Shown here: positions 1 through 64,000 of the stretch, piece after piece
How positions within the stretch are numbered: position 1 is the first letter of the stretch
Layout: each line of letters opens with the position of its first letter
DNA from: an uncultured Bacteroidota bacterium
GTDB lineage: Bacteria > Bacteroidota > Bacteroidia > Flavobacteriales > Flavobacteriaceae
Assembly: GCA_937136025.1 (NCBI GenBank)
Contig: CAKZOC010000121.1
Coordinates: 45,121 to 109,120 of the forward strand
Direction: 5' to 3'
DNA length: 64,000 nucleotides
Made by a program: the position numbers and the translations under genes
The notes under the pieces: model-generated
Seen by the model: the letters and a program-made list of their open reading frames with translations, nothing else
Database searches by the model: none
Told to the model about the DNA's origin: nothing

Positions 1-774
1 GGTTTCATACCAGTCATGGGCATCGGGCCGGGCAAGACGAGAGCCGTTCCCGGTCCATTTGGCCGGATTTTCTATAAAACTATCGTCCGACATTGGGTGT
101 GGGCTGCCCCCCAGAGGCTTATATCCATCCTTCCATTCCGGCACCTGGAAGGCCTGCCCCGGAATGTAATAAAAATCATTGTCCCTGGAATACTCAAGAT
201 CTGTATTGTCGCTGGCTCCAAAAGGTTCCAGGCCATCCGGGGTACTGCTGCCCTCGTAATTCCGGGCCACGTGGTTTGGGACAATATCGATCAGAACTTT
301 CATTCCTGCCTGGTGTGTACGCCCGACCAGAAGCCGGAATTCCTCCAGCCGCTTCGCGGGGTTTTCCGCAAGATCCGGATTCACATTGTAGTAATCCTTT
401 ACGGCGTAGGGCGAGCCGGCTCTGCCTTTTATGACATCCGGATCGTCATTGGTGATCCCGTATGCCGTATAATCCGTTACAAGTGCATGATGCGGCACGC
501 CTGTATACCAGATGTGTGTCACTCCGAGATTCCGTATTTCCTTCAGGGCTTCGGGTGTAAAATCCGCAAACTTACCCACCCCGTTTTCTTCCAGTGTGCC
601 CCAGGGCTTATTTGTGGTATTGGTATTTCCAAAAAGGCGTGTAAAAACTTGATAAACAACTACTTTTCCGGATGTTTTCATTGGGGTATCAGGAGTTTCA
701 ATTGGGACTTTGTTATTATTCTGACCACAGGAGCTCAGGATCAGGGTGGCCAGTATTCCACAAACTATCTTCAT
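1..774 (-). CDS. GH13 alpha-amylase/alpha-glucosidase family lipoprotein, 5' part only (runs off the left edge)
   Basis: Not in the ORF track. Manual translation from ATG at 774 is open to position 1: MKIVCGILATLILSSCGQ (lipobox)...VVVYQVFTRLFGN...THIWYTG...GSPYAVKDYY...LIDIVPNHVAR (GH13 region I). Confidence 0.9.
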   Translation of the reverse strand, partial: MKIVCGILATLILSSCGQNNNKVPIETPDTPMKTSGKVVVYQVFTRLFGNTNTTNKPWGTLEENGVGKFADFTPEALKEIRNLGVTHIWYTGVPHHALVTDYTAYGITNDDPDVIKGRAGSPYAVKDYYNVNPDLAENPAKRLEEFRLLVGRTHQAGMKVLIDIVPNHVARNYEGSSTPDGLEPFGASDNTDLEYSRDNDFYYIPGQAFQVPEWKDGYKPLGGSPHPMSDDSFIENPAKWTGNGSRLARPDAHDWYET

Positions 775-782
775 GAGTGTTA

Positions 783-2696
783 TTACTTGCTGATGTAAAT
801 ATAGGCGCCCGGGGCTTCTAGTGTCAAATGATCGGACCAAATTACCGTTTCCCCGCTGAGCAGTTCCTGAACGGATTTTCCATGTAAACCGAGTTCCCGG
901 AAACGCTCCAGGGCAAATTTCACCGGAGCTTCATTTTTATTGAGCAGCAGCACTACGGTTTCTTCTTCAGCGGAGCGTACCAGAACATATACGCCATCCT
1001 CCGGCACAAAATGCAGGGTTTTTCCATTTTTCAGAGCCCGACTTTCCTTGCGAAAGTTAAGTATTGTTTTAAGATAGTCCTGCATCTCCCGAGCCTCGGG
1101 TGTCAGTCCGGCGCCGGTAAAGCCATTCTTTGAATCCGCCTCCCATCCCCCCGGAAAATCGGAGCGAATCCGTCCGTGATCTCCCGGTTTGGCGCTATTG
1201 TCCATCAGGATTTCAGTGCCATAGTAGACCTGCGGAATACGGGGTGCCACGAGGATAAAGGCCATGGCCATCCGGGTTAAAACAGCAGACCCGCCCAGTT
1301 GGGTGAATATCCGATCCATATCGTGATTGTCTCCAAAGAGCAGCAGATCGTGGGGACGGGTATAGTGAAAATCATTGGCCAGCGCTTCGTAGATCTCGAC
1401 AAGGCCACTTCCCCATGTTTCAGGTCCGGTTAGGCCTTCGACAACCGCCTTTTGCAAGGGAAAATCCATGGTAGTCCTCAGGTAGGAGCGATAGCTGTTG
1501 CCCTTCTGTACCCCGTCCTGCCAGTAACCCACCAGCAAGGGATTGGTGCTCCACTCTTCCCCGACGATATTGAAGTTCGGGTATTCTTCCATCAGTGCCC
1601 GGGCCCACCGACTCAAAAAATCCTTATCGGGATATGGGTACGTATCCTGGCGAATGCCTCCGAGCTGCAATGTTTCCACCCACCAAATGCTGTTTTGAAT
1701 CAGATAGGTCGCCATAAAGGGATTGTCCTGATTCAGGTCGGGCATGGACGGGACAAACCACCCTTTCTCCATGAGATCCCGATCTGTTTGGGCCGCATAA
1801 AGATCCTGATTTACGGTCCGCCGATGGTTGGTCACTGTTAGGGGGTCACCCTTTTCGTGATTCTGCTGAAAATTGATCCAGTCCGGAAAAGGTAAATCCT
1901 GCATCCACCAATGGTACAGGCCACAGTGATTGACCACCTGATCCATAATAAGCTTCAGGCCTTTCAGCCGTGCCTCATCGCTGAGGGTACGGTACTCCTG
2001 CAGGGTTCCAAATCTGGGATCTACCTGGTAAAAATCAGTTATGGCATAGCCGTGATACGAAGTCGCGGGCATATCGTTCAGCAGCAGGGGTGTCGGCCAG
2101 ATCGCTGTAAAACCCATATCCTGAATATAATCCAGGTGTCGGCGAATACCCTCCAGATCACCTCCGTGTCGCGCGTAGTCCTCAGACCGGTCCACTCCCT
2201 GCTCCCTCAGACCTGCAAAACTGTCATTTTCAGGGTTGGCGTTGGCAAAGCGGTCCGGGGTAATAAGGTAAATGACATCTGAGGCATCAAAACCTTCAAA
2301 GTCTTCCCCTTGCCTTTCCCGGGCCCTGATCGGATATGTAATCTCCCTGTCCGGGTAGCCCTTTCGTTTCAAAACAAGGTTCACTGCGCCGGGCCGGAGC
2401 TCCGAATCTAAAACAAGATCTATAAATAAATAATTTGGGCTGGAACCCGGATGCCAGGCCTCTACAAGGACCCCATCTGCAGAAACCCTTGGGGTGTAAA
2501 GTGCCATACCTTCTCCGTGAAGCATCAATTGGAGCCTGGAATTTCGCATACCCGCCCACCAGTTCGGAGGTTCTACCCGGATTGCAGTATCCTGTGCCCT
2601 GAGATCCTGCACAGTCCCCAAACCTATGATTCCCAAAAGAAAAAGGAATATCCGAATACCGGCATCATACCTGGAATTAACCCGCGTTGGACACAT
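783..2696 (-). CDS. GH13 cyclomaltodextrinase/neopullulanase (SusA-like)
   Basis: N-terminal EPPNWWAGM domain, YHGY, DQVVNH, catalytic IRQDTYPY / GEEW / NHDMDR motifs and a signal peptide. The start is uncertain (the ORF extends to 2735). Confidence 0.9.
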   Translation of the reverse strand: MCPTRVNSRYDAGIRIFLFLLGIIGLGTVQDLRAQDTAIRVEPPNWWAGMRNSRLQLMLHGEGMALYTPRVSADGVLVEAWHPGSSPNYLFIDLVLDSELRPGAVNLVLKRKGYPDREITYPIRARERQGEDFEGFDASDVIYLITPDRFANANPENDSFAGLREQGVDRSEDYARHGGDLEGIRRHLDYIQDMGFTAIWPTPLLLNDMPATSYHGYAITDFYQVDPRFGTLQEYRTLSDEARLKGLKLIMDQVVNHCGLYHWWMQDLPFPDWINFQQNHEKGDPLTVTNHRRTVNQDLYAAQTDRDLMEKGWFVPSMPDLNQDNPFMATYLIQNSIWWVETLQLGGIRQDTYPYPDKDFLSRWARALMEEYPNFNIVGEEWSTNPLLVGYWQDGVQKGNSYRSYLRTTMDFPLQKAVVEGLTGPETWGSGLVEIYEALANDFHYTRPHDLLLFGDNHDMDRIFTQLGGSAVLTRMAMAFILVAPRIPQVYYGTEILMDNSAKPGDHGRIRSDFPGGWEADSKNGFTGAGLTPEAREMQDYLKTILNFRKESRALKNGKTLHFVPEDGVYVLVRSAEEETVVLLLNKNEAPVKFALERFRELGLHGKSVQELLSGETVIWSDHLTLEAPGAYIYISK

Positions 2697-4995
2697 GCAC
2701 CGTTTTTTGTGGTTCCAAAACCACGCGCTGCTCATTCACACGAATGGACATTTCTTCTTTGGAATCCAGATAAAACCGACTCCCCTCAGAGGATACTTCG
2801 ACTTTGAGGATGCGATGTCTGAAATTGATTTTAAAGGAATACGACTTCCACTGTTTCGGAATTCTCGGGAAAAACGAAAGCTTATCGTCAATCACGCGCA
2901 TACCCCCAAATCCTTCGACGATACTCATCCAGGTTCCCGCCATGGAAGTAATGTGCAAGCCTTCCTCTACTTCCCGGTTATAATCGTCCAGATCCAGGCG
3001 CGAGGTTCTCAGGTAAAAGGCGTAGGCCTGCTCCAGCCGGTTCAGTTTGGAAGCCTGAATACTGTGTACGCAGGGAGAAAGAGAGGATTCATGCACCGTA
3101 AAGGGTTCATAAAAGTCAAAATGACGTTCGAGTTCTTCAGTGGTGAAATGGTCTTCAAAGAAATAAAATCCCTGAAGCGTATCCGCCTGCTTAATGTAGG
3201 GCGATCTGAGGATGCGATCCCAGCTCCACTTCTGATTCAACGGGCGTTCCGAGCGGTCCAGGTCCGCAGCAGGAATCAATTCCTTATCCAGAAAACCATC
3301 TTGCTGCAGGTAAACTTCGTGCTGGTCAGAGTAGGGAAAATACATGCCGTCAGCCACTTTCGCCCACTGGCGGGTCTCCTGTTCCGTTAACCGCGTATGT
3401 CCGATAATGCGCTGGTAATCCTCAGGATACCCATCTTTCACCTTCCGGAGTTGTTCCAGACAATAACGGATACACCACCGGGCCGAATAATTGGTGTACC
3501 AATTGTTGCTGACATTATTTTCATACTCATTCGGGCCGGTGACACCCAGAATGACATATTTCTCTTTCTGTTTTGAAAACGTGGCACGCTGATGCCAGAA
3601 TCGGGCGATTCCTATAAGCACTTCCAGCCCCATTTCAGGGATGTATGAATAATCCCCGGTATAGCGGTAATAATTATATATGGCAAACGCAATGGCCCCG
3701 TTGCGATGGATTTCCTCAAAGGTGATCTCCCATTCATTATGGCACTCCTCCCCATTCATGGTAACCATGGGGTACAGGGCCGCTCCATTACTAAATCCGA
3801 GTTTCCCCGCATTCTCAATAGCCTTCTCCAAATGATTGAACCGGTATTCCAGCAAGTTTCGCGCCACGTGCTGGTCTTTTGTTGCCATGTAGAAAGGAAT
3901 ACAATACGCCTCCGTATCCCAATACGTACTCCCTCCATATTTTTCCCCGGTAAACCCTTTAGGCCCGATATTCAGTCGTGAATCTCTTCCGGTATAAGTC
4001 TGGTTCAGATGCAGGATATTAAACCGGATGCCCTGTTGTGCCTTTATATCTCCTTCGATCGTTATGTCGCTCATCTCCCAAATCTCCTTCCAGGCCCCCC
4101 GTTGTGCCTCCAACAATGCCTCAAAGCCCGAAGCCACAGCGGTATCCAGAACTGCAGCCGCCGCCCGGGCCAAATCTTTGGCAGGATGATTCAGGTCTAC
4201 CGTATAACCCCCGTACTTCTCTACGGATAGTATTTTTCCTTTTGGTAGTGTTACTTCGTAGGAATGGCCTGCATAGGTTTCCTTTTCCAGATGTTCGGGG
4301 GCGCTTTCCACAGCCTTCCCATCGAGGGTGAGGCGGGCCTGCATAAAAGTGCAGGTATGAAAACGCGTCTTAAGGGTATGGGCCTCAATAAAAGCCCTGT
4401 TCCCCTCGGACCAGACTTTTGTGGTCTTCCAGAATGGATCGTCCCAATTGGTATCCTCATTGGTGATCCCGCTATCCAGATAAGGTGTTATCTTAACGGG
4501 CACATTGTCCTGATCCACAGTGAGATTATACCGGATGGCTCCGAGTTCATCGTGTTCCATACTCATAAACCGGGTCGCTTCGACCACGACGCCGATTCCA
4601 TTCTCCAAAGTTGCTTTAAAGGAACGGCTGTACCAGCCTTCCTTCATATTGAATTCGCGCCTGAACTGGGTCACCTTTTTACAACGGTTCAAATCCAGGA
4701 TTTCGCCCTTGATTTCCACGTGAATGCCAATCCAGTTCGGAGCGTTAAGGACTTTGGCAAAATACTCGGGGTATCCGTTTTTCCACCAACCCACGCGGGT
4801 CTTGTCGGGATAATATACCCCACCGATATAACTTCCCTGAAAAGTAGGTCCGCTGTAGTCCTCTTCGAAATTTGCGCGCTGACCCATAGCGCCATTACCC
4901 AGGCTGAAAAGACTTTCTGAGGCTTTAACATGAGAAGGCGTGTACCCTTCCTCAATAATCGACCACGGATCCGGTTTTATATAATCCTGATTCAT
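2677..4995 (-). CDS. GH65 maltose phosphorylase
   Basis: SLGNGAMGQRANFEE, GPKGFTGEKYGGSTYWDTE, catalytic GVTGPNEYEN, KQAD and HESSLSP motifs; next to beta-phosphoglucomutase. Confidence 0.93.
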   Translation of the reverse strand: MNQDYIKPDPWSIIEEGYTPSHVKASESLFSLGNGAMGQRANFEEDYSGPTFQGSYIGGVYYPDKTRVGWWKNGYPEYFAKVLNAPNWIGIHVEIKGEILDLNRCKKVTQFRREFNMKEGWYSRSFKATLENGIGVVVEATRFMSMEHDELGAIRYNLTVDQDNVPVKITPYLDSGITNEDTNWDDPFWKTTKVWSEGNRAFIEAHTLKTRFHTCTFMQARLTLDGKAVESAPEHLEKETYAGHSYEVTLPKGKILSVEKYGGYTVDLNHPAKDLARAAAAVLDTAVASGFEALLEAQRGAWKEIWEMSDITIEGDIKAQQGIRFNILHLNQTYTGRDSRLNIGPKGFTGEKYGGSTYWDTEAYCIPFYMATKDQHVARNLLEYRFNHLEKAIENAGKLGFSNGAALYPMVTMNGEECHNEWEITFEEIHRNGAIAFAIYNYYRYTGDYSYIPEMGLEVLIGIARFWHQRATFSKQKEKYVILGVTGPNEYENNVSNNWYTNYSARWCIRYCLEQLRKVKDGYPEDYQRIIGHTRLTEQETRQWAKVADGMYFPYSDQHEVYLQQDGFLDKELIPAADLDRSERPLNQKWSWDRILRSPYIKQADTLQGFYFFEDHFTTEELERHFDFYEPFTVHESSLSPCVHSIQASKLNRLEQAYAFYLRTSRLDLDDYNREVEEGLHITSMAGTWMSIVEGFGGMRVIDDKLSFFPRIPKQWKSYSFKINFRHRILKVEVSSEGSRFYLDSKEEMSIRVNEQRVVLEPQKTVHVSNAG

Positions 4996-5006
4996 TCTCC
5001 TTCTGT

Positions 5007-5675
5007 TTATTTATGTGGTTTACTTTCCAGGCGCAGTATTTCTTCCAGAAAAGAAGGCTGCATTTCTGTAAAATCCATGAAAACGGCATCGGCCTCCGAG
5101 AGTACTTCTGCCGCACCGATCCCAAGACTGTACATCCCCGCGGTATTGGCTGCGGCGATACCTGCCTGCGCATCCTCAATAACCACGCAATCCTCCGGGG
5201 GCAGGTGCAGGCGGGATGCGGCAATCAAAAATACTTCCGGGTCGGGTTTGGCTTTCACAACCTGAGTCCCGTCTACCACGGTGCTGAAATAGTCAGTCAG
5301 GCCGACTTTCTCCAATATAGGGACCGCGTTTTTGCTGGCAGAACCAAGGGCCATGGGCACGTTTCGCTCTTTTAAAAAATCAAGTACTCTGGAAACATCC
5401 GGCAAAATCTCAGAGGCGTCCATAGTCGCTATATAATTAAGGTAATCGGCATTCTTTTCCTCCAGCCAACTTGCGAATTGTTCCTCTGAGACTTGTAAGT
5501 CCCCCATCTCAAGGAGGAGTTCCAGGCAGCGTTTGCGGCTCACCCCTTTGAACTTTTCATTGTCCTCAATGGTGAATGGGATACCCAGATGATCGGCGAG
5601 TTGTTTCCAGGCGAGATAATGGTACTTGGCCGTATCGACGATGACCCCGTCCAGGTCAAAAATGAAGCCCTTCAT
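5007..5675 (-). CDS. pgmB: beta-phosphoglucomutase (HAD)
   Basis: FDLDGVIVDTAKYHY, GVSR, SASKNA, KPDPEVF and EDAQAG motifs. Confidence 0.95.
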   Translation of the reverse strand: MKGFIFDLDGVIVDTAKYHYLAWKQLADHLGIPFTIEDNEKFKGVSRKRCLELLLEMGDLQVSEEQFASWLEEKNADYLNYIATMDASEILPDVSRVLDFLKERNVPMALGSASKNAVPILEKVGLTDYFSTVVDGTQVVKAKPDPEVFLIAASRLHLPPEDCVVIEDAQAGIAAANTAGMYSLGIGAAEVLSEADAVFMDFTEMQPSFLEEILRLESKPHK

Positions 5676-5733
5676 AGGAATTTCTTGTTTCTGGGTCGCA
5701 TCTCGACCCGATGATCCGGGAAATTCCGGTCAT

Positions 5734-5741
5734 CAAATATA
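5734..5741 (-). promoter_or_regulatory. Bacteroidota -7 promoter element (TATATTTG) for the pgmB-GH65-GH13 operon
   Basis: Exact TAnnTTTG match on the minus strand, 59 bp upstream of the pgmB ATG. Confidence 0.6.
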
Positions 5742-5743
5742 AA

Positions 5744-5761
5744 AAGGAAATCGGTTTTAAG
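5744..5761. promoter_or_regulatory. Possible weak second LacI operator next to the pgmB promoter
   Basis: Minus-strand cttaaaaccgatttcctt matches the 7140-7157 operator at 12 of 18 positions, including the AAACCG core. Confidence 0.3.
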
Positions 5762-5864
5762 AAGCCTGTTGGTATACAAGGAATACATTTTTTGGATTGG
5801 AATCCACGCAACTCGTGCAAACCGATGACCCGAGCGGGCAAGTCTTTAAAAACATGTGCACCTG

Positions 5865-6890
5865 TCAGGTGGACTGCCGTTTTACCAGACTGGCCTGAAT
5901 GATTTCGGTCCTATAATTCCCGGAGTCCGTTTCGTCGTATTCGTTTTCGATTTTGTCGATGAGCATTCGTGCAGCGGTTTCTCCCATCTGCTCCCCGTGC
6001 TGGGCAATAGCACTCAGCCCGGGCACGGCATATTTGGAAAGGATTCCATCGGTAAAACCGATAAAGGAAATATCCCCGGGAATGTCATACCCCAGTTCAC
6101 GGGCAAGTCTCATACCCCGAATCGCAAAAATCTCATTGACACTTAATACAGCATCAAAAGATTGGTTTTGAAAAAAAGAGCGGCTCAACTGTTCTTCTTC
6201 GAATTGAAAGGGGAGCTCCAGGACCAGTTCTTCACGAAAAGGTATCCCGTGTTTAGCAAGTGCCTTGCAATATCCCTTTTCTCTTTTTTCGCTGACTCCT
6301 AATTTGTGGGTTGTGGTAAAAAAAGCAATTCGTTTCTTCCCGTTTTGAATGAGGAATTCCACAGCCTCCATCGCGGCCGTTTCATCGTCTATAATAACTT
6401 TATCGCAGGGAATCTCTTCCGTGACCCGGTCAAAAAGCACCACGGGGATGCCCTGGTCTGTAACCTCTTTCAGATGTGTATAATCCTGTTTTTCCTGAGT
6501 CTCAGCCGAAAGGCCGATAATAAAACCATCGATGCTGCCATTGGCGAGTAACTCGGTATTGATCACCTCTTTGTCAAAAGACTCATCGGAAACGCAAACA
6601 ATCACATTATAACCCAGACTGTTGGCATATTTCTCTATCCCCCTGAAAACCGTTGTAAAAAAGTGATGTACAATATCCGGGATAATGACGCCAATATTTC
6701 GCGTGCGCTTATTTTTAAGGCTTACCGCTATATTATTGGGCTTGTAGTTGTAGAGCCTGGCGAAGGCCTGAATTCTGTCGCGGGTATCTCTGCCGATCTC
6801 AGAACTGTTCTTTAAGGCTTTGGAAACGGTTGAAATGGAAACATCGAGTTCTCGAGCGATATCCTTAAGCGTAACTTTTCTGCGAATCAT
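5865..6890 (-). CDS. LacI-family transcriptional regulator (MalR-like)
   Basis: HTH VTLKDIARELDVSISTVSKAL, YKPN hinge and periplasmic-binding-protein-like core; divergent from susC. Confidence 0.95.
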   Translation of the reverse strand: MIRRKVTLKDIARELDVSISTVSKALKNSSEIGRDTRDRIQAFARLYNYKPNNIAVSLKNKRTRNIGVIIPDIVHHFFTTVFRGIEKYANSLGYNVIVCVSDESFDKEVINTELLANGSIDGFIIGLSAETQEKQDYTHLKEVTDQGIPVVLFDRVTEEIPCDKVIIDDETAAMEAVEFLIQNGKKRIAFFTTTHKLGVSEKREKGYCKALAKHGIPFREELVLELPFQFEEEQLSRSFFQNQSFDAVLSVNEIFAIRGMRLARELGYDIPGDISFIGFTDGILSKYAVPGLSAIAQHGEQMGETAARMLIDKIENEYDETDSGNYRTEIIQASLVKRQST

Positions 6891-7013
6891 CCTCCCGGTT
6901 GCTTTTAGAGAAATGTGAAGTTAATCAATAATCCGCAATCCTTTCGACCCAATTCTCGTAGCCTAAAAACCGTGGAAACACCATAATATCCGGCCGAGTG
7001 GAAAGGGGATAAA

Positions 7014-7044
7014 TTGGCTTCAGACCAAAAATATTATATATTTG
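7014..7044 (+). promoter_or_regulatory. susC promoter (-33 TTG, -7 TATATTTG)
   Basis: TTG at 7014-7016, a 20-bp spacer, then TATATTTG at 7037-7044. Confidence 0.65.
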
Positions 7045-7139
7045 CCTCGGATTTAGATAAAAAAACACCCCTACATTTAATAATTACGTAATATAGCCGA
7101 TCAAATTTTTAAGGATTAACAGGAAATGGAATATATCAA

Positions 7140-7157
7140 CACGAAACCGTTTTCGTG
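7140..7157. promoter_or_regulatory. LacI-type operator palindrome CACGAAACCGTTTTCGTG
   Basis: 18-bp inverted repeat with one mismatch and a CG core, in the susC 5' leader of the lacI/susC divergent region. Confidence 0.75.
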
Positions 7158-7249
7158 CCTATTAATCCTTTTAAGAGTAGGATATTAACAATTTTTTTGC
7201 ATACTTTGACCTCTTGAATTGAATTAACTAAACTTAAAACGAACGATTT

Positions 7250-10200
7250 ATGAAGATTACGCTACTCAGGAGCTTACTGCTTGTCGGAGCTTTTCTATGC
7301 TTTGGATGGGCGCAAGCGCAGGAAGTATCAGGTAATGTTTCTGACGCAGCCGGCCCCCTTCCGGGAGCTAGTGTTGTAGTTAAGGGAACTACCAATGGTA
7401 CTCAAACAGATTTCGATGGGAATTACACCCTTGACGGAGTCGATGGAAATGCCGTACTGATATTCAGCTACATCGGGTATTCCACCCAGGAAGTTGCGGT
7501 TAGTGGCCGTTCCTCCATCAATGTCGTACTTGAGGAAGATGCTCAGGCATTGGATGAAGTAGTCATTATTGGTTACGGTTCTACAACTGTAAAGGATGCG
7601 ACAGGATCCGTCGCCTCTGTTACCTCAGACGATTTTAACGGTGGGGTCATCTCCTCCCCTGAACAATTAATCCAGGGTAAAACTGCCGGGGTTAACATTC
7701 AGCAAACCAGTGGAGAGCCGGGCGCCGGTATTAATGTTAACATCAGAGGGGCAAACTCGGTACGTGCGAGTAACAATCCGCTCTTTGTTGTGGACGGTGT
7801 GCCGCTTTTCGGACAGAACACGGATGCTACCGGAGATTCCGGGGACGGGGCTACAGAAGTAGGTAACCCGCTGAACTTCCTGAACCCTAATGATATCGAA
7901 AGTATGAGTATCCTCAAGGATGCCTCCGCAACGGCCATTTATGGGTCCCGGGGTGCTAACGGGGTTATCATCATAACCACTAAATCAGGAAAAGGTTCTA
8001 CCGGAGGACAATTTGAGTGGTCTTCCAATTTAAGTGTTGCTACTCCAGTGCGCCAGTTCGACCTTCTCAACAACGAGGAGTTCCTCGATGCTGTTGAGCT
8101 TTACGGAGGGAACAGGAATGACGTAAACTTCGGAGCAAACACCAACTGGCAGGATGTTGTAACGCGCACAGCCGCTTCAACAAACCACAACCTGGCGTAC
8201 TCACACCGGTATAATAACGGAAATGTCCGGGCTACTTTCGGCTATCAGGATCAATTTGGTGTGGTTGAAAAATCCGAATTTGAACGGATTACCGGGCGTA
8301 TTAATGCCGCTCACAAATTCTTTAAGGATCGTTTACTGATAAATGTAAACGCGACTATAGCACGGGTGAACCGGGAACAACCTCCACTTTCGGCCTCTGC
8401 CGGATTCCGTGGGGATATCCTTGGATCTGCCTATTCTGCCAACCCAACCTGGCCGAGCAATCCGAGTTTTGACGATGGAGGCGGACAGGTACAGCCTGCG
8501 AATTACCTCGCTGAAACTCAAAACAAAACCAATACCAATCGTATCCTGTTAAACGGATCTGCAGAGTACTTGATTACCCCAGAATTGACTGCTAAGGTGA
8601 ATTTGGGTTATGACCAGTCAGATAGTCAGAACACCTCTGTAATCAGTTCAAATATCCAGAATTTCACCGGTATTGAAGGCAATGGTTTCGGAACATACAA
8701 TACCCTGGACCGTTTAAACAAGACGATGGAAGCGACCCTGAACTACAAGAAGTCCTTTTCCAACTCCCGTTTAGATGCCCTGCTTGGGTATGCCTACCAG
8801 AATTTCCGCACCTCGGGTCGTAATGCTGCTGCCCGTGGTTTTGGAACTTCCGATCTGAACAAGATGGGTGAAGAAATGAGAAGAACCCTGGATGCTGCGG
8901 GTCGAACCGTAGATGGTTCTTACCAACAATTCTATTATGGCGTGAATACCAACAGCCTAATTGTAAACCGTTTGTTTCCCACCGTAGTCGCCGGAGAGGA
9001 AAACCCCTTCCAGTTCAACAGGGGTGTACGGGCTGCGACCGCAGATTATTTTGACAACACGGACGAATTGCAATCCTTCTTCGGGCGGATCAATTATTCC
9101 ATTGCAGACAAGTACCTTTTCACAGCGACCATGAGGGCTGATGGATCTTCAAGATTTGGACCTGAGAATCAATATGGGTACTTCCCTTCAGGCGCCTTTG
9201 CATGGCAAATTGGAGAAGAGGACTTTATTGGAGAAAACGTTTCCACGCTTAAACTAAGACTGAGTGCAGGTCTAATCGGTAACCAGGAAGGTTTAGGATA
9301 TGGTAACTTCGTCGCCCGTCAGCGTTTTGCAGGATTGGGAATCAACAACGATAACACGGTAAACCAAAACGGTTTAAGTATCGTTGCTACGGACGTACCG
9401 GATCTGAAATGGGAAACCACTTTGGATTTCACCGTAGGTTTGGATTTCGGATTTAACATGGATCGCTTAAGCGGTAGTCTTGATGTGTATCGCCGGGAAA
9501 CCAACGATCTGTTATTACAGACACCTCCTGCAGCTCCTTCTACGATTCCATTCCAATTTGGTAACGTAGATGCCTCTGTAATCAACCAGGGTATTGAATT
9601 TGCCATTGCCTATGACTTTGTTCAGACAGAGAATACGGATTTCGGAGTCTCCTTCAACTTTGCTTATAACGACAACGAAATCCAGGATTTTGCCGGTTCC
9701 ATAAACACAGGTGAAATCAACGGACCAGGTTTATCCGGGGCATTCGCTCAGCGTTTTGAAGCTGGCGTTTCCCTCTTCTCTTTCTATATGGCCGAATTTA
9801 CCGGATTTGACGGTGAAGGAAATCCTACTTACACCGATGTGGATGGCAACGGCATAGGAGATCCTGATGTTGATAAGTTCTTTGTGGGTGAAGACGGTTT
9901 ACCGGATATCACTACAGGTCTGAGCTTAAATTTCCGTCATAAAAACTGGGATGCCTCTGCATTCTTTAACGGACAATTCGGATTCTCTGTTTACAACAAC
10001 ACCGCCAACTCCTTCTTTAATGCAGGTCAGTTGGTTACCGCACGTAACGTAACCCAGGACGTGGTTGCCAGCGGCGAAAATGGGGGAGCCTCTACGGCAG
10101 TTTCCACACGTTTCCTGGAAAAAGGTGATTTTGTCCGCTTCCAGAACGCAACCATTGGGTACAATGTGCCTCTAAGTGGTGATGGAACGTTTAAAGGTCT

Positions 10201-10375
10201 TCGTTTCTCACTTACAGGACAAAACCTGGCCTTGTGGACAGACTACAGCGGGATTGATCCGGAAGTAACTGTAGCTACCGGAACACTGGGCTCTGGAATT
10301 CCTGTAAGGGGTATTGACTGGGCGGCTTTCCCGAATCCTTTGACCGTTACCTTTGGAATTAACGCGACATTTTAA
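7250..10375 (+). CDS. susC: SusC/RagA family TonB-dependent transporter
   Basis: Signal peptide, carboxypeptidase-like N-domain (GTTNGTQTDFDGNY), LDEVVIIGYG, NPNDIESMSILKDASATAIYGSRGANGVIIIT, C-terminal Phe. Confidence 0.97.
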   Translation: MKITLLRSLLLVGAFLCFGWAQAQEVSGNVSDAAGPLPGASVVVKGTTNGTQTDFDGNYTLDGVDGNAVLIFSYIGYSTQEVAVSGRSSINVVLEEDAQALDEVVIIGYGSTTVKDATGSVASVTSDDFNGGVISSPEQLIQGKTAGVNIQQTSGEPGAGINVNIRGANSVRASNNPLFVVDGVPLFGQNTDATGDSGDGATEVGNPLNFLNPNDIESMSILKDASATAIYGSRGANGVIIITTKSGKGSTGGQFEWSSNLSVATPVRQFDLLNNEEFLDAVELYGGNRNDVNFGANTNWQDVVTRTAASTNHNLAYSHRYNNGNVRATFGYQDQFGVVEKSEFERITGRINAAHKFFKDRLLINVNATIARVNREQPPLSASAGFRGDILGSAYSANPTWPSNPSFDDGGGQVQPANYLAETQNKTNTNRILLNGSAEYLITPELTAKVNLGYDQSDSQNTSVISSNIQNFTGIEGNGFGTYNTLDRLNKTMEATLNYKKSFSNSRLDALLGYAYQNFRTSGRNAAARGFGTSDLNKMGEEMRRTLDAAGRTVDGSYQQFYYGVNTNSLIVNRLFPTVVAGEENPFQFNRGVRAATADYFDNTDELQSFFGRINYSIADKYLFTATMRADGSSRFGPENQYGYFPSGAFAWQIGEEDFIGENVSTLKLRLSAGLIGNQEGLGYGNFVARQRFAGLGINNDNTVNQNGLSIVATDVPDLKWETTLDFTVGLDFGFNMDRLSGSLDVYRRETNDLLLQTPPAAPSTIPFQFGNVDASVINQGIEFAIAYDFVQTENTDFGVSFNFAYNDNEIQDFAGSINTGEINGPGLSGAFAQRFEAGVSLFSFYMAEFTGFDGEGNPTYTDVDGNGIGDPDVDKFFVGEDGLPDITTGLSLNFRHKNWDASAFFNGQFGFSVYNNTANSFFNAGQLVTARNVTQDVVASGENGGASTAVSTRFLEKGDFVRFQNATIGYNVPLSGDGTFKGLRFSLTGQNLALWTDYSGIDPEVTVATGTLGSGIPVRGIDWAAFPNPLTVTFGINATF

Positions 10376-10393
10376 TTAAAAAAATTGTAGATC

Positions 10394-12034
10394 ATGAAAA
10401 GATTTGAATTGAAATTCTTATCCCTTGCTTTCCTGGCGGTATTCGGGCTGTACTCCTGTACCGATTTGGAAATTGAGGAAACGGATTCCTTCATTAGTGA
10501 AGGTTTCCAAGGCCTGGAAGATCCCCAGTCCGCACTAGACCAGCTGTACAACCAGGTGGGTGGACAACTGGGAGATCAGGCCAATACGTATGCCCTTACC
10601 TCTGTCACTACAGACGAGCAATTGGTCCCGACTCGAGGGGCTGACTGGGGAGATAACGGGCGTTGGAGAAAGCTCCACCAACACGAATGGGGCTTTGAGG
10701 AAACCGACATCCTAACACCTTTTGATCAGTGGAACTCCGATCAATTACTCGCTTCTCAGATTTTGGATGAGCGTAGTGCAGCTCCTGCCGGGGTTGCGGC
10801 TCAGGCACACTTCTTACGGGCCTGGTCCATGTATATGATCCTGGATCTTTACGGGCAGGTACCTTTTAGAGATACTCAGCTTTCCTCTACAACGGTTCCC
10901 GAAGTTCTTTCCGGTGCTGCTGCTGTTGATTTTATCCTATCCGACCTTGACGCTGCCATCGCTGGTTTACCAGCAACCGCTGCAGGTACTGGAGAACAAA
11001 ATAAAGCCAGCAAAGCCGCAGCCCGCCTGTTAAAAGCTAAAATGCTCTTAAACCGCAGCACTTTTGAAAGTCAGCTGGGTGAGCCATCGCCTGTTAATGT
11101 TGCCGACATGCAGGAAGTAGTTAATCTGGTAGATGCCATCGCCGCTGATGGTTATGCATTACAGTCAGGGTACTTTGAAATTTTCGAGCCTAGTACGGAC
11201 ACTGAAACGATTTGGTTTATCGATTCCGGAAATACTGGAAACCGTATTTTCAACGGCTTACACTACAACTCTACCGGATTAGGTGGAGGGGGATGGAACG
11301 GTTTCAGTACACTGGCCGAATTCTACGACCTCTTTGAAGGAGATCCGAATCAGAACCGTTATGCCTCAGATGTCGAAAGTGCCCAGATTGACGGGCAGGA
11401 AGAGCGTCGCGGTGGTGTTCCAAATATCGGAGTGCCATTTACAAACCGGCCTGGCTCCTCTGATGACAATGGAGGTTTCGAAGATGGTTCTAACGTAGGG
11501 AACGGATTCCTGATCGGTCAGCAATACGCCCTCGATGGCACTCCATTGGAAGACCGTCAGGGAAATCCTCTGGAATTCTCTCGCGGATTTGTGGACGGAA
11601 ACGGAGCACCGAGCCTCATCAACAACAGTGAGCGCACCGGGATTCGTGTCATGAAGTACAACCCTCGTAATGGTGGTGGATTTGCCAACCACGTGATGGT
11701 TATGAGATATGCAGATGCTCACCTGATGAAAGCTGAGGCTATCCTTCGCGGGGCCAGTGGTGGTGATGCCACAGCCCTGGTGAACGAACTTCGGACCATC
11801 AGAAACGCAACGCCACTGGGATCTGTAGATGCATCAGATCTTTTAGACGAAAGAGGACGTGAATTATACTGTGAGTGGTGGAGAAGAAACGACATGATCC
11901 GTTTCGGACAGTACACTCGTCAGTGGGAATTCAAGAGCGATGCCGAGACAGGTAATGCTGCCCGTAATTTGTTCCCAATTCCACTGCCACAATTACTGGC
12001 AAATCCGAATCTGGTTCAAAACCCCGGATACTAG
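10394..12034 (+). CDS. susD: RagB/SusD family lipoprotein
   Basis: Lipobox LYSC, RYADAHLMKAEA, LLDERGRELYCEWWRRNDMIRFG, terminal QNPGY. Confidence 0.97.
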   Translation: MKRFELKFLSLAFLAVFGLYSCTDLEIEETDSFISEGFQGLEDPQSALDQLYNQVGGQLGDQANTYALTSVTTDEQLVPTRGADWGDNGRWRKLHQHEWGFEETDILTPFDQWNSDQLLASQILDERSAAPAGVAAQAHFLRAWSMYMILDLYGQVPFRDTQLSSTTVPEVLSGAAAVDFILSDLDAAIAGLPATAAGTGEQNKASKAAARLLKAKMLLNRSTFESQLGEPSPVNVADMQEVVNLVDAIAADGYALQSGYFEIFEPSTDTETIWFIDSGNTGNRIFNGLHYNSTGLGGGGWNGFSTLAEFYDLFEGDPNQNRYASDVESAQIDGQEERRGGVPNIGVPFTNRPGSSDDNGGFEDGSNVGNGFLIGQQYALDGTPLEDRQGNPLEFSRGFVDGNGAPSLINNSERTGIRVMKYNPRNGGGFANHVMVMRYADAHLMKAEAILRGASGGDATALVNELRTIRNATPLGSVDASDLLDERGRELYCEWWRRNDMIRFGQYTRQWEFKSDAETGNAARNLFPIPLPQLLANPNLVQNPGY

Positions 12035-12061
12035 TAAAGCACAGTGAATTAAATTCTACAG

Positions 12062-12090
12062 AAAAGCTACCTTCGGGTAGCTTTTTTTTT
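12062..12090 (+). terminator. Rho-independent terminator after susD
   Basis: AAAAGCTACC-TTCG-GGTAGCTTTT: perfect stem, UUCG loop, T9 tail. Confidence 0.92.
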
Positions 12091-12126
12091 GTTTAGCTCC
12101 TCTTGAACCTGAAATACTAAACAAAA

Positions 12127-12143
12127 GATTAACGAGGATTAAC
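12127..12143 (+). promoter_or_regulatory. GATTAAC-N3-GATTAAC direct repeat upstream of the ASPIC/VHPO cassette
   Basis: Two perfect 7-mers at 10-bp period, 60 bp upstream of the -7 element. Confidence 0.4.
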
Positions 12144-12202
12144 ATTACCTAAAAACGGACTTCAAAGCACTGCTTCATCCCGGCTATCCCACCCTAATTC
12201 TT

Positions 12203-12210
12203 TATTTTTG
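12203..12210 (+). promoter_or_regulatory. -7 promoter element (TATTTTTG) of the ASPIC/UnbV-VHPO cassette
   Basis: TAnnTTTG match 19 bp upstream of ATG 12230 and downstream of the susD terminator. Confidence 0.65.
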
Positions 12211-12229
12211 CCTGCACTTATCCCCGGAA

Positions 12230-15200
12230 ATGAAAAGGATTCATGTCGCAAGTTTGTTGCTGGTTATAATATGCGGTTGCACTAAAGCCCCCTCGCCTGA
12301 CTTCACTCGTCTTTCCCCCTCACAGACAGGAATCCATTTTTCCAACTCCCTTCAGGAGACGCCGGAACTCAATATCCTCACCTACCTCTATTATTACAAC
12401 GGAGGAGGCGTTACGGTGGCCGATTTCAACCAGGACACCCTCCCGGATATCTATTTTGGAAGTAACCAATCTGCCGATGCGCTGTATCTGAATCGGGGCA
12501 ATATGACTTTTGAAAAGGTCACAAAGAGATCCGGTATCTCCAATGGAGACGGCTGGACCACCGGGACCACCCACGTGGATATTAACGGAGACGGCTTACA
12601 GGATATCTATATCTGCAAAGCTTCCGGGTATCGTGCCCTCCAGGGCCGGAATTTATTGTATCTGAATCTGGGTGTGGATTCCGACGGAATCCCCAAATTT
12701 GACGAACGTGCCGCCGACTTTGGTCTGGACTTTTCAGGACTATCCACCCAGGCCGCCTTTTTTGATTACGACCTCGATGGGGATCTCGATCTCTTCCTCC
12801 TGAATCATTCGGTCCATCCGAACCGGACCTATGGCAAGGGCAGTCAGCGCCTTATCCCGGACAGCCTCTCCGGGGATCGTTTTTTTCGAAACGACAATGG
12901 TTTTTTTACAGACGTGAGCTCGGAAACGGGTATTTTCCAGGGAAAAGCGGGTTATGGCCTGGGGGTTGGAATCAGTGATCTGAACGCCGACGGTTATCCG
13001 GACATCTATGTGGGGAATGACTTTTTTGAGAATGACTACCTCTACATAAATAATGGGGATGGCACCTTCCGGGAAGTCATTTCTGCTGGAGAAGGCCAGG
13101 TGGGGCACACGACCCATTTCAGTATGGGCAATGACCTTGCCGACATCAATAACGATGGCCTGGTAGATATTCTTTCTCTGGACATGCTCCCCGAAGACCT
13201 GATCACCTATAAGACTTCCGGATTGGAATACGCCTACCCCATATACCGACAATACCTCAATAACGGATTTGCGCCCCAATACATGCAAAACACCCTCCAA
13301 CTCAATACAGGCGACAATCGCTTTTCTGAGATTGCCTTTCTCAGTGGGGTTGCCGCCACCGAATGGTCGTGGGGGGGACTCTTTGTCGACCTCGACAATG
13401 ATGGATTTAAAGATCTGTTTGTTACCAATGGCATCAAGGGCGCCACCAACGACATGGACTATATGAATTTTATAGCCAATGAGGACATACAAAGAAGAAT
13501 AGACCGCGGCATGGAGGATACAGATCTTCCGCTTACACGTGAAATTCCCCCAAAAAAGGTGTCGAACTACGTCTTCAGGAACAACGGGGATCTTACGTTT
13601 ACGGACAAAACTTCTCCATGGCTCGGGCAAGAACCCACTTTTAGCAATGGAAGCGCCTATGCCGACCTGGATAATGATGGGGATCTGGACCTGGTAGTCA
13701 ACAACCTCGATCAGCCAGCCACCATTTATCAGAACGATTTGGAAACCGGGAATTCCATCGTCCTGCACTTTTCAGGTGCCGGCGCAAACACCAGGGGTAT
13801 AGGGGCACGGGTACTTGCGTATACGGACGGAAGTCTGCAGGTATTTGAAAATTTTACGACCCGGGGTTACCTTTCCGCCGTTCCGGCACATATACAAATT
13901 GGTTTGAATCAAGCCGAATCGCTGGACTCCGTAGTTGTTATTTGGCCCGGAGGCGCTTTTGAAAAACGTCAGGGACTCCCTGTCGGAAATGCCATCACGC
14001 TTAAACAGGAAGACGCCAGGGGGAATTACTATTCCCGACCTGCACCTGAATCGCTTTGGCAAACCCGCGACAGCGTAATTCCTTTTGTACACAAAGAAAA
14101 CACCAGTCTGGACTTTGACCGTGAACCCCTGATCGCCTACGCCAGGTCTAACCAGGGCCCGGCGATTTCTATTGGGGACGTCAACCGGGATGGGACGGAT
14201 GATATCTTTGTAAGCGGAGCCAAGCGGCAGGCGGGATCCCTGTTTCTGCAGGGACCTGAAGGTGTTTTTTCAACAATGGTTCCTGAACCTTTCGCTCAGG
14301 ATGCCCTTAGTGAGGATACCGGTCATGTGTTTTTCGATGCAGACGGGGATGCGTGGCTGGATTTGCTAGTGGTCAGCGGGGGGAATGAATTTGCACAAGG
14401 CCCTGCCCTGAGACCGCGATTTTACAGAAACCGGAGCGGGCGGTTCGAAAAAGACAGTCTGGCCTTTGAAGGTTTTAGCATCAATGCTTCCGCTGTGGAT
14501 ACCATTGATATAGACCAGGATGGAGATCTCGACATTTTCATCAGTTCCGATGCCGTCCCGGGGGCTTTTGGGAAAACACCGGAGCACAGGTTTTTTGAAA
14601 ACGACGGGACAGGAAGATTTACAGCTGTTAGCGCCGGTCTTATTCCGGAACTCCAAACTTATGGGCCCATTGACGACTTTAGCTGGTCCGATCTGAACGG
14701 GGACGGAAGTTTGGATTTAGTGGTTGCGGGCCACTGGGGACCAGTTGCTGTTTTTTACAATACCGGATTGGGATGGGAACGGGGAACCCACAACGGACTG
14801 GATGCCTCCAATGGCTGGTGGAACTGCATTGAGGTCACCGATATAGACCAGGATGGGGATTTAGATTTAATCGCGGGAAACTGGGGACTCAATAGCAAGT
14901 TCCGGGCCAGCCCCGAGACACCCCTTACGCTCTATCGGAGCGACTTTGACCAAAACGGATCTGAGGAGCCGGTGGTGACGTATTACCACAAGGGCGTGGA
15001 AACGCCTTTTGCCTCCCGGGATGAACTGGGAAAACAAATGCCTTTTCTCAATAAAAAATACCGGACCTATCACGACTTTGCCGGGGCGACCCTTGAAGAA
15101 CTATTTGGAGCCGAAGCCTTGCGGAGAGCCGAAAAAAAAGAAGTGTTTGAGTTGCGAAGCTGTGTATTTCTCAACGATGGGCATGGGCAGTTTGAAAAAA

Positions 15201-15514
15201 TACCCCTGCCCAATATCGGGCAGGCTTCCACCATTTACGATTTTCTCCCAGAAGATGTGGATGGAGACGGAGATAAGGATCTCATCCTGATCGGGAACCT
15301 TCACGAGATGAGCACTCAACTGGGACGCCTGGACGCCTTTCAGGGGTTCGTACTGAAAAATAATGGGGCTGGCTCCTTTTCCTGGGCTCCTGAAATGGCT
15401 CTTCCTGTGTCAGGTGCCGGACGGGTTATTGAGACGCTTCGAATTGAAAATAAAACACATTATATCATTGGGAGAAATAACGCTGCTCCCCTATTTCTAT
15501 CAAAACATGAATAA
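12230..15514 (+). CDS. FG-GAP/VCBS-repeat ASPIC/UnbV (CRTAC1-like) lipoprotein 1
   Basis: Lipobox ICGC, YNGGGV, many DxDxDGDxD loops (DLDNDGDLDLVVNN), ASPIC motif RGYLSAV...DSVVVIWPGG; 1094 aa. Confidence 0.9.
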   Translation: MKRIHVASLLLVIICGCTKAPSPDFTRLSPSQTGIHFSNSLQETPELNILTYLYYYNGGGVTVADFNQDTLPDIYFGSNQSADALYLNRGNMTFEKVTKRSGISNGDGWTTGTTHVDINGDGLQDIYICKASGYRALQGRNLLYLNLGVDSDGIPKFDERAADFGLDFSGLSTQAAFFDYDLDGDLDLFLLNHSVHPNRTYGKGSQRLIPDSLSGDRFFRNDNGFFTDVSSETGIFQGKAGYGLGVGISDLNADGYPDIYVGNDFFENDYLYINNGDGTFREVISAGEGQVGHTTHFSMGNDLADINNDGLVDILSLDMLPEDLITYKTSGLEYAYPIYRQYLNNGFAPQYMQNTLQLNTGDNRFSEIAFLSGVAATEWSWGGLFVDLDNDGFKDLFVTNGIKGATNDMDYMNFIANEDIQRRIDRGMEDTDLPLTREIPPKKVSNYVFRNNGDLTFTDKTSPWLGQEPTFSNGSAYADLDNDGDLDLVVNNLDQPATIYQNDLETGNSIVLHFSGAGANTRGIGARVLAYTDGSLQVFENFTTRGYLSAVPAHIQIGLNQAESLDSVVVIWPGGAFEKRQGLPVGNAITLKQEDARGNYYSRPAPESLWQTRDSVIPFVHKENTSLDFDREPLIAYARSNQGPAISIGDVNRDGTDDIFVSGAKRQAGSLFLQGPEGVFSTMVPEPFAQDALSEDTGHVFFDADGDAWLDLLVVSGGNEFAQGPALRPRFYRNRSGRFEKDSLAFEGFSINASAVDTIDIDQDGDLDIFISSDAVPGAFGKTPEHRFFENDGTGRFTAVSAGLIPELQTYGPIDDFSWSDLNGDGSLDLVVAGHWGPVAVFYNTGLGWERGTHNGLDASNGWWNCIEVTDIDQDGDLDLIAGNWGLNSKFRASPETPLTLYRSDFDQNGSEEPVVTYYHKGVETPFASRDELGKQMPFLNKKYRTYHDFAGATLEELFGAEALRRAEKKEVFELRSCVFLNDGHGQFEKIPLPNIGQASTIYDFLPEDVDGDGDKDLILIGNLHEMSTQLGRLDAFQGFVLKNNGAGSFSWAPEMALPVSGAGRVIETLRIENKTHYIIGRNNAAPLFLSKHE

Positions 15515-18500
15515 ATCGATATCGTTTATCACTGGTTTGGGCATCGCCTGCCTTCTTTTTCTGGGCTCATGTACAGAGCAGGAAAAAGCAACGGAGTTGG
15601 CCGAAACAGCAGTCCCTACCCTCTTTACGCTCATGCCACCGGACAGCACCGGCGTGGATTTTGTGAATACCGTAGAAAACCAGAAAAACTTCAATATCTT
15701 CAAATACCGGAATTTTTACAACGGAGGGGGAGTTGCCATTGGAGACATCAATAATGACGGCTTACCGGACCTTTTTCTGACCGGAAACATGGTGCCGAAC
15801 CGGTTGTATCTGAACAAAGGTAATTTTGAGTTTGAGGATATCTCCGAGCGTGCGGGGGTTTTGGGCAATAAGCCCTGGTCTACCGGGGTGGTGATGGCCG
15901 ACGTGAATGCGGATGGCTTGCTGGATATCTATGTCAGCAACGCAGGGAATCTGGAAGGAAACAACCACGACAATGACCTGTACATCAACAATGGGGACCT
16001 GACGTTTACCGAGCGGGCCGAAGAATTCAACCTGGCCAAAACCGGCTTTACCACCCATGCTACATTTTTTGATTATGACAAAGATGGAGATCTGGACGCC
16101 TATATCCTGAACAATAGCAACATTCCCGTCAGCAGTCTGGGATACGCCGAACAGCGTGAAGTTCGGGCTCAGGACTGGGAAGGTGTGCCCCACATCTTCA
16201 GAGGTGTGGGCGATATGCTGCTGCGCAATGATGGTGGCAAATTTGTCGATGTCAGTGAAGAGGCTGGAATTTATGGTAGCCTGATCGGGTTTGGACTTGG
16301 GGTGATGATTTCGGATTTCAACCAGGACCGGTATCCGGACATTTATGTTTCTAACGATTTCTATGAGCGGGATTACCTGTACATCAATAACGGAAACGGC
16401 ACATTCTCAGAACAGATTAAGGAATGGACCAACCACCTCAGCCTTTCGGCTATGGGTATAGACATCGGCGATATCAACAACGATGGCTACCAGGATATTT
16501 TTATTACCGACATGCTGCCCGAGCCCGAAGAGCGGGTCAAGTCGGTTATGGAGTTTGAAGGCTATAAGGTTTTCGACCTGAAACGCGGGAAAGACTTCTA
16601 TCAGCAATACATTCAGAACACCCTCCAATTGAATAATGGAAACGGAACGTTTTCAGAGATTGCCTACTACAGTGGAGTCGACGCCACAGACTGGAGTTGG
16701 GCCGGACTCCTCTTCGATATGGACAATGACGGGCTGCGGGATATTTTTATCACTAACGGCATCAATCACGATCTCACCGATCTGGACTTCGTCGATTTTT
16801 TTGCCGATGAGATTATTCAGAAAATGGCCCTGACCGGTAAGAAGGAATCCATCGATTCCATTATCACAAAAATGCCGATCAAACCCCAAACCAATTACGC
16901 CTACAGGAACAAGGGAGACCTCACATTCTCAAAAGAAAACAGCGCCTGGGGATTCGATACGCCCACGCGCAGTAATGGGGCGGCCTATGGGGATCTGGAC
17001 AACGATGGAGATCTGGACCTGGTCATCAACAACGTCAACATGGAGGCTTATCTCTACAGGAACAATACGCAACAAATGCAGGACAACAGCTATCTGCGCA
17101 TGAAATTTAAGGGATCAAAACAGAATCCTTTTGCTATTGGCACCACGGTCATGGGGTATAAGGGATCTGAAGTATTCATTCAGGACCTGATGCCTTCCCG
17201 GGGTTTCCAGTCTTCGGTGGATTATACCCTGGTCTTCGGTCTGGGAAAGGCCCAGGTTTTGGACTCCCTGCGGGTCATCTGGCCGGATGAAAAGACCGAG
17301 TTACTGCGCAATGTCGCTGTCAATCAGGAACTCGTATTCGAACAGGAGCAGGCCAGCGAAAGGTATGCACGGGCTAAAAACAAGGGAGGGAGTACCTATA
17401 TGAGTGAAATTTCTCAAAAAAACCTGCAGGCTCACGAAGAGGACAATTACAATGATTTTGACCATGAGGGACTGATTTACAGTAAATTATCTCAGGAAGG
17501 GCCCGCCCTGGCCACAGGGGATGTGAATGGGGATGGCCACGAAGATGTCTTTTTTGGAGGGGGAACGGACCAATCTGCAATCCTCTACTTCCATCAAGGC
17601 GAGGGAAAACTGCGCAAACAGGCCGTTCCTGCTTTTGAAGCCGATGCCGCTTTTGAAGATACGGCAGCCGCCTTCTTTGATGCGGACGGAGATCAGGACC
17701 TGGATCTCATTGTGGCTACAGGAGGAAACCAGGTGGGGAAGAACCGAACGTACAGGCCCCGACTCTATCTGAATGACGGCAAGGGCAACTTTCAAAAATC
17801 CGGTACGGACCTGCCTACTTCCTTTAAAAACATGTCTACCGTTAGCCCGGAAGATTTTGACGGGGATGGGGATATGGATGTTTTTATCGGTTCGAGGTCG
17901 GTAGTCGGTATTTATGGGGTGAATCCGAACCATCTCCTTCTGGAAAACCAGGGGGATGGTACTTTCCGGGATGCGACCGAACGCCTGGCGAACGACATGA
18001 AAGATACCGGTATGGTTACGGCTTCGGTATGGACCGATCTGGATGGAGACGGCAAAAATGACTTGTTTGTAACCACCGACTGGGACAGCCCCAAGATTTA
18101 TCGCAACAATGGGAGAAAGCTGACGAAGTGGAATACCGGCCTGGACAGTCTGCGTGGATGGTGGAATACGGTAACCGCGGCGGATCTGGATGGCGACGGA
18201 GATCAGGATCTGATTTTGGGCAATGACGGTTCGAATATGCACTACCTTCCAAAACCTGGAAGTCCGATGAAAATGTGGGTCAATGATTTTGACAACAACG
18301 GAACCCTGGAACAAATTATTACCGTACAGGAAAACGGCAGGGACTATCCCATACACATGAAGAAAGAACTGACCGGTCAATTAGTCTCCCTTAAAAAGGA
18401 AAACCTCAGAGCTTCTGTATACGCCAAACGAACCATTCAGGAGCTTCTTCCCCAGGAGGTGGTTGCTAATTCTATAGTCAAGGAGGTCAATATAACGGAG

Positions 18501-18866
18501 TCTGTACTGCTGATCAATGAAGGGGGATGGAAATTCCGGGTCCAAAAACTACCTGAAAGAGTACAACTCTCCTGTATTTGTGGGATCGCCTGTATGGACG
18601 TGAATAACGATGGCCACCTGGACCTGGTTATGGGTGGGAACAAACACGAATTCAAACCTCAGTTTTCGCGACTCGATGCGGGGTATGGCAATGTCCTGCT
18701 CGGAGATGGAAATTTAGATTTCCAGTGGCAGCAATACGATCAAAGCGGGTTTTTTGTGAGAGGAGAAGTAAAATATATAAAACCGATCCGCGACCGAAAC
18801 GGCAAAACCTACTTAGTCGTTGCCCTGAATGAAGACCAACCCAGAATCTTTAAACTGGATGAATAG
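15507..18866 (+). CDS. FG-GAP/VCBS-repeat ASPIC/UnbV lipoprotein 2
   Basis: Start moved to ATG 15507 (MNKSISF...LGSC lipobox); RGFQSSV...DSLRVIWPD; 1119 aa; overlaps the previous gene by 8 nt. Confidence 0.9.
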   Translation: MNKSISFITGLGIACLLFLGSCTEQEKATELAETAVPTLFTLMPPDSTGVDFVNTVENQKNFNIFKYRNFYNGGGVAIGDINNDGLPDLFLTGNMVPNRLYLNKGNFEFEDISERAGVLGNKPWSTGVVMADVNADGLLDIYVSNAGNLEGNNHDNDLYINNGDLTFTERAEEFNLAKTGFTTHATFFDYDKDGDLDAYILNNSNIPVSSLGYAEQREVRAQDWEGVPHIFRGVGDMLLRNDGGKFVDVSEEAGIYGSLIGFGLGVMISDFNQDRYPDIYVSNDFYERDYLYINNGNGTFSEQIKEWTNHLSLSAMGIDIGDINNDGYQDIFITDMLPEPEERVKSVMEFEGYKVFDLKRGKDFYQQYIQNTLQLNNGNGTFSEIAYYSGVDATDWSWAGLLFDMDNDGLRDIFITNGINHDLTDLDFVDFFADEIIQKMALTGKKESIDSIITKMPIKPQTNYAYRNKGDLTFSKENSAWGFDTPTRSNGAAYGDLDNDGDLDLVINNVNMEAYLYRNNTQQMQDNSYLRMKFKGSKQNPFAIGTTVMGYKGSEVFIQDLMPSRGFQSSVDYTLVFGLGKAQVLDSLRVIWPDEKTELLRNVAVNQELVFEQEQASERYARAKNKGGSTYMSEISQKNLQAHEEDNYNDFDHEGLIYSKLSQEGPALATGDVNGDGHEDVFFGGGTDQSAILYFHQGEGKLRKQAVPAFEADAAFEDTAAAFFDADGDQDLDLIVATGGNQVGKNRTYRPRLYLNDGKGNFQKSGTDLPTSFKNMSTVSPEDFDGDGDMDVFIGSRSVVGIYGVNPNHLLLENQGDGTFRDATERLANDMKDTGMVTASVWTDLDGDGKNDLFVTTDWDSPKIYRNNGRKLTKWNTGLDSLRGWWNTVTAADLDGDGDQDLILGNDGSNMHYLPKPGSPMKMWVNDFDNNGTLEQIITVQENGRDYPIHMKKELTGQLVSLKKENLRASVYAKRTIQELLPQEVVANSIVKEVNITESVLLINEGGWKFRVQKLPERVQLSCICGIACMDVNNDGHLDLVMGGNKHEFKPQFSRLDAGYGNVLLGDGNLDFQWQQYDQSGFFVRGEVKYIKPIRDRNGKTYLVVALNEDQPRIFKLDE

Positions 18867-21800
18867 AGCTATTGTCATAGGAAGTGCCCTGGTCGTATTG
18901 TTGTCCGGATGCCGGCAAGGTGGCGATATGTTCGAGGCGCCCGGGCCCGGACAGACCGGAGTGCACTTTACCAACGCACTCACGGAGACAGATGCCCTGA
19001 ATATTCTGGACTACCTCTATTTCTACAATGGGGGGGGCGTGGCCCTGGGGGATATCGACGGAGACGGGCTGCCTGATATTTACCTCTCCGGGAACCAGGT
19101 CGGAAACAAGCTGTTCCGGAATCTGGGGGGAATGAAATTTGAAGACATCACCGAAGAGGCAGGGGTGGAAGGAAAGAGCAGTTGGAATACAGGCGCTGTG
19201 ATGGGAGATGTAAACGGAGATGGCTTTTTGGACATCTACGTTTGCGCCGTGGTGGGAATCAATGGTTTTACCGGTCACAACGAACTCTTTATCAACAATG
19301 GAGACGGGACTTTTAGCGAACAGGCCGGGGCTTACGGCCTGGATTTTGACACCTTTAGTTCCAATGCCGCCTTTCTGGATTACGATCTGGATGGCGATCT
19401 GGATATCTACTTGCTGAACCATGCCGTGCATACCCAGGATTCCTACGGAAAAGCATCGCTCCGGTACCAGCGCGATTACGATACAGGAGATAAACTCCTT
19501 AGAAACGACGGGGATACCTTCAAGGACGTAAGCGCCGAGGCCGGGATTTTTGGCGGTATTAATGGCTATGGCCTGGGCATCGCAGTTTCAGACTTTAACC
19601 TGGACGGGTACCCGGACCTGTACATTGGAAATGATTTTCACGAAGACGATTACTATTATGTGAATAATGCCGACGGAACGTTTACAGAAAGCCTCCGTTC
19701 GTACTTCGGGCATACCAGCCGGTTCTCCATGGGCAGCGATGCGGCAGATATCAACAATGATGGCCGACCCGATCTGATTTCCCTCGATATGCTGCCCCGG
19801 GACGAGGTTCCCCTGAAGTCTTCCGAGGGGGATGACAATATTCAGACCCAGCGCATGCGCATTGGAGCCTACGGGTATTACTACCAGTTTACCCGCAATA
19901 TGCTCTATGTCAACCAACCGGATAATCGCTTTATGGAAACCGCCCTGATGAGCGGGGTCGCCGCTACGGATTGGAGCTGGAGTGCGCTGTTTGCAGATTT
20001 TGACCAGGACGGCTTTCAGGATTTGTTCGTTTCCAATGGGATTCCCAAAAGACCCAACGACCTGGATTTTGTGAAGTTTGTGTCCAATGAACAAATCAGC
20101 AGCACCATCAGCAATACGAAACTGGTCGATCAGAAGGCGCTCAATATGATGCCTTCCGGAAATACCCGGAATTTCGTATTTCAGGGATCAGAAAACCTGG
20201 AATTCAAGGATCGGTCTGAGGCCTGGATCCGGCAGGACACGCTCCTCTCCGGGGCGACTGCCTGGGGAGACCTGGACCGGGACGGCGATCTGGACCTGGT
20301 GATCAACAACCTGAATCAACCGGCCAGTATTCTGGTCAACAAAGGAAAGGGTAACACCTCCCTCACCCTGAAACTTAAGTATACAGGAAAAAACCCCTAC
20401 GGAGTGGGTGCCAAAGTGTTTATGTACTTCGAAGGAGGGGTGCAGATGCGGGAGCTATTTCCCGTCCGCGGTTTTCAATCCTCTTCAGAACCCCTGATCC
20501 ACTTTGGAACCGGACAGGCTGCGCAGGTGGATTCCGTACGAATTATCTGGCCTGACGGACGCTGTCAGGTAGAAAAGGACCTTCCTACCGGTCAGCTTCT
20601 GGAAATTGCGATGAAGGACACCCGTGCGTTTGACTACGCCTCACTGCAGCCCGAGCCTTTGCCTCTTTTTAAAAAGCTGTCAATGCCCCTGGGCATCGAT
20701 TTTGTACATCAGGAAGACATTTATACAGACTTTAACCGGGAAAAACTCCTGCCCTACAGCCTCGCCGATCGCGGCCCCGCTTTTGCCAGGGGGGACCTCA
20801 ATGGAGACGGGAAGGAAGATCTGTTTTTCGGGGGTTCTAAGCGAATCGCCCCGGCCGTTTATTTTGCTGCAGACAGTAGTTTTACGCGTCAGCCGGTGGA
20901 TGAAATAGCCCTGGACAGCTTGCAGGAAGATGTAGCCGCTGTTATTGCCGATCTTGACGCCGACGGCCGGAATGACCTGCTTCTGGGTTCCGGGGGAGGT
21001 GATTATTTTGGGGAAGCCCCTCCCTTACTGGACCGATATTACAGAAATTCCCCTTCCGGTTTACAACAGGTGTCCTTTCCCGGGAACTATGCGAACACCT
21101 CCGTGATCCGGCCCTTTGATTACGATCGGGACGGAGATCTGGACCTTTTTCTGGGCACACAGAGTCTTACCGGCCGCTTCGGGGAAATACCCACGAGTTA
21201 TCTGCTGGAAAATACCGGTGGAAATTTTACAGAAGTTGAAAGTTTTAAAGGGGAATCTCTGGGGATGATCACCGACGCGGTTTGGAGCGACTTCGACGCA
21301 GATGGACGCACAGACCTCATCGTTGTTGGGGAGTGGATGTCTCCCCGTTTTTTCAAAAACACCACAGAAGGCCTTCAGGAGATTGCCTTCGAAGGTCCTT
21401 CAGGGCTCTGGCAATGCATAAGTCCCCACGACATAGACGGGGACGGAGATATGGATTACCTGCTCGGGAACTGGGGAACCAATTCTAAGTTTGTGGCCTC
21501 CCCTGCTGAGCCCCTGAAGATGTATTTTTCAGATTTTGATTCGAATGGGAGTACGGAAACCGTTCTGGCGACAGCTAAAAAGGGCTCCTATTATACGCTG
21601 GTGGGCCTGGATGATCTGGGCTCACAAATGGTCAGCTTGCGGAAAAAATATCCGGACTACAAGAGCTTTGCCGGGAAACCGATTGAAGATATCTTTGGGG
21701 CCGAAGCGCTGCAGACGGCCCGGTTATATGAAGCAACCGAGTTGCGGTCCGGGTATCTTAAAAATGACGGTGGGCGTTTTACCTTTATTCCGTTTCCCAA

Positions 21801-22104
21801 TAGCATGCAGGTAGCTCCGGTGCTGACATTCCTGCCCTATGACTTTAATGGAGACGGCAAAACGGAAGTACTGGCCGCAGGAAATTACTTTGGCGTAAAA
21901 CCCTATCAGGGAAGATTGGATGCCTTTCCCGGAGCCCTCATCCTGGGGGAATCCGAGATTCTTCCGGGAAACCGGATTGGCCTGGATTTTATGAATAAGT
22001 CCATCCGGCATCTGTCGGTCATCGAGCTGAACGGTGAGCCCTTTCTGTTGGCAGTTTTTAATGCGGATACCGCACAAGTGTACCAATTAATGAAAAACAA
22101 TTGA
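18859..22104 (+). CDS. FG-GAP/VCBS-repeat ASPIC/UnbV lipoprotein 3
   Basis: Start moved to ATG 18859 (MNRAIV...LSGC lipobox); RGFQSSS...DSVRIIWPDG; 1081 aa; 8-nt overlap with the previous gene. Confidence 0.9.
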   Translation: MNRAIVIGSALVVLLSGCRQGGDMFEAPGPGQTGVHFTNALTETDALNILDYLYFYNGGGVALGDIDGDGLPDIYLSGNQVGNKLFRNLGGMKFEDITEEAGVEGKSSWNTGAVMGDVNGDGFLDIYVCAVVGINGFTGHNELFINNGDGTFSEQAGAYGLDFDTFSSNAAFLDYDLDGDLDIYLLNHAVHTQDSYGKASLRYQRDYDTGDKLLRNDGDTFKDVSAEAGIFGGINGYGLGIAVSDFNLDGYPDLYIGNDFHEDDYYYVNNADGTFTESLRSYFGHTSRFSMGSDAADINNDGRPDLISLDMLPRDEVPLKSSEGDDNIQTQRMRIGAYGYYYQFTRNMLYVNQPDNRFMETALMSGVAATDWSWSALFADFDQDGFQDLFVSNGIPKRPNDLDFVKFVSNEQISSTISNTKLVDQKALNMMPSGNTRNFVFQGSENLEFKDRSEAWIRQDTLLSGATAWGDLDRDGDLDLVINNLNQPASILVNKGKGNTSLTLKLKYTGKNPYGVGAKVFMYFEGGVQMRELFPVRGFQSSSEPLIHFGTGQAAQVDSVRIIWPDGRCQVEKDLPTGQLLEIAMKDTRAFDYASLQPEPLPLFKKLSMPLGIDFVHQEDIYTDFNREKLLPYSLADRGPAFARGDLNGDGKEDLFFGGSKRIAPAVYFAADSSFTRQPVDEIALDSLQEDVAAVIADLDADGRNDLLLGSGGGDYFGEAPPLLDRYYRNSPSGLQQVSFPGNYANTSVIRPFDYDRDGDLDLFLGTQSLTGRFGEIPTSYLLENTGGNFTEVESFKGESLGMITDAVWSDFDADGRTDLIVVGEWMSPRFFKNTTEGLQEIAFEGPSGLWQCISPHDIDGDGDMDYLLGNWGTNSKFVASPAEPLKMYFSDFDSNGSTETVLATAKKGSYYTLVGLDDLGSQMVSLRKKYPDYKSFAGKPIEDIFGAEALQTARLYEATELRSGYLKNDGGRFTFIPFPNSMQVAPVLTFLPYDFNGDGKTEVLAAGNYFGVKPYQGRLDAFPGALILGESEILPGNRIGLDFMNKSIRHLSVIELNGEPFLLAVFNADTAQVYQLMKNN

Positions 22105-22106
22105 AA

Positions 22107-23480
22107 ATGCAGAATCTACGTTTCGTTTCACTCCTCGCGCTGATAGTCCTCTCGGCCGCCTGTAGTTCCCCTTCAGAACCTATCGAAATAACCGCGGAAG
22201 AACTCCACGCTTCGACAGATAAACTGACCGATGTGATGGTGCACGACATTTTCAGCCCTCCTGTGGCGAGTCGTGTCTATGCCTATCCGAGTATTGCGGC
22301 CTATGAAATTATGGCCCTTCACTCAGATTCGTATCGCTCCCTTCAGGGACAGGTATCGGGTTTAACCGCTATTCCCAAACCGAAAACGGACTCCCCTATG
22401 AACTATCGGCTTGCAGCCCTTATCGCTCATATGGATATGGGAAGGAGGTTGATTTTCTCAGAAGATAAGGTTACGGCATTCAGAGACAGTCTTTACAGTG
22501 TTTGGGAAAAACGAAATCCCAGGGAATTTGAAACCGCACGAACCTATGGGCTGGAGGTCGCCGAATTTATGGCGGCCTGGATGAAGGAAGACAATTACAA
22601 CCAGACGCGCACCATGTCTAAATTCACGGTCGACACAGATGATCCGTCGCGCTGGCAACCTACCCCACCCTCGTACATGGAGGGTATTGAGCCACACTGG
22701 AACAAAATCAGGCCATTTGTCATTGATTCCGCCGCTCAATTCAAACCCACACCCCCTCCGCCTTTCGATATGGAAGAAGGGTCCGCCTTTTACGAGGAGG
22801 TCAAAGAGGTTTACGAGATCAGTAATGAAATCACCGAGAAAGGTGATGCATCGGAAGAAGTGGCTATTGCCCAGTTCTGGGATTGCAATCCCTATGTCTC
22901 TGTAACACGGGGTCACCTGATGTTCGCCACCAAAAAAATCAGCCCCGGAGCGCACTGGATGGGGATTACCAAGATAGCCTGCCGGGATACAAAGAGTGAT
23001 TTCGACAAAACCACATATGCCTATGCGAAAACGGCTATCGCCATGGCGGATGCTTTTATCAGCTGTTGGGATGAAAAATACCGCAGTAACTTAATCCGGC
23101 CTGAAACCCTGATCAACGAATACATAGACGACAGCTGGAAGCCTGTATTGCAGACCCCGCCTTTTCCGGAATATACCAGCGGTCATAGTGTGGTGTCCGG
23201 GGCAGCATCGGTAGCCCTAACAGATATCTTCGGTCCCGCCTTTGCATTTGACGATGACACGGAGCTGAAGTACGGTCTGCCGATTCGCAGTTTTGCATCC
23301 TTCCAGGCTGCCGCAGACGAAGCGGCCATCAGCCGGATGTACGGAGGAATACACTATCGCAAAGCCGTGGAAGTCGGCGTTAAACAAGGGCGCGATCTGG
23401 GAAAATTCGTCATAGACCACCTGGAGATGCTGGAAGGCAGTAAAGAGGTCGCCACCCTTTCGGGGACCGATAATAATTAA
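22107..23480 (+). CDS. Vanadium-dependent haloperoxidase (PAP2 superfamily), lipoprotein, probable iodoperoxidase
   Basis: Lipobox SAAC; vanadate-binding motifs CWDEKYRSNLIRP, PPFPEYTSGH and SRMYGGIH; ATG is 2 nt after the upstream stop. Confidence 0.9.
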   Translation: MQNLRFVSLLALIVLSAACSSPSEPIEITAEELHASTDKLTDVMVHDIFSPPVASRVYAYPSIAAYEIMALHSDSYRSLQGQVSGLTAIPKPKTDSPMNYRLAALIAHMDMGRRLIFSEDKVTAFRDSLYSVWEKRNPREFETARTYGLEVAEFMAAWMKEDNYNQTRTMSKFTVDTDDPSRWQPTPPSYMEGIEPHWNKIRPFVIDSAAQFKPTPPPPFDMEEGSAFYEEVKEVYEISNEITEKGDASEEVAIAQFWDCNPYVSVTRGHLMFATKKISPGAHWMGITKIACRDTKSDFDKTTYAYAKTAIAMADAFISCWDEKYRSNLIRPETLINEYIDDSWKPVLQTPPFPEYTSGHSVVSGAASVALTDIFGPAFAFDDDTELKYGLPIRSFASFQAAADEAAISRMYGGIHYRKAVEVGVKQGRDLGKFVIDHLEMLEGSKEVATLSGTDNN

Positions 23481-23516
23481 TTGATTTCAGTACGATCCTG
23501 TTATTAAATACAATAC

Positions 23517-24419
23517 ATGAAAAAAACTGTTTTTGGCATTCTGATTGTTCTGCTTGTGGCGTTTATAGGCTATTTTATCATTTATCCCTATGACTACATC
23601 ATCCGCTTTGAGGCCAACACTTTTCCCGGAACAATCAACCAGTCTGTAAAGCTTTGGGACAAAACTGTGGGAGTCCCCGGGAACCCTTTGGTGCAGGAAG
23701 ATCTCTATCATTTGGAACAGCACGTTCAGGCCGGAGATTCCGTCCATATTTACAATTGGGAAATAACCCCTCTGACCGAGAATACTTCCAGGGTAACCGT
23801 ACGGATCAAAGACCGGGATCACAGTTGGAAAAATAAACTCCTGGTTCCCTTTACGGAGGCCGAAGTTGAGCGCTCGGGGGTAAAACACGTCAAAGATTTT
23901 GTCAATGACCTCAACGATCATATCGACCTCTTTAAAGTACAAATCGACGGAGAGGCTGAACTCCCGAGCACTTTTTACGCCTACGTGGATCTCAAGACCA
24001 ACCAGCACGGAAAGGCAGGGGGCATGATGGATACGTACAATATGCTCAGCGATGTGCTGATCCGAAGTAACGTCACGATGAACGGCCCGCCCATGATCCT
24101 TGTGGATCAGTGGGACCGGGAAACCGATAGCCTGGAATATCGGTTTTGTTTCCCCATCATCCGTTCCGATAAATTGCCTCAACATCCGGACATCAAATAC
24201 AATCGGATTTTTCCAAAACCTGCACTTAAAGCCACCTATAACGGGAATTACATCACTTCGGACCGGGCGTGGTATGCCCTTTTGAACTACGCCGAAAAGA
24301 ATGGGCTGGAGGTGGAAGAAACCCCGGTAGAGGTCTTCTTTAACAATCCCAATATGGGGGGTGATGCATTGCAGTGGAAAGCTGATGTGTATTTACCGCT
24401 TAAGGAAGAAGCCGAATAA
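23517..24419 (+). CDS. GyrI-like small-molecule-binding domain protein with N-terminal membrane anchor
   Basis: Hydrophobic N-terminus, then a C-terminal effector-binding-like domain (GPPM, YNGNYITSDRAWYAL, PVEVFFNNP). Confidence 0.7.
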   Translation: MKKTVFGILIVLLVAFIGYFIIYPYDYIIRFEANTFPGTINQSVKLWDKTVGVPGNPLVQEDLYHLEQHVQAGDSVHIYNWEITPLTENTSRVTVRIKDRDHSWKNKLLVPFTEAEVERSGVKHVKDFVNDLNDHIDLFKVQIDGEAELPSTFYAYVDLKTNQHGKAGGMMDTYNMLSDVLIRSNVTMNGPPMILVDQWDRETDSLEYRFCFPIIRSDKLPQHPDIKYNRIFPKPALKATYNGNYITSDRAWYALLNYAEKNGLEVEETPVEVFFNNPNMGGDALQWKADVYLPLKEEAE

Positions 24420-24439
24420 TTAGGGAGCCTTTTAGCATC

Positions 24440-24460
24440 CCCTTTTTCAAGGGTTTTTTT
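24440..24460 (+). terminator. Probable terminator at the end of the cassette
   Basis: CCCTT-TTTC-AAGGG followed by T7; the stem is short. Confidence 0.5.
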
Positions 24461-24503
24461 ATCTTCGGGGAAAAGGCGCCGCCCTTCTAACCTTACCATC
24501 GCT

Positions 24504-25982
24504 ATGTATTTTATCGGCTACGACCTGGGGAGTTCATCTTTAAAAACAGCCCTGGTGGATGCTGAGACAGGGGAAACCCTCACCGTGATCAAAACCCCGG
24601 CAGAAGAACTTGGAATTGATGCCCCCCGGGCAGGCTGGGCAGAACAGGACCCGGAACTCTGGTGGCGGTGTATTTGCGAGGGTACCCGTGAACTCCTTTC
24701 CGCCACGAAGGTAGCCCCTGAGGCTATTTCCGGAATCGGTATCGCGTATCAAATGCACGGGCTGGTCACTTTAGATGCTGCCGGCCGTTCTGTTCGTCCG
24801 GCGATCATCTGGTGCGACAGCCGGGCCATTTCCATTGGGGATCAGACCCTGGAGGAATTGGGAGAAACCCGTTGCCAGGCTCAATTATTGAATGTACCCG
24901 GAAATTTTACAGCCTCTAAACTGCGTTGGATGCAACAGGAGGAGCCTGAGGCTTTTCAAAAGACCAGGACTTTCCTGTTACCCGGGGATTATATTGCCTA
25001 CCGATTTACAGGAAAACCCCAAACCACGGCAAGCGGGCTTTCAGAAGGCATCCTATGGGACTTTCAAAAAGGACAACCGGCCTACTGGCTGCTCGAGCAT
25101 TGGGGCATACCGGACGCGCTGGTACCGGAAATCGTTCCCACCTTTGGCCATCAGGCAGAAGTAAGTCAGGCCGGTGCCCGGGCTACCGGTTTAAAAGAGG
25201 GGACTCCCATACTGTACCGGGCTGGAGACCAGCCCAACAATGCTTTTACACTGAATGTTCTGGAGCCCGGAATAGTTGCGGCTACAGGAGGCACCTCAGG
25301 AGTGCTTTACGGAATCACGGATTCTCCTGAGGTTAAAGAGCTGCAGCGCTTTAACCATTTCCTGCACGTCAACCACGCCCCGGGGCGCCTTCGTATCGGA
25401 CAACTGTTATGCATCAATGGAGCGGGAAGCTTATACCGCTGGTTGAAAGATCAATTAAACGTCTCGGGCTACAAGCAGATGAATGCTCTTGCCGCAGAGA
25501 TCCCCGTGGGTTCAGACGGGCTTATCTGTTTTCCGTTTGGAAACGGAGCCGAACGAATGCTCGAAAACAGATCCATAGGAGCCTGTTTCTCAGGTCTTGA
25601 GTTTAACCGCCACCACAAAGGACACTTATGCCGGGCCGCTTTAGAAGGTATAGCCTTTGCATTCCGGTACGGAATGGAGCTCATGGAAGAGAGCGGGGTA
25701 CCCTTTAAAACGATCCGTGCCGGCAATGACAACCTCTTTCAATCCAATATCTTTACCACTACCCTGGCGGCCTTAGGCCAGACGCCTATCGAGCTTTTTG
25801 AGGTCACAGGAGCAGTCGGGGCTGCGAGGGCATGTATGGTGGAGCAACTCGGGCTTGAGGAGACGATAAAACGCGCTACCGGAAAGGATTATCTGGGCAC
25901 AGTGCTTCCTGACAGGGAGGATGAGGACTACCAAAAAGCCTATTTAAAATGGAAGACAGAACTTCAGAATAATTTAAACTAA
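24504..25982 (+). CDS. xylB: Xylulokinase (FGGY family)
   Basis: [36 protein letters not shown] and TGGTSGV motifs; directly upstream of xylA. Confidence 0.92.
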
Positions 25983-25987
25983 GAATC

Positions 25988-27313
25988 ATGCCACTACTTG
26001 GAGACACAGAGTATTTTAAGGGAATCGGACAAATTCCTTATGAGGGGAAAGACTCGGATAATCCCCTTGCTTATAAATATTACGACCCGGAGCGTTTGGT
26101 GGGCGGCACACCCATGAAGGCGCATTTTAAATTCGCGGTGGCCTACTGGCATAGCTTCTGCGGTACAGGAGCAGATCCATTCGGGCCCGGCACGCTCAGA
26201 CATCCCTGGGATCTTGCGGATGACCCTGTAGCAGCTGCCCGGCAAAAAGCCGACGCCGCCTTTGAGTTTATCACCAAGCTGGGATTCGAATACTTCTGTT
26301 TTCACGATTTTGACCTGATCGCTGAAGCCCCTACGCTCATGGAATCGGAAAAAAGGCTCGAAACGATGGTTCCATATCTCAAAGAAAAAATGCAGGCCTC
26401 CGGAGTTAAGCTCCTCTGGGGTACCGCGAATTGCTTTAGCCATCCCCGGTATATGAACGGAGCATCCACAAATCCTGACTTCAGGGTGGTGGCCCGGGCC
26501 GGAGCCCAGATCAAAGGGGCCATGGACGCCACCATCGCCCTGGGGGGGGAAAACTATGTGTTCTGGGGAGGGCGGGAAGGCTATATGTCCCTGCTCAACA
26601 CCCAGGTGGGGAAAGAACTGGATCATATGGGTCGTTTCCTGGGTATGGCCCGGGATTACGCGCGGAGCCAGGGTTTTAAGGGCACCTTTTTCATTGAACC
26701 CAAGCCCATGGAACCCATGAAACACCAGTACGACTACGATGCGGCCACCGTTATCGGCTTCCTGCACCAATACGGCCTGCAGGACGATTTTAAACTCAAT
26801 CTGGAAGTGAATCACGCTACCCTTGCCGGCCATAGCATGCAACATGAAATGGAGATCGCCGCATCACGCGGGATGCTCGGGAGTATTGATGCGAATCGGG
26901 GCGATTACCAGAACGGATGGGATACCGACCAGTTTCCCAACAACCTCAATGAGGTGACCCTGATGATGCTGACTCTTTTGGAAGCCGGCGGCTTGCAGGG
27001 GGGCGGTATTAATTTCGATGCGAAACTCCGCCGAAATTCCACGGATCCGGAAGATCTCTTTCTCGCGCATATCGGGGGGGCAGATACCTTTGCCAGGGCA
27101 CTTCTGATCGCCGATCGCATCCTCCGCGAATCCCCATATCGGGAAGTGCGCCGGCAGCGATATGAATCCTTCGAATCGGGAAAAGGAGCCGCCTTTGAGC
27201 TGGGAAAACTAAACCTTCAGGACTTGTATGCCATTGCCCTGGAACAGGGGGAGCTCCCCTTACAAAGCGGCAAACAGGAAATGTTGGAAAACCTCGTCAA
27301 TCGCTATATTTAA
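25988..27313 (+). CDS. xylA: Xylose isomerase (class II)
   Basis: [44 protein letters not shown] and NFDAK motifs. Confidence 0.97.
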
Positions 27314-27393
27314 TAGGTTATAACCCAATATATCGGACACCAGAATTCCGCCATACAGGAAGTGGCATCGCCCCCATTGCCAATGGACTACTA

Positions 27394-27434
27394 CCTACTG
27401 CTACTGCCTACTGGCCACTGGCCACCGGCTACTG
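27394..27434. repeat. Degenerate heptamer tandem array ([G/C]C[C/T]ACTG x6)
   Basis: cctactg-ctactg-cctactg-gccactg-gccaccg-gctactg; the last unit contains the SSS gene stop codon. Confidence 0.7.
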
Positions 27435-29081
27435 GGCAAAATAGATATAAATCAGCACGACAATAGCCACAATTCCAATACCCACCTGTTTCACATACTT
27501 GTAGGGCGTGATCTCAACCTGGTTCGTATACTCGAGTGTATACGGATCTGCTTTAGGCCAAATTTTGCCGATCACAAGCATCAGGATGATATTCAGAATA
27601 AACAGTATAGCCATAATGTGGAGGTAGTGCGGATAGGCATCTGCCTGAATCTGCCTTAAAGCAATCTCATCGGTAATCCCACTTTCCCCGGCGGCCGCTA
27701 ATGCCGCTTCCACCCGGCCTGGGCCAATAAAAAATTGACTCAGGATATAGAGCCCTGAACCCAGGAAAATAGCGATTTTGGCGGCGATAGCCGGAACCCG
27801 CCTGGTGAGGTACCCTACGACGATAATCGTCAGTATAGGAATGCTGTAAATACCATTTACTTCCTGAAGATATTGAAAAATACTTCCCGCGTTTTCTATG
27901 ACAGGGGCCACAAACATAGCCGCGAGCGCCAGAAAAACACCAAATATTTTACCGTATTTCACCACGGTGCGTTCGGAGGCCTCAGGGTTGATATGCTGCT
28001 TGTAGATGTCAATACCGAAAAGGGTGACCGAACTGTTCAGCACGCTGTTAAAGGAACTCAGTATAGCCCCGAAAAGCACGGCTGCAAAGAAGCCCACCAG
28101 GTATTTGGGTAATACGGCCCGCACCAGTTCGGGATAGGCGAGGTTACTGGAAGACAGCCCGCCATCGAAATAGTGATAGGCGATCATCCCGGGGAGTACC
28201 AGGATGATGGGGCCGAGAATTTTTACAAAGGCCGCCAGAAGGAGCCCCTTCTGACCCTCCTGCAGGTTTTTGGCACCCAGGGCCCGCTGGATTATCTGCT
28301 GGTTGGTTCCCCAATAAAAAAGTTGCACGAGCATCATCCCGGTGAAGATGGTGATAAATGGCACTTCCTGCCAGGACTCTCCTGTGGAATCAAAACGTTC
28401 TGGCTGGGCCGCCATCAGGGTTTCAAGACCGTTCATCGCACTCCCGTCCCCGATGGCCATGAGGCCGAATAAAGGAATCAGAAATCCACCAATCAAAAGG
28501 CCAACTGCATTGATGCTGTCTGAAACAGCTACAGCTTTTAACCCCCCGAAAACGGCGTAGATAGATCCGATAATTCCAATCCCCCAGATGCACAGTGTAA
28601 TGGCGGCAGATTCCGAAACTCCCAGCAAGGTGGGAAAATCAAACATCCCGCTTATGGCCACGGATCCCGAATAGAGAATAACCGGCAGCAGTACTACCAC
28701 ATAGCCCGTTAAAAACAGGGCTGAGGTAATCGTTTTTGTAGTAATATCAAAGCGCTTGGCCAGGAATTGGGGTACCGTGGTAAGTCCGCCTTTGAGATAA
28801 CGGGGCAACAAAAAGAGGGCTGTAATGACCATGGTAATCGCTGCCAAAGTCTCCCATGCCATTACCGATAACCCATCCCGGTAGGCGCTGCCATTGAGCC
28901 CTACGATCTGTTCCGTGGAGAGGTTGGTGAGCAATAAAGACCCTGCAATAACGCCCGCGGTCAGGCTACGCCCACCCAGGAAATATCCGTCTGATGTTTT
29001 TTCGTTCGTTGACCTGGTGGCGAAGTAGGAGATGATTCCTACCATGGCTGTAAATCCGACAAAAGACAGAATACCGATCAT
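27429..29081 (-). CDS. Sodium:solute symporter (SSS family, YidK-like sugar symporter)
   Basis: GYFLGGRSL, TNLSTEQIVG, YWGTNQQIIQRALGA and SSFNSVLNS motifs; many TM segments. Confidence 0.92.
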   Translation of the reverse strand: MIGILSFVGFTAMVGIISYFATRSTNEKTSDGYFLGGRSLTAGVIAGSLLLTNLSTEQIVGLNGSAYRDGLSVMAWETLAAITMVITALFLLPRYLKGGLTTVPQFLAKRFDITTKTITSALFLTGYVVVLLPVILYSGSVAISGMFDFPTLLGVSESAAITLCIWGIGIIGSIYAVFGGLKAVAVSDSINAVGLLIGGFLIPLFGLMAIGDGSAMNGLETLMAAQPERFDSTGESWQEVPFITIFTGMMLVQLFYWGTNQQIIQRALGAKNLQEGQKGLLLAAFVKILGPIILVLPGMIAYHYFDGGLSSSNLAYPELVRAVLPKYLVGFFAAVLFGAILSSFNSVLNSSVTLFGIDIYKQHINPEASERTVVKYGKIFGVFLALAAMFVAPVIENAGSIFQYLQEVNGIYSIPILTIIVVGYLTRRVPAIAAKIAIFLGSGLYILSQFFIGPGRVEAALAAAGESGITDEIALRQIQADAYPHYLHIMAILFILNIILMLVIGKIWPKADPYTLEYTNQVEITPYKYVKQVGIGIVAIVVLIYIYFAQ

Positions 29082-29270
29082 AAAAGTTTGGTTTGGCTGG
29101 TTAGACGGTTAAATATATCGGATTATTCCCAAAGTAACGAGTCCTTGTGTTGATTCAGACCTGATTCTGCAATCCTGGAATGGATTTGAGCGATCCGGAA
29201 AGTGATTTTCACTCCCGATTTCATTTTGACAGGCGATAACCGTAATTTCGAACCCTCATAGTTTAGCGCG

Positions 29271-30167
29271 ATGCATTTACTTTACGGACTACTCAGTGTA
29301 TTGCTTTTAGTCGGATGCCGGTCCCCGGACGCCTTGAAGGCCGAAGCTAAATTACCCAAACGCCTTAATGAATGCTCGGGAATGACCACTCTGGAGGGTA
29401 AAACCCTCTGGGTCATTGAAGACGGGGGAAACAAAGATATCCTGTACGGGCTGGATCTAAAGGGGAGGGTTCAAAGGGAATTTGAGGTTTCAAATGCCCG
29501 GAATAAAGACTGGGAAGCCCTCACAAGTGACAGTTTGGGCAATCTCTATATCGGGGATTTCGGAAACAACGGAAATAAGCGCAAAGATCTGGTCATCCAT
29601 AAACTTCCTAACCCATTCCTGGAAAAAGGCGGCAAAATTCCGGCCATGCCTATAGCTTTTCGTTATCCGGATCAGGAGGCCTTTCCCCCTCCCTTTGACG
29701 ACAGAAGATTCGATGCAGAGTCGTTTTTTCACTTCGGGTCCCGGCTCTATATCATAACCAAAAACCGGTCGGACCCCTTTGACGGAATGGCCAGTGTGTA
29801 CAGCATCCCCGATTCAACAGGAACCTATATCGCCCGGAAGGAATTGCAGTTTCAAACCTGTGAGGACCGCAGCAGATGCAGCGTCACAGATGCCGCCCTT
29901 TCCCCGGACGGCAACCGCCTGGTGCTGCTCGGTTATGGAACCCTATGGGTCTTCGAGGATTTCAGGAAAAAAGGATTTGGAAAAGGTCCGACCCGCACGA
30001 TAGACCTGGGGGGCCGGACTCAATTGGAAGCGATCTGTTTTGTCGATAACGGACTCCTCTATTTGGCTGATGAACGCGTTTTTCTATCCGGTGGTAACTT
30101 GTACGCGTTTCCCCTGCCTTACCCGTCACGGGCTTCCCGTGGAGGTCAGCCTTCCTCAATTCCTTAA
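29271..30167 (+). CDS. Hypothetical lipoprotein, probable beta-propeller (SdiA-regulated-like)
   Basis: Lipobox LVGC; repeated ECSG / DWEALT..D..GNLYIGDFGNN / DAES / QLEAI blade-like motifs. Confidence 0.6.
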   Translation: MHLLYGLLSVLLLVGCRSPDALKAEAKLPKRLNECSGMTTLEGKTLWVIEDGGNKDILYGLDLKGRVQREFEVSNARNKDWEALTSDSLGNLYIGDFGNNGNKRKDLVIHKLPNPFLEKGGKIPAMPIAFRYPDQEAFPPPFDDRRFDAESFFHFGSRLYIITKNRSDPFDGMASVYSIPDSTGTYIARKELQFQTCEDRSRCSVTDAALSPDGNRLVLLGYGTLWVFEDFRKKGFGKGPTRTIDLGGRTQLEAICFVDNGLLYLADERVFLSGGNLYAFPLPYPSRASRGGQPSSIP

Positions 30168-30359
30168 AGCCCGGACCCCATTCCCTGCGTTGGAGCCACT
30201 TCAATCGGAAGCAAGTGGCAAATTAAAGGATCATGGCTTTTCGCTATATTTACCGGAGGGACCTGACCCCGCTCCATATGGTGGTAAGAAAGCGTACTTC
30301 TACCCTGCAGCAGGATTCACTACCCCTGATAAAGAATTCTAATTCCCTTCCGATCGCTT

Positions 30360-31256
30360 ATGGGATCTGCCAAACGTCTGGACCGGGCCTACGCCAATGC
30401 AAAGAGAATCCCATTTAATGACGATTCTAAATTTATCTTTTTTAGTGATTGCCACCGGGGGGATAACAGTTTTGCAGATGAATTCGCCAACAACCGGAAC
30501 ATCTACTTCCACGCCCTGAAACAGTACTTCAACAAGGGTTTTCACTATATCGAACTCGGGGACGGAGATGAGCTCTGGGAGAATATTCAGTTCGAATCCA
30601 TTTTCGAGGCGCATAAAAACGTCTATCAACTCCTGAAATTGTTTTATGTAGACAACCGACTGCATCTGATTTGGGGAAATCACGACATGGTATACAAGGA
30701 TCCTGAAGTGGTTCAAAAGAATCTTTACACCTATTTTGAGCCCATAGACGGAAGGGAAAAAGCACTTTTTGATGGCCTTTGCTATCACGAAGGCCTCATC
30801 CTGGAACACGAGGGCACGGGGCAGGAAATATTCCTGTGCCACGGACATCAGGCCGACTGGTGGAACTACACCTTCTGGAGATGGAGTCGGTTTATGGTGC
30901 GCATCCTATGGAAGCCCCTGCAAGTCTGGGGTATAGCCGACCCTACATCCCCGGCCAAAAACTATAAAGAGCTCATTCGGATTGAAAAACGCCTGAAGAA
31001 TTGGATCCTCAGCCGGAACCTGACGATGACCATGGTAGGACATACCCACAGGCCGAGGTTTCCCGAGCCGGGGGAAATCCCTTTATTCAACGATGGCAGC
31101 TGTGTACATCCCAGAAGTATCACAGGTATCGAAATAGAAAACGGGCAAATCCTCCTGATCAAATGGCTTATTTCCACTTCAGATGAAGGGAACCTCCGGG
31201 TAGTCCGTCTGGTCCTGGAGGGACCTCAAAAGCTCTCGGATTATAAGAACAACTGA
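30360..31256 (+). CDS. Calcineurin-like metallophosphoesterase
   Basis: SDCH, LGDGDE, GNHD, HGH and GHTH metal-binding motifs. Confidence 0.85.
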   Translation: MGSAKRLDRAYANAKRIPFNDDSKFIFFSDCHRGDNSFADEFANNRNIYFHALKQYFNKGFHYIELGDGDELWENIQFESIFEAHKNVYQLLKLFYVDNRLHLIWGNHDMVYKDPEVVQKNLYTYFEPIDGREKALFDGLCYHEGLILEHEGTGQEIFLCHGHQADWWNYTFWRWSRFMVRILWKPLQVWGIADPTSPAKNYKELIRIEKRLKNWILSRNLTMTMVGHTHRPRFPEPGEIPLFNDGSCVHPRSITGIEIENGQILLIKWLISTSDEGNLRVVRLVLEGPQKLSDYKNN

Positions 31257-31262
31257 TCTGCC

Positions 31263-32441
31263 ATGACCCCCCTGGATGAACTCATAGCGCAAATCCCGCT
31301 GCGGCACAACCTGATATCTTACATGATGTTCACCGGTGCCCTGGTGGGGTTCATTTTCGCAATACTCATATGGATGCGTACGCCAGCCCACAATCGTGGA
31401 CTCCGCTATTATAGTCTGTTAATGCTCTGCCTTTCCTTCCTTATTCTGGACACCTTTCTGTGTTATACCGGGTGGATGAAATACACCCTGCACTGGAACG
31501 ATTCAACCGAACCCCTTACCCTCCTTCTCGCACCCCTGCTTTATCTCAGCATCCGTTTTCTGATACTGCGAAAACCCTTGCCTTCCTGGATACTCGCTTT
31601 GCATTTCCTTCCTGCCCTGCTCTATGCGCTTTCACAGACAGGTTACTATCTGGAGCCCCTGCCCGTCAAATACAATGCCTATAAGGATGCCTATTTTTCA
31701 CAACTTCCCTTTTCCAATGTCCCTGAGGGGACGGAGTACGCCTACCAGCGGGTCAAAGAATTTCAACGTTGGTTCCTTTTATTGGGTTTTACTTTTTACG
31801 GCTTGCTTTCTATCCGGCTTTGGTATACCCATCGCGGCGCCTTCGGGAATCCTGCCCGTGATGTTCGTTTTTCCAAATATCGTTTTGTTTTGTTCGTCCT
31901 GTCTGCATTTGTAACCACGCTGACTATCTTGTTTTATGTCTATATCAATTACGAGGACGATGGGGGAGACCACTATATCAATCTTTTTATTTCAGCCATT
32001 ATATGGGTATCGGTGATTGCCTTTCTTTCTGAATCCCGTTTTTTTCAGCACGCCTGGTTGATTGATAAATATGAAACTTCCTCCAAAGGCCATACGAAAC
32101 TATACCTAGAAGAAGTGCGGGAATTGGTCGCAGAGGAATCCTTTTTTTGTTCTGACAACCCTTCTCTTAAAAAACTGGGAGAAGCCCTCGGGACTCACCC
32201 AAATACAATTTCACGCCTGATCAATCAGCATACCGATGGAAATTTCAACGACTTTGTGAATGGTTTTCGCATTCGTCTTGCTATTGAGCGGTTAAGGTCC
32301 GAGGCCTACCAAAACTGGACTATAGAAGGGGTTGGCCAAAGCGTCGGTTTTCGTTCCAAATCGTCATTCTATCAAGCTTTTAAAAAACAGACCGGGATGT
32401 CCCCTGCCGCCTATCTGAAAACCGGGCGGGATCCTGCCTGA
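31263..32441 (+). CDS. Membrane-anchored AraC-family regulator
   Basis: About 7 hydrophobic segments followed by a double HTH (HPNTISRLIN...FNDFVNGFRI...VGFRSKSSFYQAFKKQTGMSP). Confidence 0.9.
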   Translation: MTPLDELIAQIPLRHNLISYMMFTGALVGFIFAILIWMRTPAHNRGLRYYSLLMLCLSFLILDTFLCYTGWMKYTLHWNDSTEPLTLLLAPLLYLSIRFLILRKPLPSWILALHFLPALLYALSQTGYYLEPLPVKYNAYKDAYFSQLPFSNVPEGTEYAYQRVKEFQRWFLLLGFTFYGLLSIRLWYTHRGAFGNPARDVRFSKYRFVLFVLSAFVTTLTILFYVYINYEDDGGDHYINLFISAIIWVSVIAFLSESRFFQHAWLIDKYETSSKGHTKLYLEEVRELVAEESFFCSDNPSLKKLGEALGTHPNTISRLINQHTDGNFNDFVNGFRIRLAIERLRSEAYQNWTIEGVGQSVGFRSKSSFYQAFKKQTGMSPAAYLKTGRDPA

Positions 32442-32444
32442 GGT

Positions 32445-32466
32445 GTACGGAATTACAAATCCATAC
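32445..32466. promoter_or_regulatory. Imperfect inverted repeat, candidate binding site of the adjacent AraC regulator
   Basis: GTACGGA-N8-TCCATAC between the AraC stop and the acyltransferase; a second IR (CCCGGA-N13-TCCGGG) lies at 32476-32500. Confidence 0.35.
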
Positions 32467-32533
32467 GGTTACGACCCCGGAATCCTCTTGTAAATCCGGG
32501 AAACTTCAGACTTTTGCTGCAAAACACAGTTCG

Positions 32534-33661
32534 ATGGAAAACGTGAGAAGGTATGATCTGGATTGGCTGCGCGTCGGGGTATTTGCGCTTTTGATTTTCT
32601 ATCATGTGGGGATGTTCTTTGTCCCCTGGGGCTTTCACCTTAAAAACAATGTCATCTATCCCGAACTCCGCTGGCCCATGCTTTTTTTAAACCAATGGCG
32701 TCTGCCGATTCTATTTGTAATCTCGGGAATGGGAACCTTTTACGCCTATTCCTTCAGGTCGCCCGGTCAATATGCCTGGGAGCGCATCCTCAGATTGGGA
32801 ATCCCCCTGATTTTTGGGATGCTCCTGATCGTTCCCCCACAGGTGTATCTGGAACGCCTGGCTCAGGGTGATTTCCAGGGTTGGTATTGGGAGTACTTTC
32901 CTTCAAAGGCCTTTAACGGGATCTACCCGGAAGGGAATTTAAGCTGGCATCACCTTTGGTTCCTTCCCTATTTGCTGCTCTTTTCCCTGATTTTGGCGTG
33001 GCCCTTCCGACAGATCAAGAACCGTCCCGGACCTCTGGTCAAATGGGTGGGAAGCAGGCTGGAAACCCCCTGGGGATGGCTTATTTTCCTCATTCCGCTT
33101 TATCTTTGGGAAGCCTTCCTGGAACCTAATTTCAACGTAACCCACGCCCTTGTCGACGACTGGTTTGCCCTGATCAATTTCGGCACCTTGTTTTTCTTCG
33201 GTTTCCTGCTCATTGCAAGCGGCGCTCCCTTCTGGGAAAATGTTACAAAATATCGAAGGCGGAACCTGCTCATAGGTATCGGCAGTTTTTGTACCCTGAT
33301 CTTCATATGGCAATTTGAGGACGGCGTCTTGCGGCATTTTACCGAGGCCGGGGTAAAAGTCCTCAATCTCTGGACATGGATCTTTGTATTGTTCGGATAT
33401 GCCGCCGCATACCTGAACCGGCCCGGCAAGGTGCTGAGCTACTGCAACCGGGCGGTTTACCCGTTCTACATCCTGCACCAAACCCTCACCCTTATCATCG
33501 CATATTTTATCATGGATCTGGACTGGGGCTTCTGGGTTAAGGCCCTCTTGCTTACCGTGGGCACTTTCGGGGGTAGTCTCCTGCTCTACCAGGGGGTTAT
33601 TCTACCTTTAAAATGGCTGCACCCATTTTTTGGATTAAAATCAAAAAAAACACCCCGATAA
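32534..33661 (+). CDS. Acyltransferase 3 family membrane protein (OpgC/MdoC-like)
   Basis: RRYDLDWLR, FYHVG, WRLPILFVISG, HHLWFLPYL and YPFYILHQ motifs. Confidence 0.85.
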   Translation: MENVRRYDLDWLRVGVFALLIFYHVGMFFVPWGFHLKNNVIYPELRWPMLFLNQWRLPILFVISGMGTFYAYSFRSPGQYAWERILRLGIPLIFGMLLIVPPQVYLERLAQGDFQGWYWEYFPSKAFNGIYPEGNLSWHHLWFLPYLLLFSLILAWPFRQIKNRPGPLVKWVGSRLETPWGWLIFLIPLYLWEAFLEPNFNVTHALVDDWFALINFGTLFFFGFLLIASGAPFWENVTKYRRRNLLIGIGSFCTLIFIWQFEDGVLRHFTEAGVKVLNLWTWIFVLFGYAAAYLNRPGKVLSYCNRAVYPFYILHQTLTLIIAYFIMDLDWGFWVKALLLTVGTFGGSLLLYQGVILPLKWLHPFFGLKSKKTPR

Positions 33662-33749
33662 AATCAGTGCCCGGGTTGCCCGGTTGGAGACCCCATCTCT
33701 TGGGTGGAAAACCGTATATTTAAACCGAAAACCAACCCGCTGCCAAACC

Positions 33750-35066
33750 ATGCCACTGCTGATTGTAGTCCTGGGAATCCTCCTGCTATTCCTGCTGATT
33801 GCCCGGTTTAAACTCAATGCGTTTATAGCCTTTATCATCGTATCTCTGGGAGTAGGACTGGCCGAGGGAATGGATTTAGAAACGTTGGTGGATGCCATAG
33901 AAAGCGGGATTGGAAATACGCTCGGGTTTCTGCTGATCATCCTGGGTCTGGGCGCCATGTTGGGGAAACTAGTGGCGGAGAGCGGAGCGGCACAGCGTAT
34001 TACGGGTGTACTTGTTTCGCGTTTTGGAAAAAAGAATGTCCAATGGGCTGTGGTCCTGACCGGCTTTATTGTAGGTATCCCCATGTTTTACACGGTGGGT
34101 TTTGTCATCCTGGTGCCTCTTGTTTTTACGGTCGCTGCCGCCACAGGCCTGCCTTTACTCTACGTGGGCATGCCTATGCTGGCCTCCCTCTCGGTCACCC
34201 ACGGGTATTTGCCCCCTCATCCCGCACCCACGGCAATTTCTGAGATTTTCGAGGCCGACCTCGGGAAGACCCTCCTTTACGGCATCCTGATTGCCATTCC
34301 GGCTATTGCTGTAGCCGGGCCTTTTCTCTCCCGGTTTTTTACCAAAATCCCGGCAAGCCCCCTTAAAGAATTTGTAAACCCAAAGGTTCTGGGCGAAGCG
34401 GAAATGCCAGGCATTCGGGTGAGTATTTTCACAGCTCTACTGCCCGTACTTCTTATCGGGCTGGCGGCGTTGTCCGATTTATTTTTACCGGCAAACCTCT
34501 GGATTACGAAAGCGATACAGTTTTTAGGCAATCCGGTAATTGCGATGTTGCTTTCCGTTTTAGTGGCCATATATACCCTTGGACTGGCCCGGGGTAAAAC
34601 GATGAAGGAAGTGATGACATCCGTGGGAAATTCGGTCTCAGGGATCACTATGGTATTATTGATTATTGCCGGGGCGGGAGCCCTGAAAGAAGTTCTGATC
34701 CAAAGTGGGGTGAGTCAGTACATCGGAGCTTTGTTATCCCAATCCAGCGTTTCTCCCCTTATTTTGGCCTGGGGAATTGCGACGGTGATCCGGGTATGTG
34801 TCGGATCGGCAACTGTTGCAGGACTTACAGCTGCTGGCATCGTCCTGCCCCTTATCGGCACCTCAGGTGTTGCCCCAGAATTGATGGTCCTGGCCATTGG
34901 TTCGGGCAGTTTAATGCTCTCTCATGTAAACGACAGCGGGTTTTGGCTGTTTAAGGAATATTTTAACCTCTCAGTGGCAGATACCCTGAGAACCTGGACC
35001 GTCATGGAAACTACCGTGGGGATCATGGGTTTGATTGGGGTTCTCGTCCTGGATGCACTGATCTAA
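33750..35066 (+). CDS. GntP-family sugar-acid:H+ symporter
   Basis: Start moved to ATG 33750; LGAMLGKLVAESGAA, LPPHPAPT and SHVNDSGFWLFKEY motifs. Confidence 0.92.
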   Translation: MPLLIVVLGILLLFLLIARFKLNAFIAFIIVSLGVGLAEGMDLETLVDAIESGIGNTLGFLLIILGLGAMLGKLVAESGAAQRITGVLVSRFGKKNVQWAVVLTGFIVGIPMFYTVGFVILVPLVFTVAAATGLPLLYVGMPMLASLSVTHGYLPPHPAPTAISEIFEADLGKTLLYGILIAIPAIAVAGPFLSRFFTKIPASPLKEFVNPKVLGEAEMPGIRVSIFTALLPVLLIGLAALSDLFLPANLWITKAIQFLGNPVIAMLLSVLVAIYTLGLARGKTMKEVMTSVGNSVSGITMVLLIIAGAGALKEVLIQSGVSQYIGALLSQSSVSPLILAWGIATVIRVCVGSATVAGLTAAGIVLPLIGTSGVAPELMVLAIGSGSLMLSHVNDSGFWLFKEYFNLSVADTLRTWTVMETTVGIMGLIGVLVLDALI

Positions 35067-35077
35067 ATCGAACACCT

Positions 35078-35548
35078 ATGAAAAATTCCACTCCTGAACA
35101 ACGATTGATGTCCCTTGGGCTTGCCCTTCCCCCGGCCCCTCCTCCGGCAGGACTTTACAAACCCGTACGGGTATCAGAAGGGTATCTGTATATTTCCGGC
35201 CAGGCTCCCATGAGGGCTGACGGCTCTTATATCTGCGGCCGGGCGGGAATTGACATGGACCGGGAGGATGCCAAATCGGCTGCCCGCCAGGTGGGACTCA
35301 CCATGTTGTCCACCATAAAGACCCATTTTGGATCTCTCGATACGCTGGACTACCTCGTCAAAACCCTGGGGATGGTAAACGGCAGTCCGGATTTTCACGA
35401 CTACCCTTATGTAATCAATGGCTTTAGCGAACTGATGGCCGAGGTTTTCGGCACTGAAAAAGGAGTGGGAGCCCGATCTGCGGTGGGTATGTATTTGCCT
35501 GGAAATGTGGCCGTGGAGATAGAGTCCATATTTAAAATTAAGGATTGA
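35078..35548 (+). CDS. RidA/YjgF family imine deaminase
   Basis: LPPAPPPAGLY, YISGQ and ARSAVG (catalytic Arg kept); ends in VEIE. Confidence 0.9.
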   Translation: MKNSTPEQRLMSLGLALPPAPPPAGLYKPVRVSEGYLYISGQAPMRADGSYICGRAGIDMDREDAKSAARQVGLTMLSTIKTHFGSLDTLDYLVKTLGMVNGSPDFHDYPYVINGFSELMAEVFGTEKGVGARSAVGMYLPGNVAVEIESIFKIKD

Positions 35549-35573
35549 ACCCATTAATTTCACTGGCTTAACA

Positions 35574-36710
35574 ATGGATCCTAAACAACACACCCCCTGG
35601 TTCGAAGTGGAGCACGAAGCGGAAATCGACTCTCCGGCTTTGCTGGTTTATCCGGAGCGGATTGCACACAATATCCGGGAGATGGTCGCGATTGCCGGAG
35701 ATCCGGCTCGACTCAGACCCCACATTAAAACCCACAAAATGGCGGAAATTATTCGGATGCAACAAAAGGCAGGCATCCGAAAATTTAAGTGCGCCACCCT
35801 TGCTGAAGCCGAATTACTGGCGCAATGTGAAGCAGCCGATGTGCTGGTAGCCTATCCCCTTACCGGGCCCGGGCCAGCCCGGCTCTCCCGCTTACAAAAA
35901 AAATATCCGGCCACCCGGTTTTCATGTCTTGTCGATAATCTACAGGCTCTGGAGACTTTACAGGAAACGGTAACCGCTGCGGGAATCCGGTTAGGGGTGT
36001 TTATGGACCTGAATGTCGGTATGAACCGCACCGGGATTATACCTGGCCCCGAGGCGGTGGCGCTTTACCTCAAGATGGATTCGGCCGAATCCCTGGATTG
36101 CCGTGGATTTCATGCCTATGACGGGCATCTGAGAAATCCGGATCCTGAAATCCGGGCCAGCGATTGCGACGCTGCGTTTAAAAAAGTAGAGGCCTTACGC
36201 GAAACCCTTTTGGCACAATCCGTACGTGTCCCGAATATCATTGCCGGGGGATCTCCTACCTTCCCGATTCACGCCAGGCGGACCGATGTAGAACTGAGCC
36301 CGGGAACCACATTGCTTTGGGACGCCCGATACGGTACTCAATTTCCTGAGATGCCCTTTCTCCCGGCCGCTGCCCTTTTATGCAGGGTGATCAGCAAACC
36401 TGCACCAGGCATATGCTGCCTGGATTTAGGGCACAAAGCCGTGGCTGCAGAAATGGATTTTCCCAGGGTCTTTCTTCCCCAACTCCCCGAAAGCCAACAG
36501 ATCAGCCAGAGCGAAGAACACCTGGTCCTGAAAGACGACCCTTCAAACCTCCCACCTGTCGGAACCGTTTTTTATGCCATTCCCATGCATATCTGCCCTA
36601 CGGTAATCAAATATCCGCAGGCCCTTACCGTTATAGAAGGGTCCGTATGCGGTAAGTGGAATATCGCGGCAAGGGACTATCATTTACCGCTCAAAGGCCC
36701 TGTTTTTTAA
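35574..36710 (+). CDS. D-threonine aldolase / DSD1-family PLP-dependent enzyme (fold III)
   Basis: RPHIKTHK (PLP Lys), HAYDGH, GGSPT, SEEH and HICPT motifs. Confidence 0.9.
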   Translation: MDPKQHTPWFEVEHEAEIDSPALLVYPERIAHNIREMVAIAGDPARLRPHIKTHKMAEIIRMQQKAGIRKFKCATLAEAELLAQCEAADVLVAYPLTGPGPARLSRLQKKYPATRFSCLVDNLQALETLQETVTAAGIRLGVFMDLNVGMNRTGIIPGPEAVALYLKMDSAESLDCRGFHAYDGHLRNPDPEIRASDCDAAFKKVEALRETLLAQSVRVPNIIAGGSPTFPIHARRTDVELSPGTTLLWDARYGTQFPEMPFLPAAALLCRVISKPAPGICCLDLGHKAVAAEMDFPRVFLPQLPESQQISQSEEHLVLKDDPSNLPPVGTVFYAIPMHICPTVIKYPQALTVIEGSVCGKWNIAARDYHLPLKGPVF

Positions 36711-36768
36711 CGTATTTACAACTTTGTTTGGCAGGGTATTTGCTAATTTTACATTTCAGATGGGTTGT

Positions 36769-37419
36769 ATGCGAATTCTTGGAACGATATTTATCTTGTG
36801 CTTTCTCAGCGGACCGCTGAGCGCTCAAACGGATATTCCCAATAGCCGTAAACTGAGAATTGAAGCCAATCCCGATAAAGGGATTACCCCGAGTACTTCC
36901 ACCGGCCTGGGGCTTTCTACTCCCTCTACCCTCGGAAAAACCCCGGACCTCAACCTCAGGGATGATTTGTATAAGCGACCTGTGCAAATGCAACCCGAAA
37001 CAGAACTCAAACAAGCCGGGCACAATCTGGTATTAAAACCCAACCTTTCTGAAGGGCAAAAGGGCAAGTCTGAACATTTTGGGGATATGTATCTCGGAGA
37101 TATTAAGACAGCCTCCAATTTTATCGGTGTCGTTTGCCGGGATCACGAGTATGTAGACGGAGACCGGGTTCGCATCTACGCAAACGGCGTTGTCGTAGAG
37201 CCCAATGTGCTGTTAACCGGTGCCTTTAAAGGCATTAATGTGGAACTTGATCAGGGATTTAACCGTCTGGAGTTTGAGGCCCTGAATCAGGGATCCTCAG
37301 GGCCAAACACCGCCCAGGTAGATGTGTACAATGAAAACGGAAAACTTATGTTTTCGAATAAGTGGCTTCTTTCCACAGGCTCCAAAGCTTCTTTGATTGT
37401 CGTAAAAGAAGCTCAATAA
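36769..37419 (+). CDS. Hypothetical secreted protein
   Basis: Signal peptide ending LSA|Q from ATG 36769; low-complexity N-half; beta-rich C-half with RDHEYVDGDRV and ALNQGSSGPNTA. Confidence 0.7.
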   Translation: MRILGTIFILCFLSGPLSAQTDIPNSRKLRIEANPDKGITPSTSTGLGLSTPSTLGKTPDLNLRDDLYKRPVQMQPETELKQAGHNLVLKPNLSEGQKGKSEHFGDMYLGDIKTASNFIGVVCRDHEYVDGDRVRIYANGVVVEPNVLLTGAFKGINVELDQGFNRLEFEALNQGSSGPNTAQVDVYNENGKLMFSNKWLLSTGSKASLIVVKEAQ

Positions 37420-37424
37420 AAATC

Positions 37425-39608
37425 CTATTTCTTCCTTTCTCCCGGATGGTACTCTTCCTGAGCCCGGGCACGGACATCCGCCTCGTAATACGGCACCTCC
37501 TTGAAGTTGGCATTCGCATAGCGCAAGGCCTGATCGTCGAAGTGAGGCGATTGGGGATCTCCGCTTTGCCCCCCGGCCAGCATGGATTTGGCCTTTACTT
37601 TATCGCCAAATTCAACTACCGCTACAAAACTATTGCCCCGGGTACCGTATATACGCTTGGTATTATTGTTATACCGGGCCCCATACGCCGCCAGAGCGCC
37701 CCATCTCCCCGAGGCGAATCCTATGGGAATACTCGGTTTGGCATCGTCAAAAGCCTGGCGTATGTCTCCATTGATACGCTGGTACCTATTGACTTCGCCC
37801 CAGGGAAGTTCCCAGGTTCCGAAATCTGAGATCAGACTGTCGAGTACATTGGAAAAAACAGAAAGTCGCTCCGCATCCGCAGACTCAGATCCGAGGTACT
37901 GCATCAGCTCCATATCGCTCAAACCTTGCGGATTCGTATCCATTCGTCCATACAGGGTGCCGTAGAAGTGTGACAGGGTCATGGCCACGGAAGACTCAGA
38001 AGTCCTGAAATCCCACTGACGTAAAACATCTATGGGCCCACGGAGTTTCGGATCGGGATTCTGCTGCCGGTCATAGGCCTCCACCAGTCCTGGTATTAAG
38101 GCTTCAAACGCAGGAACCGGGGAGCGGTGCGGGAGTCAAAGGAGCCCATTGAGGGTCATCCCGGAGGCCTCTTTAAGCAAATCAATGGCGTGTACCCCCC
38201 TGAAATTTTCACGGTCTGCCGACATATACTTGGGGTAATCTCCCCGCTTCGGACTGTTTTCTAAAGCTGAAGTATACGGAGTGGAATTGCAATTCTGAAT
38301 CCATCCATTGGACGGATTCACCACGAGAATGCTCTCGTCCACCGAATGCAAACCCTGCCAGTCTGTTCCCGGATCGCTCCCATCTACAGGTCTGCTGAAA
38401 TCGATAAGGGTATCGCGTTTAGGAATAAAATTTCCATGAAAATAGGCGATTGTACCATCGGCATCCGCATAGACGGTATTATTTGACGAGTTCGTACGAA
38501 TGTCCATCATCTTCCGGAATCCCTCATAAGAATCCTGTTTGGTCCGGATAAAAGACTGCTCCAAAGCACGTACGGGATCCCACATCATAGCGGTGGCAAC
38601 AGGTTTCCCCTCTACCGTATGGGTGATGGGTCCGTGATGCGTATGGTAGGCGGGAAAGGTTCGTTCCAACAAACTGTCGGCGGAAGCATAGGAAAGTGTA
38701 ATCTCAGATGTTCGGACGGGTCTGAGTTCTTCCCCGTACCGGTACTGAGGTGTTCCGTCTATTTCCGTTACGGTTTCCACAAATTCGTCCAGAACGTCGG
38801 TGTAGGTGGAGGTATGCATCCAGCCGGTTTTCTCATTAAAGCCCTGATAGACAAAAAACTGCCCCCAGGTAACCGCCCCGTACGCATTTAAACCCTCTTC
38901 ACTAACCATATGGACCTCACCCCGAAAATAAAAAGAGGTATGGGGATTGATGAGCAGCATGGCATTCCCGGAGGCTGTCAGATCACCGGCCAGCGCAATC
39001 CCATTGGATCCCTGGGGTTCCAGTTCGGCCTCCTTTTTGGCCAGATCCAAAGCTTCTGATTCAGGGAATTCAATACCCTCCTCGTAATAGGCCTTGAGTT
39101 TGCGGGTACTGACCCTCTCAATATCACCGCCGATGGATCCTTCGCTGAAATACATGGGCATCCAGGGTTCAAAACGCGTTAAAAGTCTGGGAGTAACCTC
39201 CGGATGGGTATACAGGTAGTAGTTAATGCCATCAGCAAAGGCATTACATAACTCTTTTAACCAGGCCGGACTGCCCTCGTAAGCCGCTATAGCCTCTGAA
39301 CGCGTCATAAAGAGGCGGGCTCTTAAATCGCTGTAGAGGGCTTCTTCCCCTTCTACCTCGGCCAGTCGGCCAATAGCCCAGATATAATTTTGTTCTACCC
39401 GATTAAAGTCATCCTCACATTGGGCATACAGCAATCCAAAAACCGCATCGGCGTCCGTTTTTCCATACACGTGAGGAACGCCAAAATCATCGCGGATTAT
39501 CGTGATGCGCGCCGCCTGTTCTTCCCAGGCCCCGATTTCAGTGTTCTGTTGGCTTTCTCCACAACCCAGGAGCAGGGTCAGCAATAGCGGTAGGTAAAGG
39601 AATCTCAT
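37425..39608 (-). pseudogene. Penicillin acylase family Ntn-hydrolase lipoprotein interrupted by an in-frame TGA at 38136-38138
   Basis: ORFs 38136-39608 and 37425-38084 share a frame with only one stop between them. Motifs: lipobox LLGC, RDDFGVPH, PQG|SNG beta-chain Ser, INPH, QNCN, and C-terminal GGQSGDP.SPHF.DQ. Confidence 0.8.
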
Positions 39609-39660
39609 CTGTACATTTTAGAGTGCGGAGAGGAAGATACCCAAAAATTCAAAAATAAAG

Positions 39661-39990
39661 CTAACTCTCGGGAGCCAGTTCCACATGAAGGCCATCGAGT
39701 TCGGGCCTCATGGCGATCTGGCACCCCAGCCGGCTGCTTTCCTTTACATAAAAAGCCTCGGAAAGCATGGCTTCTTCTTCATCGGACTTTTCAGGAAGCT
39801 CATGGTCACTGAGCACGTAACACTGACAGGAAGCACACATGGCCATTCCCCCACAAACTCCGATAGTACCTTCCGGAGCGAGTTCATAGGCCCGAACCAC
39901 TTCCATAAGGTTCATGTTCATATCGGTCGGCGCCTCAACGGTATGATCCTCACCTTCACGATCTGTAATACGTATTTGAATGTCAGTCAT
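39661..39990 (-). CDS. fdx: 2Fe-2S ferredoxin (adrenodoxin/Fdx-like)
   Basis: CGGMAMCASC...SRLGCQ. Confidence 0.92.
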   Translation of the reverse strand: MTDIQIRITDREGEDHTVEAPTDMNMNLMEVVRAYELAPEGTIGVCGGMAMCASCQCYVLSDHELPEKSDEEEAMLSEAFYVKESSRLGCQIAMRPELDGLHVELAPES

Positions 39991-40007
39991 GAAAAAACAC
40001 GGATTGC

Positions 40008-41069
40008 TTAATCGATTGCCTTTACAACAGCCTTGGGTGCCTCTTTCTTACTCCCGTCAAACCCCGTAACCCCGCCCACAGTTGTATACTTCATGACATA
40101 GCGCTTATTGGGATGTATGCGCTGATAGGCACTCTGGCACATCAGGGTGGCCTCGTGGAATCCGCAAAGGATGAGTTTCAGTTTTCCCGGGTAAGTATTC
40201 ACATCCCCAATGGCATAGATACCGGGAATATTGGTTTGATAGTCCAGGGTGTTGTCCACCTTTATCGCATTCTTTTCAATTTCCAGACCCCAATTGGCAA
40301 TGGGACCCAGTTTAGGAGAAAGACCAAATAAAGGAATAAAAGCATCGAGTTCTACCCGGATATCCTCCTGGGGATCTGAATTACGACGCACCAGTACACC
40401 TTCTAAGGTATCCTTACCCTGCAATTGAACCACTTCTGCCGGGGTAATCAGACGAATTTTACCCAGGTTTTTAAGCTCCTGAACCTTCTCAACGGAATCC
40501 AGCGCTCCCCGGAATTCGTTGCGCCGATGGACCAGGGTAACCTCCCTCGCAATATCAGCCAGAAAAATACTCCAATCCAGTGCTGAATCTCCCCCTCCGG
40601 CAATCAGCACCCTTTTGTCCCGATACATTTCAGGATCTTTAACCATATACGACACCCCTTTGTTCTCATATTGCTCCAGGGTGTCCAACTGAGGTTTCCG
40701 GGGCTCAAAGCTTCCGAGTCCGCCTGCAATAGCGACGATGGGAGCACAATGCTGAACGCCCTCATTTGTCGTTACTACAAAGGTTCCGTCCTCCAGTTTC
40801 TCAATGTTTTCTGCCCGCTGACCCAATGTGAATCCGGGCTGGAAAGGTTTGATCTGTTCCATGAGGTTATCCACAAGCGCTCCGGCCATCACTTCTGGAA
40901 ATCCAGGGATATCGTAAATAGGCTTTTTGGGATAAAGCTCAGCCAACTGACCTCCGGCCTGGGGCAGGGCATCAATCAGGTGGCACTTGAGTTGCAACAG
41001 CCCGGCTTCAAAAACAGCAAAAAGCCCTGTAGGGCCAGCTCCAATGATGAGTATGTCTGTCTTAATCAT
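40008..41069 (-). CDS. TrxB-like ferredoxin-NADP+ reductase
   Basis: GAGPTG, GGQLAELYPKKPIYDIPG, GGGDSALDW and IGD motifs; no CxxC; next to the ferredoxin. Confidence 0.88.
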   Translation of the reverse strand: MIKTDILIIGAGPTGLFAVFEAGLLQLKCHLIDALPQAGGQLAELYPKKPIYDIPGFPEVMAGALVDNLMEQIKPFQPGFTLGQRAENIEKLEDGTFVVTTNEGVQHCAPIVAIAGGLGSFEPRKPQLDTLEQYENKGVSYMVKDPEMYRDKRVLIAGGGDSALDWSIFLADIAREVTLVHRRNEFRGALDSVEKVQELKNLGKIRLITPAEVVQLQGKDTLEGVLVRRNSDPQEDIRVELDAFIPLFGLSPKLGPIANWGLEIEKNAIKVDNTLDYQTNIPGIYAIGDVNTYPGKLKLILCGFHEATLMCQSAYQRIHPNKRYVMKYTTVGGVTGFDGSKKEAPKAVVKAID

Positions 41070-41119
41070 TCAAAAAAACTTAGAATACCTTTAAAAAATA
41101 TGTTGCACAGGGCGTCTGT

Positions 41120-41368
41120 TCAGGTTGCCAGATTCACTACTTCTTCAATCTGGGGTGCGTGTTTTTTAATTGTCATTTCCACGCCGCTCTTCAGGGTCAT
41201 CTGGTTGACGGAGCACCCCACGCAATTTCCTTCTAAGCGGACTTTTACGAGCCTGTCATCCTCGATATCCACAAGGGTTATATCACCCCCGTCATTTCGA
41301 AGAAAAGGCCGGATTTCCTCCAGCGCTGCTTCTACTTTCAGTTTCAATTCTTCAGAAGTCATACTCAT
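41120..41368 (-). CDS. NifU/NfuA family Fe-S carrier
   Basis: IRPFLRNDGGDI...GNCVGCS. Confidence 0.92.
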   Translation of the reverse strand: MSMTSEELKLKVEAALEEIRPFLRNDGGDITLVDIEDDRLVKVRLEGNCVGCSVNQMTLKSGVEMTIKKHAPQIEEVVNLAT

Positions 41369-42510
41369 TTCTTTTTAACAGCATCACAACCTGCCATTGT
41401 AGTTATTTTGATCGCCTCGGTAGGTGGCAGATTCGTGTTCCTCAATACGAGCTGACTTACCATTTTTCGGGTGGCCTCTTCAAAGGAAAGGGCGGAAGGT
41501 GTCTCTTTCTGCAGGGCTGCAGGCCTGCCCAGGTCAGCCGCCTCACGGATGCTCTGAACCAATGGAATCTCGCCCAGGAAAGGAATTTCCATATCCTCTG
41601 CCAAATTCCGGGCACCGTGCTGACCAAAGATATAGTATTTATTATCCGGCAGTTCGTCCGGTGTAAAGTAGGCCATATTTTCAAGGATTCCCAGCACGGG
41701 AACATTGATCGCTTCCTGTTGGAACATCGCCACTCCTTTTCGCGCATCCGCCAAAGCAATCTGCTGGGGCGTACTTACCACTACAGCCCCGGTCACCGGA
41801 AGTGCCTGCATAATGCTCAAATGGATATCTCCGGTTCCCGGTGGCAGGTCTACAAGTAAAAAATCGAGTTGCCCCCAGTGGGCGTCAAAAATCATCTGAT
41901 TTAAAGCTTTGGAGGCCATGGGTCCCCTCCAGATCACCGCCTGGTCAGGCTGGGTAAAGAAACCGATGGATAGCATTTTAACGCCATAATTCTCAACCGG
42001 GCGCATCCTTGACTTTCCATCAATAGTGACAGCAATGGGTTTTTCTTCGGCCACATCGAACATTATGGGAATGGAAGGGCCGTAAATATCGGCATCTAAA
42101 AGACCAACTTCAAACCCCATTTGCGCGAGGGTAACCGCCAGGTTAGCCGTTACAGTGGATTTCCCCACACCTCCTTTGCCACTGGCTACGGCTATAATAT
42201 TCTGGATTCCCGGTATCGCCTTGCCTTTGATGGGCGCTACCCTGGGTGGAGTGGCAGCCTGTACGGTCACATTGACCGTAATCTTTGCTTTGGCATAAAC
42301 TTCTTTATGAATCGCCTGCAGAATACTGACTTCGGTTTTCTTTCGGGCCTGAAGGCTTGGGTTTTTTATGGTAATATCCACCACAACCTCATCCCCGAAA
42401 ACCTGCAGATTACGCACCGCCCCGGTGGCCACCATATTACCCCCTTCTCCGGGAACTGTAATCGTTTCCAGAGCGCGGTAAATCTCTTTTTTATCGAGTG
42501 AAACCCCCAT
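41365..42510 (-). CDS. mrp: Mrp/NBP35 (ApbC) Fe-S cluster carrier ATPase
   Basis: DUF59-like N-terminus; GKGGVGKST, DADIYGPS, DLPPGTGD and ENM motifs; start moved to 42510. Confidence 0.93.
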   Translation of the reverse strand: MGVSLDKKEIYRALETITVPGEGGNMVATGAVRNLQVFGDEVVVDITIKNPSLQARKKTEVSILQAIHKEVYAKAKITVNVTVQAATPPRVAPIKGKAIPGIQNIIAVASGKGGVGKSTVTANLAVTLAQMGFEVGLLDADIYGPSIPIMFDVAEEKPIAVTIDGKSRMRPVENYGVKMLSIGFFTQPDQAVIWRGPMASKALNQMIFDAHWGQLDFLLVDLPPGTGDIHLSIMQALPVTGAVVVSTPQQIALADARKGVAMFQQEAINVPVLGILENMAYFTPDELPDNKYYIFGQHGARNLAEDMEIPFLGEIPLVQSIREAADLGRPAALQKETPSALSFEEATRKMVSQLVLRNTNLPPTEAIKITTMAGCDAVKKK

Positions 42511-42535
42511 TGTATCAGACTTTATATTAATCCTG

Positions 42536-42543
42536 CAAAGATA
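42536..42543 (-). promoter_or_regulatory. -7 promoter element (TATCTTTG) for the mrp-nfu-fnr-fdx operon
   Basis: TAnnTTTG match 25 bp upstream of ATG 42510. Confidence 0.65.
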
Positions 42544-42621
42544 CGGCTTGGATTCGAATATATAAAGGAAGTGCGACGCCTCCGGGGAGGTGTTCATTAC
42601 TTTTTACGAACTCTTCGGGTA

Positions 42622-42972
42622 TTACCCGTTGGGGTTCTCTAAAACAGCTGGATCCCAGAAGCACTCCTTAAACCCTGTGATCTGATCGTTGTGCACTTCT
42701 ATTCCTTCGTTTTCAAGGAGCTGTTGCATCAGTGTGGTTCCCGGAAAATGGTGCTTTCCGGTTAACACGCCATTGCGGTTTACCACCCGGTGCGCCGGGA
42801 CGTCATCCATACTATGGGCATTGTTCATGGCCCAACCCACCATCCGGGCACTACCACCGGTACCGAGATAGCGTGCAATGGCTCCATATGAGGTAACCCT
42901 GCCATAAGGGATCTGCCGCACCACAGCGTAGACGCGTTCAAAAAAGCCTGTTTCCTCTTCTTTCATATCCAT
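42622..42972 (-). CDS. MGMT-family alkyltransferase-like protein
   Basis: IPYGRVTSYGAIA, ARMVGWAM and PAHRVV (no active-site Cys). Confidence 0.88.
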   Translation of the reverse strand: MDMKEEETGFFERVYAVVRQIPYGRVTSYGAIARYLGTGGSARMVGWAMNNAHSMDDVPAHRVVNRNGVLTGKHHFPGTTLMQQLLENEGIEVHNDQITGFKECFWDPAVLENPNG

Positions 42973-43601
42973 CAGGTGTAATAGATGCGTATCAGGGTGA
43001 TCACCAGCAAAATCAGCATCAGCAGGCTGAGGACATAATTGGAATTCCTGGAGAACGCATTATTTCGCGCTTCGAGCTTATTGAAATAGACCGTGTAGAG
43101 ATAAAGCATGGTAAAAGATCCGCAGCCGGCGGCAAAGACAAAAATAGCGATGTCCCAGAAAGCGAACTGGATCCATCCGGAACTATTCCACATCACATTC
43201 AGGGCACTGTAATAGGGGATTGTCAGAAAATTCAGGGCGGCCAAAAGGACGCCTTTAAAAAAACTGTTTTTCTTGCTTATCGGAGTCAGGGTCAGGGGTT
43301 TTTCCTTGCTTTTTTTTGCCTTCATAAAAAAGAAGAGTGCAAAAAAGGCGAATACAATCAGGGCGGCCTTCTGCAGGCTTACAATAACCCCGGGATTCCT
43401 GAAAAGGTATTTGGAAATCAAAACGCCTACATAGGCCTGGACCATAATAGTCATGGCCACTCCCACACAAAACATAATCCCGGCCGTCTTCCCTTTTTCT
43501 ACACTGGTTTTAGCCGCGTTCATATTGAGCAGCCCCGGAAATACCGTTGCCATGAATGCTGCTGAAAAAGTAGCGAAGAAAAGTGTGAGCAAATGGGTCA
43601 T
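42972..43601 (-). CDS. LysE-family translocator
   Basis: PGLLNM motif and about 6 TM segments; FFKGVLLAALN. Confidence 0.8.
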   Translation of the reverse strand: MTHLLTLFFATFSAAFMATVFPGLLNMNAAKTSVEKGKTAGIMFCVGVAMTIMVQAYVGVLISKYLFRNPGVIVSLQKAALIVFAFFALFFFMKAKKSKEKPLTLTPISKKNSFFKGVLLAALNFLTIPYYSALNVMWNSSGWIQFAFWDIAIFVFAAGCGSFTMLYLYTVYFNKLEARNNAFSRNSNYVLSLLMLILLVITLIRIYYT

Positions 43602-44275
43602 GGCGCAGTAAAACTGAAAGAGAGGTAAGTTATAGGTTTATCGGCTTCGAGAAACATCTTTTCGTAAAAAGTCTGGGTTTCCAGAACTTCCACAGGGGCG
43701 CCGCCATTGTGGTAAATATCGTGATTGGCATAGGTTACCGGAATATCAGAAGCATGAAGAATCCCAAGCGTATATCCGTGCATGAATTCACTGTCCGTCT
43801 TTAAGTGTACCTTGCCCCCGGGGGCCAGAATACTTCTGTATTTCTGCAGAAATTCCAGATTGGTCAGCCGGTGTTTGGTCCGTTTGTATTTGATTTGAGG
43901 ATCCGGGAATGTGATCCAGATCTCATGTACTTCTCCGGGTGCGAAAAGCAGATCGATCAGTTCAATTTGTGAGCGCAGGAAACAAACATTAGTCCGCTCG
44001 GCTTCCAGCGCTGCTTTAGCCCCGCTCCAGATCCGCGCACCCTTGATGTCCACCCCGATATAATTTTTCCCGGGGTTCTTCTCCGAAAGCGCCAGCGTGT
44101 ATTCCCCTTTCCCGCAACCCAGCTCCAGGACAATCGGATTGGAATTGCCGAAAAAGGTCTCCCAACGATTTCGAAGCGCAAATTGACCCTGGAGGACCTC
44201 ATCGCGCTCCGGCTGAATGACATTTTTAAAGGAGGCGTTGTCCCTAAAACGTTTTAATTTATTCTTGGAGCCCAT
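43598..44275 (-). CDS. trmB: tRNA (guanine-N7)-methyltransferase
   Basis: LELGCGKGEY, GVDIKGAR, ITFPDP, HLKTD and TFYE motifs. Confidence 0.95.
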   Translation of the reverse strand: MGSKNKLKRFRDNASFKNVIQPERDEVLQGQFALRNRWETFFGNSNPIVLELGCGKGEYTLALSEKNPGKNYIGVDIKGARIWSGAKAALEAERTNVCFLRSQIELIDLLFAPGEVHEIWITFPDPQIKYKRTKHRLTNLEFLQKYRSILAPGGKVHLKTDSEFMHGYTLGILHASDIPVTYANHDIYHNGGAPVEVLETQTFYEKMFLEADKPITYLSFSFTAP

Positions 44276-44298
44276 AATTGTCGTGAATCACTGAGCAC

Positions 44299-44306
44299 AA
44301 AGCTAC
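44299..44306 (-). promoter_or_regulatory. -7 promoter element (TAGCTTTG) for trmB
   Basis: TAnnTTTG match 23 bp upstream of the trmB ATG. Confidence 0.6.
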
Positions 44307-44327
44307 TAAAATAGGTGGTCTCAGGGC

Positions 44328-45392
44328 TCAGGAGACGGGGGCTTCCTCAGCCTTTTCAAGGGTAAATGAGAATTCAGACCCCACACCCACCACACTTTCG
44401 ACATAGATTTTCTCGTTATGCGCCTCGATGATATGCTTGACAATAGCCAGTCCGAGACCGGATCCTCCTTCCCGCCGACTGCCGCTTTGGTCTATTCGGT
44501 AAAAGCGCTCAAAGAGCCGGGTGAGGTGCTGTTCTTCTATCCCTTCCCCATTATCCGTAACCCGTACGATAACCTTGTTTTTAATGAGATTTTCCACACT
44601 GACTTCTGTGGTACCGTCTTCGTGTCCGTACTTAATGGAGTTAACCAATAGATTAGTCAGTACCTGTTGAATCCTTTCCATATCCCCTTTGACGTAAATC
44701 GGGGTATCGTACTCCATATCGAAGACCAGTGAAATTCGTTTTTTCGAGGCCTTCATCTCCAGCAGGTCAAATACATTTTGGATAAGTTCGATGATATCAA
44801 AACGCTCGATTTCCAGATGCAGTTCCCCGATTTCCAGCTTTGAAATCAGATCGAGATCCTTAATGATATAGATGAGCCGTTCCACCCCCTTGGCGGCGCG
44901 TTGCAGGTATTTTTTACGAACTTTCTTATCCTCTAAAGCCCCGTCGAGGAGCGTATGAATATAGCCCTGGACGGTAAACAGAGGCGTCTTGAGTTCATGA
45001 GACACATTGCCCAAAAATTCCTTCCGGTACTCCTCCCGAATTTTCAGCGTATCGATTTCAATCTTCTTGTCCTTGGCAAATTTCTCAATTTCCGAGGTTA
45101 GGGTCTTCATATCCGTGGTTATCGGACCTGACGTAAAGGAAGTGGACTCCAGAAGGGACACGTCGTCGTAAATCTGTTTGATGCGCCTGTAAATAAACTT
45201 TTCAACGCGTTTTTGAAGAATGGCAAAGCAAATAATAAAACATACCAGGACAAAGCCTAAGTACCACGGCCAGTACGGCTGGAGCAAATCCTGTAAATAC
45301 AGGAATACAAAACCAACTGTAGCGAGAGCTAAAGTGATATAGAGGGATGACCTGAAGGCAAATCTGTAGGATTTACGGAGTTGTATGGCCAT
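44328..45392 (-). CDS. Sensor histidine kinase (PhoR-like)
   Basis: 2 TM segments; H-box NVSHELKTPL; N, G1, F and G2 boxes (NLLVNSIKY, DNGEG, LFERFYR, GSGLGL). Confidence 0.92.
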   Translation of the reverse strand: MAIQLRKSYRFAFRSSLYITLALATVGFVFLYLQDLLQPYWPWYLGFVLVCFIICFAILQKRVEKFIYRRIKQIYDDVSLLESTSFTSGPITTDMKTLTSEIEKFAKDKKIEIDTLKIREEYRKEFLGNVSHELKTPLFTVQGYIHTLLDGALEDKKVRKKYLQRAAKGVERLIYIIKDLDLISKLEIGELHLEIERFDIIELIQNVFDLLEMKASKKRISLVFDMEYDTPIYVKGDMERIQQVLTNLLVNSIKYGHEDGTTEVSVENLIKNKVIVRVTDNGEGIEEQHLTRLFERFYRIDQSGSRREGGSGLGLAIVKHIIEAHNEKIYVESVVGVGSEFSFTLEKAEEAPVS

Positions 45393-46078
45393 TATTGTAC
45401 ATACTTATACCCCACCCCTTTTACGGTCTTAAAATGAGATTCGCCGATCTTCTCCCTTAATTTCCGAATATGGACGTCGATGGTTCTTCCCCCTACAACC
45501 ACTTCCTGACCCCAGACTTTATCGAGGATGACCTCGCGTTTAAAAACCTTATCCGGCCTGGAGGCCAATAAGGCGAGGAGTTCAAACTCCTTCCGGGGCA
45601 AAATCATATCCTGCCCGTCTTTGACTACTTTATACTCCTCCCGGTTAATGACCAGATCTCCAACTTTCAGCACTTCGGTCGAATCTTCTTCATCCTTTTT
45701 CAACCTTCTTAACAGGGATTTCACCTTACTGAGAAAGACTTTTGGTTTAATGGGCTTTGTGATATAGTCATCTGCCCCCGCATCAAAGCCTGCGACCTGG
45801 GAGTAATCCTCGCTTCTGGCGGTGAGAAAAGTGATGATCGTATCTTCGAGCCCCTTGGATTTACGAATGAGTTCACAGGCCTCAATGCCATCCATTTCAG
45901 GCATCATCACATCCAGGATGATCAGGTGGGGGGATTTTTTCCGGGCCTTTTCAACGCCCTCGGCACCATTCTTTGCCGTGTACACCTGGTATCCCTCAGC
46001 GGAGAGATTATAACTCAGGATTTCCAGGATATCGGGTTCGTCGTCGACCAGAAGAATTTTGATGTCCTGCTTTTTCAT
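45392..46078 (-). CDS. OmpR/PhoB-family response regulator
   Basis: LVDDE, LDVMMP and KP receiver motifs; winged-helix RKEFELL...RTIDVHIRKLREK...TVKGVGYK. Confidence 0.95.
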   Translation of the reverse strand: MKKQDIKILLVDDEPDILEILSYNLSAEGYQVYTAKNGAEGVEKARKKSPHLIILDVMMPEMDGIEACELIRKSKGLEDTIITFLTARSEDYSQVAGFDAGADDYITKPIKPKVFLSKVKSLLRRLKKDEEDSTEVLKVGDLVINREEYKVVKDGQDMILPRKEFELLALLASRPDKVFKREVILDKVWGQEVVVGGRTIDVHIRKLREKIGESHFKTVKGVGYKYVQ

Positions 46079-46103
46079 AACGGTGATAGATGATTGATTC
46101 CTT

Positions 46104-46111
46104 CAAAAATA
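46104..46111 (-). promoter_or_regulatory. -7 promoter element (TATTTTTG) for the RR-HK operon
   Basis: TAnnTTTG match 25 bp upstream of ATG 46078. Confidence 0.6.
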
Positions 46112-46139
46112 ACCATATTCAGGAGACGGGCTTATTACT

Positions 46140-46174
46140 TAACCGCAATTTAATACTACTAACCTTTTGGTAAC
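46140..46174. promoter_or_regulatory. TAAC/TAAT direct repeats, candidate autoregulatory boxes
   Basis: TAAC 46140, TAAT 46151, TAAC 46160, TAAC 46171: two pairs at 11-bp period over the -33 region of the RR promoter. Confidence 0.4.
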
Positions 46175-46276
46175 ATCTCTGCCCGGATTCCCGGGATTGC
46201 CGGATCGATGCGTGTAGTTTGTCGATATTTACATAAATTTTATGCATCACTGAAACTCTCTGGCAGGCAAAAATGT

Positions 46277-46284
46277 TATATTTG
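46277..46284 (+). promoter_or_regulatory. -7 promoter element (TATATTTG) for the first CTD-only gene
   Basis: TAnnTTTG match 25 bp upstream of ATG 46310. Confidence 0.65.
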
Positions 46285-46309
46285 CTCAACGCTGCGGATC
46301 AATTATTGT

Positions 46310-46618
46310 ATGAAGCACTTATACCTCCTGATTTTACTATTTACCATGGGTACGGCGTTCGGTCAGCAAGCCCCGAACCAGGCGGATATTGAGGGGTTTA
46401 AAATATATCCGAATCCCGTTACTTCCGGGACTGTTTATATCGTAACAGCGGCGAACAAGCCCAAAAGAATTCGCATTTTCGACGTCCTGGGAACCCCTGT
46501 GCTGGAAACCACAATCATGGGAAAGGAACTCAACCTTTCGGGAATTAAAGCAGGCGTTTACCTGATTCAGGTCTATGAAAACGACAAAGTAGCTACCCGT
46601 AAACTGATCGTTAAATAA
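46310..46618 (+). CDS. T9SS type A sorting domain (CTD)-only protein 1
   Basis: Signal peptide AFG|QQ, then IYPNPV...IFDVLG...GVYLIQV...TRKLIVK; 102 aa. Confidence 0.85.
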   Translation: MKHLYLLILLFTMGTAFGQQAPNQADIEGFKIYPNPVTSGTVYIVTAANKPKRIRIFDVLGTPVLETTIMGKELNLSGIKAGVYLIQVYENDKVATRKLIVK

Positions 46619-46781
46619 CCCTCTTTTTCGGATAAACAGCATCGATGATCTGCGTGTTTTATCGATGAAATGCAAAGCGCTTCAAATTCACCTACAAATA
46701 TTGAAGATTCGCAACATTAAATTCTAAGAAGTTCAGGCTTGAATTATCTTCCTTGTATTGATCCCAAATCAATTACCATAG

Positions 46782-47096
46782 ATGAAGCAACTTCTACTGC
46801 TGCTTTTCTTACTGAGTACCTATGTCGTTTCAGCCCAACAGGATCCACGGAGTCCTGACCGGGCCGAAGCCCATTTTAGCTTGCATCCGAATCCGGTAAA
46901 AGATGGGTTCGTCTATGTGGAATCTGACCATGAGGGCCCTAAGGACATCCGTATCTACGATTTGTTCGGAAAAGTAGTCCTCGAGCAGCGGCTGGTTTCT
47001 CAAAAGCTATTTGTCAGCACCCTGGTTCCCGGGGTTTACATGGTACAAGTGCGTCAGGAGGAACGGATAGGAACGAAAAAACTCGTGATCCGCTAG
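46782..47096 (+). CDS. T9SS type A sorting domain (CTD)-only protein 2
   Basis: Signal peptide VSA|QQ, then LHPNPV...IYDLFG...PGVYMVQV...TKKLVIR; 104 aa. Confidence 0.85.
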   Translation: MKQLLLLLFLLSTYVVSAQQDPRSPDRAEAHFSLHPNPVKDGFVYVESDHEGPKDIRIYDLFGKVVLEQRLVSQKLFVSTLVPGVYMVQVRQEERIGTKKLVIR

Positions 47097-47149
47097 GATT
47101 CTTTCCTTCTGTTTCAATGCTGTTTCCCAAACTACCCTTCACTTTTTTG

Positions 47150-47157
47150 TATTTTTG
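47150..47157 (+). promoter_or_regulatory. -7 promoter element (TATTTTTG) for the LuxE-like gene
   Basis: TAnnTTTG match 15 bp upstream of ATG 47173. Confidence 0.55.
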
Positions 47158-47172
47158 CACGAATCTGTATGT

Positions 47173-48144
47173 ATGAATGCCGACCGCATTTTTGGGATAC
47201 AATCTGCAGGGGAATTTGAAGCCCTGGCCCTGGAAACGTTCGCGCTTCAATACCGCCATGTCTCCGTCTATAAGGAGTTTTGTGAACACCTGGGAAAGCA
47301 TCCTTCACAAGTTAAAGGCCTTCGCGAAATCCCCTTTTTACCCATCGATTTCTTTAAGTCGCATAAGGTTTTATCCGGCGAACTCCAGCCGGAAATCGTT
47401 TTTCGAAGCAGTGGTACTACAGGAAGTATCCGAAGTCAACATTACGTAGCCGACCTCGGCCTCTACCGAGAGAGTTTTACACGGGGTTTTGAACATTTTT
47501 ACGGGAAGCCGTCTGATTATTGTATCGTCGCCCTCCTGCCTTCCTATCAGGAACGATCGGATGCCTCATTGAGTTATATGGTCGGGGAACTTATCGCCCA
47601 AAGCACCCATCCGGAAAGCGGGTTTTACAATCCCGGTGAGACGGGTGCACTTCTGGAGCGCCTGGCAGAATCCCAAACCAAACTCCTGTTAATCGGGGTT
47701 ACCTTTGCCCTTCTCGACCTGGTCGAAAAGCCCCTAAAGACGATTCCCAACGCTATTGTAATGGAAACCGGGGGGATGAAAGGCAGGCGAAAAGAAATGG
47801 TTCGGGCAGAACTGCATAGCATCCTCTCAAAGGGTTTTGGACTGCAAGAGATTCACTCCGAATACGGGATGACCGAACTGCTCTCCCAGGCCTATTCTTC
47901 GGGGCAGGGACTCTTCCGATGTCCCCCCTGGATGCAGGTTCGCATTCGGGATACGGAAGATCCATTGAGCCCCATGGAAACAGGACGAACCGGAGGAGTG
48001 GACATCATAGATCTGGCCAACCAGCACTCCTGTGCCTTTATCGCCACACAGGATCTCGGGAAGTCTTACGCCAATGGGACTTTTGAAATTTTGGGGCGTT
48101 TTGATCATTCGGACATCCGGGGTTGTAATCTCATGGCCCTCTAG
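47173..48144 (+). CDS. LuxE/PaaK-family acyl-protein synthetase-like (ANL superfamily)
   Basis: IPFLPIDFFKSH, P-loop FRSSGTTG, METGGMKG, SEYGMTELLSQAY, TQDLG and RGCN motifs. Confidence 0.85.
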   Translation: MNADRIFGIQSAGEFEALALETFALQYRHVSVYKEFCEHLGKHPSQVKGLREIPFLPIDFFKSHKVLSGELQPEIVFRSSGTTGSIRSQHYVADLGLYRESFTRGFEHFYGKPSDYCIVALLPSYQERSDASLSYMVGELIAQSTHPESGFYNPGETGALLERLAESQTKLLLIGVTFALLDLVEKPLKTIPNAIVMETGGMKGRRKEMVRAELHSILSKGFGLQEIHSEYGMTELLSQAYSSGQGLFRCPPWMQVRIRDTEDPLSPMETGRTGGVDIIDLANQHSCAFIATQDLGKSYANGTFEILGRFDHSDIRGCNLMAL

Positions 48145-48215
48145 GTGGGTACCTACAAGCCCTGATATCTCCTGTGCTCAAAACCGTGCTCCCTCATAAA
48201 AAATATGGGGATGGG

Positions 48216-49511
48216 TTATTCAACAACCAGGATAAAATAATTTTTCTTTCCCCTTTGAAGTAAAATAAAACGATCCTGAATCAGATCCGCTTCCGACAAG
48301 GTATAGTCTTGCCCCACCCGCGTTTTGTTGACCGAAATCGACTGTTGCTTTAATTCGCGTCTCGCTTCCCCATTGGATTTCAAAAACCCCGTTTTTGCAG
48401 AAAGAGCTCCCACAATATCGAGACCTTCTGCTATCTCCTGTTTGGGAACACGCGCCTGGGGAACCCCATCAAATATCTCCAGGAAAAGTTCGCTGGAAAG
48501 GGATTTGAGTGCCTCCGAGGTGGATTTGCCAAAAAGAATCTCACTCGCCCGTTCGGCGTTTTCAAGATCTTCTCTGGAATGCACCAGAACGGTCAGTTCT
48601 TCAGCGAGTTTCCGCTGCAACTGACGCATATGAGGCGCCTCCCTGTGTGTTGCCACAAGGGTTTCTATATCTTCTTTTGACAAAAATGTAAAGATCTTGA
48701 TATACTTTTCTGCATCGGAATCTGAAGTATTCAGCCAGTACTGATAAAAACGGTAAGGTGACGTCTTGTGCGGATCCAACCAGATATTCCCACTTTCCGT
48801 TTTTCCAAATTTTGTTCCGTCTGCCTTGGTGATTAGCGGACAGGTAAGGGCATATCCTTTCCCACCTTCAATTCTGCGTATCAGCTCCGTCCCGGTAGTA
48901 ATATTTCCCCACTGGTCGCTCCCCCCCATTTGAAGGGTACAATCGTATTTCCGGTATAAGTGTAAAAAATCATATCCCTGAACCAGTTGATAGGTGAATT
49001 CGGTAAAGGACATTCCCTCGCTGGATTCTTCTGAGAGTCGCTTGCGGACAGAATCCTTGGCCATCATATAATTCACAGTGATATGTTTTCCAACGTCTCT
49101 GATGAAGGTGAGGAAATTAAAATCCTTCATCCAGTCGTAATTATTGACCAGAAGGGCCGCATTTTTAGCGCCACTGTCAAATTCCAGAAACCGGGACAGT
49201 TGGCCCTGAATGGCCTCCTGATTTACCCGGAGGGTAGTTTCGTCGAGAAGGTTCCGCTCAGAAGATTTCCCGGAAGGATCACCGATCATTCCGGTGGCAC
49301 CTCCGATAAGCGCAAGAGGTCTGTGGCCCGCCAATTGAAAATGACGCAGCATCATTACCCCGACCAGATGACCGATATGCAGTGAATCTGCAGTGGGATC
49401 AATTCCCACGTAGGCAGATTGCATTCCGCTTAACAAATGTTCTTCCGTCCCGGGCATGATGTCGTGCAACATTCCCCTCCACTGCAGCTCCTCGACAAAG
49501 TTTGAAATCAT
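48216..49511 (-). CDS. tyrS: Tyrosine--tRNA ligase
   Basis: [31 protein letters not shown] and a C-terminal S4-like domain. Confidence 0.98.
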
Positions 49512-49530
49512 AAACTGACAAAATTTGTGG

Positions 49531-49538
49531 CAAATATA
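49531..49538 (-). promoter_or_regulatory. -7 promoter element (TATATTTG) for tyrS
   Basis: TAnnTTTG match 19 bp upstream of the tyrS ATG. Confidence 0.65.
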
Positions 49539-49605
49539 GTCAAATCAGCCTCTCACGGGAGATCTGCCATAAAGGGAATCGGAGAGAAACCCTTATTTTT
49601 AGACC

Positions 49606-50619
49606 ATGATATTCATTACAGGAGGGACAGGTCTGGTCGGAAGTCATCTGCTGATTCGGCTGCTGCACTCCGGACAGAGCGTTAAAGCCCTTTGCCGGCC
49701 CCAAAGCGACCTGCAAAAGGTTTCGTCACTTTTTGAGTCCTACGGGCCGCAAACCGGTGCGTTATTTCCCAAAATTCAATGGGTGGAGGGGGACTTAAAT
49801 GACCTGCCTTCACTTATTCAGGCCTTCGACGAAGTAACTGAGGTATATCACTGTGCAGCTCTGATTTCATTTAACCCAAAGGACCGTGAGTTACTGCGCC
49901 AAATCAATCATACAGGGACTCAAAACATCGTCAACCTGTGCCTTGAGAAAGCGGTGAAACGCCTGTACTATTGCAGTTCGATAGCGACTATCGGAGGCAT
50001 CAAAAGCCCTCTTACGGAGAATGACCTATGGGATTTCGCGGATTCCAATGTCTACGCCACCAGTAAATATCTCGCTGAAATGGAAGTCTGGAGGGGAGGG
50101 CAGGAAGGTCTGGAAACCGTCATCGTAAATCCGGGCGTCATTTTTGGACCCGGGTTTTGGAATCAGGGTAGCGGACAATTTTTTACCAAAGTCACCTCCG
50201 GATTAAAATATGCGCCTCCGGGGAGCACAGGTTTTGTAGGGGTATGGGATGTGGTCAGGGCCTTTGAAGCCATTGCAGACAACCAAGGTTTTAACCAGCG
50301 GTTCATCCTGGTAGCCGAAAACTTAAAATATTCTGAAGTGATTTCGCAAATCGCGGACGTTTTGAAAGTACCCGGACCGAAAAAGAAACTGAAGCACTGG
50401 CAGTTGGAATGGCTGTGGCGACTGGACTGGTTTCGGGCTACCCTTACCCGGAACCCCAGGACATTATCCCGGGCCACAGCGCGCAATCTGAGAAAGCCCA
50501 GGGCCTATAGCTCTGAAAAAATTAAAGGATTAACCGGGTTGCGCTTTCAATCGATAGGTGATGTACTCAGGCGTTGCGGGGATCACTTCCCTCAAAGGAG
50601 GGCAGGCTCTCAGTCGTAG
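49606..50619 (+). CDS. NAD-dependent epimerase/dehydratase family (extended SDR)
   Basis: TGGTGLVG, YHCAA, YATSK and NPGVIFG motifs; 3' end overlaps the convergent DUF4296-like gene by 10 nt. Confidence 0.88.
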   Translation: MIFITGGTGLVGSHLLIRLLHSGQSVKALCRPQSDLQKVSSLFESYGPQTGALFPKIQWVEGDLNDLPSLIQAFDEVTEVYHCAALISFNPKDRELLRQINHTGTQNIVNLCLEKAVKRLYYCSSIATIGGIKSPLTENDLWDFADSNVYATSKYLAEMEVWRGGQEGLETVIVNPGVIFGPGFWNQGSGQFFTKVTSGLKYAPPGSTGFVGVWDVVRAFEAIADNQGFNQRFILVAENLKYSEVISQIADVLKVPGPKKKLKHWQLEWLWRLDWFRATLTRNPRTLSRATARNLRKPRAYSSEKIKGLTGLRFQSIGDVLRRCGDHFPQRRAGSQS

Positions 50620-51005
50620 TCCTCGGGCGGATCCAACGTATCCCTGTCTTTGGTTCTGTTGTCCTGAATAAGTTTGGATGTACTGTCCCTCTCACGTTCC
50701 AGACGGTCTTCAACAGCCTGATAAATTTCTTCATAAAGTGCTGGTACGGAAGCGTAATACAAATCGCTCTGCACGAATTGCGTACTGTCAATTCCGTATT
50801 TTTTAAACACAAAATCCATGACCTTGATGTTCTTGGATTTAAGCACCTGGGGGTGACTGTTGTCGATGGAGTTGATCAGCGTAATGTCGTAAAGGATGTC
50901 GGACATTTTTTCTTTTGAAATAAGGTCCTCAGGGGGCTCCATCAATTGGTTTCCACAAGAGAGGACCAAAAAACATATTCCGATGCAAAAAAAACGGTTG
51001 ATCAT
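50610..51005 (-). CDS. DUF4296-like lipoprotein
   Basis: Lipobox VLSC, then PEDLISKEKMSDILYDI...KYGIDSTQFVQSDLYY; usual position next to pyrC. Confidence 0.75.
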   Translation of the reverse strand: MINRFFCIGICFLVLSCGNQLMEPPEDLISKEKMSDILYDITLINSIDNSHPQVLKSKNIKVMDFVFKKYGIDSTQFVQSDLYYASVPALYEEIYQAVEDRLERERDSTSKLIQDNRTKDRDTLDPPEDYD

Positions 51006-52336
51006 CTGTCAAAGGTAAGCCTCATGGCATTTCGTTTCTCAGAAATCCGACCCTTTTCAAAAGCGAGGTGGCCGTTGACAAAAGTATATAAAACGCTGGC
51101 ATGAAACCTCTGCCCTTCGAAAGGAGACCATCCGCACTTATAAAGAATATTTTCCTTCGTTACAGTCCAGGGGGTATTGGGCGCCACAACGGTTAAATCC
51201 GCATAAAACCCTTCCCTTATAAATCCCCTTTCACGCACATTGAAGAGAATGGCCGGATTGTGGCACATTTTCTGAACAATAGTCTCCAGGGGAATGACCC
51301 CTGCCTTAAATTTTTCCATCAGTGCCGGAAGGACATGTTGTACAAGAGGTCCCCCAGAAGGGCATCTGACATAGGGCTGAGCCTTTTCCTCCAGGGTATG
51401 TGGGGCATGGTCGGTAGCCAGAACATCTATCCGGTCATCTAAAACGGCTTCCCACAATTGTTCCCGATCGGTCGCTGTTTTGACCGCCGGATTCCATTTT
51501 ATAAAAGCGCCTTTAGTTTCGTAATCTGCATCCGAGAACCAAAGATGATGAATACAGGCTTCGGCTGTAATCTTCTTTTCCGATAGCGGAATATCATTCC
51601 GAAACAAAGCCGTTTCCTTCCCAGTGGACAGATGAAAGACGTGAAGTCTGGCTCCGGTCTCACGGGCAAGGGCAATAGCCTGAGAGGACGAGAGATAGCA
51701 AGCCGCTTCGCTGCGTATTTGGGGGTGGTATTTCATTGGGATATCCTCCCCGTATTGTTCCGCGTACCGGGCCGCGTTCCCGCGTATTGTCGCTTCGTCT
51801 TCACAATGGGCACAAATTACCATTTCTGTACTTCGGAATATCCGTTCCAGAACGGTCTGATCGTCCACTAACATATCTCCTGTGGAGGACCCCAGAAATA
51901 GTTTTATCCCGGAACAGGCATTCTTATCCAGCCTTTTGATTTCCTCCAGATTATCGTTGGTTCCTCCCAAGGGGAAAGAATAATTGGCATAGGCAGAGCG
52001 TGCACCCATCTCAAATTTCTCCTCCAACTTCTTCAGGGTAGTGGTCTGAGGCACTGTATTGGGCTGCTCCATAAAACTGGTGATCCCTCCTGCAACAGCA
52101 GCACGGCTTTCCGAGGCAATATCGCCCTTATGGGTCAGGCCGGGCTCGCGGAAATGCACCTGATCGTCGATAAGTCCCGGAAGTAAGTAATTCCCTTCCA
52201 GGTCGATTACCCGGGCAGTGGCATCGCTAAGATCCCGGCCGATACGGGCGATGCGATTCCCCTCAATGAGCAAATCCCCTTCTGCAATTTTGCCATCACT
52301 GACCATTCTGGCATTCTTTAGTAGTGTCTTCTCCAT
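51002..52336 (-). CDS. pyrC: Dihydroorotase
   Basis: DDQVHFREPG, GIKLFLGSSTG, HCED, HVFH, KWNP and ATDHAPH motifs. Confidence 0.93.
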   Translation of the reverse strand: MEKTLLKNARMVSDGKIAEGDLLIEGNRIARIGRDLSDATARVIDLEGNYLLPGLIDDQVHFREPGLTHKGDIASESRAAVAGGITSFMEQPNTVPQTTTLKKLEEKFEMGARSAYANYSFPLGGTNDNLEEIKRLDKNACSGIKLFLGSSTGDMLVDDQTVLERIFRSTEMVICAHCEDEATIRGNAARYAEQYGEDIPMKYHPQIRSEAACYLSSSQAIALARETGARLHVFHLSTGKETALFRNDIPLSEKKITAEACIHHLWFSDADYETKGAFIKWNPAVKTATDREQLWEAVLDDRIDVLATDHAPHTLEEKAQPYVRCPSGGPLVQHVLPALMEKFKAGVIPLETIVQKMCHNPAILFNVRERGFIREGFYADLTVVAPNTPWTVTKENILYKCGWSPFEGQRFHASVLYTFVNGHLAFEKGRISEKRNAMRLTFDR

Positions 52337-52337
52337 G

Positions 52338-53066
52338 TTAAAACTCGTTTTTTCTAAAGATGCTTCGCGCCTTCATACTAATCACTCCAAAGACGGCTTC
52401 CCAAACAATGGTTTTGCTCATTTTTGACTCACCTTTTTCCCGGTCCGTAAATACAATGGATACCTCCTGCAATTTGAACTTTTTTCGGTAGGCCCTGAAC
52501 TTCATCTCTATCTGAAAGGCGTACCCGACAAACCGTACGGCATCCAGATCGATAGCCTCCAAAACCCTGCGGTGATAGCACATAAATCCTGCCGTGGGGT
52601 CGTGGATATTCATCCCTGTAATCATTTTAACATACACGGAGGCGCCATAGGAGAGCAGTACCCGTTTGAGTGGCCAGTTCACCACATTGACCCCCTTTTT
52701 ATACCGGGAACCTATCGCCACATCTGCCCCGTCCAGACAGGCGCGGTGCAGGCGGGTCAGGTCTGAAGGTCGATGAGAAAAATCGGCATCCATCTCAAAA
52801 ATATAGTCATAGGAATGCTTAAGGGCCCACTTAAACCCGTGAATATAGGCGGTCCCAAGGCCCGTTTTCCCCTTTCGCACTTCCAAATGCAGGTTTTGAG
52901 GGAATTCATGTTGCATCTCCCGCACCCGATCTGCAGTACCATCCGGGGAGTTGTCGTCTACGATAAGTACATCATACGCCCTGGGCAAAGCAAATACCGC
53001 CCGGGTAATGGCCTCGATATTCTCAATTTCATTATAGGTGGGAATGATTACAAGGCCTTCAGCCAT
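52338..53066 (-). CDS. Polyprenol monophosphomannose synthase (GT2, DPM1-like)
   Basis: IIPTYNE, DDNSPDGT, GLGTAY, MDADFSH, GSRY and GYAFQIE motifs; start moved to 53066. Confidence 0.9.
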   Translation of the reverse strand: MAEGLVIIPTYNEIENIEAITRAVFALPRAYDVLIVDDNSPDGTADRVREMQHEFPQNLHLEVRKGKTGLGTAYIHGFKWALKHSYDYIFEMDADFSHRPSDLTRLHRACLDGADVAIGSRYKKGVNVVNWPLKRVLLSYGASVYVKMITGMNIHDPTAGFMCYHRRVLEAIDLDAVRFVGYAFQIEMKFRAYRKKFKLQEVSIVFTDREKGESKMSKTIVWEAVFGVISMKARSIFRKNEF

Positions 53067-53166
53067 ACCAGAGGGTTTGGACAAAAATACCAAAATTAGT
53101 GTGTCAGCCTGAAGGTAGGGGGTTTTTTTACCCCTGGAAACCTCTATATTAAAAACGCTTATTTTG

Positions 53167-53174
53167 TACCTTTG
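53167..53174 (+). promoter_or_regulatory. -7 promoter element (TACCTTTG) for the GT-C / DUF4271 / hemD operon
   Basis: TAnnTTTG match 17 bp upstream of ATG 53192. Divergent minus-strand matches lie at 53082-53089 and 53091-53098. Confidence 0.6.
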
Positions 53175-53191
53175 GTCCAACCCAACCGCAG

Positions 53192-54853
53192 ATGAACAAA
53201 CTCCTTCCCAAACCTTTGCTGTTTCTTTTGGGAGGCCTGTTTGTGATCAATTTACTTCAGGCATACGCTACAGAATTAATCTATGATGAGGCGTACTACT
53301 GGTACTATTCACAAAATCTTTCCTGGGGTTATTTTGATCATCCCCCTATGGTCGGCTGGATGATTGCCCTGGGGTACGGCCTTTTTCAGAATGAACTTGG
53401 GGTGCGCCTGGTGAGTTGTTTTATGGGGACAGGTACCGCCCTGTTGATCTGGTCCCTGGTCCGCCACCCGGATAAAAAGATGTTCTATCGGGAATTTTTC
53501 GTGTGGATCCTGTCTATTACCCTCCTCCATGCCTATGGCTTTTTAAGTCTTCCCGATACCCCGCTTTTATTTTTTACGGCTCTCTTTTTGTGGGTGTACC
53601 GCAGATTTGTAAACCAACCCGGAACCTGGATTTCCCTGGCCCTGGGCATCTGTATGGCTGCCCTGATGTACAGTAAATACCACGCCGCCCTGGTTATCCT
53701 GTTTGTTCTGTTTTCCAATCTGCAGCTCTTAAAAAATCGGTATGCCTGGCTGGCCCTTGGGGTTTCACTCCTCTGTTACCTGCCCCATCTGTACTGGCTT
53801 TTTGACCACGATTTTGTTTCTCTGGAATTCCACCTCTTTGAGCGCCCGAATCAGCCTTATAATTTTTCCAAATTCACCCTTGGATTCCTTTTAAATCTGC
53901 TGGCTCTTTTCGGGCTTACTTTTCCTTTTGTATACAAAACACTTTTTGCCTTCAGAGCCGGAAACAAACTGGAAAAAGCGATGGTGTTTCTCATTTACGG
54001 TTTCCTGATCTTCTTCTTCATCTCCAGTTTTCAGCGCAGGGTCCAAACGCAATGGCTCGTGGTCATAAGCATTCCTGCAGCGGTAATCGTAGCGCAATGC
54101 CTGATGGAGCAACCCACATTGCGCAAATGGATATGGAGGTTAGGTCTGGCGAACGTCATTGTCCTGGCAGGGCTTCGCCTGGGGCTGGTCTATGAGCCCC
54201 TGTTTCCCGTTCATTTTGAAAGTCACGGAAACAAGGTCTGGGTCAGCAACCTGAAAACCTTATCTAAAGGGGTTCCCGTCGTTTTTGAAAATTCCTACCG
54301 AAAGGCCTCCATGTATGCTTTCTACAGTCAGGAGCCTGCTATCTCTCTGAACAATGCCTATTATCGAAAAGACCAATACGCCATAGATGGGTCCGAAGCA
54401 CTTGTACAGGGTAAGCAGGTATTTTATGTTTACAAAGAAGGAACGGGTCAAGAAGCATTCTATCTTGACGCCTGGGGAGAAAAAAAATTCGGAACTTTTA
54501 TTGAGAATTTCAGCTCGTACCGGGATTTGAAAGCCGGGATATCTGAAGGGGAAACTCTGGTAGCAGGACAGGAATATTCCTTCTGGATATACAATCCGTA
54601 CCAAAAAAACGTTCCATTAAAAGCGCTCCGTTTGGGAATCGCCTATTTAGATGCCTCTAAGCGCCTGAATGAAGTGATTCCGATAGATAGTCAGACAGGC
54701 CGCAATAAAGTGCTGGTTCCCGGAGATACCCTTAGGGTTCGTATTACCCTGCCAAAGGCAGTGAAAGCAGATCCGATGTATGTACGGGCGGTGATTTCAG
54801 AAAATGACCTGCCTTTTGGTCTCAACGGAAGGGCACAACGAATAAAACGGTAA
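53192..54853 (+). CDS. GT-C fold glycosyltransferase (GT39/GT83, PMT/ArnT-like)
   Basis: First-loop DEAYYW, YFDHPP, PDTP and SKY motifs; multi-TM with a soluble C-terminal domain. Confidence 0.85.
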   Translation: MNKLLPKPLLFLLGGLFVINLLQAYATELIYDEAYYWYYSQNLSWGYFDHPPMVGWMIALGYGLFQNELGVRLVSCFMGTGTALLIWSLVRHPDKKMFYREFFVWILSITLLHAYGFLSLPDTPLLFFTALFLWVYRRFVNQPGTWISLALGICMAALMYSKYHAALVILFVLFSNLQLLKNRYAWLALGVSLLCYLPHLYWLFDHDFVSLEFHLFERPNQPYNFSKFTLGFLLNLLALFGLTFPFVYKTLFAFRAGNKLEKAMVFLIYGFLIFFFISSFQRRVQTQWLVVISIPAAVIVAQCLMEQPTLRKWIWRLGLANVIVLAGLRLGLVYEPLFPVHFESHGNKVWVSNLKTLSKGVPVVFENSYRKASMYAFYSQEPAISLNNAYYRKDQYAIDGSEALVQGKQVFYVYKEGTGQEAFYLDAWGEKKFGTFIENFSSYRDLKAGISEGETLVAGQEYSFWIYNPYQKNVPLKALRLGIAYLDASKRLNEVIPIDSQTGRNKVLVPGDTLRVRITLPKAVKADPMYVRAVISENDLPFGLNGRAQRIKR

Positions 54854-55509
54854 TGGAAGTGATTCAGCGGGCAGTCCCGACAAATGATTGGATAACACTC
54901 ATTTTTGTAATGAGTTTATTCTGTCTCGTCTTTGCCAGAGCTTTTTTTCTGAGCCGTTTTCAGAATTTTATGATTCTTCCCTTTAACAATAAGTATATTT
55001 TTCTCTACAATAAAAAAGGGCGGCTGACCCATGGATTTCATATCGCATTGAGCTTGTTTATGTTTTTGAACCTCAGCCTTTTTGCGCTGTTTGTTTTTTC
55101 TATTTTATTCGATACCGAAATCAGTCCGGGCGGATCCCTGCTTTTGGTTTCCGGTGGTCTGCTGCTGGTGTATTTTATTATGAAAATCGGGATGCAGCTC
55201 CTCGGCGGTTTGATTCTTGAATTCAGCAAAATCACCTCTGCCCTGGTCTTCAAAAAGATGACCTATTTGAATTACAGCGCACTGGTTATGTTCCTTGCCA
55301 ATCTCTTGTTAGGTTATGTGATAAAAGATTCAAAAGCCATCGTTTTGATAAGTATTGGCTTGATTCTCCTTATCAATTGTATCGGTTGGATCAGTATTCT
55401 GAAGATCCATCAAAAGTTGATCGCCTCACATTTGTTTTATTTTATTTTATACCTTTGCACCCTCGAATTTGCACCTTTTTTGATCATTGCAAATCTGCTA
55501 AATGACTGA
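54853..55509 (+). CDS. DUF4271-like membrane protein
   Basis: Multi-TM; C-terminal FYFILYLCTLEFAP motif; coupled to hemD. Confidence 0.75.
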   Translation: MEVIQRAVPTNDWITLIFVMSLFCLVFARAFFLSRFQNFMILPFNNKYIFLYNKKGRLTHGFHIALSLFMFLNLSLFALFVFSILFDTEISPGGSLLLVSGGLLLVYFIMKIGMQLLGGLILEFSKITSALVFKKMTYLNYSALVMFLANLLLGYVIKDSKAIVLISIGLILLINCIGWISILKIHQKLIASHLFYFILYLCTLEFAPFLIIANLLND

Positions 55510-55512
55510 TAT

Positions 55513-56259
55513 ATGAAGGTAAAGACGATTCTGGTGTCCCAACCGGAGCCTAAAATGGAGAACAGTCCTTATTCCCGGCTCATTGAGAAGGAAAAGGTCA
55601 AGGTAGACTTCAGGCCCTTCATTCATGTGGAAGGTGTAGATGCCAAAAGCGTGCGTCAGCAGAAGATTGATCTTACCAATTATAGCGCTATTATTCTCAC
55701 CAGTCGCAATGCGGTCGATCATTTTTTCCGCATTTCAGAAGAAATGCGCTTTAAGGTCCCGGATTCCATGAAATATTTTTGCCAGTCCGAGGCTGTCGCT
55801 TACTACCTCCAGAAGTATGTCGTCTACCGCAAGCGCAAAATTTATGTCGGCAAGCGCAACTTTCAGGACCTGCAACCTCTTTTTAAGAAGTACAAGGATG
55901 AGAGTTATCTTTTACCTTCTTCAGATGTGTTGAAACAAGATACTCCGGAAACACTCGATCAGCTGGGTGTCAAATGGGAGCGTGGGATTTTTTACAAAAC
56001 CGTTATTAGCGACCTTTCCGACCTGAGGAATGTCTACTACGATGTTTTGGTGTTTTTCAGCCCTTCCGGCATTGAATCCCTGTTAAAGAACTTTCCAGAC
56101 TTCGAACAAAAGGAAACACGGATCGCGGTCTTCGGTAATTCCACCGTCGATGCTGCCACCGAAGCAGGACTTAGAATCGACATTAAAGCGCCGACTCCTG
56201 AAACGCCTTCCATGACTATGGCCCTTCAGAAGTACATTAACAGTGTAAACAAGAAATAA
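55513..56259 (+). CDS. hemD: Uroporphyrinogen-III synthase family protein
   Basis: ILVSQP, IILTSRNAVDHFF, FYKTV, VFFSPSGI and IAVFG motifs. Confidence 0.8.
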   Translation: MKVKTILVSQPEPKMENSPYSRLIEKEKVKVDFRPFIHVEGVDAKSVRQQKIDLTNYSAIILTSRNAVDHFFRISEEMRFKVPDSMKYFCQSEAVAYYLQKYVVYRKRKIYVGKRNFQDLQPLFKKYKDESYLLPSSDVLKQDTPETLDQLGVKWERGIFYKTVISDLSDLRNVYYDVLVFFSPSGIESLLKNFPDFEQKETRIAVFGNSTVDAATEAGLRIDIKAPTPETPSMTMALQKYINSVNKK

Positions 56260-56291
56260 AAAAAGGCTTCCAAATTGGAAGCCTTTTTTTT
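56260..56291. terminator. Bidirectional Rho-independent terminator between hemD and pckA
   Basis: A-tract-GGCTTCCA-AAT-TGGAAGCC-T-tract between convergent stops. Confidence 0.9.
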
Positions 56292-56293
56292 AT

Positions 56294-57910
56294 TTAATAG
56301 GCATAGCGCTGAGGGCCGCCCCTGCGAATTTCCTCATTGGCATAGGATTCAAATTTTCTGAAATTCTCCCTGAAGGCATTGGCCAATTTAAAGGCAGTGT
56401 CGTAATACGCCTTATCATTATTCCAGGTAGCCCGTGGACTCAGCAGGTCGGTTGGCACCCCGGGGCATTCTCTCGGTTGGGCCACTCCAAAAACGGAGTG
56501 AATGTGATAAGTATCGTAGGTGTACAAGCCCAGCGCCCCGCTGAGCGCGGCACGGATCATCGCCCGGGTGTACTTGAGTTTCATACGGGTTCCAACCCCA
56601 TACGATCCTCCCGTCCAGCCCGTATTAACCAACCAGACGTTCGCACCGGATTCCTGCATCTTCTTACTGAGCATTTCAGCATATTTTGTGGGATGGAGCG
56701 GCATGAATGGTGCGCCAAAACAGGCGGAAAAAGAAGGAACAGGCTCATTCACACCCGCCTCAGTTCCGGCAACCTTGGCCGTATAGCCTGAAATAAAATG
56801 ATAAGCCGCCTGGGCAGGAGTCAGCCTGGAGATGGGAGGCAGGACACCAAAGGCATCTGCCGTCAGGAAAAAGACATGTTTAGGGTTTTCCCCTATGGAA
56901 GGATCCTGACGGTTCTCAATATGATAAATCGGATAACTTACCCGGGTGTTTGGAGTGATCGCGGTATCGGCGAAGTCTACCCGTCCATCGGAATCCATAA
57001 TCACGTTCTCGAGAATAGCCCCTTTCCGGATCGCCCCGTAAATTTCAGGCTCATTCTCGGCGGAAAGATTAATCACTTTGGCATAACATCCTCCTTCAAA
57101 GTTGAAAACCGTATCCTCAGCGGTCCAGCCGTGCTCATCGTCCCCGATGAGTTTCCGGGAAGGATCGGTCGACAAGGTGGTCTTGCCTGTTCCTGATAAA
57201 CCAAAGAATATGGCCGTCTGTCCATCTTCCCCAACATTGGCGGAACAGTGCATGGGCAGCGTATTGCGAAATACGGGAAGGATGAAATTCAAGGCTGAAA
57301 AAATACCTTTTTTGATCTCCCCGGTATAGCCCGTCCCACCTATAAGTACAATCTTCCTGCTAAAATTCAAAATAGCAAAATTGTGCTGACGGGTGCCATC
57401 TGCAGCCGGATCCGCATGAAAACCCGGCGCATTGATAACGGTCCAGTCCGCCTTAAACTCCTGGAGTTCTTGGGCCGTAGGCCGTAAAAACATATTGTAT
57501 GCAAAATAATTCGACCAGGGATATTCATTGATCACCCGAACGCCCATCCGATACTTCGGATCTGAACAGACAAAGCTATCGCGCACAAAAAGCTCCCGCT
57601 CATTGAGATAGGCGATCACTTTATCGTATAAGGCATCGAATTTGTCGGGGTCAAAAGGTTTGTTTACCGGTCCCCACCAGACCTCTTTTTCGGTAATTTC
57701 ATCGCGGACAATAAAACGGTCCTGAGGTGCACGTCCCGTAAATTCACCAGTGTTCACCGCTAGCGCCCCGCTGTCTGCCTCCTGCCCCAACCCTGCATCG
57801 AGCGTGCGTTGGTGGAGCGCATCCGGAGATAATTGATATTGAATGTTTTCAGTTGTCAGTCCATATTCAGATAACGAAATCGATTTCGTTCCGGCAGTAA
57901 ATGAAGACAT
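56294..57910 (-). CDS. pckA: Phosphoenolpyruvate carboxykinase (ATP)
   Basis: GYTGEIKKG, MHCSAN, FFGLSGTGKTTLS, LIGDDEHGW, NFEGGCYAK and NTGW motifs; start moved to 57910. Confidence 0.97.
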   Translation of the reverse strand: MSSFTAGTKSISLSEYGLTTENIQYQLSPDALHQRTLDAGLGQEADSGALAVNTGEFTGRAPQDRFIVRDEITEKEVWWGPVNKPFDPDKFDALYDKVIAYLNERELFVRDSFVCSDPKYRMGVRVINEYPWSNYFAYNMFLRPTAQELQEFKADWTVINAPGFHADPAADGTRQHNFAILNFSRKIVLIGGTGYTGEIKKGIFSALNFILPVFRNTLPMHCSANVGEDGQTAIFFGLSGTGKTTLSTDPSRKLIGDDEHGWTAEDTVFNFEGGCYAKVINLSAENEPEIYGAIRKGAILENVIMDSDGRVDFADTAITPNTRVSYPIYHIENRQDPSIGENPKHVFFLTADAFGVLPPISRLTPAQAAYHFISGYTAKVAGTEAGVNEPVPSFSACFGAPFMPLHPTKYAEMLSKKMQESGANVWLVNTGWTGGSYGVGTRMKLKYTRAMIRAALSGALGLYTYDTYHIHSVFGVAQPRECPGVPTDLLSPRATWNNDKAYYDTAFKLANAFRENFRKFESYANEEIRRGGPQRYAY

Positions 57911-57930
57911 AAAAGTTAGTTTTGTTTGAG

Positions 57931-57938
57931 CAAAAATA
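57931..57938 (-). promoter_or_regulatory. -7 promoter element (TATTTTTG) for pckA
   Basis: TAnnTTTG match 20 bp upstream of ATG 57910. Confidence 0.6.
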
Positions 57939-57975
57939 TCAAAATAAAGACATTTTGTGACCTCCTGCACAGAAC

Positions 57976-58362
57976 TTAGTTCAAACCCCTGAAAACCCGA
58001 TAACCAAACACCGCCCAACCTGCGATGAGCAGCGCGCCCCCGATGGGAGTTACCCAGCCTATAGAACTGAGGTCGAGGCCTGCAAGAGGTGCCGTGGTCA
58101 GTGCAAAAATGGAAAATGAAAAGAAGAATACCCCCGTAGAGATCAGATAGAAAACAGTGCGCTTTGCCCGTGTTTTCAAAGCGTTCATACTTCCGAGTAT
58201 CAGCAAGAACAGGGCGTGATACATCAGGTAGGTCACTCCGGTCTGGAAACTGGCCAGGGAGGTTTCAGAAAGACGGGCCTTCAGGTAATGCGCACCAAAA
58301 GCCCCTAAAATGACGGCAAGTATCCCAAATAGCGTACCTGTACCTACAATTGCTTTGTTCAT
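57976..58362 (-). CDS. DUF423 family membrane protein
   Basis: LGAFGAH, YLMYHAL and TPIGG motifs; 4 TM segments; TACATTTG promoter at 58386-58393. Confidence 0.88.
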   Translation of the reverse strand: MNKAIVGTGTLFGILAVILGAFGAHYLKARLSETSLASFQTGVTYLMYHALFLLILGSMNALKTRAKRTVFYLISTGVFFFSFSIFALTTAPLAGLDLSSIGWVTPIGGALLIAGWAVFGYRVFRGLN

Positions 58363-58442
58363 AACTCCGGGGCTTTCCTTTTTAGCAAATGTAACATTTT
58401 GATACCTTCGTAAACCATAATCCTTAAACCTTCAGAACAGAT

Positions 58443-59816
58443 ATGGCCCGATGTATCCTGGTTGTTGGAGCCGGAAAATCGACCTCCTACCTTTTAGACT
58501 ACTTATTGGATAAAACCCGTGAAGAGCATCTCAATATTATTATTGCCGATAAGAATCCTCAGGGAGTTCCGAAGAAACTTCACACCCACCCCGATACGGA
58601 GGTTATCGGTTTGGATATAGCAGATCAGGCCGCGCGGAGGACTCAGATCGCAGAGGCCGATATTGTGATCTCCATGCTGCCGCCGAGCTTGCATCTGCAA
58701 GTGGCCAAAGACTGTCTGGAAGCGGGCAAAAACCTGATCACGGCTTCTTACATCAGCGAGGAAATGCGCAAACTGGATGCTGCCGTTCGGGAGAAAGGCC
58801 TCGTTTTTATGAATGAAATTGGTCTGGATCCGGGCATCGACCACATGAGTGCCATGCAGGTTATCGACCGGATCAAAGCTTCCGGTGGCCGGATGTTACT
58901 TTTCGAATCTTTTACCGGAGGGCTGGTGGCTCCGCAAAGCGATGATAACCTCTGGAATTACAAATTTACCTGGAACCCCAGAAATGTCGTGATTGCGGGT
59001 CAGGGGGGTGCAGCCAAATTCATTCAGGAAGGCACCTATAAATACATTCCGTATCACAAACTTTTCAGGCGTACCGAATTTCTCGAGATTGAAGGCTATG
59101 GAGCATTTGAGGCTTATGCCAACCGCGATTCCCTGAGTTACCGTAAGGCTTATGGCCTGGAAGACACCCTCACCTTATATCGCGGCACCATGCGTCGTAT
59201 TGGGTTTTCCAGGGCCTGGAATATTTTTGTGCAACTTGGAATGACCGATGACTCTTATAAGATCGAGAATTCGAAAGGAATGTCCTACAGGGACTTCACA
59301 AATCTATTCCTCCCTTATTCCCCTACAGATTCTGTGGAACTCAAGTTGCGGCATTACCTGAAAATTGATCAGGATGACAACCTTTGGGGTAAACTCATGG
59401 AGCTGAATATCTTCGATGCGGGGCGAAAAATCACCGTAAATGATGGCAGCCCGGCTCAAATCCTTCAGGAAATACTGGAACACAGTTGGACGTTAAAGCC
59501 CGAAGATCGGGATATGATTGTCATGTATCATAAATTTGGATACGAGTTAGATGGAAAACGCTTTCAACTCGATTCTAACATGGTCGTATTGGGCGAATCC
59601 GTACGGCACACGGCTATGGCAAAAACCGTCGGGCTCCCTGTGGGTATAGCTACCTTATTGATATTAAATGGTCAGATTACCACCCCGGGAGTACAAATCC
59701 CGATCCGTCGGGAGGTCTACGAACCTGTTCTGAAGGCCCTGGAGTCCTACAACATTCGTTTCAGGGAATACGAGATGCCCTATTTGGGGTATAATCCCGA
59801 TTCTGTAGGGAACTGA
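58443..59816 (+). CDS. Saccharopine dehydrogenase family protein
   Basis: VGAGKS, SMLPP, EIGLDPGIDHM, YKFTWNP, YANRDS, RGTMR and MAKTVGLP motifs. Confidence 0.9.
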   Translation: MARCILVVGAGKSTSYLLDYLLDKTREEHLNIIIADKNPQGVPKKLHTHPDTEVIGLDIADQAARRTQIAEADIVISMLPPSLHLQVAKDCLEAGKNLITASYISEEMRKLDAAVREKGLVFMNEIGLDPGIDHMSAMQVIDRIKASGGRMLLFESFTGGLVAPQSDDNLWNYKFTWNPRNVVIAGQGGAAKFIQEGTYKYIPYHKLFRRTEFLEIEGYGAFEAYANRDSLSYRKAYGLEDTLTLYRGTMRRIGFSRAWNIFVQLGMTDDSYKIENSKGMSYRDFTNLFLPYSPTDSVELKLRHYLKIDQDDNLWGKLMELNIFDAGRKITVNDGSPAQILQEILEHSWTLKPEDRDMIVMYHKFGYELDGKRFQLDSNMVVLGESVRHTAMAKTVGLPVGIATLLILNGQITTPGVQIPIRREVYEPVLKALESYNIRFREYEMPYLGYNPDSVGN

Positions 59817-59857
59817 GATCCCCGAATAATCTTATCTTTAGGTATAACCCACCAGGA

Positions 59858-60328
59858 ATGAAGTCGAATGAAAAACAGACCCGTATCGATGGTATCGACA
59901 AGAAAATACTGAGATACCTTATGGAGGATGCCCGCACCCCAGTTCTTGAAATAGCCAGAAATATTGGTATTTCGGGAGCGGCTATTCACCAGAGGTTAAG
60001 AAAACTGGAAAAATCGGGTTTATTGACAGGGTCTCGATTTATTTTGAATCCGAAAGCCCTTGGGTACACCACGACGGCCTACATCGGTATATTTCTGGAT
60101 AAGGCCATGAGCAACCCTTATGCCGTCCAACAATTAAAAAAAATCCCCGAAGTCCTGGAATGCCATTACACCACGGGAAACTGGTCTATTCTGATCAAGA
60201 TTCTCTGCCGGGATAACGAGCATCTGATGCAACTCCTGAACAAAAAAATCCAGCAAATTGAAGGGGTTTCCCGAACAGAAACCTTCATTTCGCTGGATCA
60301 GTCTATCGATCGTCAGATTCAGATCTGA
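59858..60328 (+). CDS. Lrp/AsnC family transcriptional regulator
   Basis: IDGIDKKIL..LMEDAR...IARNIGISGAAIHQRLRKLE; RAM domain ECHYTTG...RTETFISL. Confidence 0.93.
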   Translation: MKSNEKQTRIDGIDKKILRYLMEDARTPVLEIARNIGISGAAIHQRLRKLEKSGLLTGSRFILNPKALGYTTTAYIGIFLDKAMSNPYAVQQLKKIPEVLECHYTTGNWSILIKILCRDNEHLMQLLNKKIQQIEGVSRTETFISLDQSIDRQIQI

Positions 60329-60339
60329 CGCCTTTCGCT

Positions 60340-61041
60340 TTAATCCCGGCCCCCGAATACCTGTAAGCCCCAGTACACCAAATTGGCCAAAGCTCCAATA
60401 GCGGCCACCAGATAGGTCCGTGCCGCCCATTTCAAGGCATCTTCAGCCCCACCGTACTCCTGTGGCGTAACCGTTCCGGTTTGCTTTAACCAGACCAGCG
60501 CCCGGTTACTCGCGTCATATTCTACCGGAAGGGTGATAAAACTAAAAAGAGTCGCCAGACCCATCATGATAAGGCCGGCTACCGCAATCCAGTAGCCCAT
60601 CCCTATACCCGCGGCAGCCCCAAGGGCGATACCCCCAAATACGAGCCAGGTAGACATCCCGGAGGTTATACTTACGACAGGGACAAGTCTTGACCGCAAG
60701 GTCAGCCACTCATACGACTTGGCGTGTTGCACAGCATGGCCGCATTCATGAGCCGCAACGGCAGCGGCCGCAGCATTGCGCTGATTGTACACCCCTTCAC
60801 TGAGGTTTACCGTTTTGTTTTTAGGATTGTAATGGTCTGTGAGCATTCCCGGAGTACTGATTACCTTGACATCCCGAATGCCATTATCCGCGAGCATTTT
60901 CTCCGCGATTTCAGCGCCACTCATTCCATTTTGCAAGTGCACTTTGGAATAGTGACGGAACTTATTTTTTAAACGTGAACTCACCCACCAGCTCACAAGC
61001 GCAATTCCTCCAATTAAAATATAATACCCTGTAATACCCAT
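60340..61041 (-). CDS. Putative membrane zinc metallopeptidase (YugP / Zn_peptidase_2 type)
   Basis: LTDHYNP, AHECGHA (HExxH), LPVEYDAS and AARTY motifs. Confidence 0.88.
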   Translation of the reverse strand: MGITGYYILIGGIALVSWWVSSRLKNKFRHYSKVHLQNGMSGAEIAEKMLADNGIRDVKVISTPGMLTDHYNPKNKTVNLSEGVYNQRNAAAAAVAAHECGHAVQHAKSYEWLTLRSRLVPVVSITSGMSTWLVFGGIALGAAAGIGMGYWIAVAGLIMMGLATLFSFITLPVEYDASNRALVWLKQTGTVTPQEYGGAEDALKWAARTYLVAAIGALANLVYWGLQVFGGRD

Positions 61042-61181
61042 AACTTCAGATTTGAATTCTTAAAAATACCAAATTCCAAAGCAAAAACCCCGCCACGACT
61101 CTCAAAAACGTTCTCCTAATGTTTTTACGGAAATACTGTCAGTAGGGGGAATATGCATCTTCCGGGGCAAGCCAGCGTGTT

Positions 61182-62285
61182 TCAGGCAGGAATTCCTTTA
61201 AGAGGGCCAAAAGTATCCAGGATTTCTTGGTAGACTACCTCTCCATGTACGATATTCAATCCCTTTTCCAGGGCCGCATCTTCCGAACAGGCCTTTTCCC
61301 AGCCTTTATCAGCCAGGCGCAGCACATAGGGGAGTGTGACATTCGTCAGGGCAAGGGTGGACGTATAAGGTACAGCTCCCGGCATATTCGCAACACAGTA
61401 GTGTACTACATCGTCTATGATAAAAACAGGGTCCTCGTGGGTGGTGGGTTCAGAAGTCTCCACACATCCCCCCTGATCTACAGCAACATCCACGATCACC
61501 GTACCGGGAGTCATGGACTTAAGCATTTCGCGGGTGATCAGTTTGGGCGCCTTGGCTCCCTTGATCAAAACCCCACCCACAATCAGGTCATGCGATTTTA
61601 TATGTTTTCTAATATTGTATTCATTGGAGAATTCAGTCACAACATGTGGCGGCATGACATCATTGACATAGCGCAATCGCTTCATGTTGACGTCGAGCAT
61701 CGTTACATGAGCTCCAAGGCCTGCAGCCATTTTGGCAGCCTGGATACCCACGACTCCGGCCCCGAGGACCAAAACACGACCTGGAGGTACCCCCGGCACA
61801 CCCCCGAGTAAAACACCCCGCCCTTTGACCGGTTTCTCGAGATACTTGGCGCCCTGTTGGATCGCCATACGTCCGGCAACTTCAGACATTGGCGTCAATA
61901 GCGGAAGGGTCCCCTCCTCATCTTCTACCGTTTCATAGGCGATGCAAATGGCACCCGAGTCGATCATCGCCCGGGTCAGGGTCTCACTGGATGCAAAGTG
62001 AAAATATGTGAATACAATTTGACCTTTACGAATCAGGGGATATTCCGCTTCTATAGGCTCCTTAACCTTAACGATCATCTCACTTCTTTCATAAACCTCA
62101 TGGATGGTCTCGAGAATTTCAGCTCCTACTTTGGCGTAGTCCGCATCTGTAAATCCGCTGCCCAGACCCGCCCCGGATTGTATGAGAACCTCGTGCCCCT
62201 TATGATTGAGTTCGAGCACTCCCGCGGGGGTCATTCCCACCCGGCTTTCGTTATTCTTGATTTCTTTAGGAATCCCAATAATCAT
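61182..62285 (-). CDS. ald: Alanine dehydrogenase
   Basis: GIPKEIKNNESRV, KVKEP, PMSEVAGR, GAGVVG, DVAVDQGG and ANMPGAVP motifs. Confidence 0.97.
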   Translation of the reverse strand: MIIGIPKEIKNNESRVGMTPAGVLELNHKGHEVLIQSGAGLGSGFTDADYAKVGAEILETIHEVYERSEMIVKVKEPIEAEYPLIRKGQIVFTYFHFASSETLTRAMIDSGAICIAYETVEDEEGTLPLLTPMSEVAGRMAIQQGAKYLEKPVKGRGVLLGGVPGVPPGRVLVLGAGVVGIQAAKMAAGLGAHVTMLDVNMKRLRYVNDVMPPHVVTEFSNEYNIRKHIKSHDLIVGGVLIKGAKAPKLITREMLKSMTPGTVIVDVAVDQGGCVETSEPTTHEDPVFIIDDVVHYCVANMPGAVPYTSTLALTNVTLPYVLRLADKGWEKACSEDAALEKGLNIVHGEVVYQEILDTFGPLKGIPA

Positions 62286-62392
62286 ATCGTGTTTCTTTAA
62301 TTTCCGTAAAGATGTATCAAATAAATGTATTTTTCAGAAATAAATCGACAAATGGAGGGGGTTGCCTGTTATATTTATCTATTTTTTACATT

Positions 62393-62420
62393 ATACCCCC
62401 TATTTTATAGGGGGGGGTAT
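62393..62420. other. Stem-loop just downstream of the leuS stop
   Basis: CCCCCTAT-TTT-ATAGGGGG 8-bp stem. There is no U-tract in the leuS direction, so it is not a canonical terminator. Confidence 0.35.
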
Positions 62421-62422
62421 GC

Positions 62423-64000
62423 CTAAAATACAATATTTACAATTTTTCCAGGCACGACAATAACCTTTCGCGGTTCCCGTCCCTCGAGATAGTGAAGGGT
62501 TTGCTCATTACTTAAAACAGCCGCCTCAATGGCTTCCCTGTCGAGCTCCAGGGAAAGGGGCAGTTTAAAGCGCATTTTTCCATTAAAAGAAACAGGATAC
62601 TCCTTGGTGCTTTCAATAAGATACCTGTCCTGGTGAACCGGGTAGGAAGCTTCCACGACACTCTGGGTATGACCGAGTCTTTCCCAGAGCTCTTCAGCGA
62701 TATGAGGGGCATAAGGAGCCACCAGTACAGCCAAAGGTTCCAGTATTTCACGTTCCCGGCATCCCTGGGCGGTGAGTTCATTGACGCAGATCATAAAGGT
62801 GGAGACAGAGGTATTGAACGAAAACGCCTCAATGTCTTCAGTCACCTTTTTAATGGTTTTGTGCAGGCTCTTCAGGTTTTGTGCTGAGGGGGCCTGGTCG
62901 AGTACTTCAAACCCACGGTCGGGACCCTGATGGTACAGCTTCCACAACTTTTTCAAAAACCCGTGAACACCGCTAAGTCCGGCTGTATTCCAGGGCTTAG
63001 ACTGCTCCAAGGGTCCCAGAAACATTTCGTACATCCGAAGGGAATCGGCACCGTACTCCTCACAAATCTGATCCGGATTTACGACATTGTACCAGCGTTT
63101 GGACATTTTTTCCACTTCTCTCCCAACGATATAAACATCTTTCTCGAGAAGGAATTCAGCCGCTTTGAACTGAGGCTGCCATTCCCTTAGCTTTTCAATA
63201 TCCAATTCATCTGAAGCATTCACCAAATTGACATCCACACGGATTTCTTCCACAGGTGTATCCCCGATCAGACCTTTACTCAGATATTGCTGCGTTCCGC
63301 TTTTCCGGTATACGATGGCACTGGTTCCGAGAATCATTCCCTGGTTGATGAGTTTTGAGGCGAATTCCTCGCGCGGCACCCATCCCCTGTCGAACATGAA
63401 TTTCTGCCAGAATCGGGAATACAGGAGGTGACCCGTGGCGTGTTCACTCCCTCCGATATAGAGGTCTACGTCCTGCCAGTACGAAATCGCCTCATCAGAG
63501 ACCAACGCCTCCTGATTCTGCGGATCCATATACCGATTGAAGTATTGGGAACTCCCCGCCCACCCGGGCATGGTGTTGAGTTCCAACGGAAAGACCGTTT
63601 TGTGATCGATGTTCTCATTAGCCACTACCTGTTCCGCCCGGGTATCCCATGCCCAGTGTGTGGCATTGCCCAAAGGCGGCTCCCCGGTCTCCGTAGGGAG
63701 GTACTTCTCCACCTCAGGGAGGTTGAGCGGAAGACAGTGTTCGGGGAGCAGTTGAGGCAACCCGTCCGCATCGTAATACACAGGAAAGGGCTCTCCCCAA
63801 TAGCGCTGTCTGCTAAAAACCGCATCCCTGAGGCGGTAATTGATCTTGCCGGCTCCCTGCCCTTTTTCTTCAAGGGCCTCGATGACCTTCTGGCTGGCTT
63901 CCTTTACAGGCAAACCACTGATAAAGTCCGAATTTGCAATAACCGCGCCGTCCTTTTCTTCAAAGGCTTCCTCCTCCACGGAGACCCCCTCGAATATATT
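62423..64000 (-). CDS. leuS: Leucine--tRNA ligase, 3' part (runs off the right edge)
   Basis: WAGSSQYF, YIGGSEHATGHLLY, KMSKR, YEMFLGPL, PYAPH and IVVPGKIVNIV motifs; frame open to 64000. Confidence 0.97.
   Translation of the reverse strand, partial: NIFEGVSVEEEAFEEKDGAVIANSDFISGLPVKEASQKVIEALEEKGQGAGKINYRLRDAVFSRQRYWGEPFPVYYDADGLPQLLPEHCLPLNLPEVEKYLPTETGEPPLGNATHWAWDTRAEQVVANENIDHKTVFPLELNTMPGWAGSSQYFNRYMDPQNQEALVSDEAISYWQDVDLYIGGSEHATGHLLYSRFWQKFMFDRGWVPREEFASKLINQGMILGTSAIVYRKSGTQQYLSKGLIGDTPVEEIRVDVNLVNASDELDIEKLREWQPQFKAAEFLLEKDVYIVGREVEKMSKRWYNVVNPDQICEEYGADSLRMYEMFLGPLEQSKPWNTAGLSGVHGFLKKLWKLYHQGPDRGFEVLDQAPSAQNLKSLHKTIKKVTEDIEAFSFNTSVSTFMICVNELTAQGCREREILEPLAVLVAPYAPHIAEELWERLGHTQSVVEASYPVHQDRYLIESTKEYPVSFNGKMRFKLPLSLELDREAIEAAVLSNEQTLHYLEGREPRKVIVVPGKIVNIVF

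Follow-up and report, generated by a model that had tools for sequence, protein, structure and literature searches.

The question raised by this locus is whether the halide that a bacterial vanadium-dependent haloperoxidase (VHPO) oxidizes can be told from the residues around its active site. The window – the whole 64-kb stretch of DNA analysed here – carries a VHPO gene (22107..23480, + strand; 457 amino acids plus stop) to which the sequence-only reading had assigned an 'iodoperoxidase-type residue set', matching that of Zg-VIPO1 of Zobellia galactanivorans, the enzyme of PDB entries 4CIT and 4USZ (Fournier et al. 2014). The host is an uncultured Robiginitalea-like flavobacterium from marine sediment, and a search of the 64-kb window for a second VHPO paralogue found none. 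The list of open reading frames also offers a TTG at 22101, overlapping the upstream stop codon, from which the protein would gain 'MK' and all residue numbers would move by 2; the ATG at 22107 is favoured by the orthologue at locus L001 (90% identical, also 457 aa) and by other orthologues, and the mature protein (after Cys19) is identical whichever start is used.

Translation of 22107..23480 (+) places Y263, C320-W321-D322, K324, R331, F353, S358-G359-H360, R410 and H416 where the earlier reading had counted them. The vanadate-binding set that it called complete (K324, R331, S358, G359, H360, R410 and H416) is indeed present in full, each residue being the same in 4CIT. All three PAP2-type motifs of VHPOs (K-x6-RP, PSGH-type and R-x5-H) are found in the protein. 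The first, C320-W321-D322-E-K324-x6-R331-P332 (23064..23102, +), is the PAP2 motif KxxxxxxRP with a preceding Trp, and corresponds by coordinates to W350/K353/R360 of the Curvularia inaequalis chloroperoxidase (CiVCPO). The second, F353-P-E-Y-T-S358-G359-H360 (23163..23186, +), is of the PSGH type, includes the catalytic His, and aligns to F397...S402-G403-H404 of the same enzyme. The third, R410-M-Y-G-G-I-H416 (23334..23354, +), ends in the predicted vanadate-bonding histidine, as located by translation and the match to 4CIT. Upstream of these lies Y263 (22893..22895, +), a second-sphere residue common to Zg-VIPO1 that was located by translation and orthologue counts. K324, R331, P332, R410 and H416 are invariant in one of our alignments (A1). 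A Pfam scan of the protein returned PAP2 alone (E 2.7e-10), precomputed Pfam annotations list PF22778 (VCPO_2nd) together with PF01569, and the NCBIfam models gave no match to the protein.

How close, then, is this protein to Zg-VIPO1? In a phmmer search against all PDB chains the single strong match was 4CIT/4USZ (E 6e-224, residues 11–446); as a lone sequence the protein reached significance against 4CIT only, and CiVCPO, NapH and the algal bromoperoxidases (VBPOs) came within range only through a family profile and a sub-profile. By BLASTP it is 70% identical to Zg-VIPO1 over 439 aa with one gap, identity rising to 81% in residues 251–440 and standing at 60–64% in the N-terminal half. An AlphaFold2 model built with 105 homologues (mean pLDDT 95.6) shows the two-helical-bundle VHPO fold as predicted for the window protein, and its top Foldseek matches are 4USZ and 4CIT (target-normalized TM 0.98, rmsd 1.2–1.6 Å), the PDB title of which reads 'first bacterial vanadium dependent iodoperoxidase'. 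Next after these come NapH3, XhnO11, NapH1 and the Curvularia chloroperoxidase (TMq 0.60–0.66), and further down are class A acid phosphatases and algal bromoperoxidases, which cover part of the model. The window VHPO is thus a clear orthologue of Zg-VIPO1, the one structurally solved bacterial iodoperoxidase.

The agreement with Zg-VIPO1 put forward in the earlier reading, down to the residue numbers, was borne out as well: in the alignment to 4CIT all 12 residues agree in both identity and number. Every window residue n beyond 25 corresponds to SEQRES position n+8, and the native Met is SEQRES index 9. The 4CIT SEQRES has eight extra N-terminal residues, since the family profile begins at index 9 with MKKILIALISFAFAVSC; an orthologue from Z. 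uliginosa (L016), 98% identical to 4CIT and 450 aa long, begins MKKILIALLSLAFAVSC. Because there is no indel after about residue 25, the window numbering equals the native numbering of Zg-VIPO1, a coincidence that arises because two 2-residue N-terminal differences cancel a 4-residue offset. Independently, the vanadate-anchoring His of Zg-VIPO1 is given as His416 in a published paper (PMC12605662).

Whether this residue set marks an iodoperoxidase is a separate matter, and here the earlier reading is not supported. Its individual observations are correct: position 321 is Trp, and position 353 is Phe where algal VBPOs carry His (PMC9144378). The 12 positions hardly vary among 82 orthologues (Y263 is Y in 80 and F in 2; D322 is D in 81 and A in 1). 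We also examined a more diverged alignment (n = 130), comprising 128 full-length representatives at 35–63% identity, the window protein and 4CIT, in which W321 (127), K324 (129), R331 (130), F353 (129), S358 (127), H360 (129), R410 (127) and H416 (128) are nearly fixed, as is G359 (109, otherwise Ala). Variation is concentrated at three positions: Y263 is Y in 13 sequences, F in 29, N in 17 and another residue in the rest, while C320 is kept in 90 and D322 in 44. Eight of the 130 sequences carry all 12 residues together. The near-fixation of W321 and F353 among these diverged sequences makes them features of the clade as a whole. Moreover, F353 aligns to F397 of the Curvularia chloroperoxidase within a shared PPFPxYxSGH (PPFPEYTSGH versus PPFPAYPSGH), and W321/K324/R331 fall at 350/353/360 when sub-profile positions 6–80 are placed on CiVCPO 330–419 – an equivalence that, for W321 and W350, is drawn from alignment coordinates and motif spacing. 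The residue names W350, K353 and R360 are as published (PMC9144378; Lys353 also in PMC12605662). Because it aligns with W350/F397, the W321/F353 pair is of chloroperoxidase type, and, being near-invariant (127–129 of 130) in bacterial homologues, it is unfit for calling iodoperoxidases. As read from these alignments, the residue match identifies a Zg-VIPO1 orthologue rather than an iodide-specific enzyme as such, and only Y263, C320 and D322 are particular to the VIPO1 group.

The literature gives little purchase on halide choice. The position of CiVCPO Phe397 is His in Corallina VBPO, is retained as Phe in the Zobellia vIPO and is His in a bacterial vCPO, and its effect on specificity 'remains unclear' (PMC9144378); the determinants of halide specificity are largely unknown (PMC13198595), so specificity cannot be read from the sequence. 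A 2025 study found that a single mutation altered the specificity of a cyanobacterial VBPO (PMC11871015), and since single substitutions can switch specificity in other VHPOs, it could also differ at the 30% divergence that separates the window protein from Zg-VIPO1. These substitution effects, the chloroperoxidase-type Trp/Phe pair and the fact that the nearest folds after 4CIT are bacterial and fungal chloroperoxidases (NapH1, NapH3, CiVCPO) would all fit a VHPO of broader range that oxidizes bromide or chloride as well as iodide. We regard such an enzyme as unlikely, however, because Zg-VIPO1, which shares all 12 residues, showed no activity other than that of an iodoperoxidase when it served as an assay control (PMC10427571), because identity to it reaches 81% over the catalytic half, and because positional orthology with Zg-VIPO1 holds (see below). 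That the window enzyme oxidizes iodide is, we think, very probable. That it is iodide-only like Zg-VIPO1 is an expectation to which we lean with less assurance; it comes from orthology (70% identity, conserved synteny, and the common Y263/C320/D322) and not from a diagnostic residue signature. The apt label would therefore be 'Zg-VIPO1 orthologue, probably iodoperoxidase' instead of 'iodoperoxidase by residue signature'.

If the enzyme follows the established VHPO mechanism (reviews including PMC11871015, PMC12605662 and PMC9144378), vanadate would be bonded to His416 and held or hydrogen-bonded by Lys324, Arg331, Ser358, the Gly359 backbone and Arg410. Binding of H2O2 would then give a side-on peroxovanadate, with Lys324 polarizing the peroxide and His360 serving as acid–base catalyst, and attack of the halide on the peroxide would yield a hypohalous acid (HOI, then I2/I3-) at a constant redox state of the vanadium. 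Another interpretation is that in the cell the protein is mainly a PAP2-type phosphatase or a phosphate/vanadate-binding protein, halide oxidation being an in vitro side activity. It has a Pfam PAP2 domain and class A acid phosphatases among its fold matches, apo-VCPO is capable of a phosphatase-like reaction (PDB 3BB0 title; PMC9144378), and the gene sits within a SusCD-type nutrient-uptake neighbourhood. The full-length architecture, with its second helical bundle (PF22778, VCPO_2nd), nevertheless fits VHPOs, the acid phosphatases span only ~230 residues (TMq ~0.3), and the orthologous Zg-VIPO1 acts as a vanadate-dependent iodoperoxidase (PMC12605662, PMC10427571), so that we consider a primarily phosphatase or binding role very improbable.

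The VHPO N-terminus, MQNLRFVSLLALIVLSAAC, contains the lipoprotein signal that the earlier reading had noticed (22107..22163, +; MQNLRFVSLLALIVLSAA followed by Cys19, the predicted lipidation site, at 22161..22163), and its LSAAC19 fits the PROSITE PS51257-type lipobox pattern. This pattern is satisfied in 71 of 81 VHPO orthologues, and a hydrophobic region followed by Cys is present in all orthologues. Signal peptidase II is thus predicted to cleave before Cys19, with lipid anchoring outside the cytoplasm. In Bacteroidetes, export of lipoproteins to the cell surface is signalled beside the Cys by K-(D/E)2, Q-A-(D/E)2 or SDDFE (PMC5080379). Here Cys19 is followed by SSPSEPIE, with the first acidic residue at +6, which is weak relative to the published K-(D/E)2 or SDDFE consensus; of 71 VHPO orthologues, 23 have K[DE][DE] between +2 and +8. 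Surface exposure is therefore possible yet uncertain, given the weakness of the motif after Cys19.

The gene does not stand by itself in the window. Genes for GH13, GH65, beta-phosphoglucomutase and a LacI-type regulator occupy 783..6890 on the minus strand, as seen from the gene order, and are followed on the plus strand by a SusC/RagA TonB-dependent transporter (7250..10375; Pfam) and a SusD-like lipoprotein (10394..12034; Pfam and lipoprotein signal), after which lies a strong terminator-like hairpin (12060..12087, +). One LacI-type palindrome occurs before SusC (7141..7156). LacI control of the VHPO gene is conceivable; however, the ASPIC genes are preceded by the hairpin and by a -7 promoter motif distinct from the SusC region, and the divergent LacI gene also abuts maltose genes. 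The -7 motif in question, TATTTTTG (12203, +), was found by motif search as one of 22 plus-strand motifs of the Bacteroidetes type in the 64-kb window, and lies 27 nt before the first of three consecutive plus-strand genes for FG-GAP/VCBS + UnbV_ASPIC lipoproteins of about 1100 aa. Lipoprotein 1 (12230..15514) has 1094 aa and a VIICGC lipobox; lipoprotein 2 (15507..18866) has a mechanical open reading frame from 15363 and a likely start at ATG 15507, giving MNKSISF...LFLGSC; lipoprotein 3 (18829..22104) has 1091 aa and a weak PDB match to cartilage acidic protein 1. All three were identified by Pfam, and each has a lipobox and 12–14 DxDxDG-type loops (12 in lipoprotein 1), an integrin-like Ca-binding pattern. 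Like SusD and the VHPO, the three ASPIC proteins have lipoprotein signals. Two nucleotides separate the ASPIC3 stop from the VHPO ATG, and downstream of the VHPO follows a gene for a GyrI-like protein (23517..24419, +; 300 aa, Pfam) with a hydrophobic N-terminal segment and a PDB match to effector-binding domains. A terminator-like hairpin with a T-run (24440..24453, +) is likely the 3' end of the transcription unit, as judged from its sequence. Beyond it lie xylB and xylA, followed by a minus-strand gene for a sodium:solute symporter.

Four sediment RNA libraries yielded assembled contigs that map to this cluster at 90–100% identity. One of 518 nt (21936..22453, 2 mismatches) runs across the ASPIC3/VHPO junction, and a second (23078..23493) takes in the 3' end of the VHPO gene. 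These contigs are compatible with co-transcription in situ; they are weak evidence, because they come from oligo-dT libraries in which DNA carry-over is possible. The VHPO is probably made together with the three Ca-binding-type FG-GAP/UnbV_ASPIC lipoproteins and the GyrI-like protein. Taken as a whole, the locus likely encodes a lipid-anchored vanadate-dependent haloperoxidase that is the orthologue of Zg-VIPO1 and is probably co-made with the ASPIC and GyrI-like proteins.

The VHPO gene itself is ordinary and widespread in flavobacteria. A scan with one genome per species gave at least 598 VHPO relatives; among the best 80 of these all named organisms are Flavobacteriaceae, several loci being labelled only Bacteroidota or Bacteroidia, and the best named relatives are Robiginitalea (R. 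aurantiaca, 87%). In NCBI, close relatives at up to 87% identity bear the name 'vanadium-dependent haloperoxidase'. An exhaustive HMMER search of 1.84 billion cluster representatives returned 6817 clusters at E <= 1e-3, of which 831 reach E <= 1e-30, and near-identical DNA occurs in marine sediment, salt-marsh and macroalgal metagenomes (sampled-word matches, from an index that finds near-identical sequence only). As a crystal structure is already available for the family and databases hold thousands of its members, the window VHPO is no discovery on its own.

The neighbourhood is conserved. When the window's neighbour genes were searched by tblastn over the best 80 loci of the at least 598 relatives, 61 of the 72 loci with sufficient flank were found to have a same-strand FG-GAP/ASPIC gene ending <400 nt before the VHPO, and a GyrI-like gene lay directly downstream of the VHPO at 57 of 75 orthologous loci. 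The order ASPIC x3 – VHPO – GyrI-like of the window recurs in all four Zobellia species (L016, L017, L038, L044). Further Zobellia paralogues, VIPO2 and VIPO3, are known; because the same order is found at the locus whose VHPO is 98% identical to 4CIT, the window gene is the positional orthologue of Zg-VIPO1 and not of another paralogue. SusD was seen within the 8-kb flank in six loci, a low number because the three ASPIC genes fill the flank in most. The association extends to distant homologues, six of which were looked up; two (P0180, P0236) were left out as their contigs are too short for neighbours, and the other four, at 48, 43, 41 and 35% identity, all adjoin FG-GAP/UnbV_ASPIC genes, one in a LacI-SusC-SusD-ASPIC-VHPO string and two behind a large SusC-sized and a SusD-sized gene.

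What might such a cluster do? For Arenibacter sp. C-21, iodine uptake dependent on H2O2, O2 and Ca2+ has been proposed to proceed via a membrane-bound haloperoxidase (PMC5064120), and the cluster is likewise found in genomes of Arenibacter (L033, L035, L045, L048); together these suggest that the cluster is one functional module. It is possible, though on balance we hold it doubtful, that Zg-VIPO1-type VHPOs are not stand-alone enzymes, and instead supply the catalysis within a conserved lipoprotein module of the envelope. On this reading the module would combine the VHPO with three FG-GAP/UnbV_ASPIC proteins, which have beta-propeller repeats of the Ca-binding type, and with a GyrI-like small-molecule binder anchored in the membrane, its genes lying in most cases downstream of SusC/SusD; it would serve iodide oxidation and iodine capture, or oxidative substrate processing, at the envelope, and could underlie the H2O2- and Ca2+-dependent iodine uptake of Arenibacter sp. 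C-21. A full-text literature search combining these gene names found, in the library searched, no paper linking VHPOs with FG-GAP/ASPIC/SusCD/GyrI-like clusters. Since Zg-VIPO1 and homologues down to 35% identity adjoin ASPIC lipoprotein genes, usually with SusC/SusD, the neighbourhood offers a candidate physiological partner system for bacterial iodine oxidation, one that is genetically testable in Zobellia or Arenibacter. The conserved ASPIC/SusCD/GyrI-like surroundings are, in our view, a more interesting lead than the VHPO gene.

Set against known enzymes, the window protein has its three catalytic motifs and its core helical bundle in common with the class A acid phosphatases (PAP2: PhoN, E. 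blattae, PhoC), but these are single-bundle proteins of ~230 aa that lack VCPO_2nd and carry out phosphate chemistry. We rejected an assignment to this class: the window protein has 457 aa and an extra helical bundle, and the phosphatases cover part of the model (TMq ~0.3). In the algal VBPOs (Ascophyllum 1QI9, Corallina 1QHB/1UP8) the likeness lies in the C-terminal vanadate-binding motifs (profile E 1e-3 to 1e-5). The Corallina enzyme presumably has Arg where the window VHPO has W321, in agreement with a PDB entry on the C. pilulifera enzyme titled 'R396W mutant'. These enzymes differ in that only about 100 residues are alignable (TMq ~0.22), in the His at the F353 position (PMC9144378), and in being multimeric and oxidizing bromide. 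An algal-type vanadium bromoperoxidase was likewise rejected, residue 353 being Phe and not His, and the alignment to 1QI9, 1QHB and 1UP8 being confined to the C-terminal ~90 profile positions instead of the whole chain.

Streptomyces NapH1/NapH3 and related bacterial VHPOs (3W35/3W36, 8CXL, 9L8X, 9PTR) are closer, sharing the fold (TMq 0.60–0.66) and W-x-x-K-x6-RP. Unlike the window protein, to which they are ~16–18% identical, they have His at the F353 position, and in NapH1 Ser at the H360 position, and they are substrate-selective enzymes encoded in natural-product gene clusters. The Curvularia inaequalis VCPO (1VNC/1IDQ), to which the window protein was aligned over CiVCPO 393–412 and 330–419 (CiVCPO residue names from PMC9144378), has K353/R360/S402/G403/H404/R490/H496 in the places of K324/R331/S358/G359/H360/R410/H416, shares the Trp/Phe pair (W350/F397), and likewise has two helical bundles; it differs in its low identity (~15%; TMq ~0.6), in being a secreted fungal protein of 609 aa, and in oxidizing Cl-, Br- and I-. 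Zg-VIPO1 is the nearest known counterpart, with a lipoprotein-type N-terminus in both proteins and a matching gene neighbourhood at the Zobellia loci, although the window gene comes from another, Robiginitalea-like genus, and the lipidated Cys is followed by SSPSEP in the window protein versus KAPQKEEP in Zg-VIPO1.

Three FG-GAP/UnbV_ASPIC lipoprotein genes, the vanadium haloperoxidase (VHPO) gene and a gene for a GyrI-like protein form a conserved cluster on the plus strand (12230..24419). Adjacency of VHPO and ASPIC genes is kept down to homologues of 35–48% identity (loci L081–L083 and L087), and in some metagenomic loci two VHPO paralogues are interleaved with ASPIC genes (L087, 5311..11765; L082, 2..4877). 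The matches to cluster representatives in the homologue search also include long fusion forms (P0124, 865 aa; P0130, 1294 aa) and others of about 600 aa (P0246, P0250 and P0254). In the window the cluster is followed by xylB, xylA and a sodium:solute symporter (SSF) gene (24504..29081). Unlike this order, VHPO lies directly after xylB-xylA-SSF in about eight genomes (Ulvibacterium, Maribacter and Euzebyella; loci L006, L014, L018, L019, L021, L022, L042 and L050); thus the whole neighbourhood has been rearranged yet kept together.

Within the cluster, a mechanical ORF call places the start of the second ASPIC gene at 15363, which leaves an overlap of 152 nt with the first ASPIC gene (15363..15514). 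An alternative start, ATG 15507, reduces this overlap to just 8 nt and gives the protein a normal lipoprotein signal (MNKSISF...LFLGSC). Contigs from sediment RNA libraries (X22–X25) match the cluster near-exactly (21936..22453 and 23078..23493), one of them spanning the junction between the third ASPIC gene and VHPO, and metagenomes of marine sediment, salt marsh and macroalgae contain near-identical DNA.

Upstream, a maltose/alpha-glucan gene set on the minus strand (783..6890) stands back-to-back with the SusC/SusD pair, and comprises GH13 cyclomaltodextrinase-like, GH65 maltose phosphorylase-like and beta-phosphoglucomutase-like HAD genes and a LacI-type regulator. A palindrome of LacI-operator type, ACGAAACCGTTTTCGT (7141..7156, plus strand), lies in the interval that separates SusC (7250) from this divergent regulator gene (5865..6890, minus strand). 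The palindrome is self-complementary at 14 of its 16 positions and fits the degenerate search pattern without a mismatch; the pattern has one further match in the whole window, at 57874. A Bacteroidetes -7 motif, TATATTTG, is found at 7037. The LacI regulator may belong to the maltose/alpha-glucan genes, not to the VHPO cluster.

At its N-terminus the GyrI-like partner (23517..24419, plus strand) carries a hydrophobic segment, MKKTVFGILIVLLVAFIGYFII, and its C-terminal domain is of the effector-binding type (match to PDB 7ZHE, E = 9e-4). This protein may be a membrane-anchored small-molecule binder beside a halogenating enzyme. Full-text searches of one literature library found no paper linking VHPO, FG-GAP/UnbV_ASPIC and GyrI-like genes.

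Among characterized relatives, the structure 4USZ is entered as 'Zg-VIPO2' in a review table (PMC8407142), whereas in the PDB copy searched its chain sequence is the same as that of 4CIT. The conserved cluster was traced over loci L001–L080, L081–L083 and L087, and the Zobellia VIPO1 locus shares it.

What the first reader, a model, noticed from the sequence alone, without database searches (positions are those of the whole stretch)
46310..47096. Two tandem T9SS substrates that are almost nothing but signal peptide + CTD
Seen: 102- and 104-aa proteins with an 18-aa signal peptide, a Gln-Gln N-terminus (pyroglutamate-prone), only about 11-13 residues (QQAPNQADIEG; QQDPRSPDRAEAH) and then a complete type A CTD. 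Known: the CTD is normally removed by the PorU sortase after export of a large passenger. Inference: either the CTD itself is the functional unit (decoy, PorV/translocon modulator or chaperone), or the T9SS exports or anchors tiny pyroglutamyl peptides. Intact signals, a dedicated promoter and retention of two divergent copies argue against gene remnants.
Basis: partly seen in the sequence, partly recalled or inferred. Interest (0 to 1): 0.62.

Follow-up and report, generated by a model that had tools for sequence, protein, structure and literature searches.

The report
Conserved cargo-less T9SS sorting-domain proteins
Two neighbouring genes of a marine Robiginitalea bacterium encode small exported proteins that are only the "address tag" of the type IX secretion system with no cargo; the first belongs to a family conserved across Flavobacteriaceae, so the tag itself probably has a job that nobody has tested.

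Summary
Window 46310-46618 (102 aa, CTD1) and 46782-47096 (104 aa, CTD2) each encode an 18-residue signal peptide, a short linker and a full-length type A T9SS C-terminal domain (CTD) (TIGR04183, 54.5 and 48.9 bits against a cut-off of 23). The AlphaFold2 models best match the NucA CTD bound in the SprA-PorV translocon.

They are not relics:
- CTD1 relatives of 102-112 aa occur in at least 377 species genomes across Flavobacteriaceae.
- dN/dS is 0.07-0.08 in the CTD part and 0.32 in the CTD1 linker.
- A Bacteroidota -7 promoter motif sits at a fixed distance before CTD1 in 72 of 78 loci.
- CTD1 was the only gene in 20 kb recovered in all four metatranscriptomes laid on that stretch.

The selected unit is therefore the CTD fold, not a secreted peptide. 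The Gln N-terminus is the general Bacteroidota "Q-rule".

The probable F. johnsoniae orthologue, Fjoh_0547, is already noted in the literature. [quoted passage not shown]

The neighbouring two-component system is PhoBR-like and is linked by inherited gene order only.

My best mechanistic guess is a cargo-less CTD ligand or reporter of the T9SS, like the CTD of PorA. This is inferred, not shown.

The parts
46277..46284 (+). Bacteroidota-type -7 promoter element TATATTTG (TAnnTTTG), 33 nt before the CTD1 start codon
   Evidence: Read directly from the sequence. The motif lies at a fixed distance (33-36 nt, mode 35) in 68 of 78 related loci, and somewhere within 120 nt in 72 of 78, against 9 of 78 shuffled upstream regions. 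An RNA contig in run X19 starts at 46301.
46310..46618 (+). CTD1: a 102-aa cargo-less type A CTD protein. Signal peptide is residues 1-18 (46310-46363), variable linker 19-25 (46364-46384), CTD 26-102 (46385-46615), then the stop codon.
   Evidence: The family is conserved at 102-112 aa. dN/dS by region is. RNA contigs appear in runs X19, X22, X23, X25 and X26.
46619..46781 (+). 163-nt spacer between CTD1 and CTD2, with no canonical promoter motif, terminator or conserved RNA structure
   Evidence: No terminator-like site in the spacer. No Rfam match. Folding energy is not unusual, z = -0.64. TAnnTTTG lies upstream of CTD2 in only 6 of 78 loci. Co-transcription with CTD1 is inferred, not shown.
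46782..47096 (+). CTD2: a 104-aa cargo-less type A CTD protein, a faster-evolving paralogue. Signal peptide is residues 1-18 (46782-46835), linker 19-30 (46836-46871), CTD 31-104 (46872-47093), then the stop codon.
   Evidence: It is present at 104-110 aa after CTD1 in all 83 loci of the Robiginitalea-Maribacter-Flagellimonas-Cellulophaga group. dN/dS is 0.078. RNA contigs appear in X19 and X23.
47173..48144 (+). LuxE-family (PF04443) adenylate-forming enzyme gene with no signal peptide and its own TATTTTTG motif at 47150-47157. It is an invariant downstream neighbour but probably a separate transcription unit.
   Evidence: PF04443 at 51.9 bits. The only PDB relative is LuxE, 7xc6_E. It follows the CTD array in all 83 loci and in distant loci L088, L089, L091, L092 and L093. 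The promoter motif is present in 58 of 78 loci.
44328..46078 (-). Divergent two-component system: an OmpR/PhoB-type response regulator (45392-46078) and a PhoR-like histidine kinase (44328-45392) with two transmembrane helices joined by a loop of about 8 residues. This is context, probably not part of the unit.
   Evidence: By gene order it is the positional orthologue of F. johnsoniae Fjoh_0543/0544 'PhoR/PhoB' (L093; L089; PMC8115612). It is absent next to the mini-CTD genes in Flagellimonas, Cellulophaga and Saonia.

Best explanation
Shown here: CTD1 and CTD2 are real, transcribed genes. Each encodes a 9-10 kDa basic protein made of a Sec signal peptide, a short unconstrained linker and one complete type A T9SS C-terminal-domain beta-sandwich, with no passenger. 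CTD1 belongs to an old family found across Flavobacteriaceae. CTD2 is a younger or faster-evolving paralogue. The part under selection is the CTD fold itself.

Inferred mechanism: after Sec export and pyroglutamyl capping, the free CTD acts as a cargo-less ligand of CTD-binding partners. These would be PorV and the SprA pore, which bind CTDs of this fold, and possibly a periplasmic sensor. It therefore reports on or modulates the T9SS instead of delivering anything. The precedent is the CTD of P. gingivalis PorA, which alone activates PorY. A constitutively and highly expressed minimal substrate would be kept low in the periplasm by export and would accumulate when the T9SS is saturated or blocked.

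My confidence is about 0.9 for the descriptive part and about 0.3 for this specific mechanism. The single figure given is a compromise between the two.
For: Domain and fold. The best structural match is a CTD caught inside SprA-PorV, 8glk_D.

Conservation:
- 484 clusters, almost all 102-103 aa.
- 377 species genomes.
- 112-aa members in Flavobacterium, Paenimyroides, Christiangramia, Zunongwangia, Salegentibacter and Xanthomarina.
- With no length filter, 72 of the best 150 representatives are 125 aa or shorter.

Selection:
- Whole-gene dN/dS is 0.085 for CTD1 and 0.078 for CTD2.
- The CTD part is 0.070 and 0.078, against 0.32 in the CTD1 linker and 0.14 in the CTD2 linker.
- The CTD part of CTD1 is a median 70% identical between genera. 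That is more than the neighbouring LuxE-like enzyme at 59%.
- There are 34 invariant columns, including family-specific polar residues D26, T38, T46, K52, D58, E73, N75, E90, T96, R97 and K98.

Expression:
- A promoter motif conserved in position.
- CTD1 contigs at 98.5% identity or more in five metatranscriptome runs from three studies. It is the only gene of 40-60 kb seen in all four runs laid on that stretch.
- The probable orthologue Fjoh_0547 has 887-5107 normalised RNA counts in every condition (PMC8115612 Table S1).

Precedent:
- The C-terminal 69 residues of the PorA CTD, fused to Halo tag, bind PorY and PorV and restore T9SS gene expression. Basic residues and the last strand are required (PMC12152298).
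- porA homologues exist only in Porphyromonas (PMC7712824), so other Bacteroidota have no known equivalent.
- Mature CTD1 is basic: 11 K+R against 7 D+E, pI 9.5.
Against: No binding, localisation or phenotype data exist for this family. Ordinary CTDs are recognised by the T9SS without such strong conservation, so the constraint shows that a specific partner exists but not which one. [quoted passage not shown] The adjacent histidine kinase has almost no periplasmic loop and is PhoR-like, so it cannot be a PorY-type receptor. Adjacency to it is lost in several genera. Fjoh_0547 orthology rests on size, domain and gene position, not on its sequence, which I could not fetch.
Confidence: 0.45

Rival explanations
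1. A T9SS-independent small secreted beta-sandwich protein. The fold descends from a CTD, but the protein now has a function of its own, such as binding a surface or an environmental ligand. It reaches the medium or cell surface by another route, as stand-alone CTD-like proteins such as DUF3244 of Bacteroides may do.
For: [quoted passage not shown] Foldseek also matches the roughly 100-aa stand-alone DUF3244 proteins BT_1867 and BT_3571 (4g5a, 3sd2; TM about 0.6). One family member carries a precomputed PF11589 (DUF3244) hit (P0337). Strong family-specific surface conservation exceeds what sorting alone needs.
Against: Both proteins score far above threshold on the type A CTD models over the full model length and keep all generic CTD motifs, including the C-terminal K-L-I/V-x-K. 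P0001 and P0002 do not match DUF3244 at E up to 0.1. Presence in mutant supernatants could come from leakage of an abundant periplasmic protein.
Confidence: 0.25
2. A minimal true cargo. The T9SS exports the protein, PorU removes the CTD, and the product is a 7-13 residue pyroglutamyl peptide that is released or attached to the surface glycolipid.
For: The architecture is a complete substrate. The N-terminal Gln is conserved in at least 90% of sequences. The linker is polar.
Against: The linker is the least constrained part of CTD1 (dN/dS 0.32 against 0.07). It varies in sequence and in length, from about 7 residues to about 17 in the 112-aa members. The Gln is a phylum-wide rule for signal peptidase I substrates (PMC5837995). 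If the CTD were only a disposable tag, it would not be more conserved than a neighbouring enzyme.
Confidence: 0.08
3. A function tied to the neighbours: either a member of the phosphate-starvation (PhoBR) regulon, or a substrate or partner of the LuxE-like acyl-adenylate-forming enzyme that always follows the array.
For: The block phoR-phoB | (TBDT, beta-helix lipoprotein) mini-CTD ... LuxE | tyrS is syntenic from Flavobacterium to Robiginitalea. No locus among about 90 separates the mini-CTD from LuxE. One X19 RNA contig (47049-47209) runs from the end of CTD2 into the start of the LuxE gene.
Against: In F. johnsoniae, Fjoh_0547 is not induced by low phosphate (log2FC -0.18), while the flanking Fjoh_0545, 0546 and 0549 rise 190- to 960-fold (log2FC 7.6-9.9). 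The next gene, Fjoh_0548, responds in the opposite direction under low nitrogen, -0.87 against +1.69. LuxE has its own promoter motif in 58 of 78 loci and no signal peptide, so it sits in a different compartment. Housekeeping trmB and tyrS are equally syntenic, so the linkage looks inherited, not functional.
Confidence: 0.07
4. Truncation relics of former cargo genes, still carrying a signal peptide and CTD but on the way to loss.
For: In more distant Flavobacteriaceae the slot occupied by CTD2 holds CTD cargo genes of 253-552 aa.
Against: Intact ORFs of constant length occur in hundreds of species. dN/dS is about 0.08. The genes are expressed. CTD1 forms a clade with all distant mini-CTDs, and CTD2 forms its own clade, not nested in the long-cargo CTDs.
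Confidence: 0.02

Closest known systems
Fjoh_0547 of Flavobacterium johnsoniae UW101 (112-aa CTD-containing protein mentioned in PMC7712824, citing Lauber et al. 2018)
   Same: It has the same size class and the same 'CTD and nothing else' description. It holds the same genomic position: after the PhoR/PhoB genes, a TonB-dependent transporter and a beta-helix lipoprotein, as in Flavobacterium hauense L093 and loci L084, L088, L091 and L092. The mRNA is abundant and constitutive, in line with the metatranscriptome signal here.
   Different: I could not retrieve the sequence, so orthology rests on position and size. F. johnsoniae appears to have a single mini-CTD at this site, whereas the window has a tandem pair. 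No function has been assigned to it.
PorA (PGN_0123) of Porphyromonas gingivalis, whose CTD is a ligand of the PorY sensor kinase (PMC7712824, PMC12152298)
   Same: It is a small type A CTD protein whose CTD, not its N-terminal domain, carries the activity. Its localisation is partly independent of the T9SS, and it binds PorV. Basic CTD residues are required, and mature CTD1 is basic.
   Different: PorA is 246 aa with a FimH-like N-terminal domain, and its homologues are restricted to Porphyromonas. CTD1 and CTD2 have no N-terminal domain. No link to a PorY-type kinase is shown here. The adjacent kinase is PhoR-like, with a periplasmic loop of about 8 residues.
Canonical type A CTDs of T9SS cargo (TIGR04183 / PF18962), for example the NucA, RemA/RemZ and FspA CTDs seen bound in SprA-PorV (PDB 8glk, 8gl6, 8gl8, 8glj)
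   Same: They share sequence family, position at the extreme C-terminus, a seven-strand Ig-like sandwich and the generic motifs.
   Different: Canonical CTDs are appended to a passenger of tens to thousands of residues. Here there is none. The domain is as conserved as a housekeeping enzyme, which suggests constraints beyond recognition.
DUF3244 (PF11589) stand-alone beta-sandwich proteins of Bacteroides (PDB 4g5a, 3sd2)
   Same: They are secreted single-domain proteins of about 100 aa with a CTD-like fold (Foldseek TM 0.55-0.62). Their function is unknown.
   Different: CTD1 and CTD2 show no sequence match to DUF3244.

Membership tests
T9SS type A C-terminal sorting domain (TIGR04183 / PF18962) | Curated HMM score above threshold, covering the whole model | tested here: met
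   TIGR04183 scores 54.5 and 48.9 bits against a cut-off of 23, model positions 1-72 and 2-72 of 72. PF18962 scores 46.7 and 43.8 bits against 27.
T9SS type A C-terminal sorting domain (TIGR04183 / PF18962) | The domain lies at the extreme C-terminus of a protein that has an N-terminal Sec signal peptide | tested here: met
   The domain ends at the last residue. The N-termini MKHLYLLILLFTMGTAFG|Q and MKQLLLLLFLLSTYVVSA|Q have a basic start, a hydrophobic core, small residues at -3 and -1, and Gln at +1. They are modelled as a helix. No dedicated signal-peptide predictor was available.
T9SS type A C-terminal sorting domain (TIGR04183 / PF18962) | Ig-like seven-strand beta-sandwich fold | tested here: met
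   AlphaFold2 mean pLDDT is 89 for both proteins, each with 7 strands. The best Foldseek hits are the CTDs of NucA, mirolase, PorZ and RemA.
T9SS type A C-terminal sorting domain (TIGR04183 / PF18962) | Directs T9SS-dependent export and is removed by the PorU sortase | not testable with these tools
   This needs experiment. [quoted passage not shown]
Conventional T9SS cargo (passenger plus CTD) | A folded passenger domain lies between the signal peptide and the CTD | tested here: not met
   Only 7-13 residues lie between the cleavage site and the first CTD strand. This segment has low pLDDT and is the least conserved part of CTD1.
PorA-type CTD regulator of a T9SS two-component system | Sequence homology to PorA | not tested
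The literature states that porA homologues are confined to Porphyromonas.
PorA-type CTD regulator of a T9SS two-component system | The CTD binds the periplasmic part of a sensor kinase and activates T9SS genes | not testable with these tools
   The one kinase encoded nearby (44328-45392) has two transmembrane helices separated by about 8 residues and best matches PhoR/PnpS-type kinases. It is an unlikely receptor.
Pho regulon of Flavobacteriaceae | Induced by phosphate depletion | tested here: not met
   This was tested only through published F. johnsoniae RNA-seq for the positional orthologue. Fjoh_0547 has log2FC -0.18 (padj 0.57), while neighbours 0545, 0546 and 0549 have 8.0, 9.9 and 7.6 (PMC8115612).

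The most novel reading that the evidence does not exclude
The CTD1 family is the Flavobacteriaceae counterpart of the PorA CTD: a cargo-less 'reporter substrate'. It would be made constitutively at a high level and cleared from the periplasm by the T9SS. When export stalls it would accumulate and bind a sensor (a PorY-type kinase or another envelope sensor), or else occupy PorV/SprA, and so tune T9SS synthesis or gating. CTD2 would be a lineage-specific second channel of the same device. This would make sorting domains with a signalling role a general feature of the phylum, not a Porphyromonas oddity.
Probability: 0.17. Interest if true: 0.75.

Novelty: new variant of a known kind. Interest (0 to 1): 0.5.

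Why it matters
T9SS sorting domains are treated as disposable tags. This family shows a sorting domain kept alone, without cargo, across a whole bacterial family. It is under stronger constraint than a neighbouring enzyme and is well expressed. That points to a function in the domain itself. Only one such case is known, the PorA CTD acting on PorY in P. gingivalis, and its authors explicitly asked whether equivalents exist elsewhere. The probable orthologue Fjoh_0547 sits in the genetically tractable F. johnsoniae. The question can therefore be tested directly with one deletion, one tagged construct and existing T9SS mutants.

Tried and rejected
- Pho-regulon membership. This was suggested by the divergent PhoBR-like system and by the F. 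johnsoniae 'PhoBR operon' annotation. I rejected it for the positional orthologue using the published RNA-seq.
- The adjacent kinase as a PorY-like receptor. Rejected, because it has essentially no periplasmic loop, its best NCBIfam matches are PnpS/PhoR-type kinases although none reaches its family cut-off, and the adjacency is lost in Flagellimonas, Cellulophaga and Saonia.
- An operon with LuxE. Weakened by LuxE's own promoter motif, by the opposite regulation of Fjoh_0547 and Fjoh_0548, and by the absence of LuxE transcripts where CTD1 and CTD2 are seen.
- CTD2 as a truncated copy of the 253-552 aa cargo found in the same slot elsewhere. The tree gives three separate clades and cannot polarise them, so this is neither shown nor excluded.
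- A regulatory RNA or terminator in the 5' region or the spacer. There was no Rfam hit, no unusual folding and no terminator-like site in the intergenic regions.
- A locus search with the broad alignment A1 failed because it had no conserved stretch, so I used A2 instead.
- Lauber et al. 2018 (PMC6927815) is not held, so the Fjoh_0547 secretion datum is second-hand.
I therefore could not count CTD-only genes in the window's own genome, look for its T9SS and PorX/PorY genes, or fetch Fjoh_0547.
- Literature searches for T9SS with LuxE, and for LuxE in Flavobacterium, found nothing relevant.
Full report
**Observation.**
Each matches the type A T9SS sorting domain over the full model. TIGR04183 gives 54.5 and 48.9 bits against a cut-off of 23. 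PF18962 gives E 4e-12 and 3e-11. The two are 36% identical paralogues (profile-profile E 2e-41).

AlphaFold2 models built on family alignments have mean pLDDT 89. They show a signal-peptide helix, a short low-confidence linker and a seven-strand sandwich. Foldseek's best PDB match for both is the NucA CTD trapped in the F. johnsoniae SprA-PorV translocon (8glk_D, TM 0.83-0.86, rmsd 1.6-1.7 A). Next come the CTDs of mirolase, PorZ, RemA and FspA. A profile of the family also finds the NucA and RemA CTDs by sequence. No other ORF in the window carries a CTD.

**Organism and distribution.**
Close homologues are annotated as Robiginitalea. CTD1 has 484 homologous clusters in the length-restricted search, almost all exactly 102-103 aa and 60-94% identical over 100% of the length. 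A pattern scan of one genome per species found 377 genomes with a relative. The best 80 are from Robiginitalea, Saonia, Muriicola, Flagellimonas/Allomuricauda, Maribacter, Cellulophaga, Spongiimicrobium, Aurantibacter and Algicola. More distant members of 107-112 aa (42-52% identical) occur in Flavobacterium, Paenimyroides, Christiangramia, Zunongwangia, Salegentibacter, Salinimicrobium and Xanthomarina. In a search with no length filter, 72 of the best 150 representatives are 125 aa or shorter. The cargo-less form is therefore the rule for this CTD lineage, not an accident. CTD2 is always 104 aa within Robiginitalea (47-98% identity) and 104-110 aa in the other genera of the first group.

**Selection.**
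- Pairwise Nei-Gojobori estimates on codon alignments of 78 loci give a median dN/dS of 0.085 for CTD1, 0.078 for CTD2 and 0.115 for the neighbouring LuxE-like gene.
- Split by region, the CTD part has 0.070 (CTD1) and 0.078 (CTD2). The CTD1 linker has 0.32 and its signal peptide 0.19.
- The CTD part of CTD1 is a median 70% identical between the window and other genera. The figure is 59% for the LuxE-like enzyme and 45% for CTD2.
- Thirty-four columns are invariant across twelve diverse CTD1 sequences. They include many polar residues that are not generic CTD motifs.
- The residues after the cleavage site vary in sequence and in number, from about 7 to about 17.

The constrained object is the CTD fold, not a peptide. 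The conserved Gln at +1 is the phylum-wide Q-rule for signal peptidase I substrates (PMC5837995, PMC10653852).

**Expression.**
A Bacteroidota -7 promoter motif (TAnnTTTG; that this is the consensus is my own knowledge) lies at 46277-46284, 33 nt before the CTD1 ATG. In 72 of 78 related loci the motif is present, nearly always 33-36 nt upstream, against 9 of 78 shuffled controls. It is rare before CTD2 (6 of 78) and common before the LuxE-like gene (58 of 78). I infer from this that CTD1 and CTD2 form one transcription unit and LuxE a separate one.

Assembled contigs from sediment metatranscriptomes of three studies match CTD1 at 98.5% identity or more in five runs (X19, X22, X23, X25, X26). 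They match CTD2 in two. Across 40-60 kb of the window, CTD1 is the only gene recovered in all four runs laid on that stretch. These are low-depth contigs and may include some DNA, so they show transcription but not its level.

**Genomic context.**
In all 83 loci of the first group the order is CTD1, CTD2, LuxE-like gene on one strand. In more distant genomes the first gene is always a mini-CTD and the last a LuxE-like gene. The slot between them varies:
- nothing (L091, L093);
- one CTD cargo of 253-285 aa (L084, L092);
- two cargos of 266+489 or 549+296 aa (L088, L089).

A maximum-likelihood tree of the CTD parts gives three clades: CTD1 with all distant mini-CTDs, CTD2 alone, and the long-cargo CTDs. 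The origin of CTD2, whether by duplication of CTD1 or by loss of a passenger, is therefore unresolved.

The Flavobacterium hauense locus L093 shows the full ancestral block: LysE, TrmB, glycosyltransferase, HK, RR | TonB-dependent transporter, beta-helix lipoprotein, mini-CTD, LuxE ... | tyrS, epimerase, amidohydrolase. The window has the same flanks but lacks the transporter and lipoprotein.

This block corresponds to the F. johnsoniae region that Lidbury et al. call the PhoBR operon: Fjoh_0541 GT, 0543 PhoR, 0544 PhoB, 0545 TBDT and 0546 beta-helix lipoprotein (PMC8115612). It places Fjoh_0547, described elsewhere as a 112-residue CTD-containing protein (PMC7712824), at the mini-CTD position. 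I could not fetch its sequence, so orthology is inferred from position, size and domain.

**What the F. johnsoniae data say.**
In Table S1 of PMC8115612, Fjoh_0547 has 887-1787 normalised counts in replete medium, which is high for a 339-nt gene. It is not induced by low phosphate (log2FC -0.18, padj 0.57) or low iron, and it rises about threefold under low nitrogen (+1.69). Its neighbours 0545, 0546 and 0549 rise by log2FC 7.6-9.9 under low phosphate. The next gene, 0548, is weakly expressed and moves the other way under low nitrogen. So the mini-CTD gene is an independent, constitutively active unit. The links to PhoBR and to the downstream gene look like inherited gene order, which is also shared by the housekeeping genes trmB and tyrS.

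The window's kinase has two transmembrane helices joined by about 8 residues, and its best matches are PhoR/PnpS models. That suits a PhoR and rules it out as a periplasmic receptor for a CTD.

**Mechanism.**
It is shown here that a cargo-less CTD is made, exported (by inference from the signal peptide) and kept under strong constraint. What it binds is inferred. CTDs of this fold sit in a pocket formed by PorV loops and SprA (PMC10994853), so PorV and SprA are the default partners.

The only demonstrated non-sorting role of a CTD is in P. gingivalis PorA. There the last 69 residues, fused to an unrelated tag, bind PorY and PorV and restore T9SS gene expression. This happens even in T9SS-defective cells, and it needs basic residues and the last strand (PMC12152298). 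PorA homologues are confined to Porphyromonas, and those authors anticipate functional equivalents elsewhere.

A CTD-only protein is the minimal form of such a ligand. Mature CTD1 is basic (pI 9.5). Like PorA, Fjoh_0547 reaches the outside without the translocon. I therefore favour a cargo-less ligand or reporter of the T9SS, at about 0.3 for this specific mechanism. The main rival is a T9SS-independent secreted beta-sandwich with its own ligand, supported by the sprA/porV supernatant datum and by the fold match to stand-alone DUF3244 proteins. A secreted pyroglutamyl peptide, a Pho- or LuxE-linked role and gene decay are each disfavoured by the data above.

**Novelty.**
Small CTD proteins have been noticed: Fjoh_0547, and reviews mention 'very small' effectors (PMC10202324). 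I found no description of this family, its conservation or any function. It is a variant of a known kind, type A CTD proteins, in which the tag stands alone.

**Limits.**
- The dN/dS values come from a simple counting method with partly saturated dS (median about 1.2).
- The expression evidence is from assembled contigs.

Noticed in passing
window 47173-48144 (+); L001-L083, L088, L089, L091-L093: A LuxE-family (PF04443) cytoplasmic adenylate-forming enzyme gene follows the mini-CTD array in every complete locus examined, about 90 in all, from Flavobacterium to Robiginitalea. It has its own TAnnTTTG motif. I found no literature on its role in Flavobacteriaceae.
   Followed up: partly
window 44328-46078 (-); L093 1828-3554; L089 2087-3807: The divergent two-component system is the positional orthologue of F. 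johnsoniae PhoR/PhoB (Fjoh_0543/0544). In Robiginitalea, Maribacter and Muriicola the TonB-dependent transporter and beta-helix lipoprotein that sit between phoB and the mini-CTD in Flavobacterium hauense (L093), and that are strongly low-phosphate-induced in F. johnsoniae (Fjoh_0545/0546), are missing from this site. In Cellulophaga (L002) and Paenimyroides (L092) that pair sits directly upstream of the mini-CTD.
   Followed up: partly
L089 4449-7092; L088 4424-6787; L084 4456-5217 vs L092 4481-5338: Cargo genes in the slot between the mini-CTD and LuxE have nearly identical CTDs within a locus (549-aa and 296-aa proteins of L089; 266-aa and 489-aa proteins of L088). Their CTDs are also very similar between genomes (L084 against L092), while the passengers look unrelated. 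This suggests CTD homogenisation or passenger-cassette exchange at this site.
   Followed up: no
L001/L025 (Maribacter halichondriae Hal144) about 2275-4750 of L001: TrmB, the histidine kinase and the response regulator each align to the window's proteins in two pieces in different frames, while both mini-CTD genes are intact. These are either three pseudogenes or assembly frameshifts.
   Followed up: no
window 46782-47096 and Robiginitalea loci L008, L021: CTD2 evolves markedly faster in Robiginitalea than elsewhere: the tree has a stem branch of about 1.0 substitutions per site and long terminal branches. It still has low dN/dS in pooled estimates. This may reflect a change of partner in this genus.
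   Followed up: no
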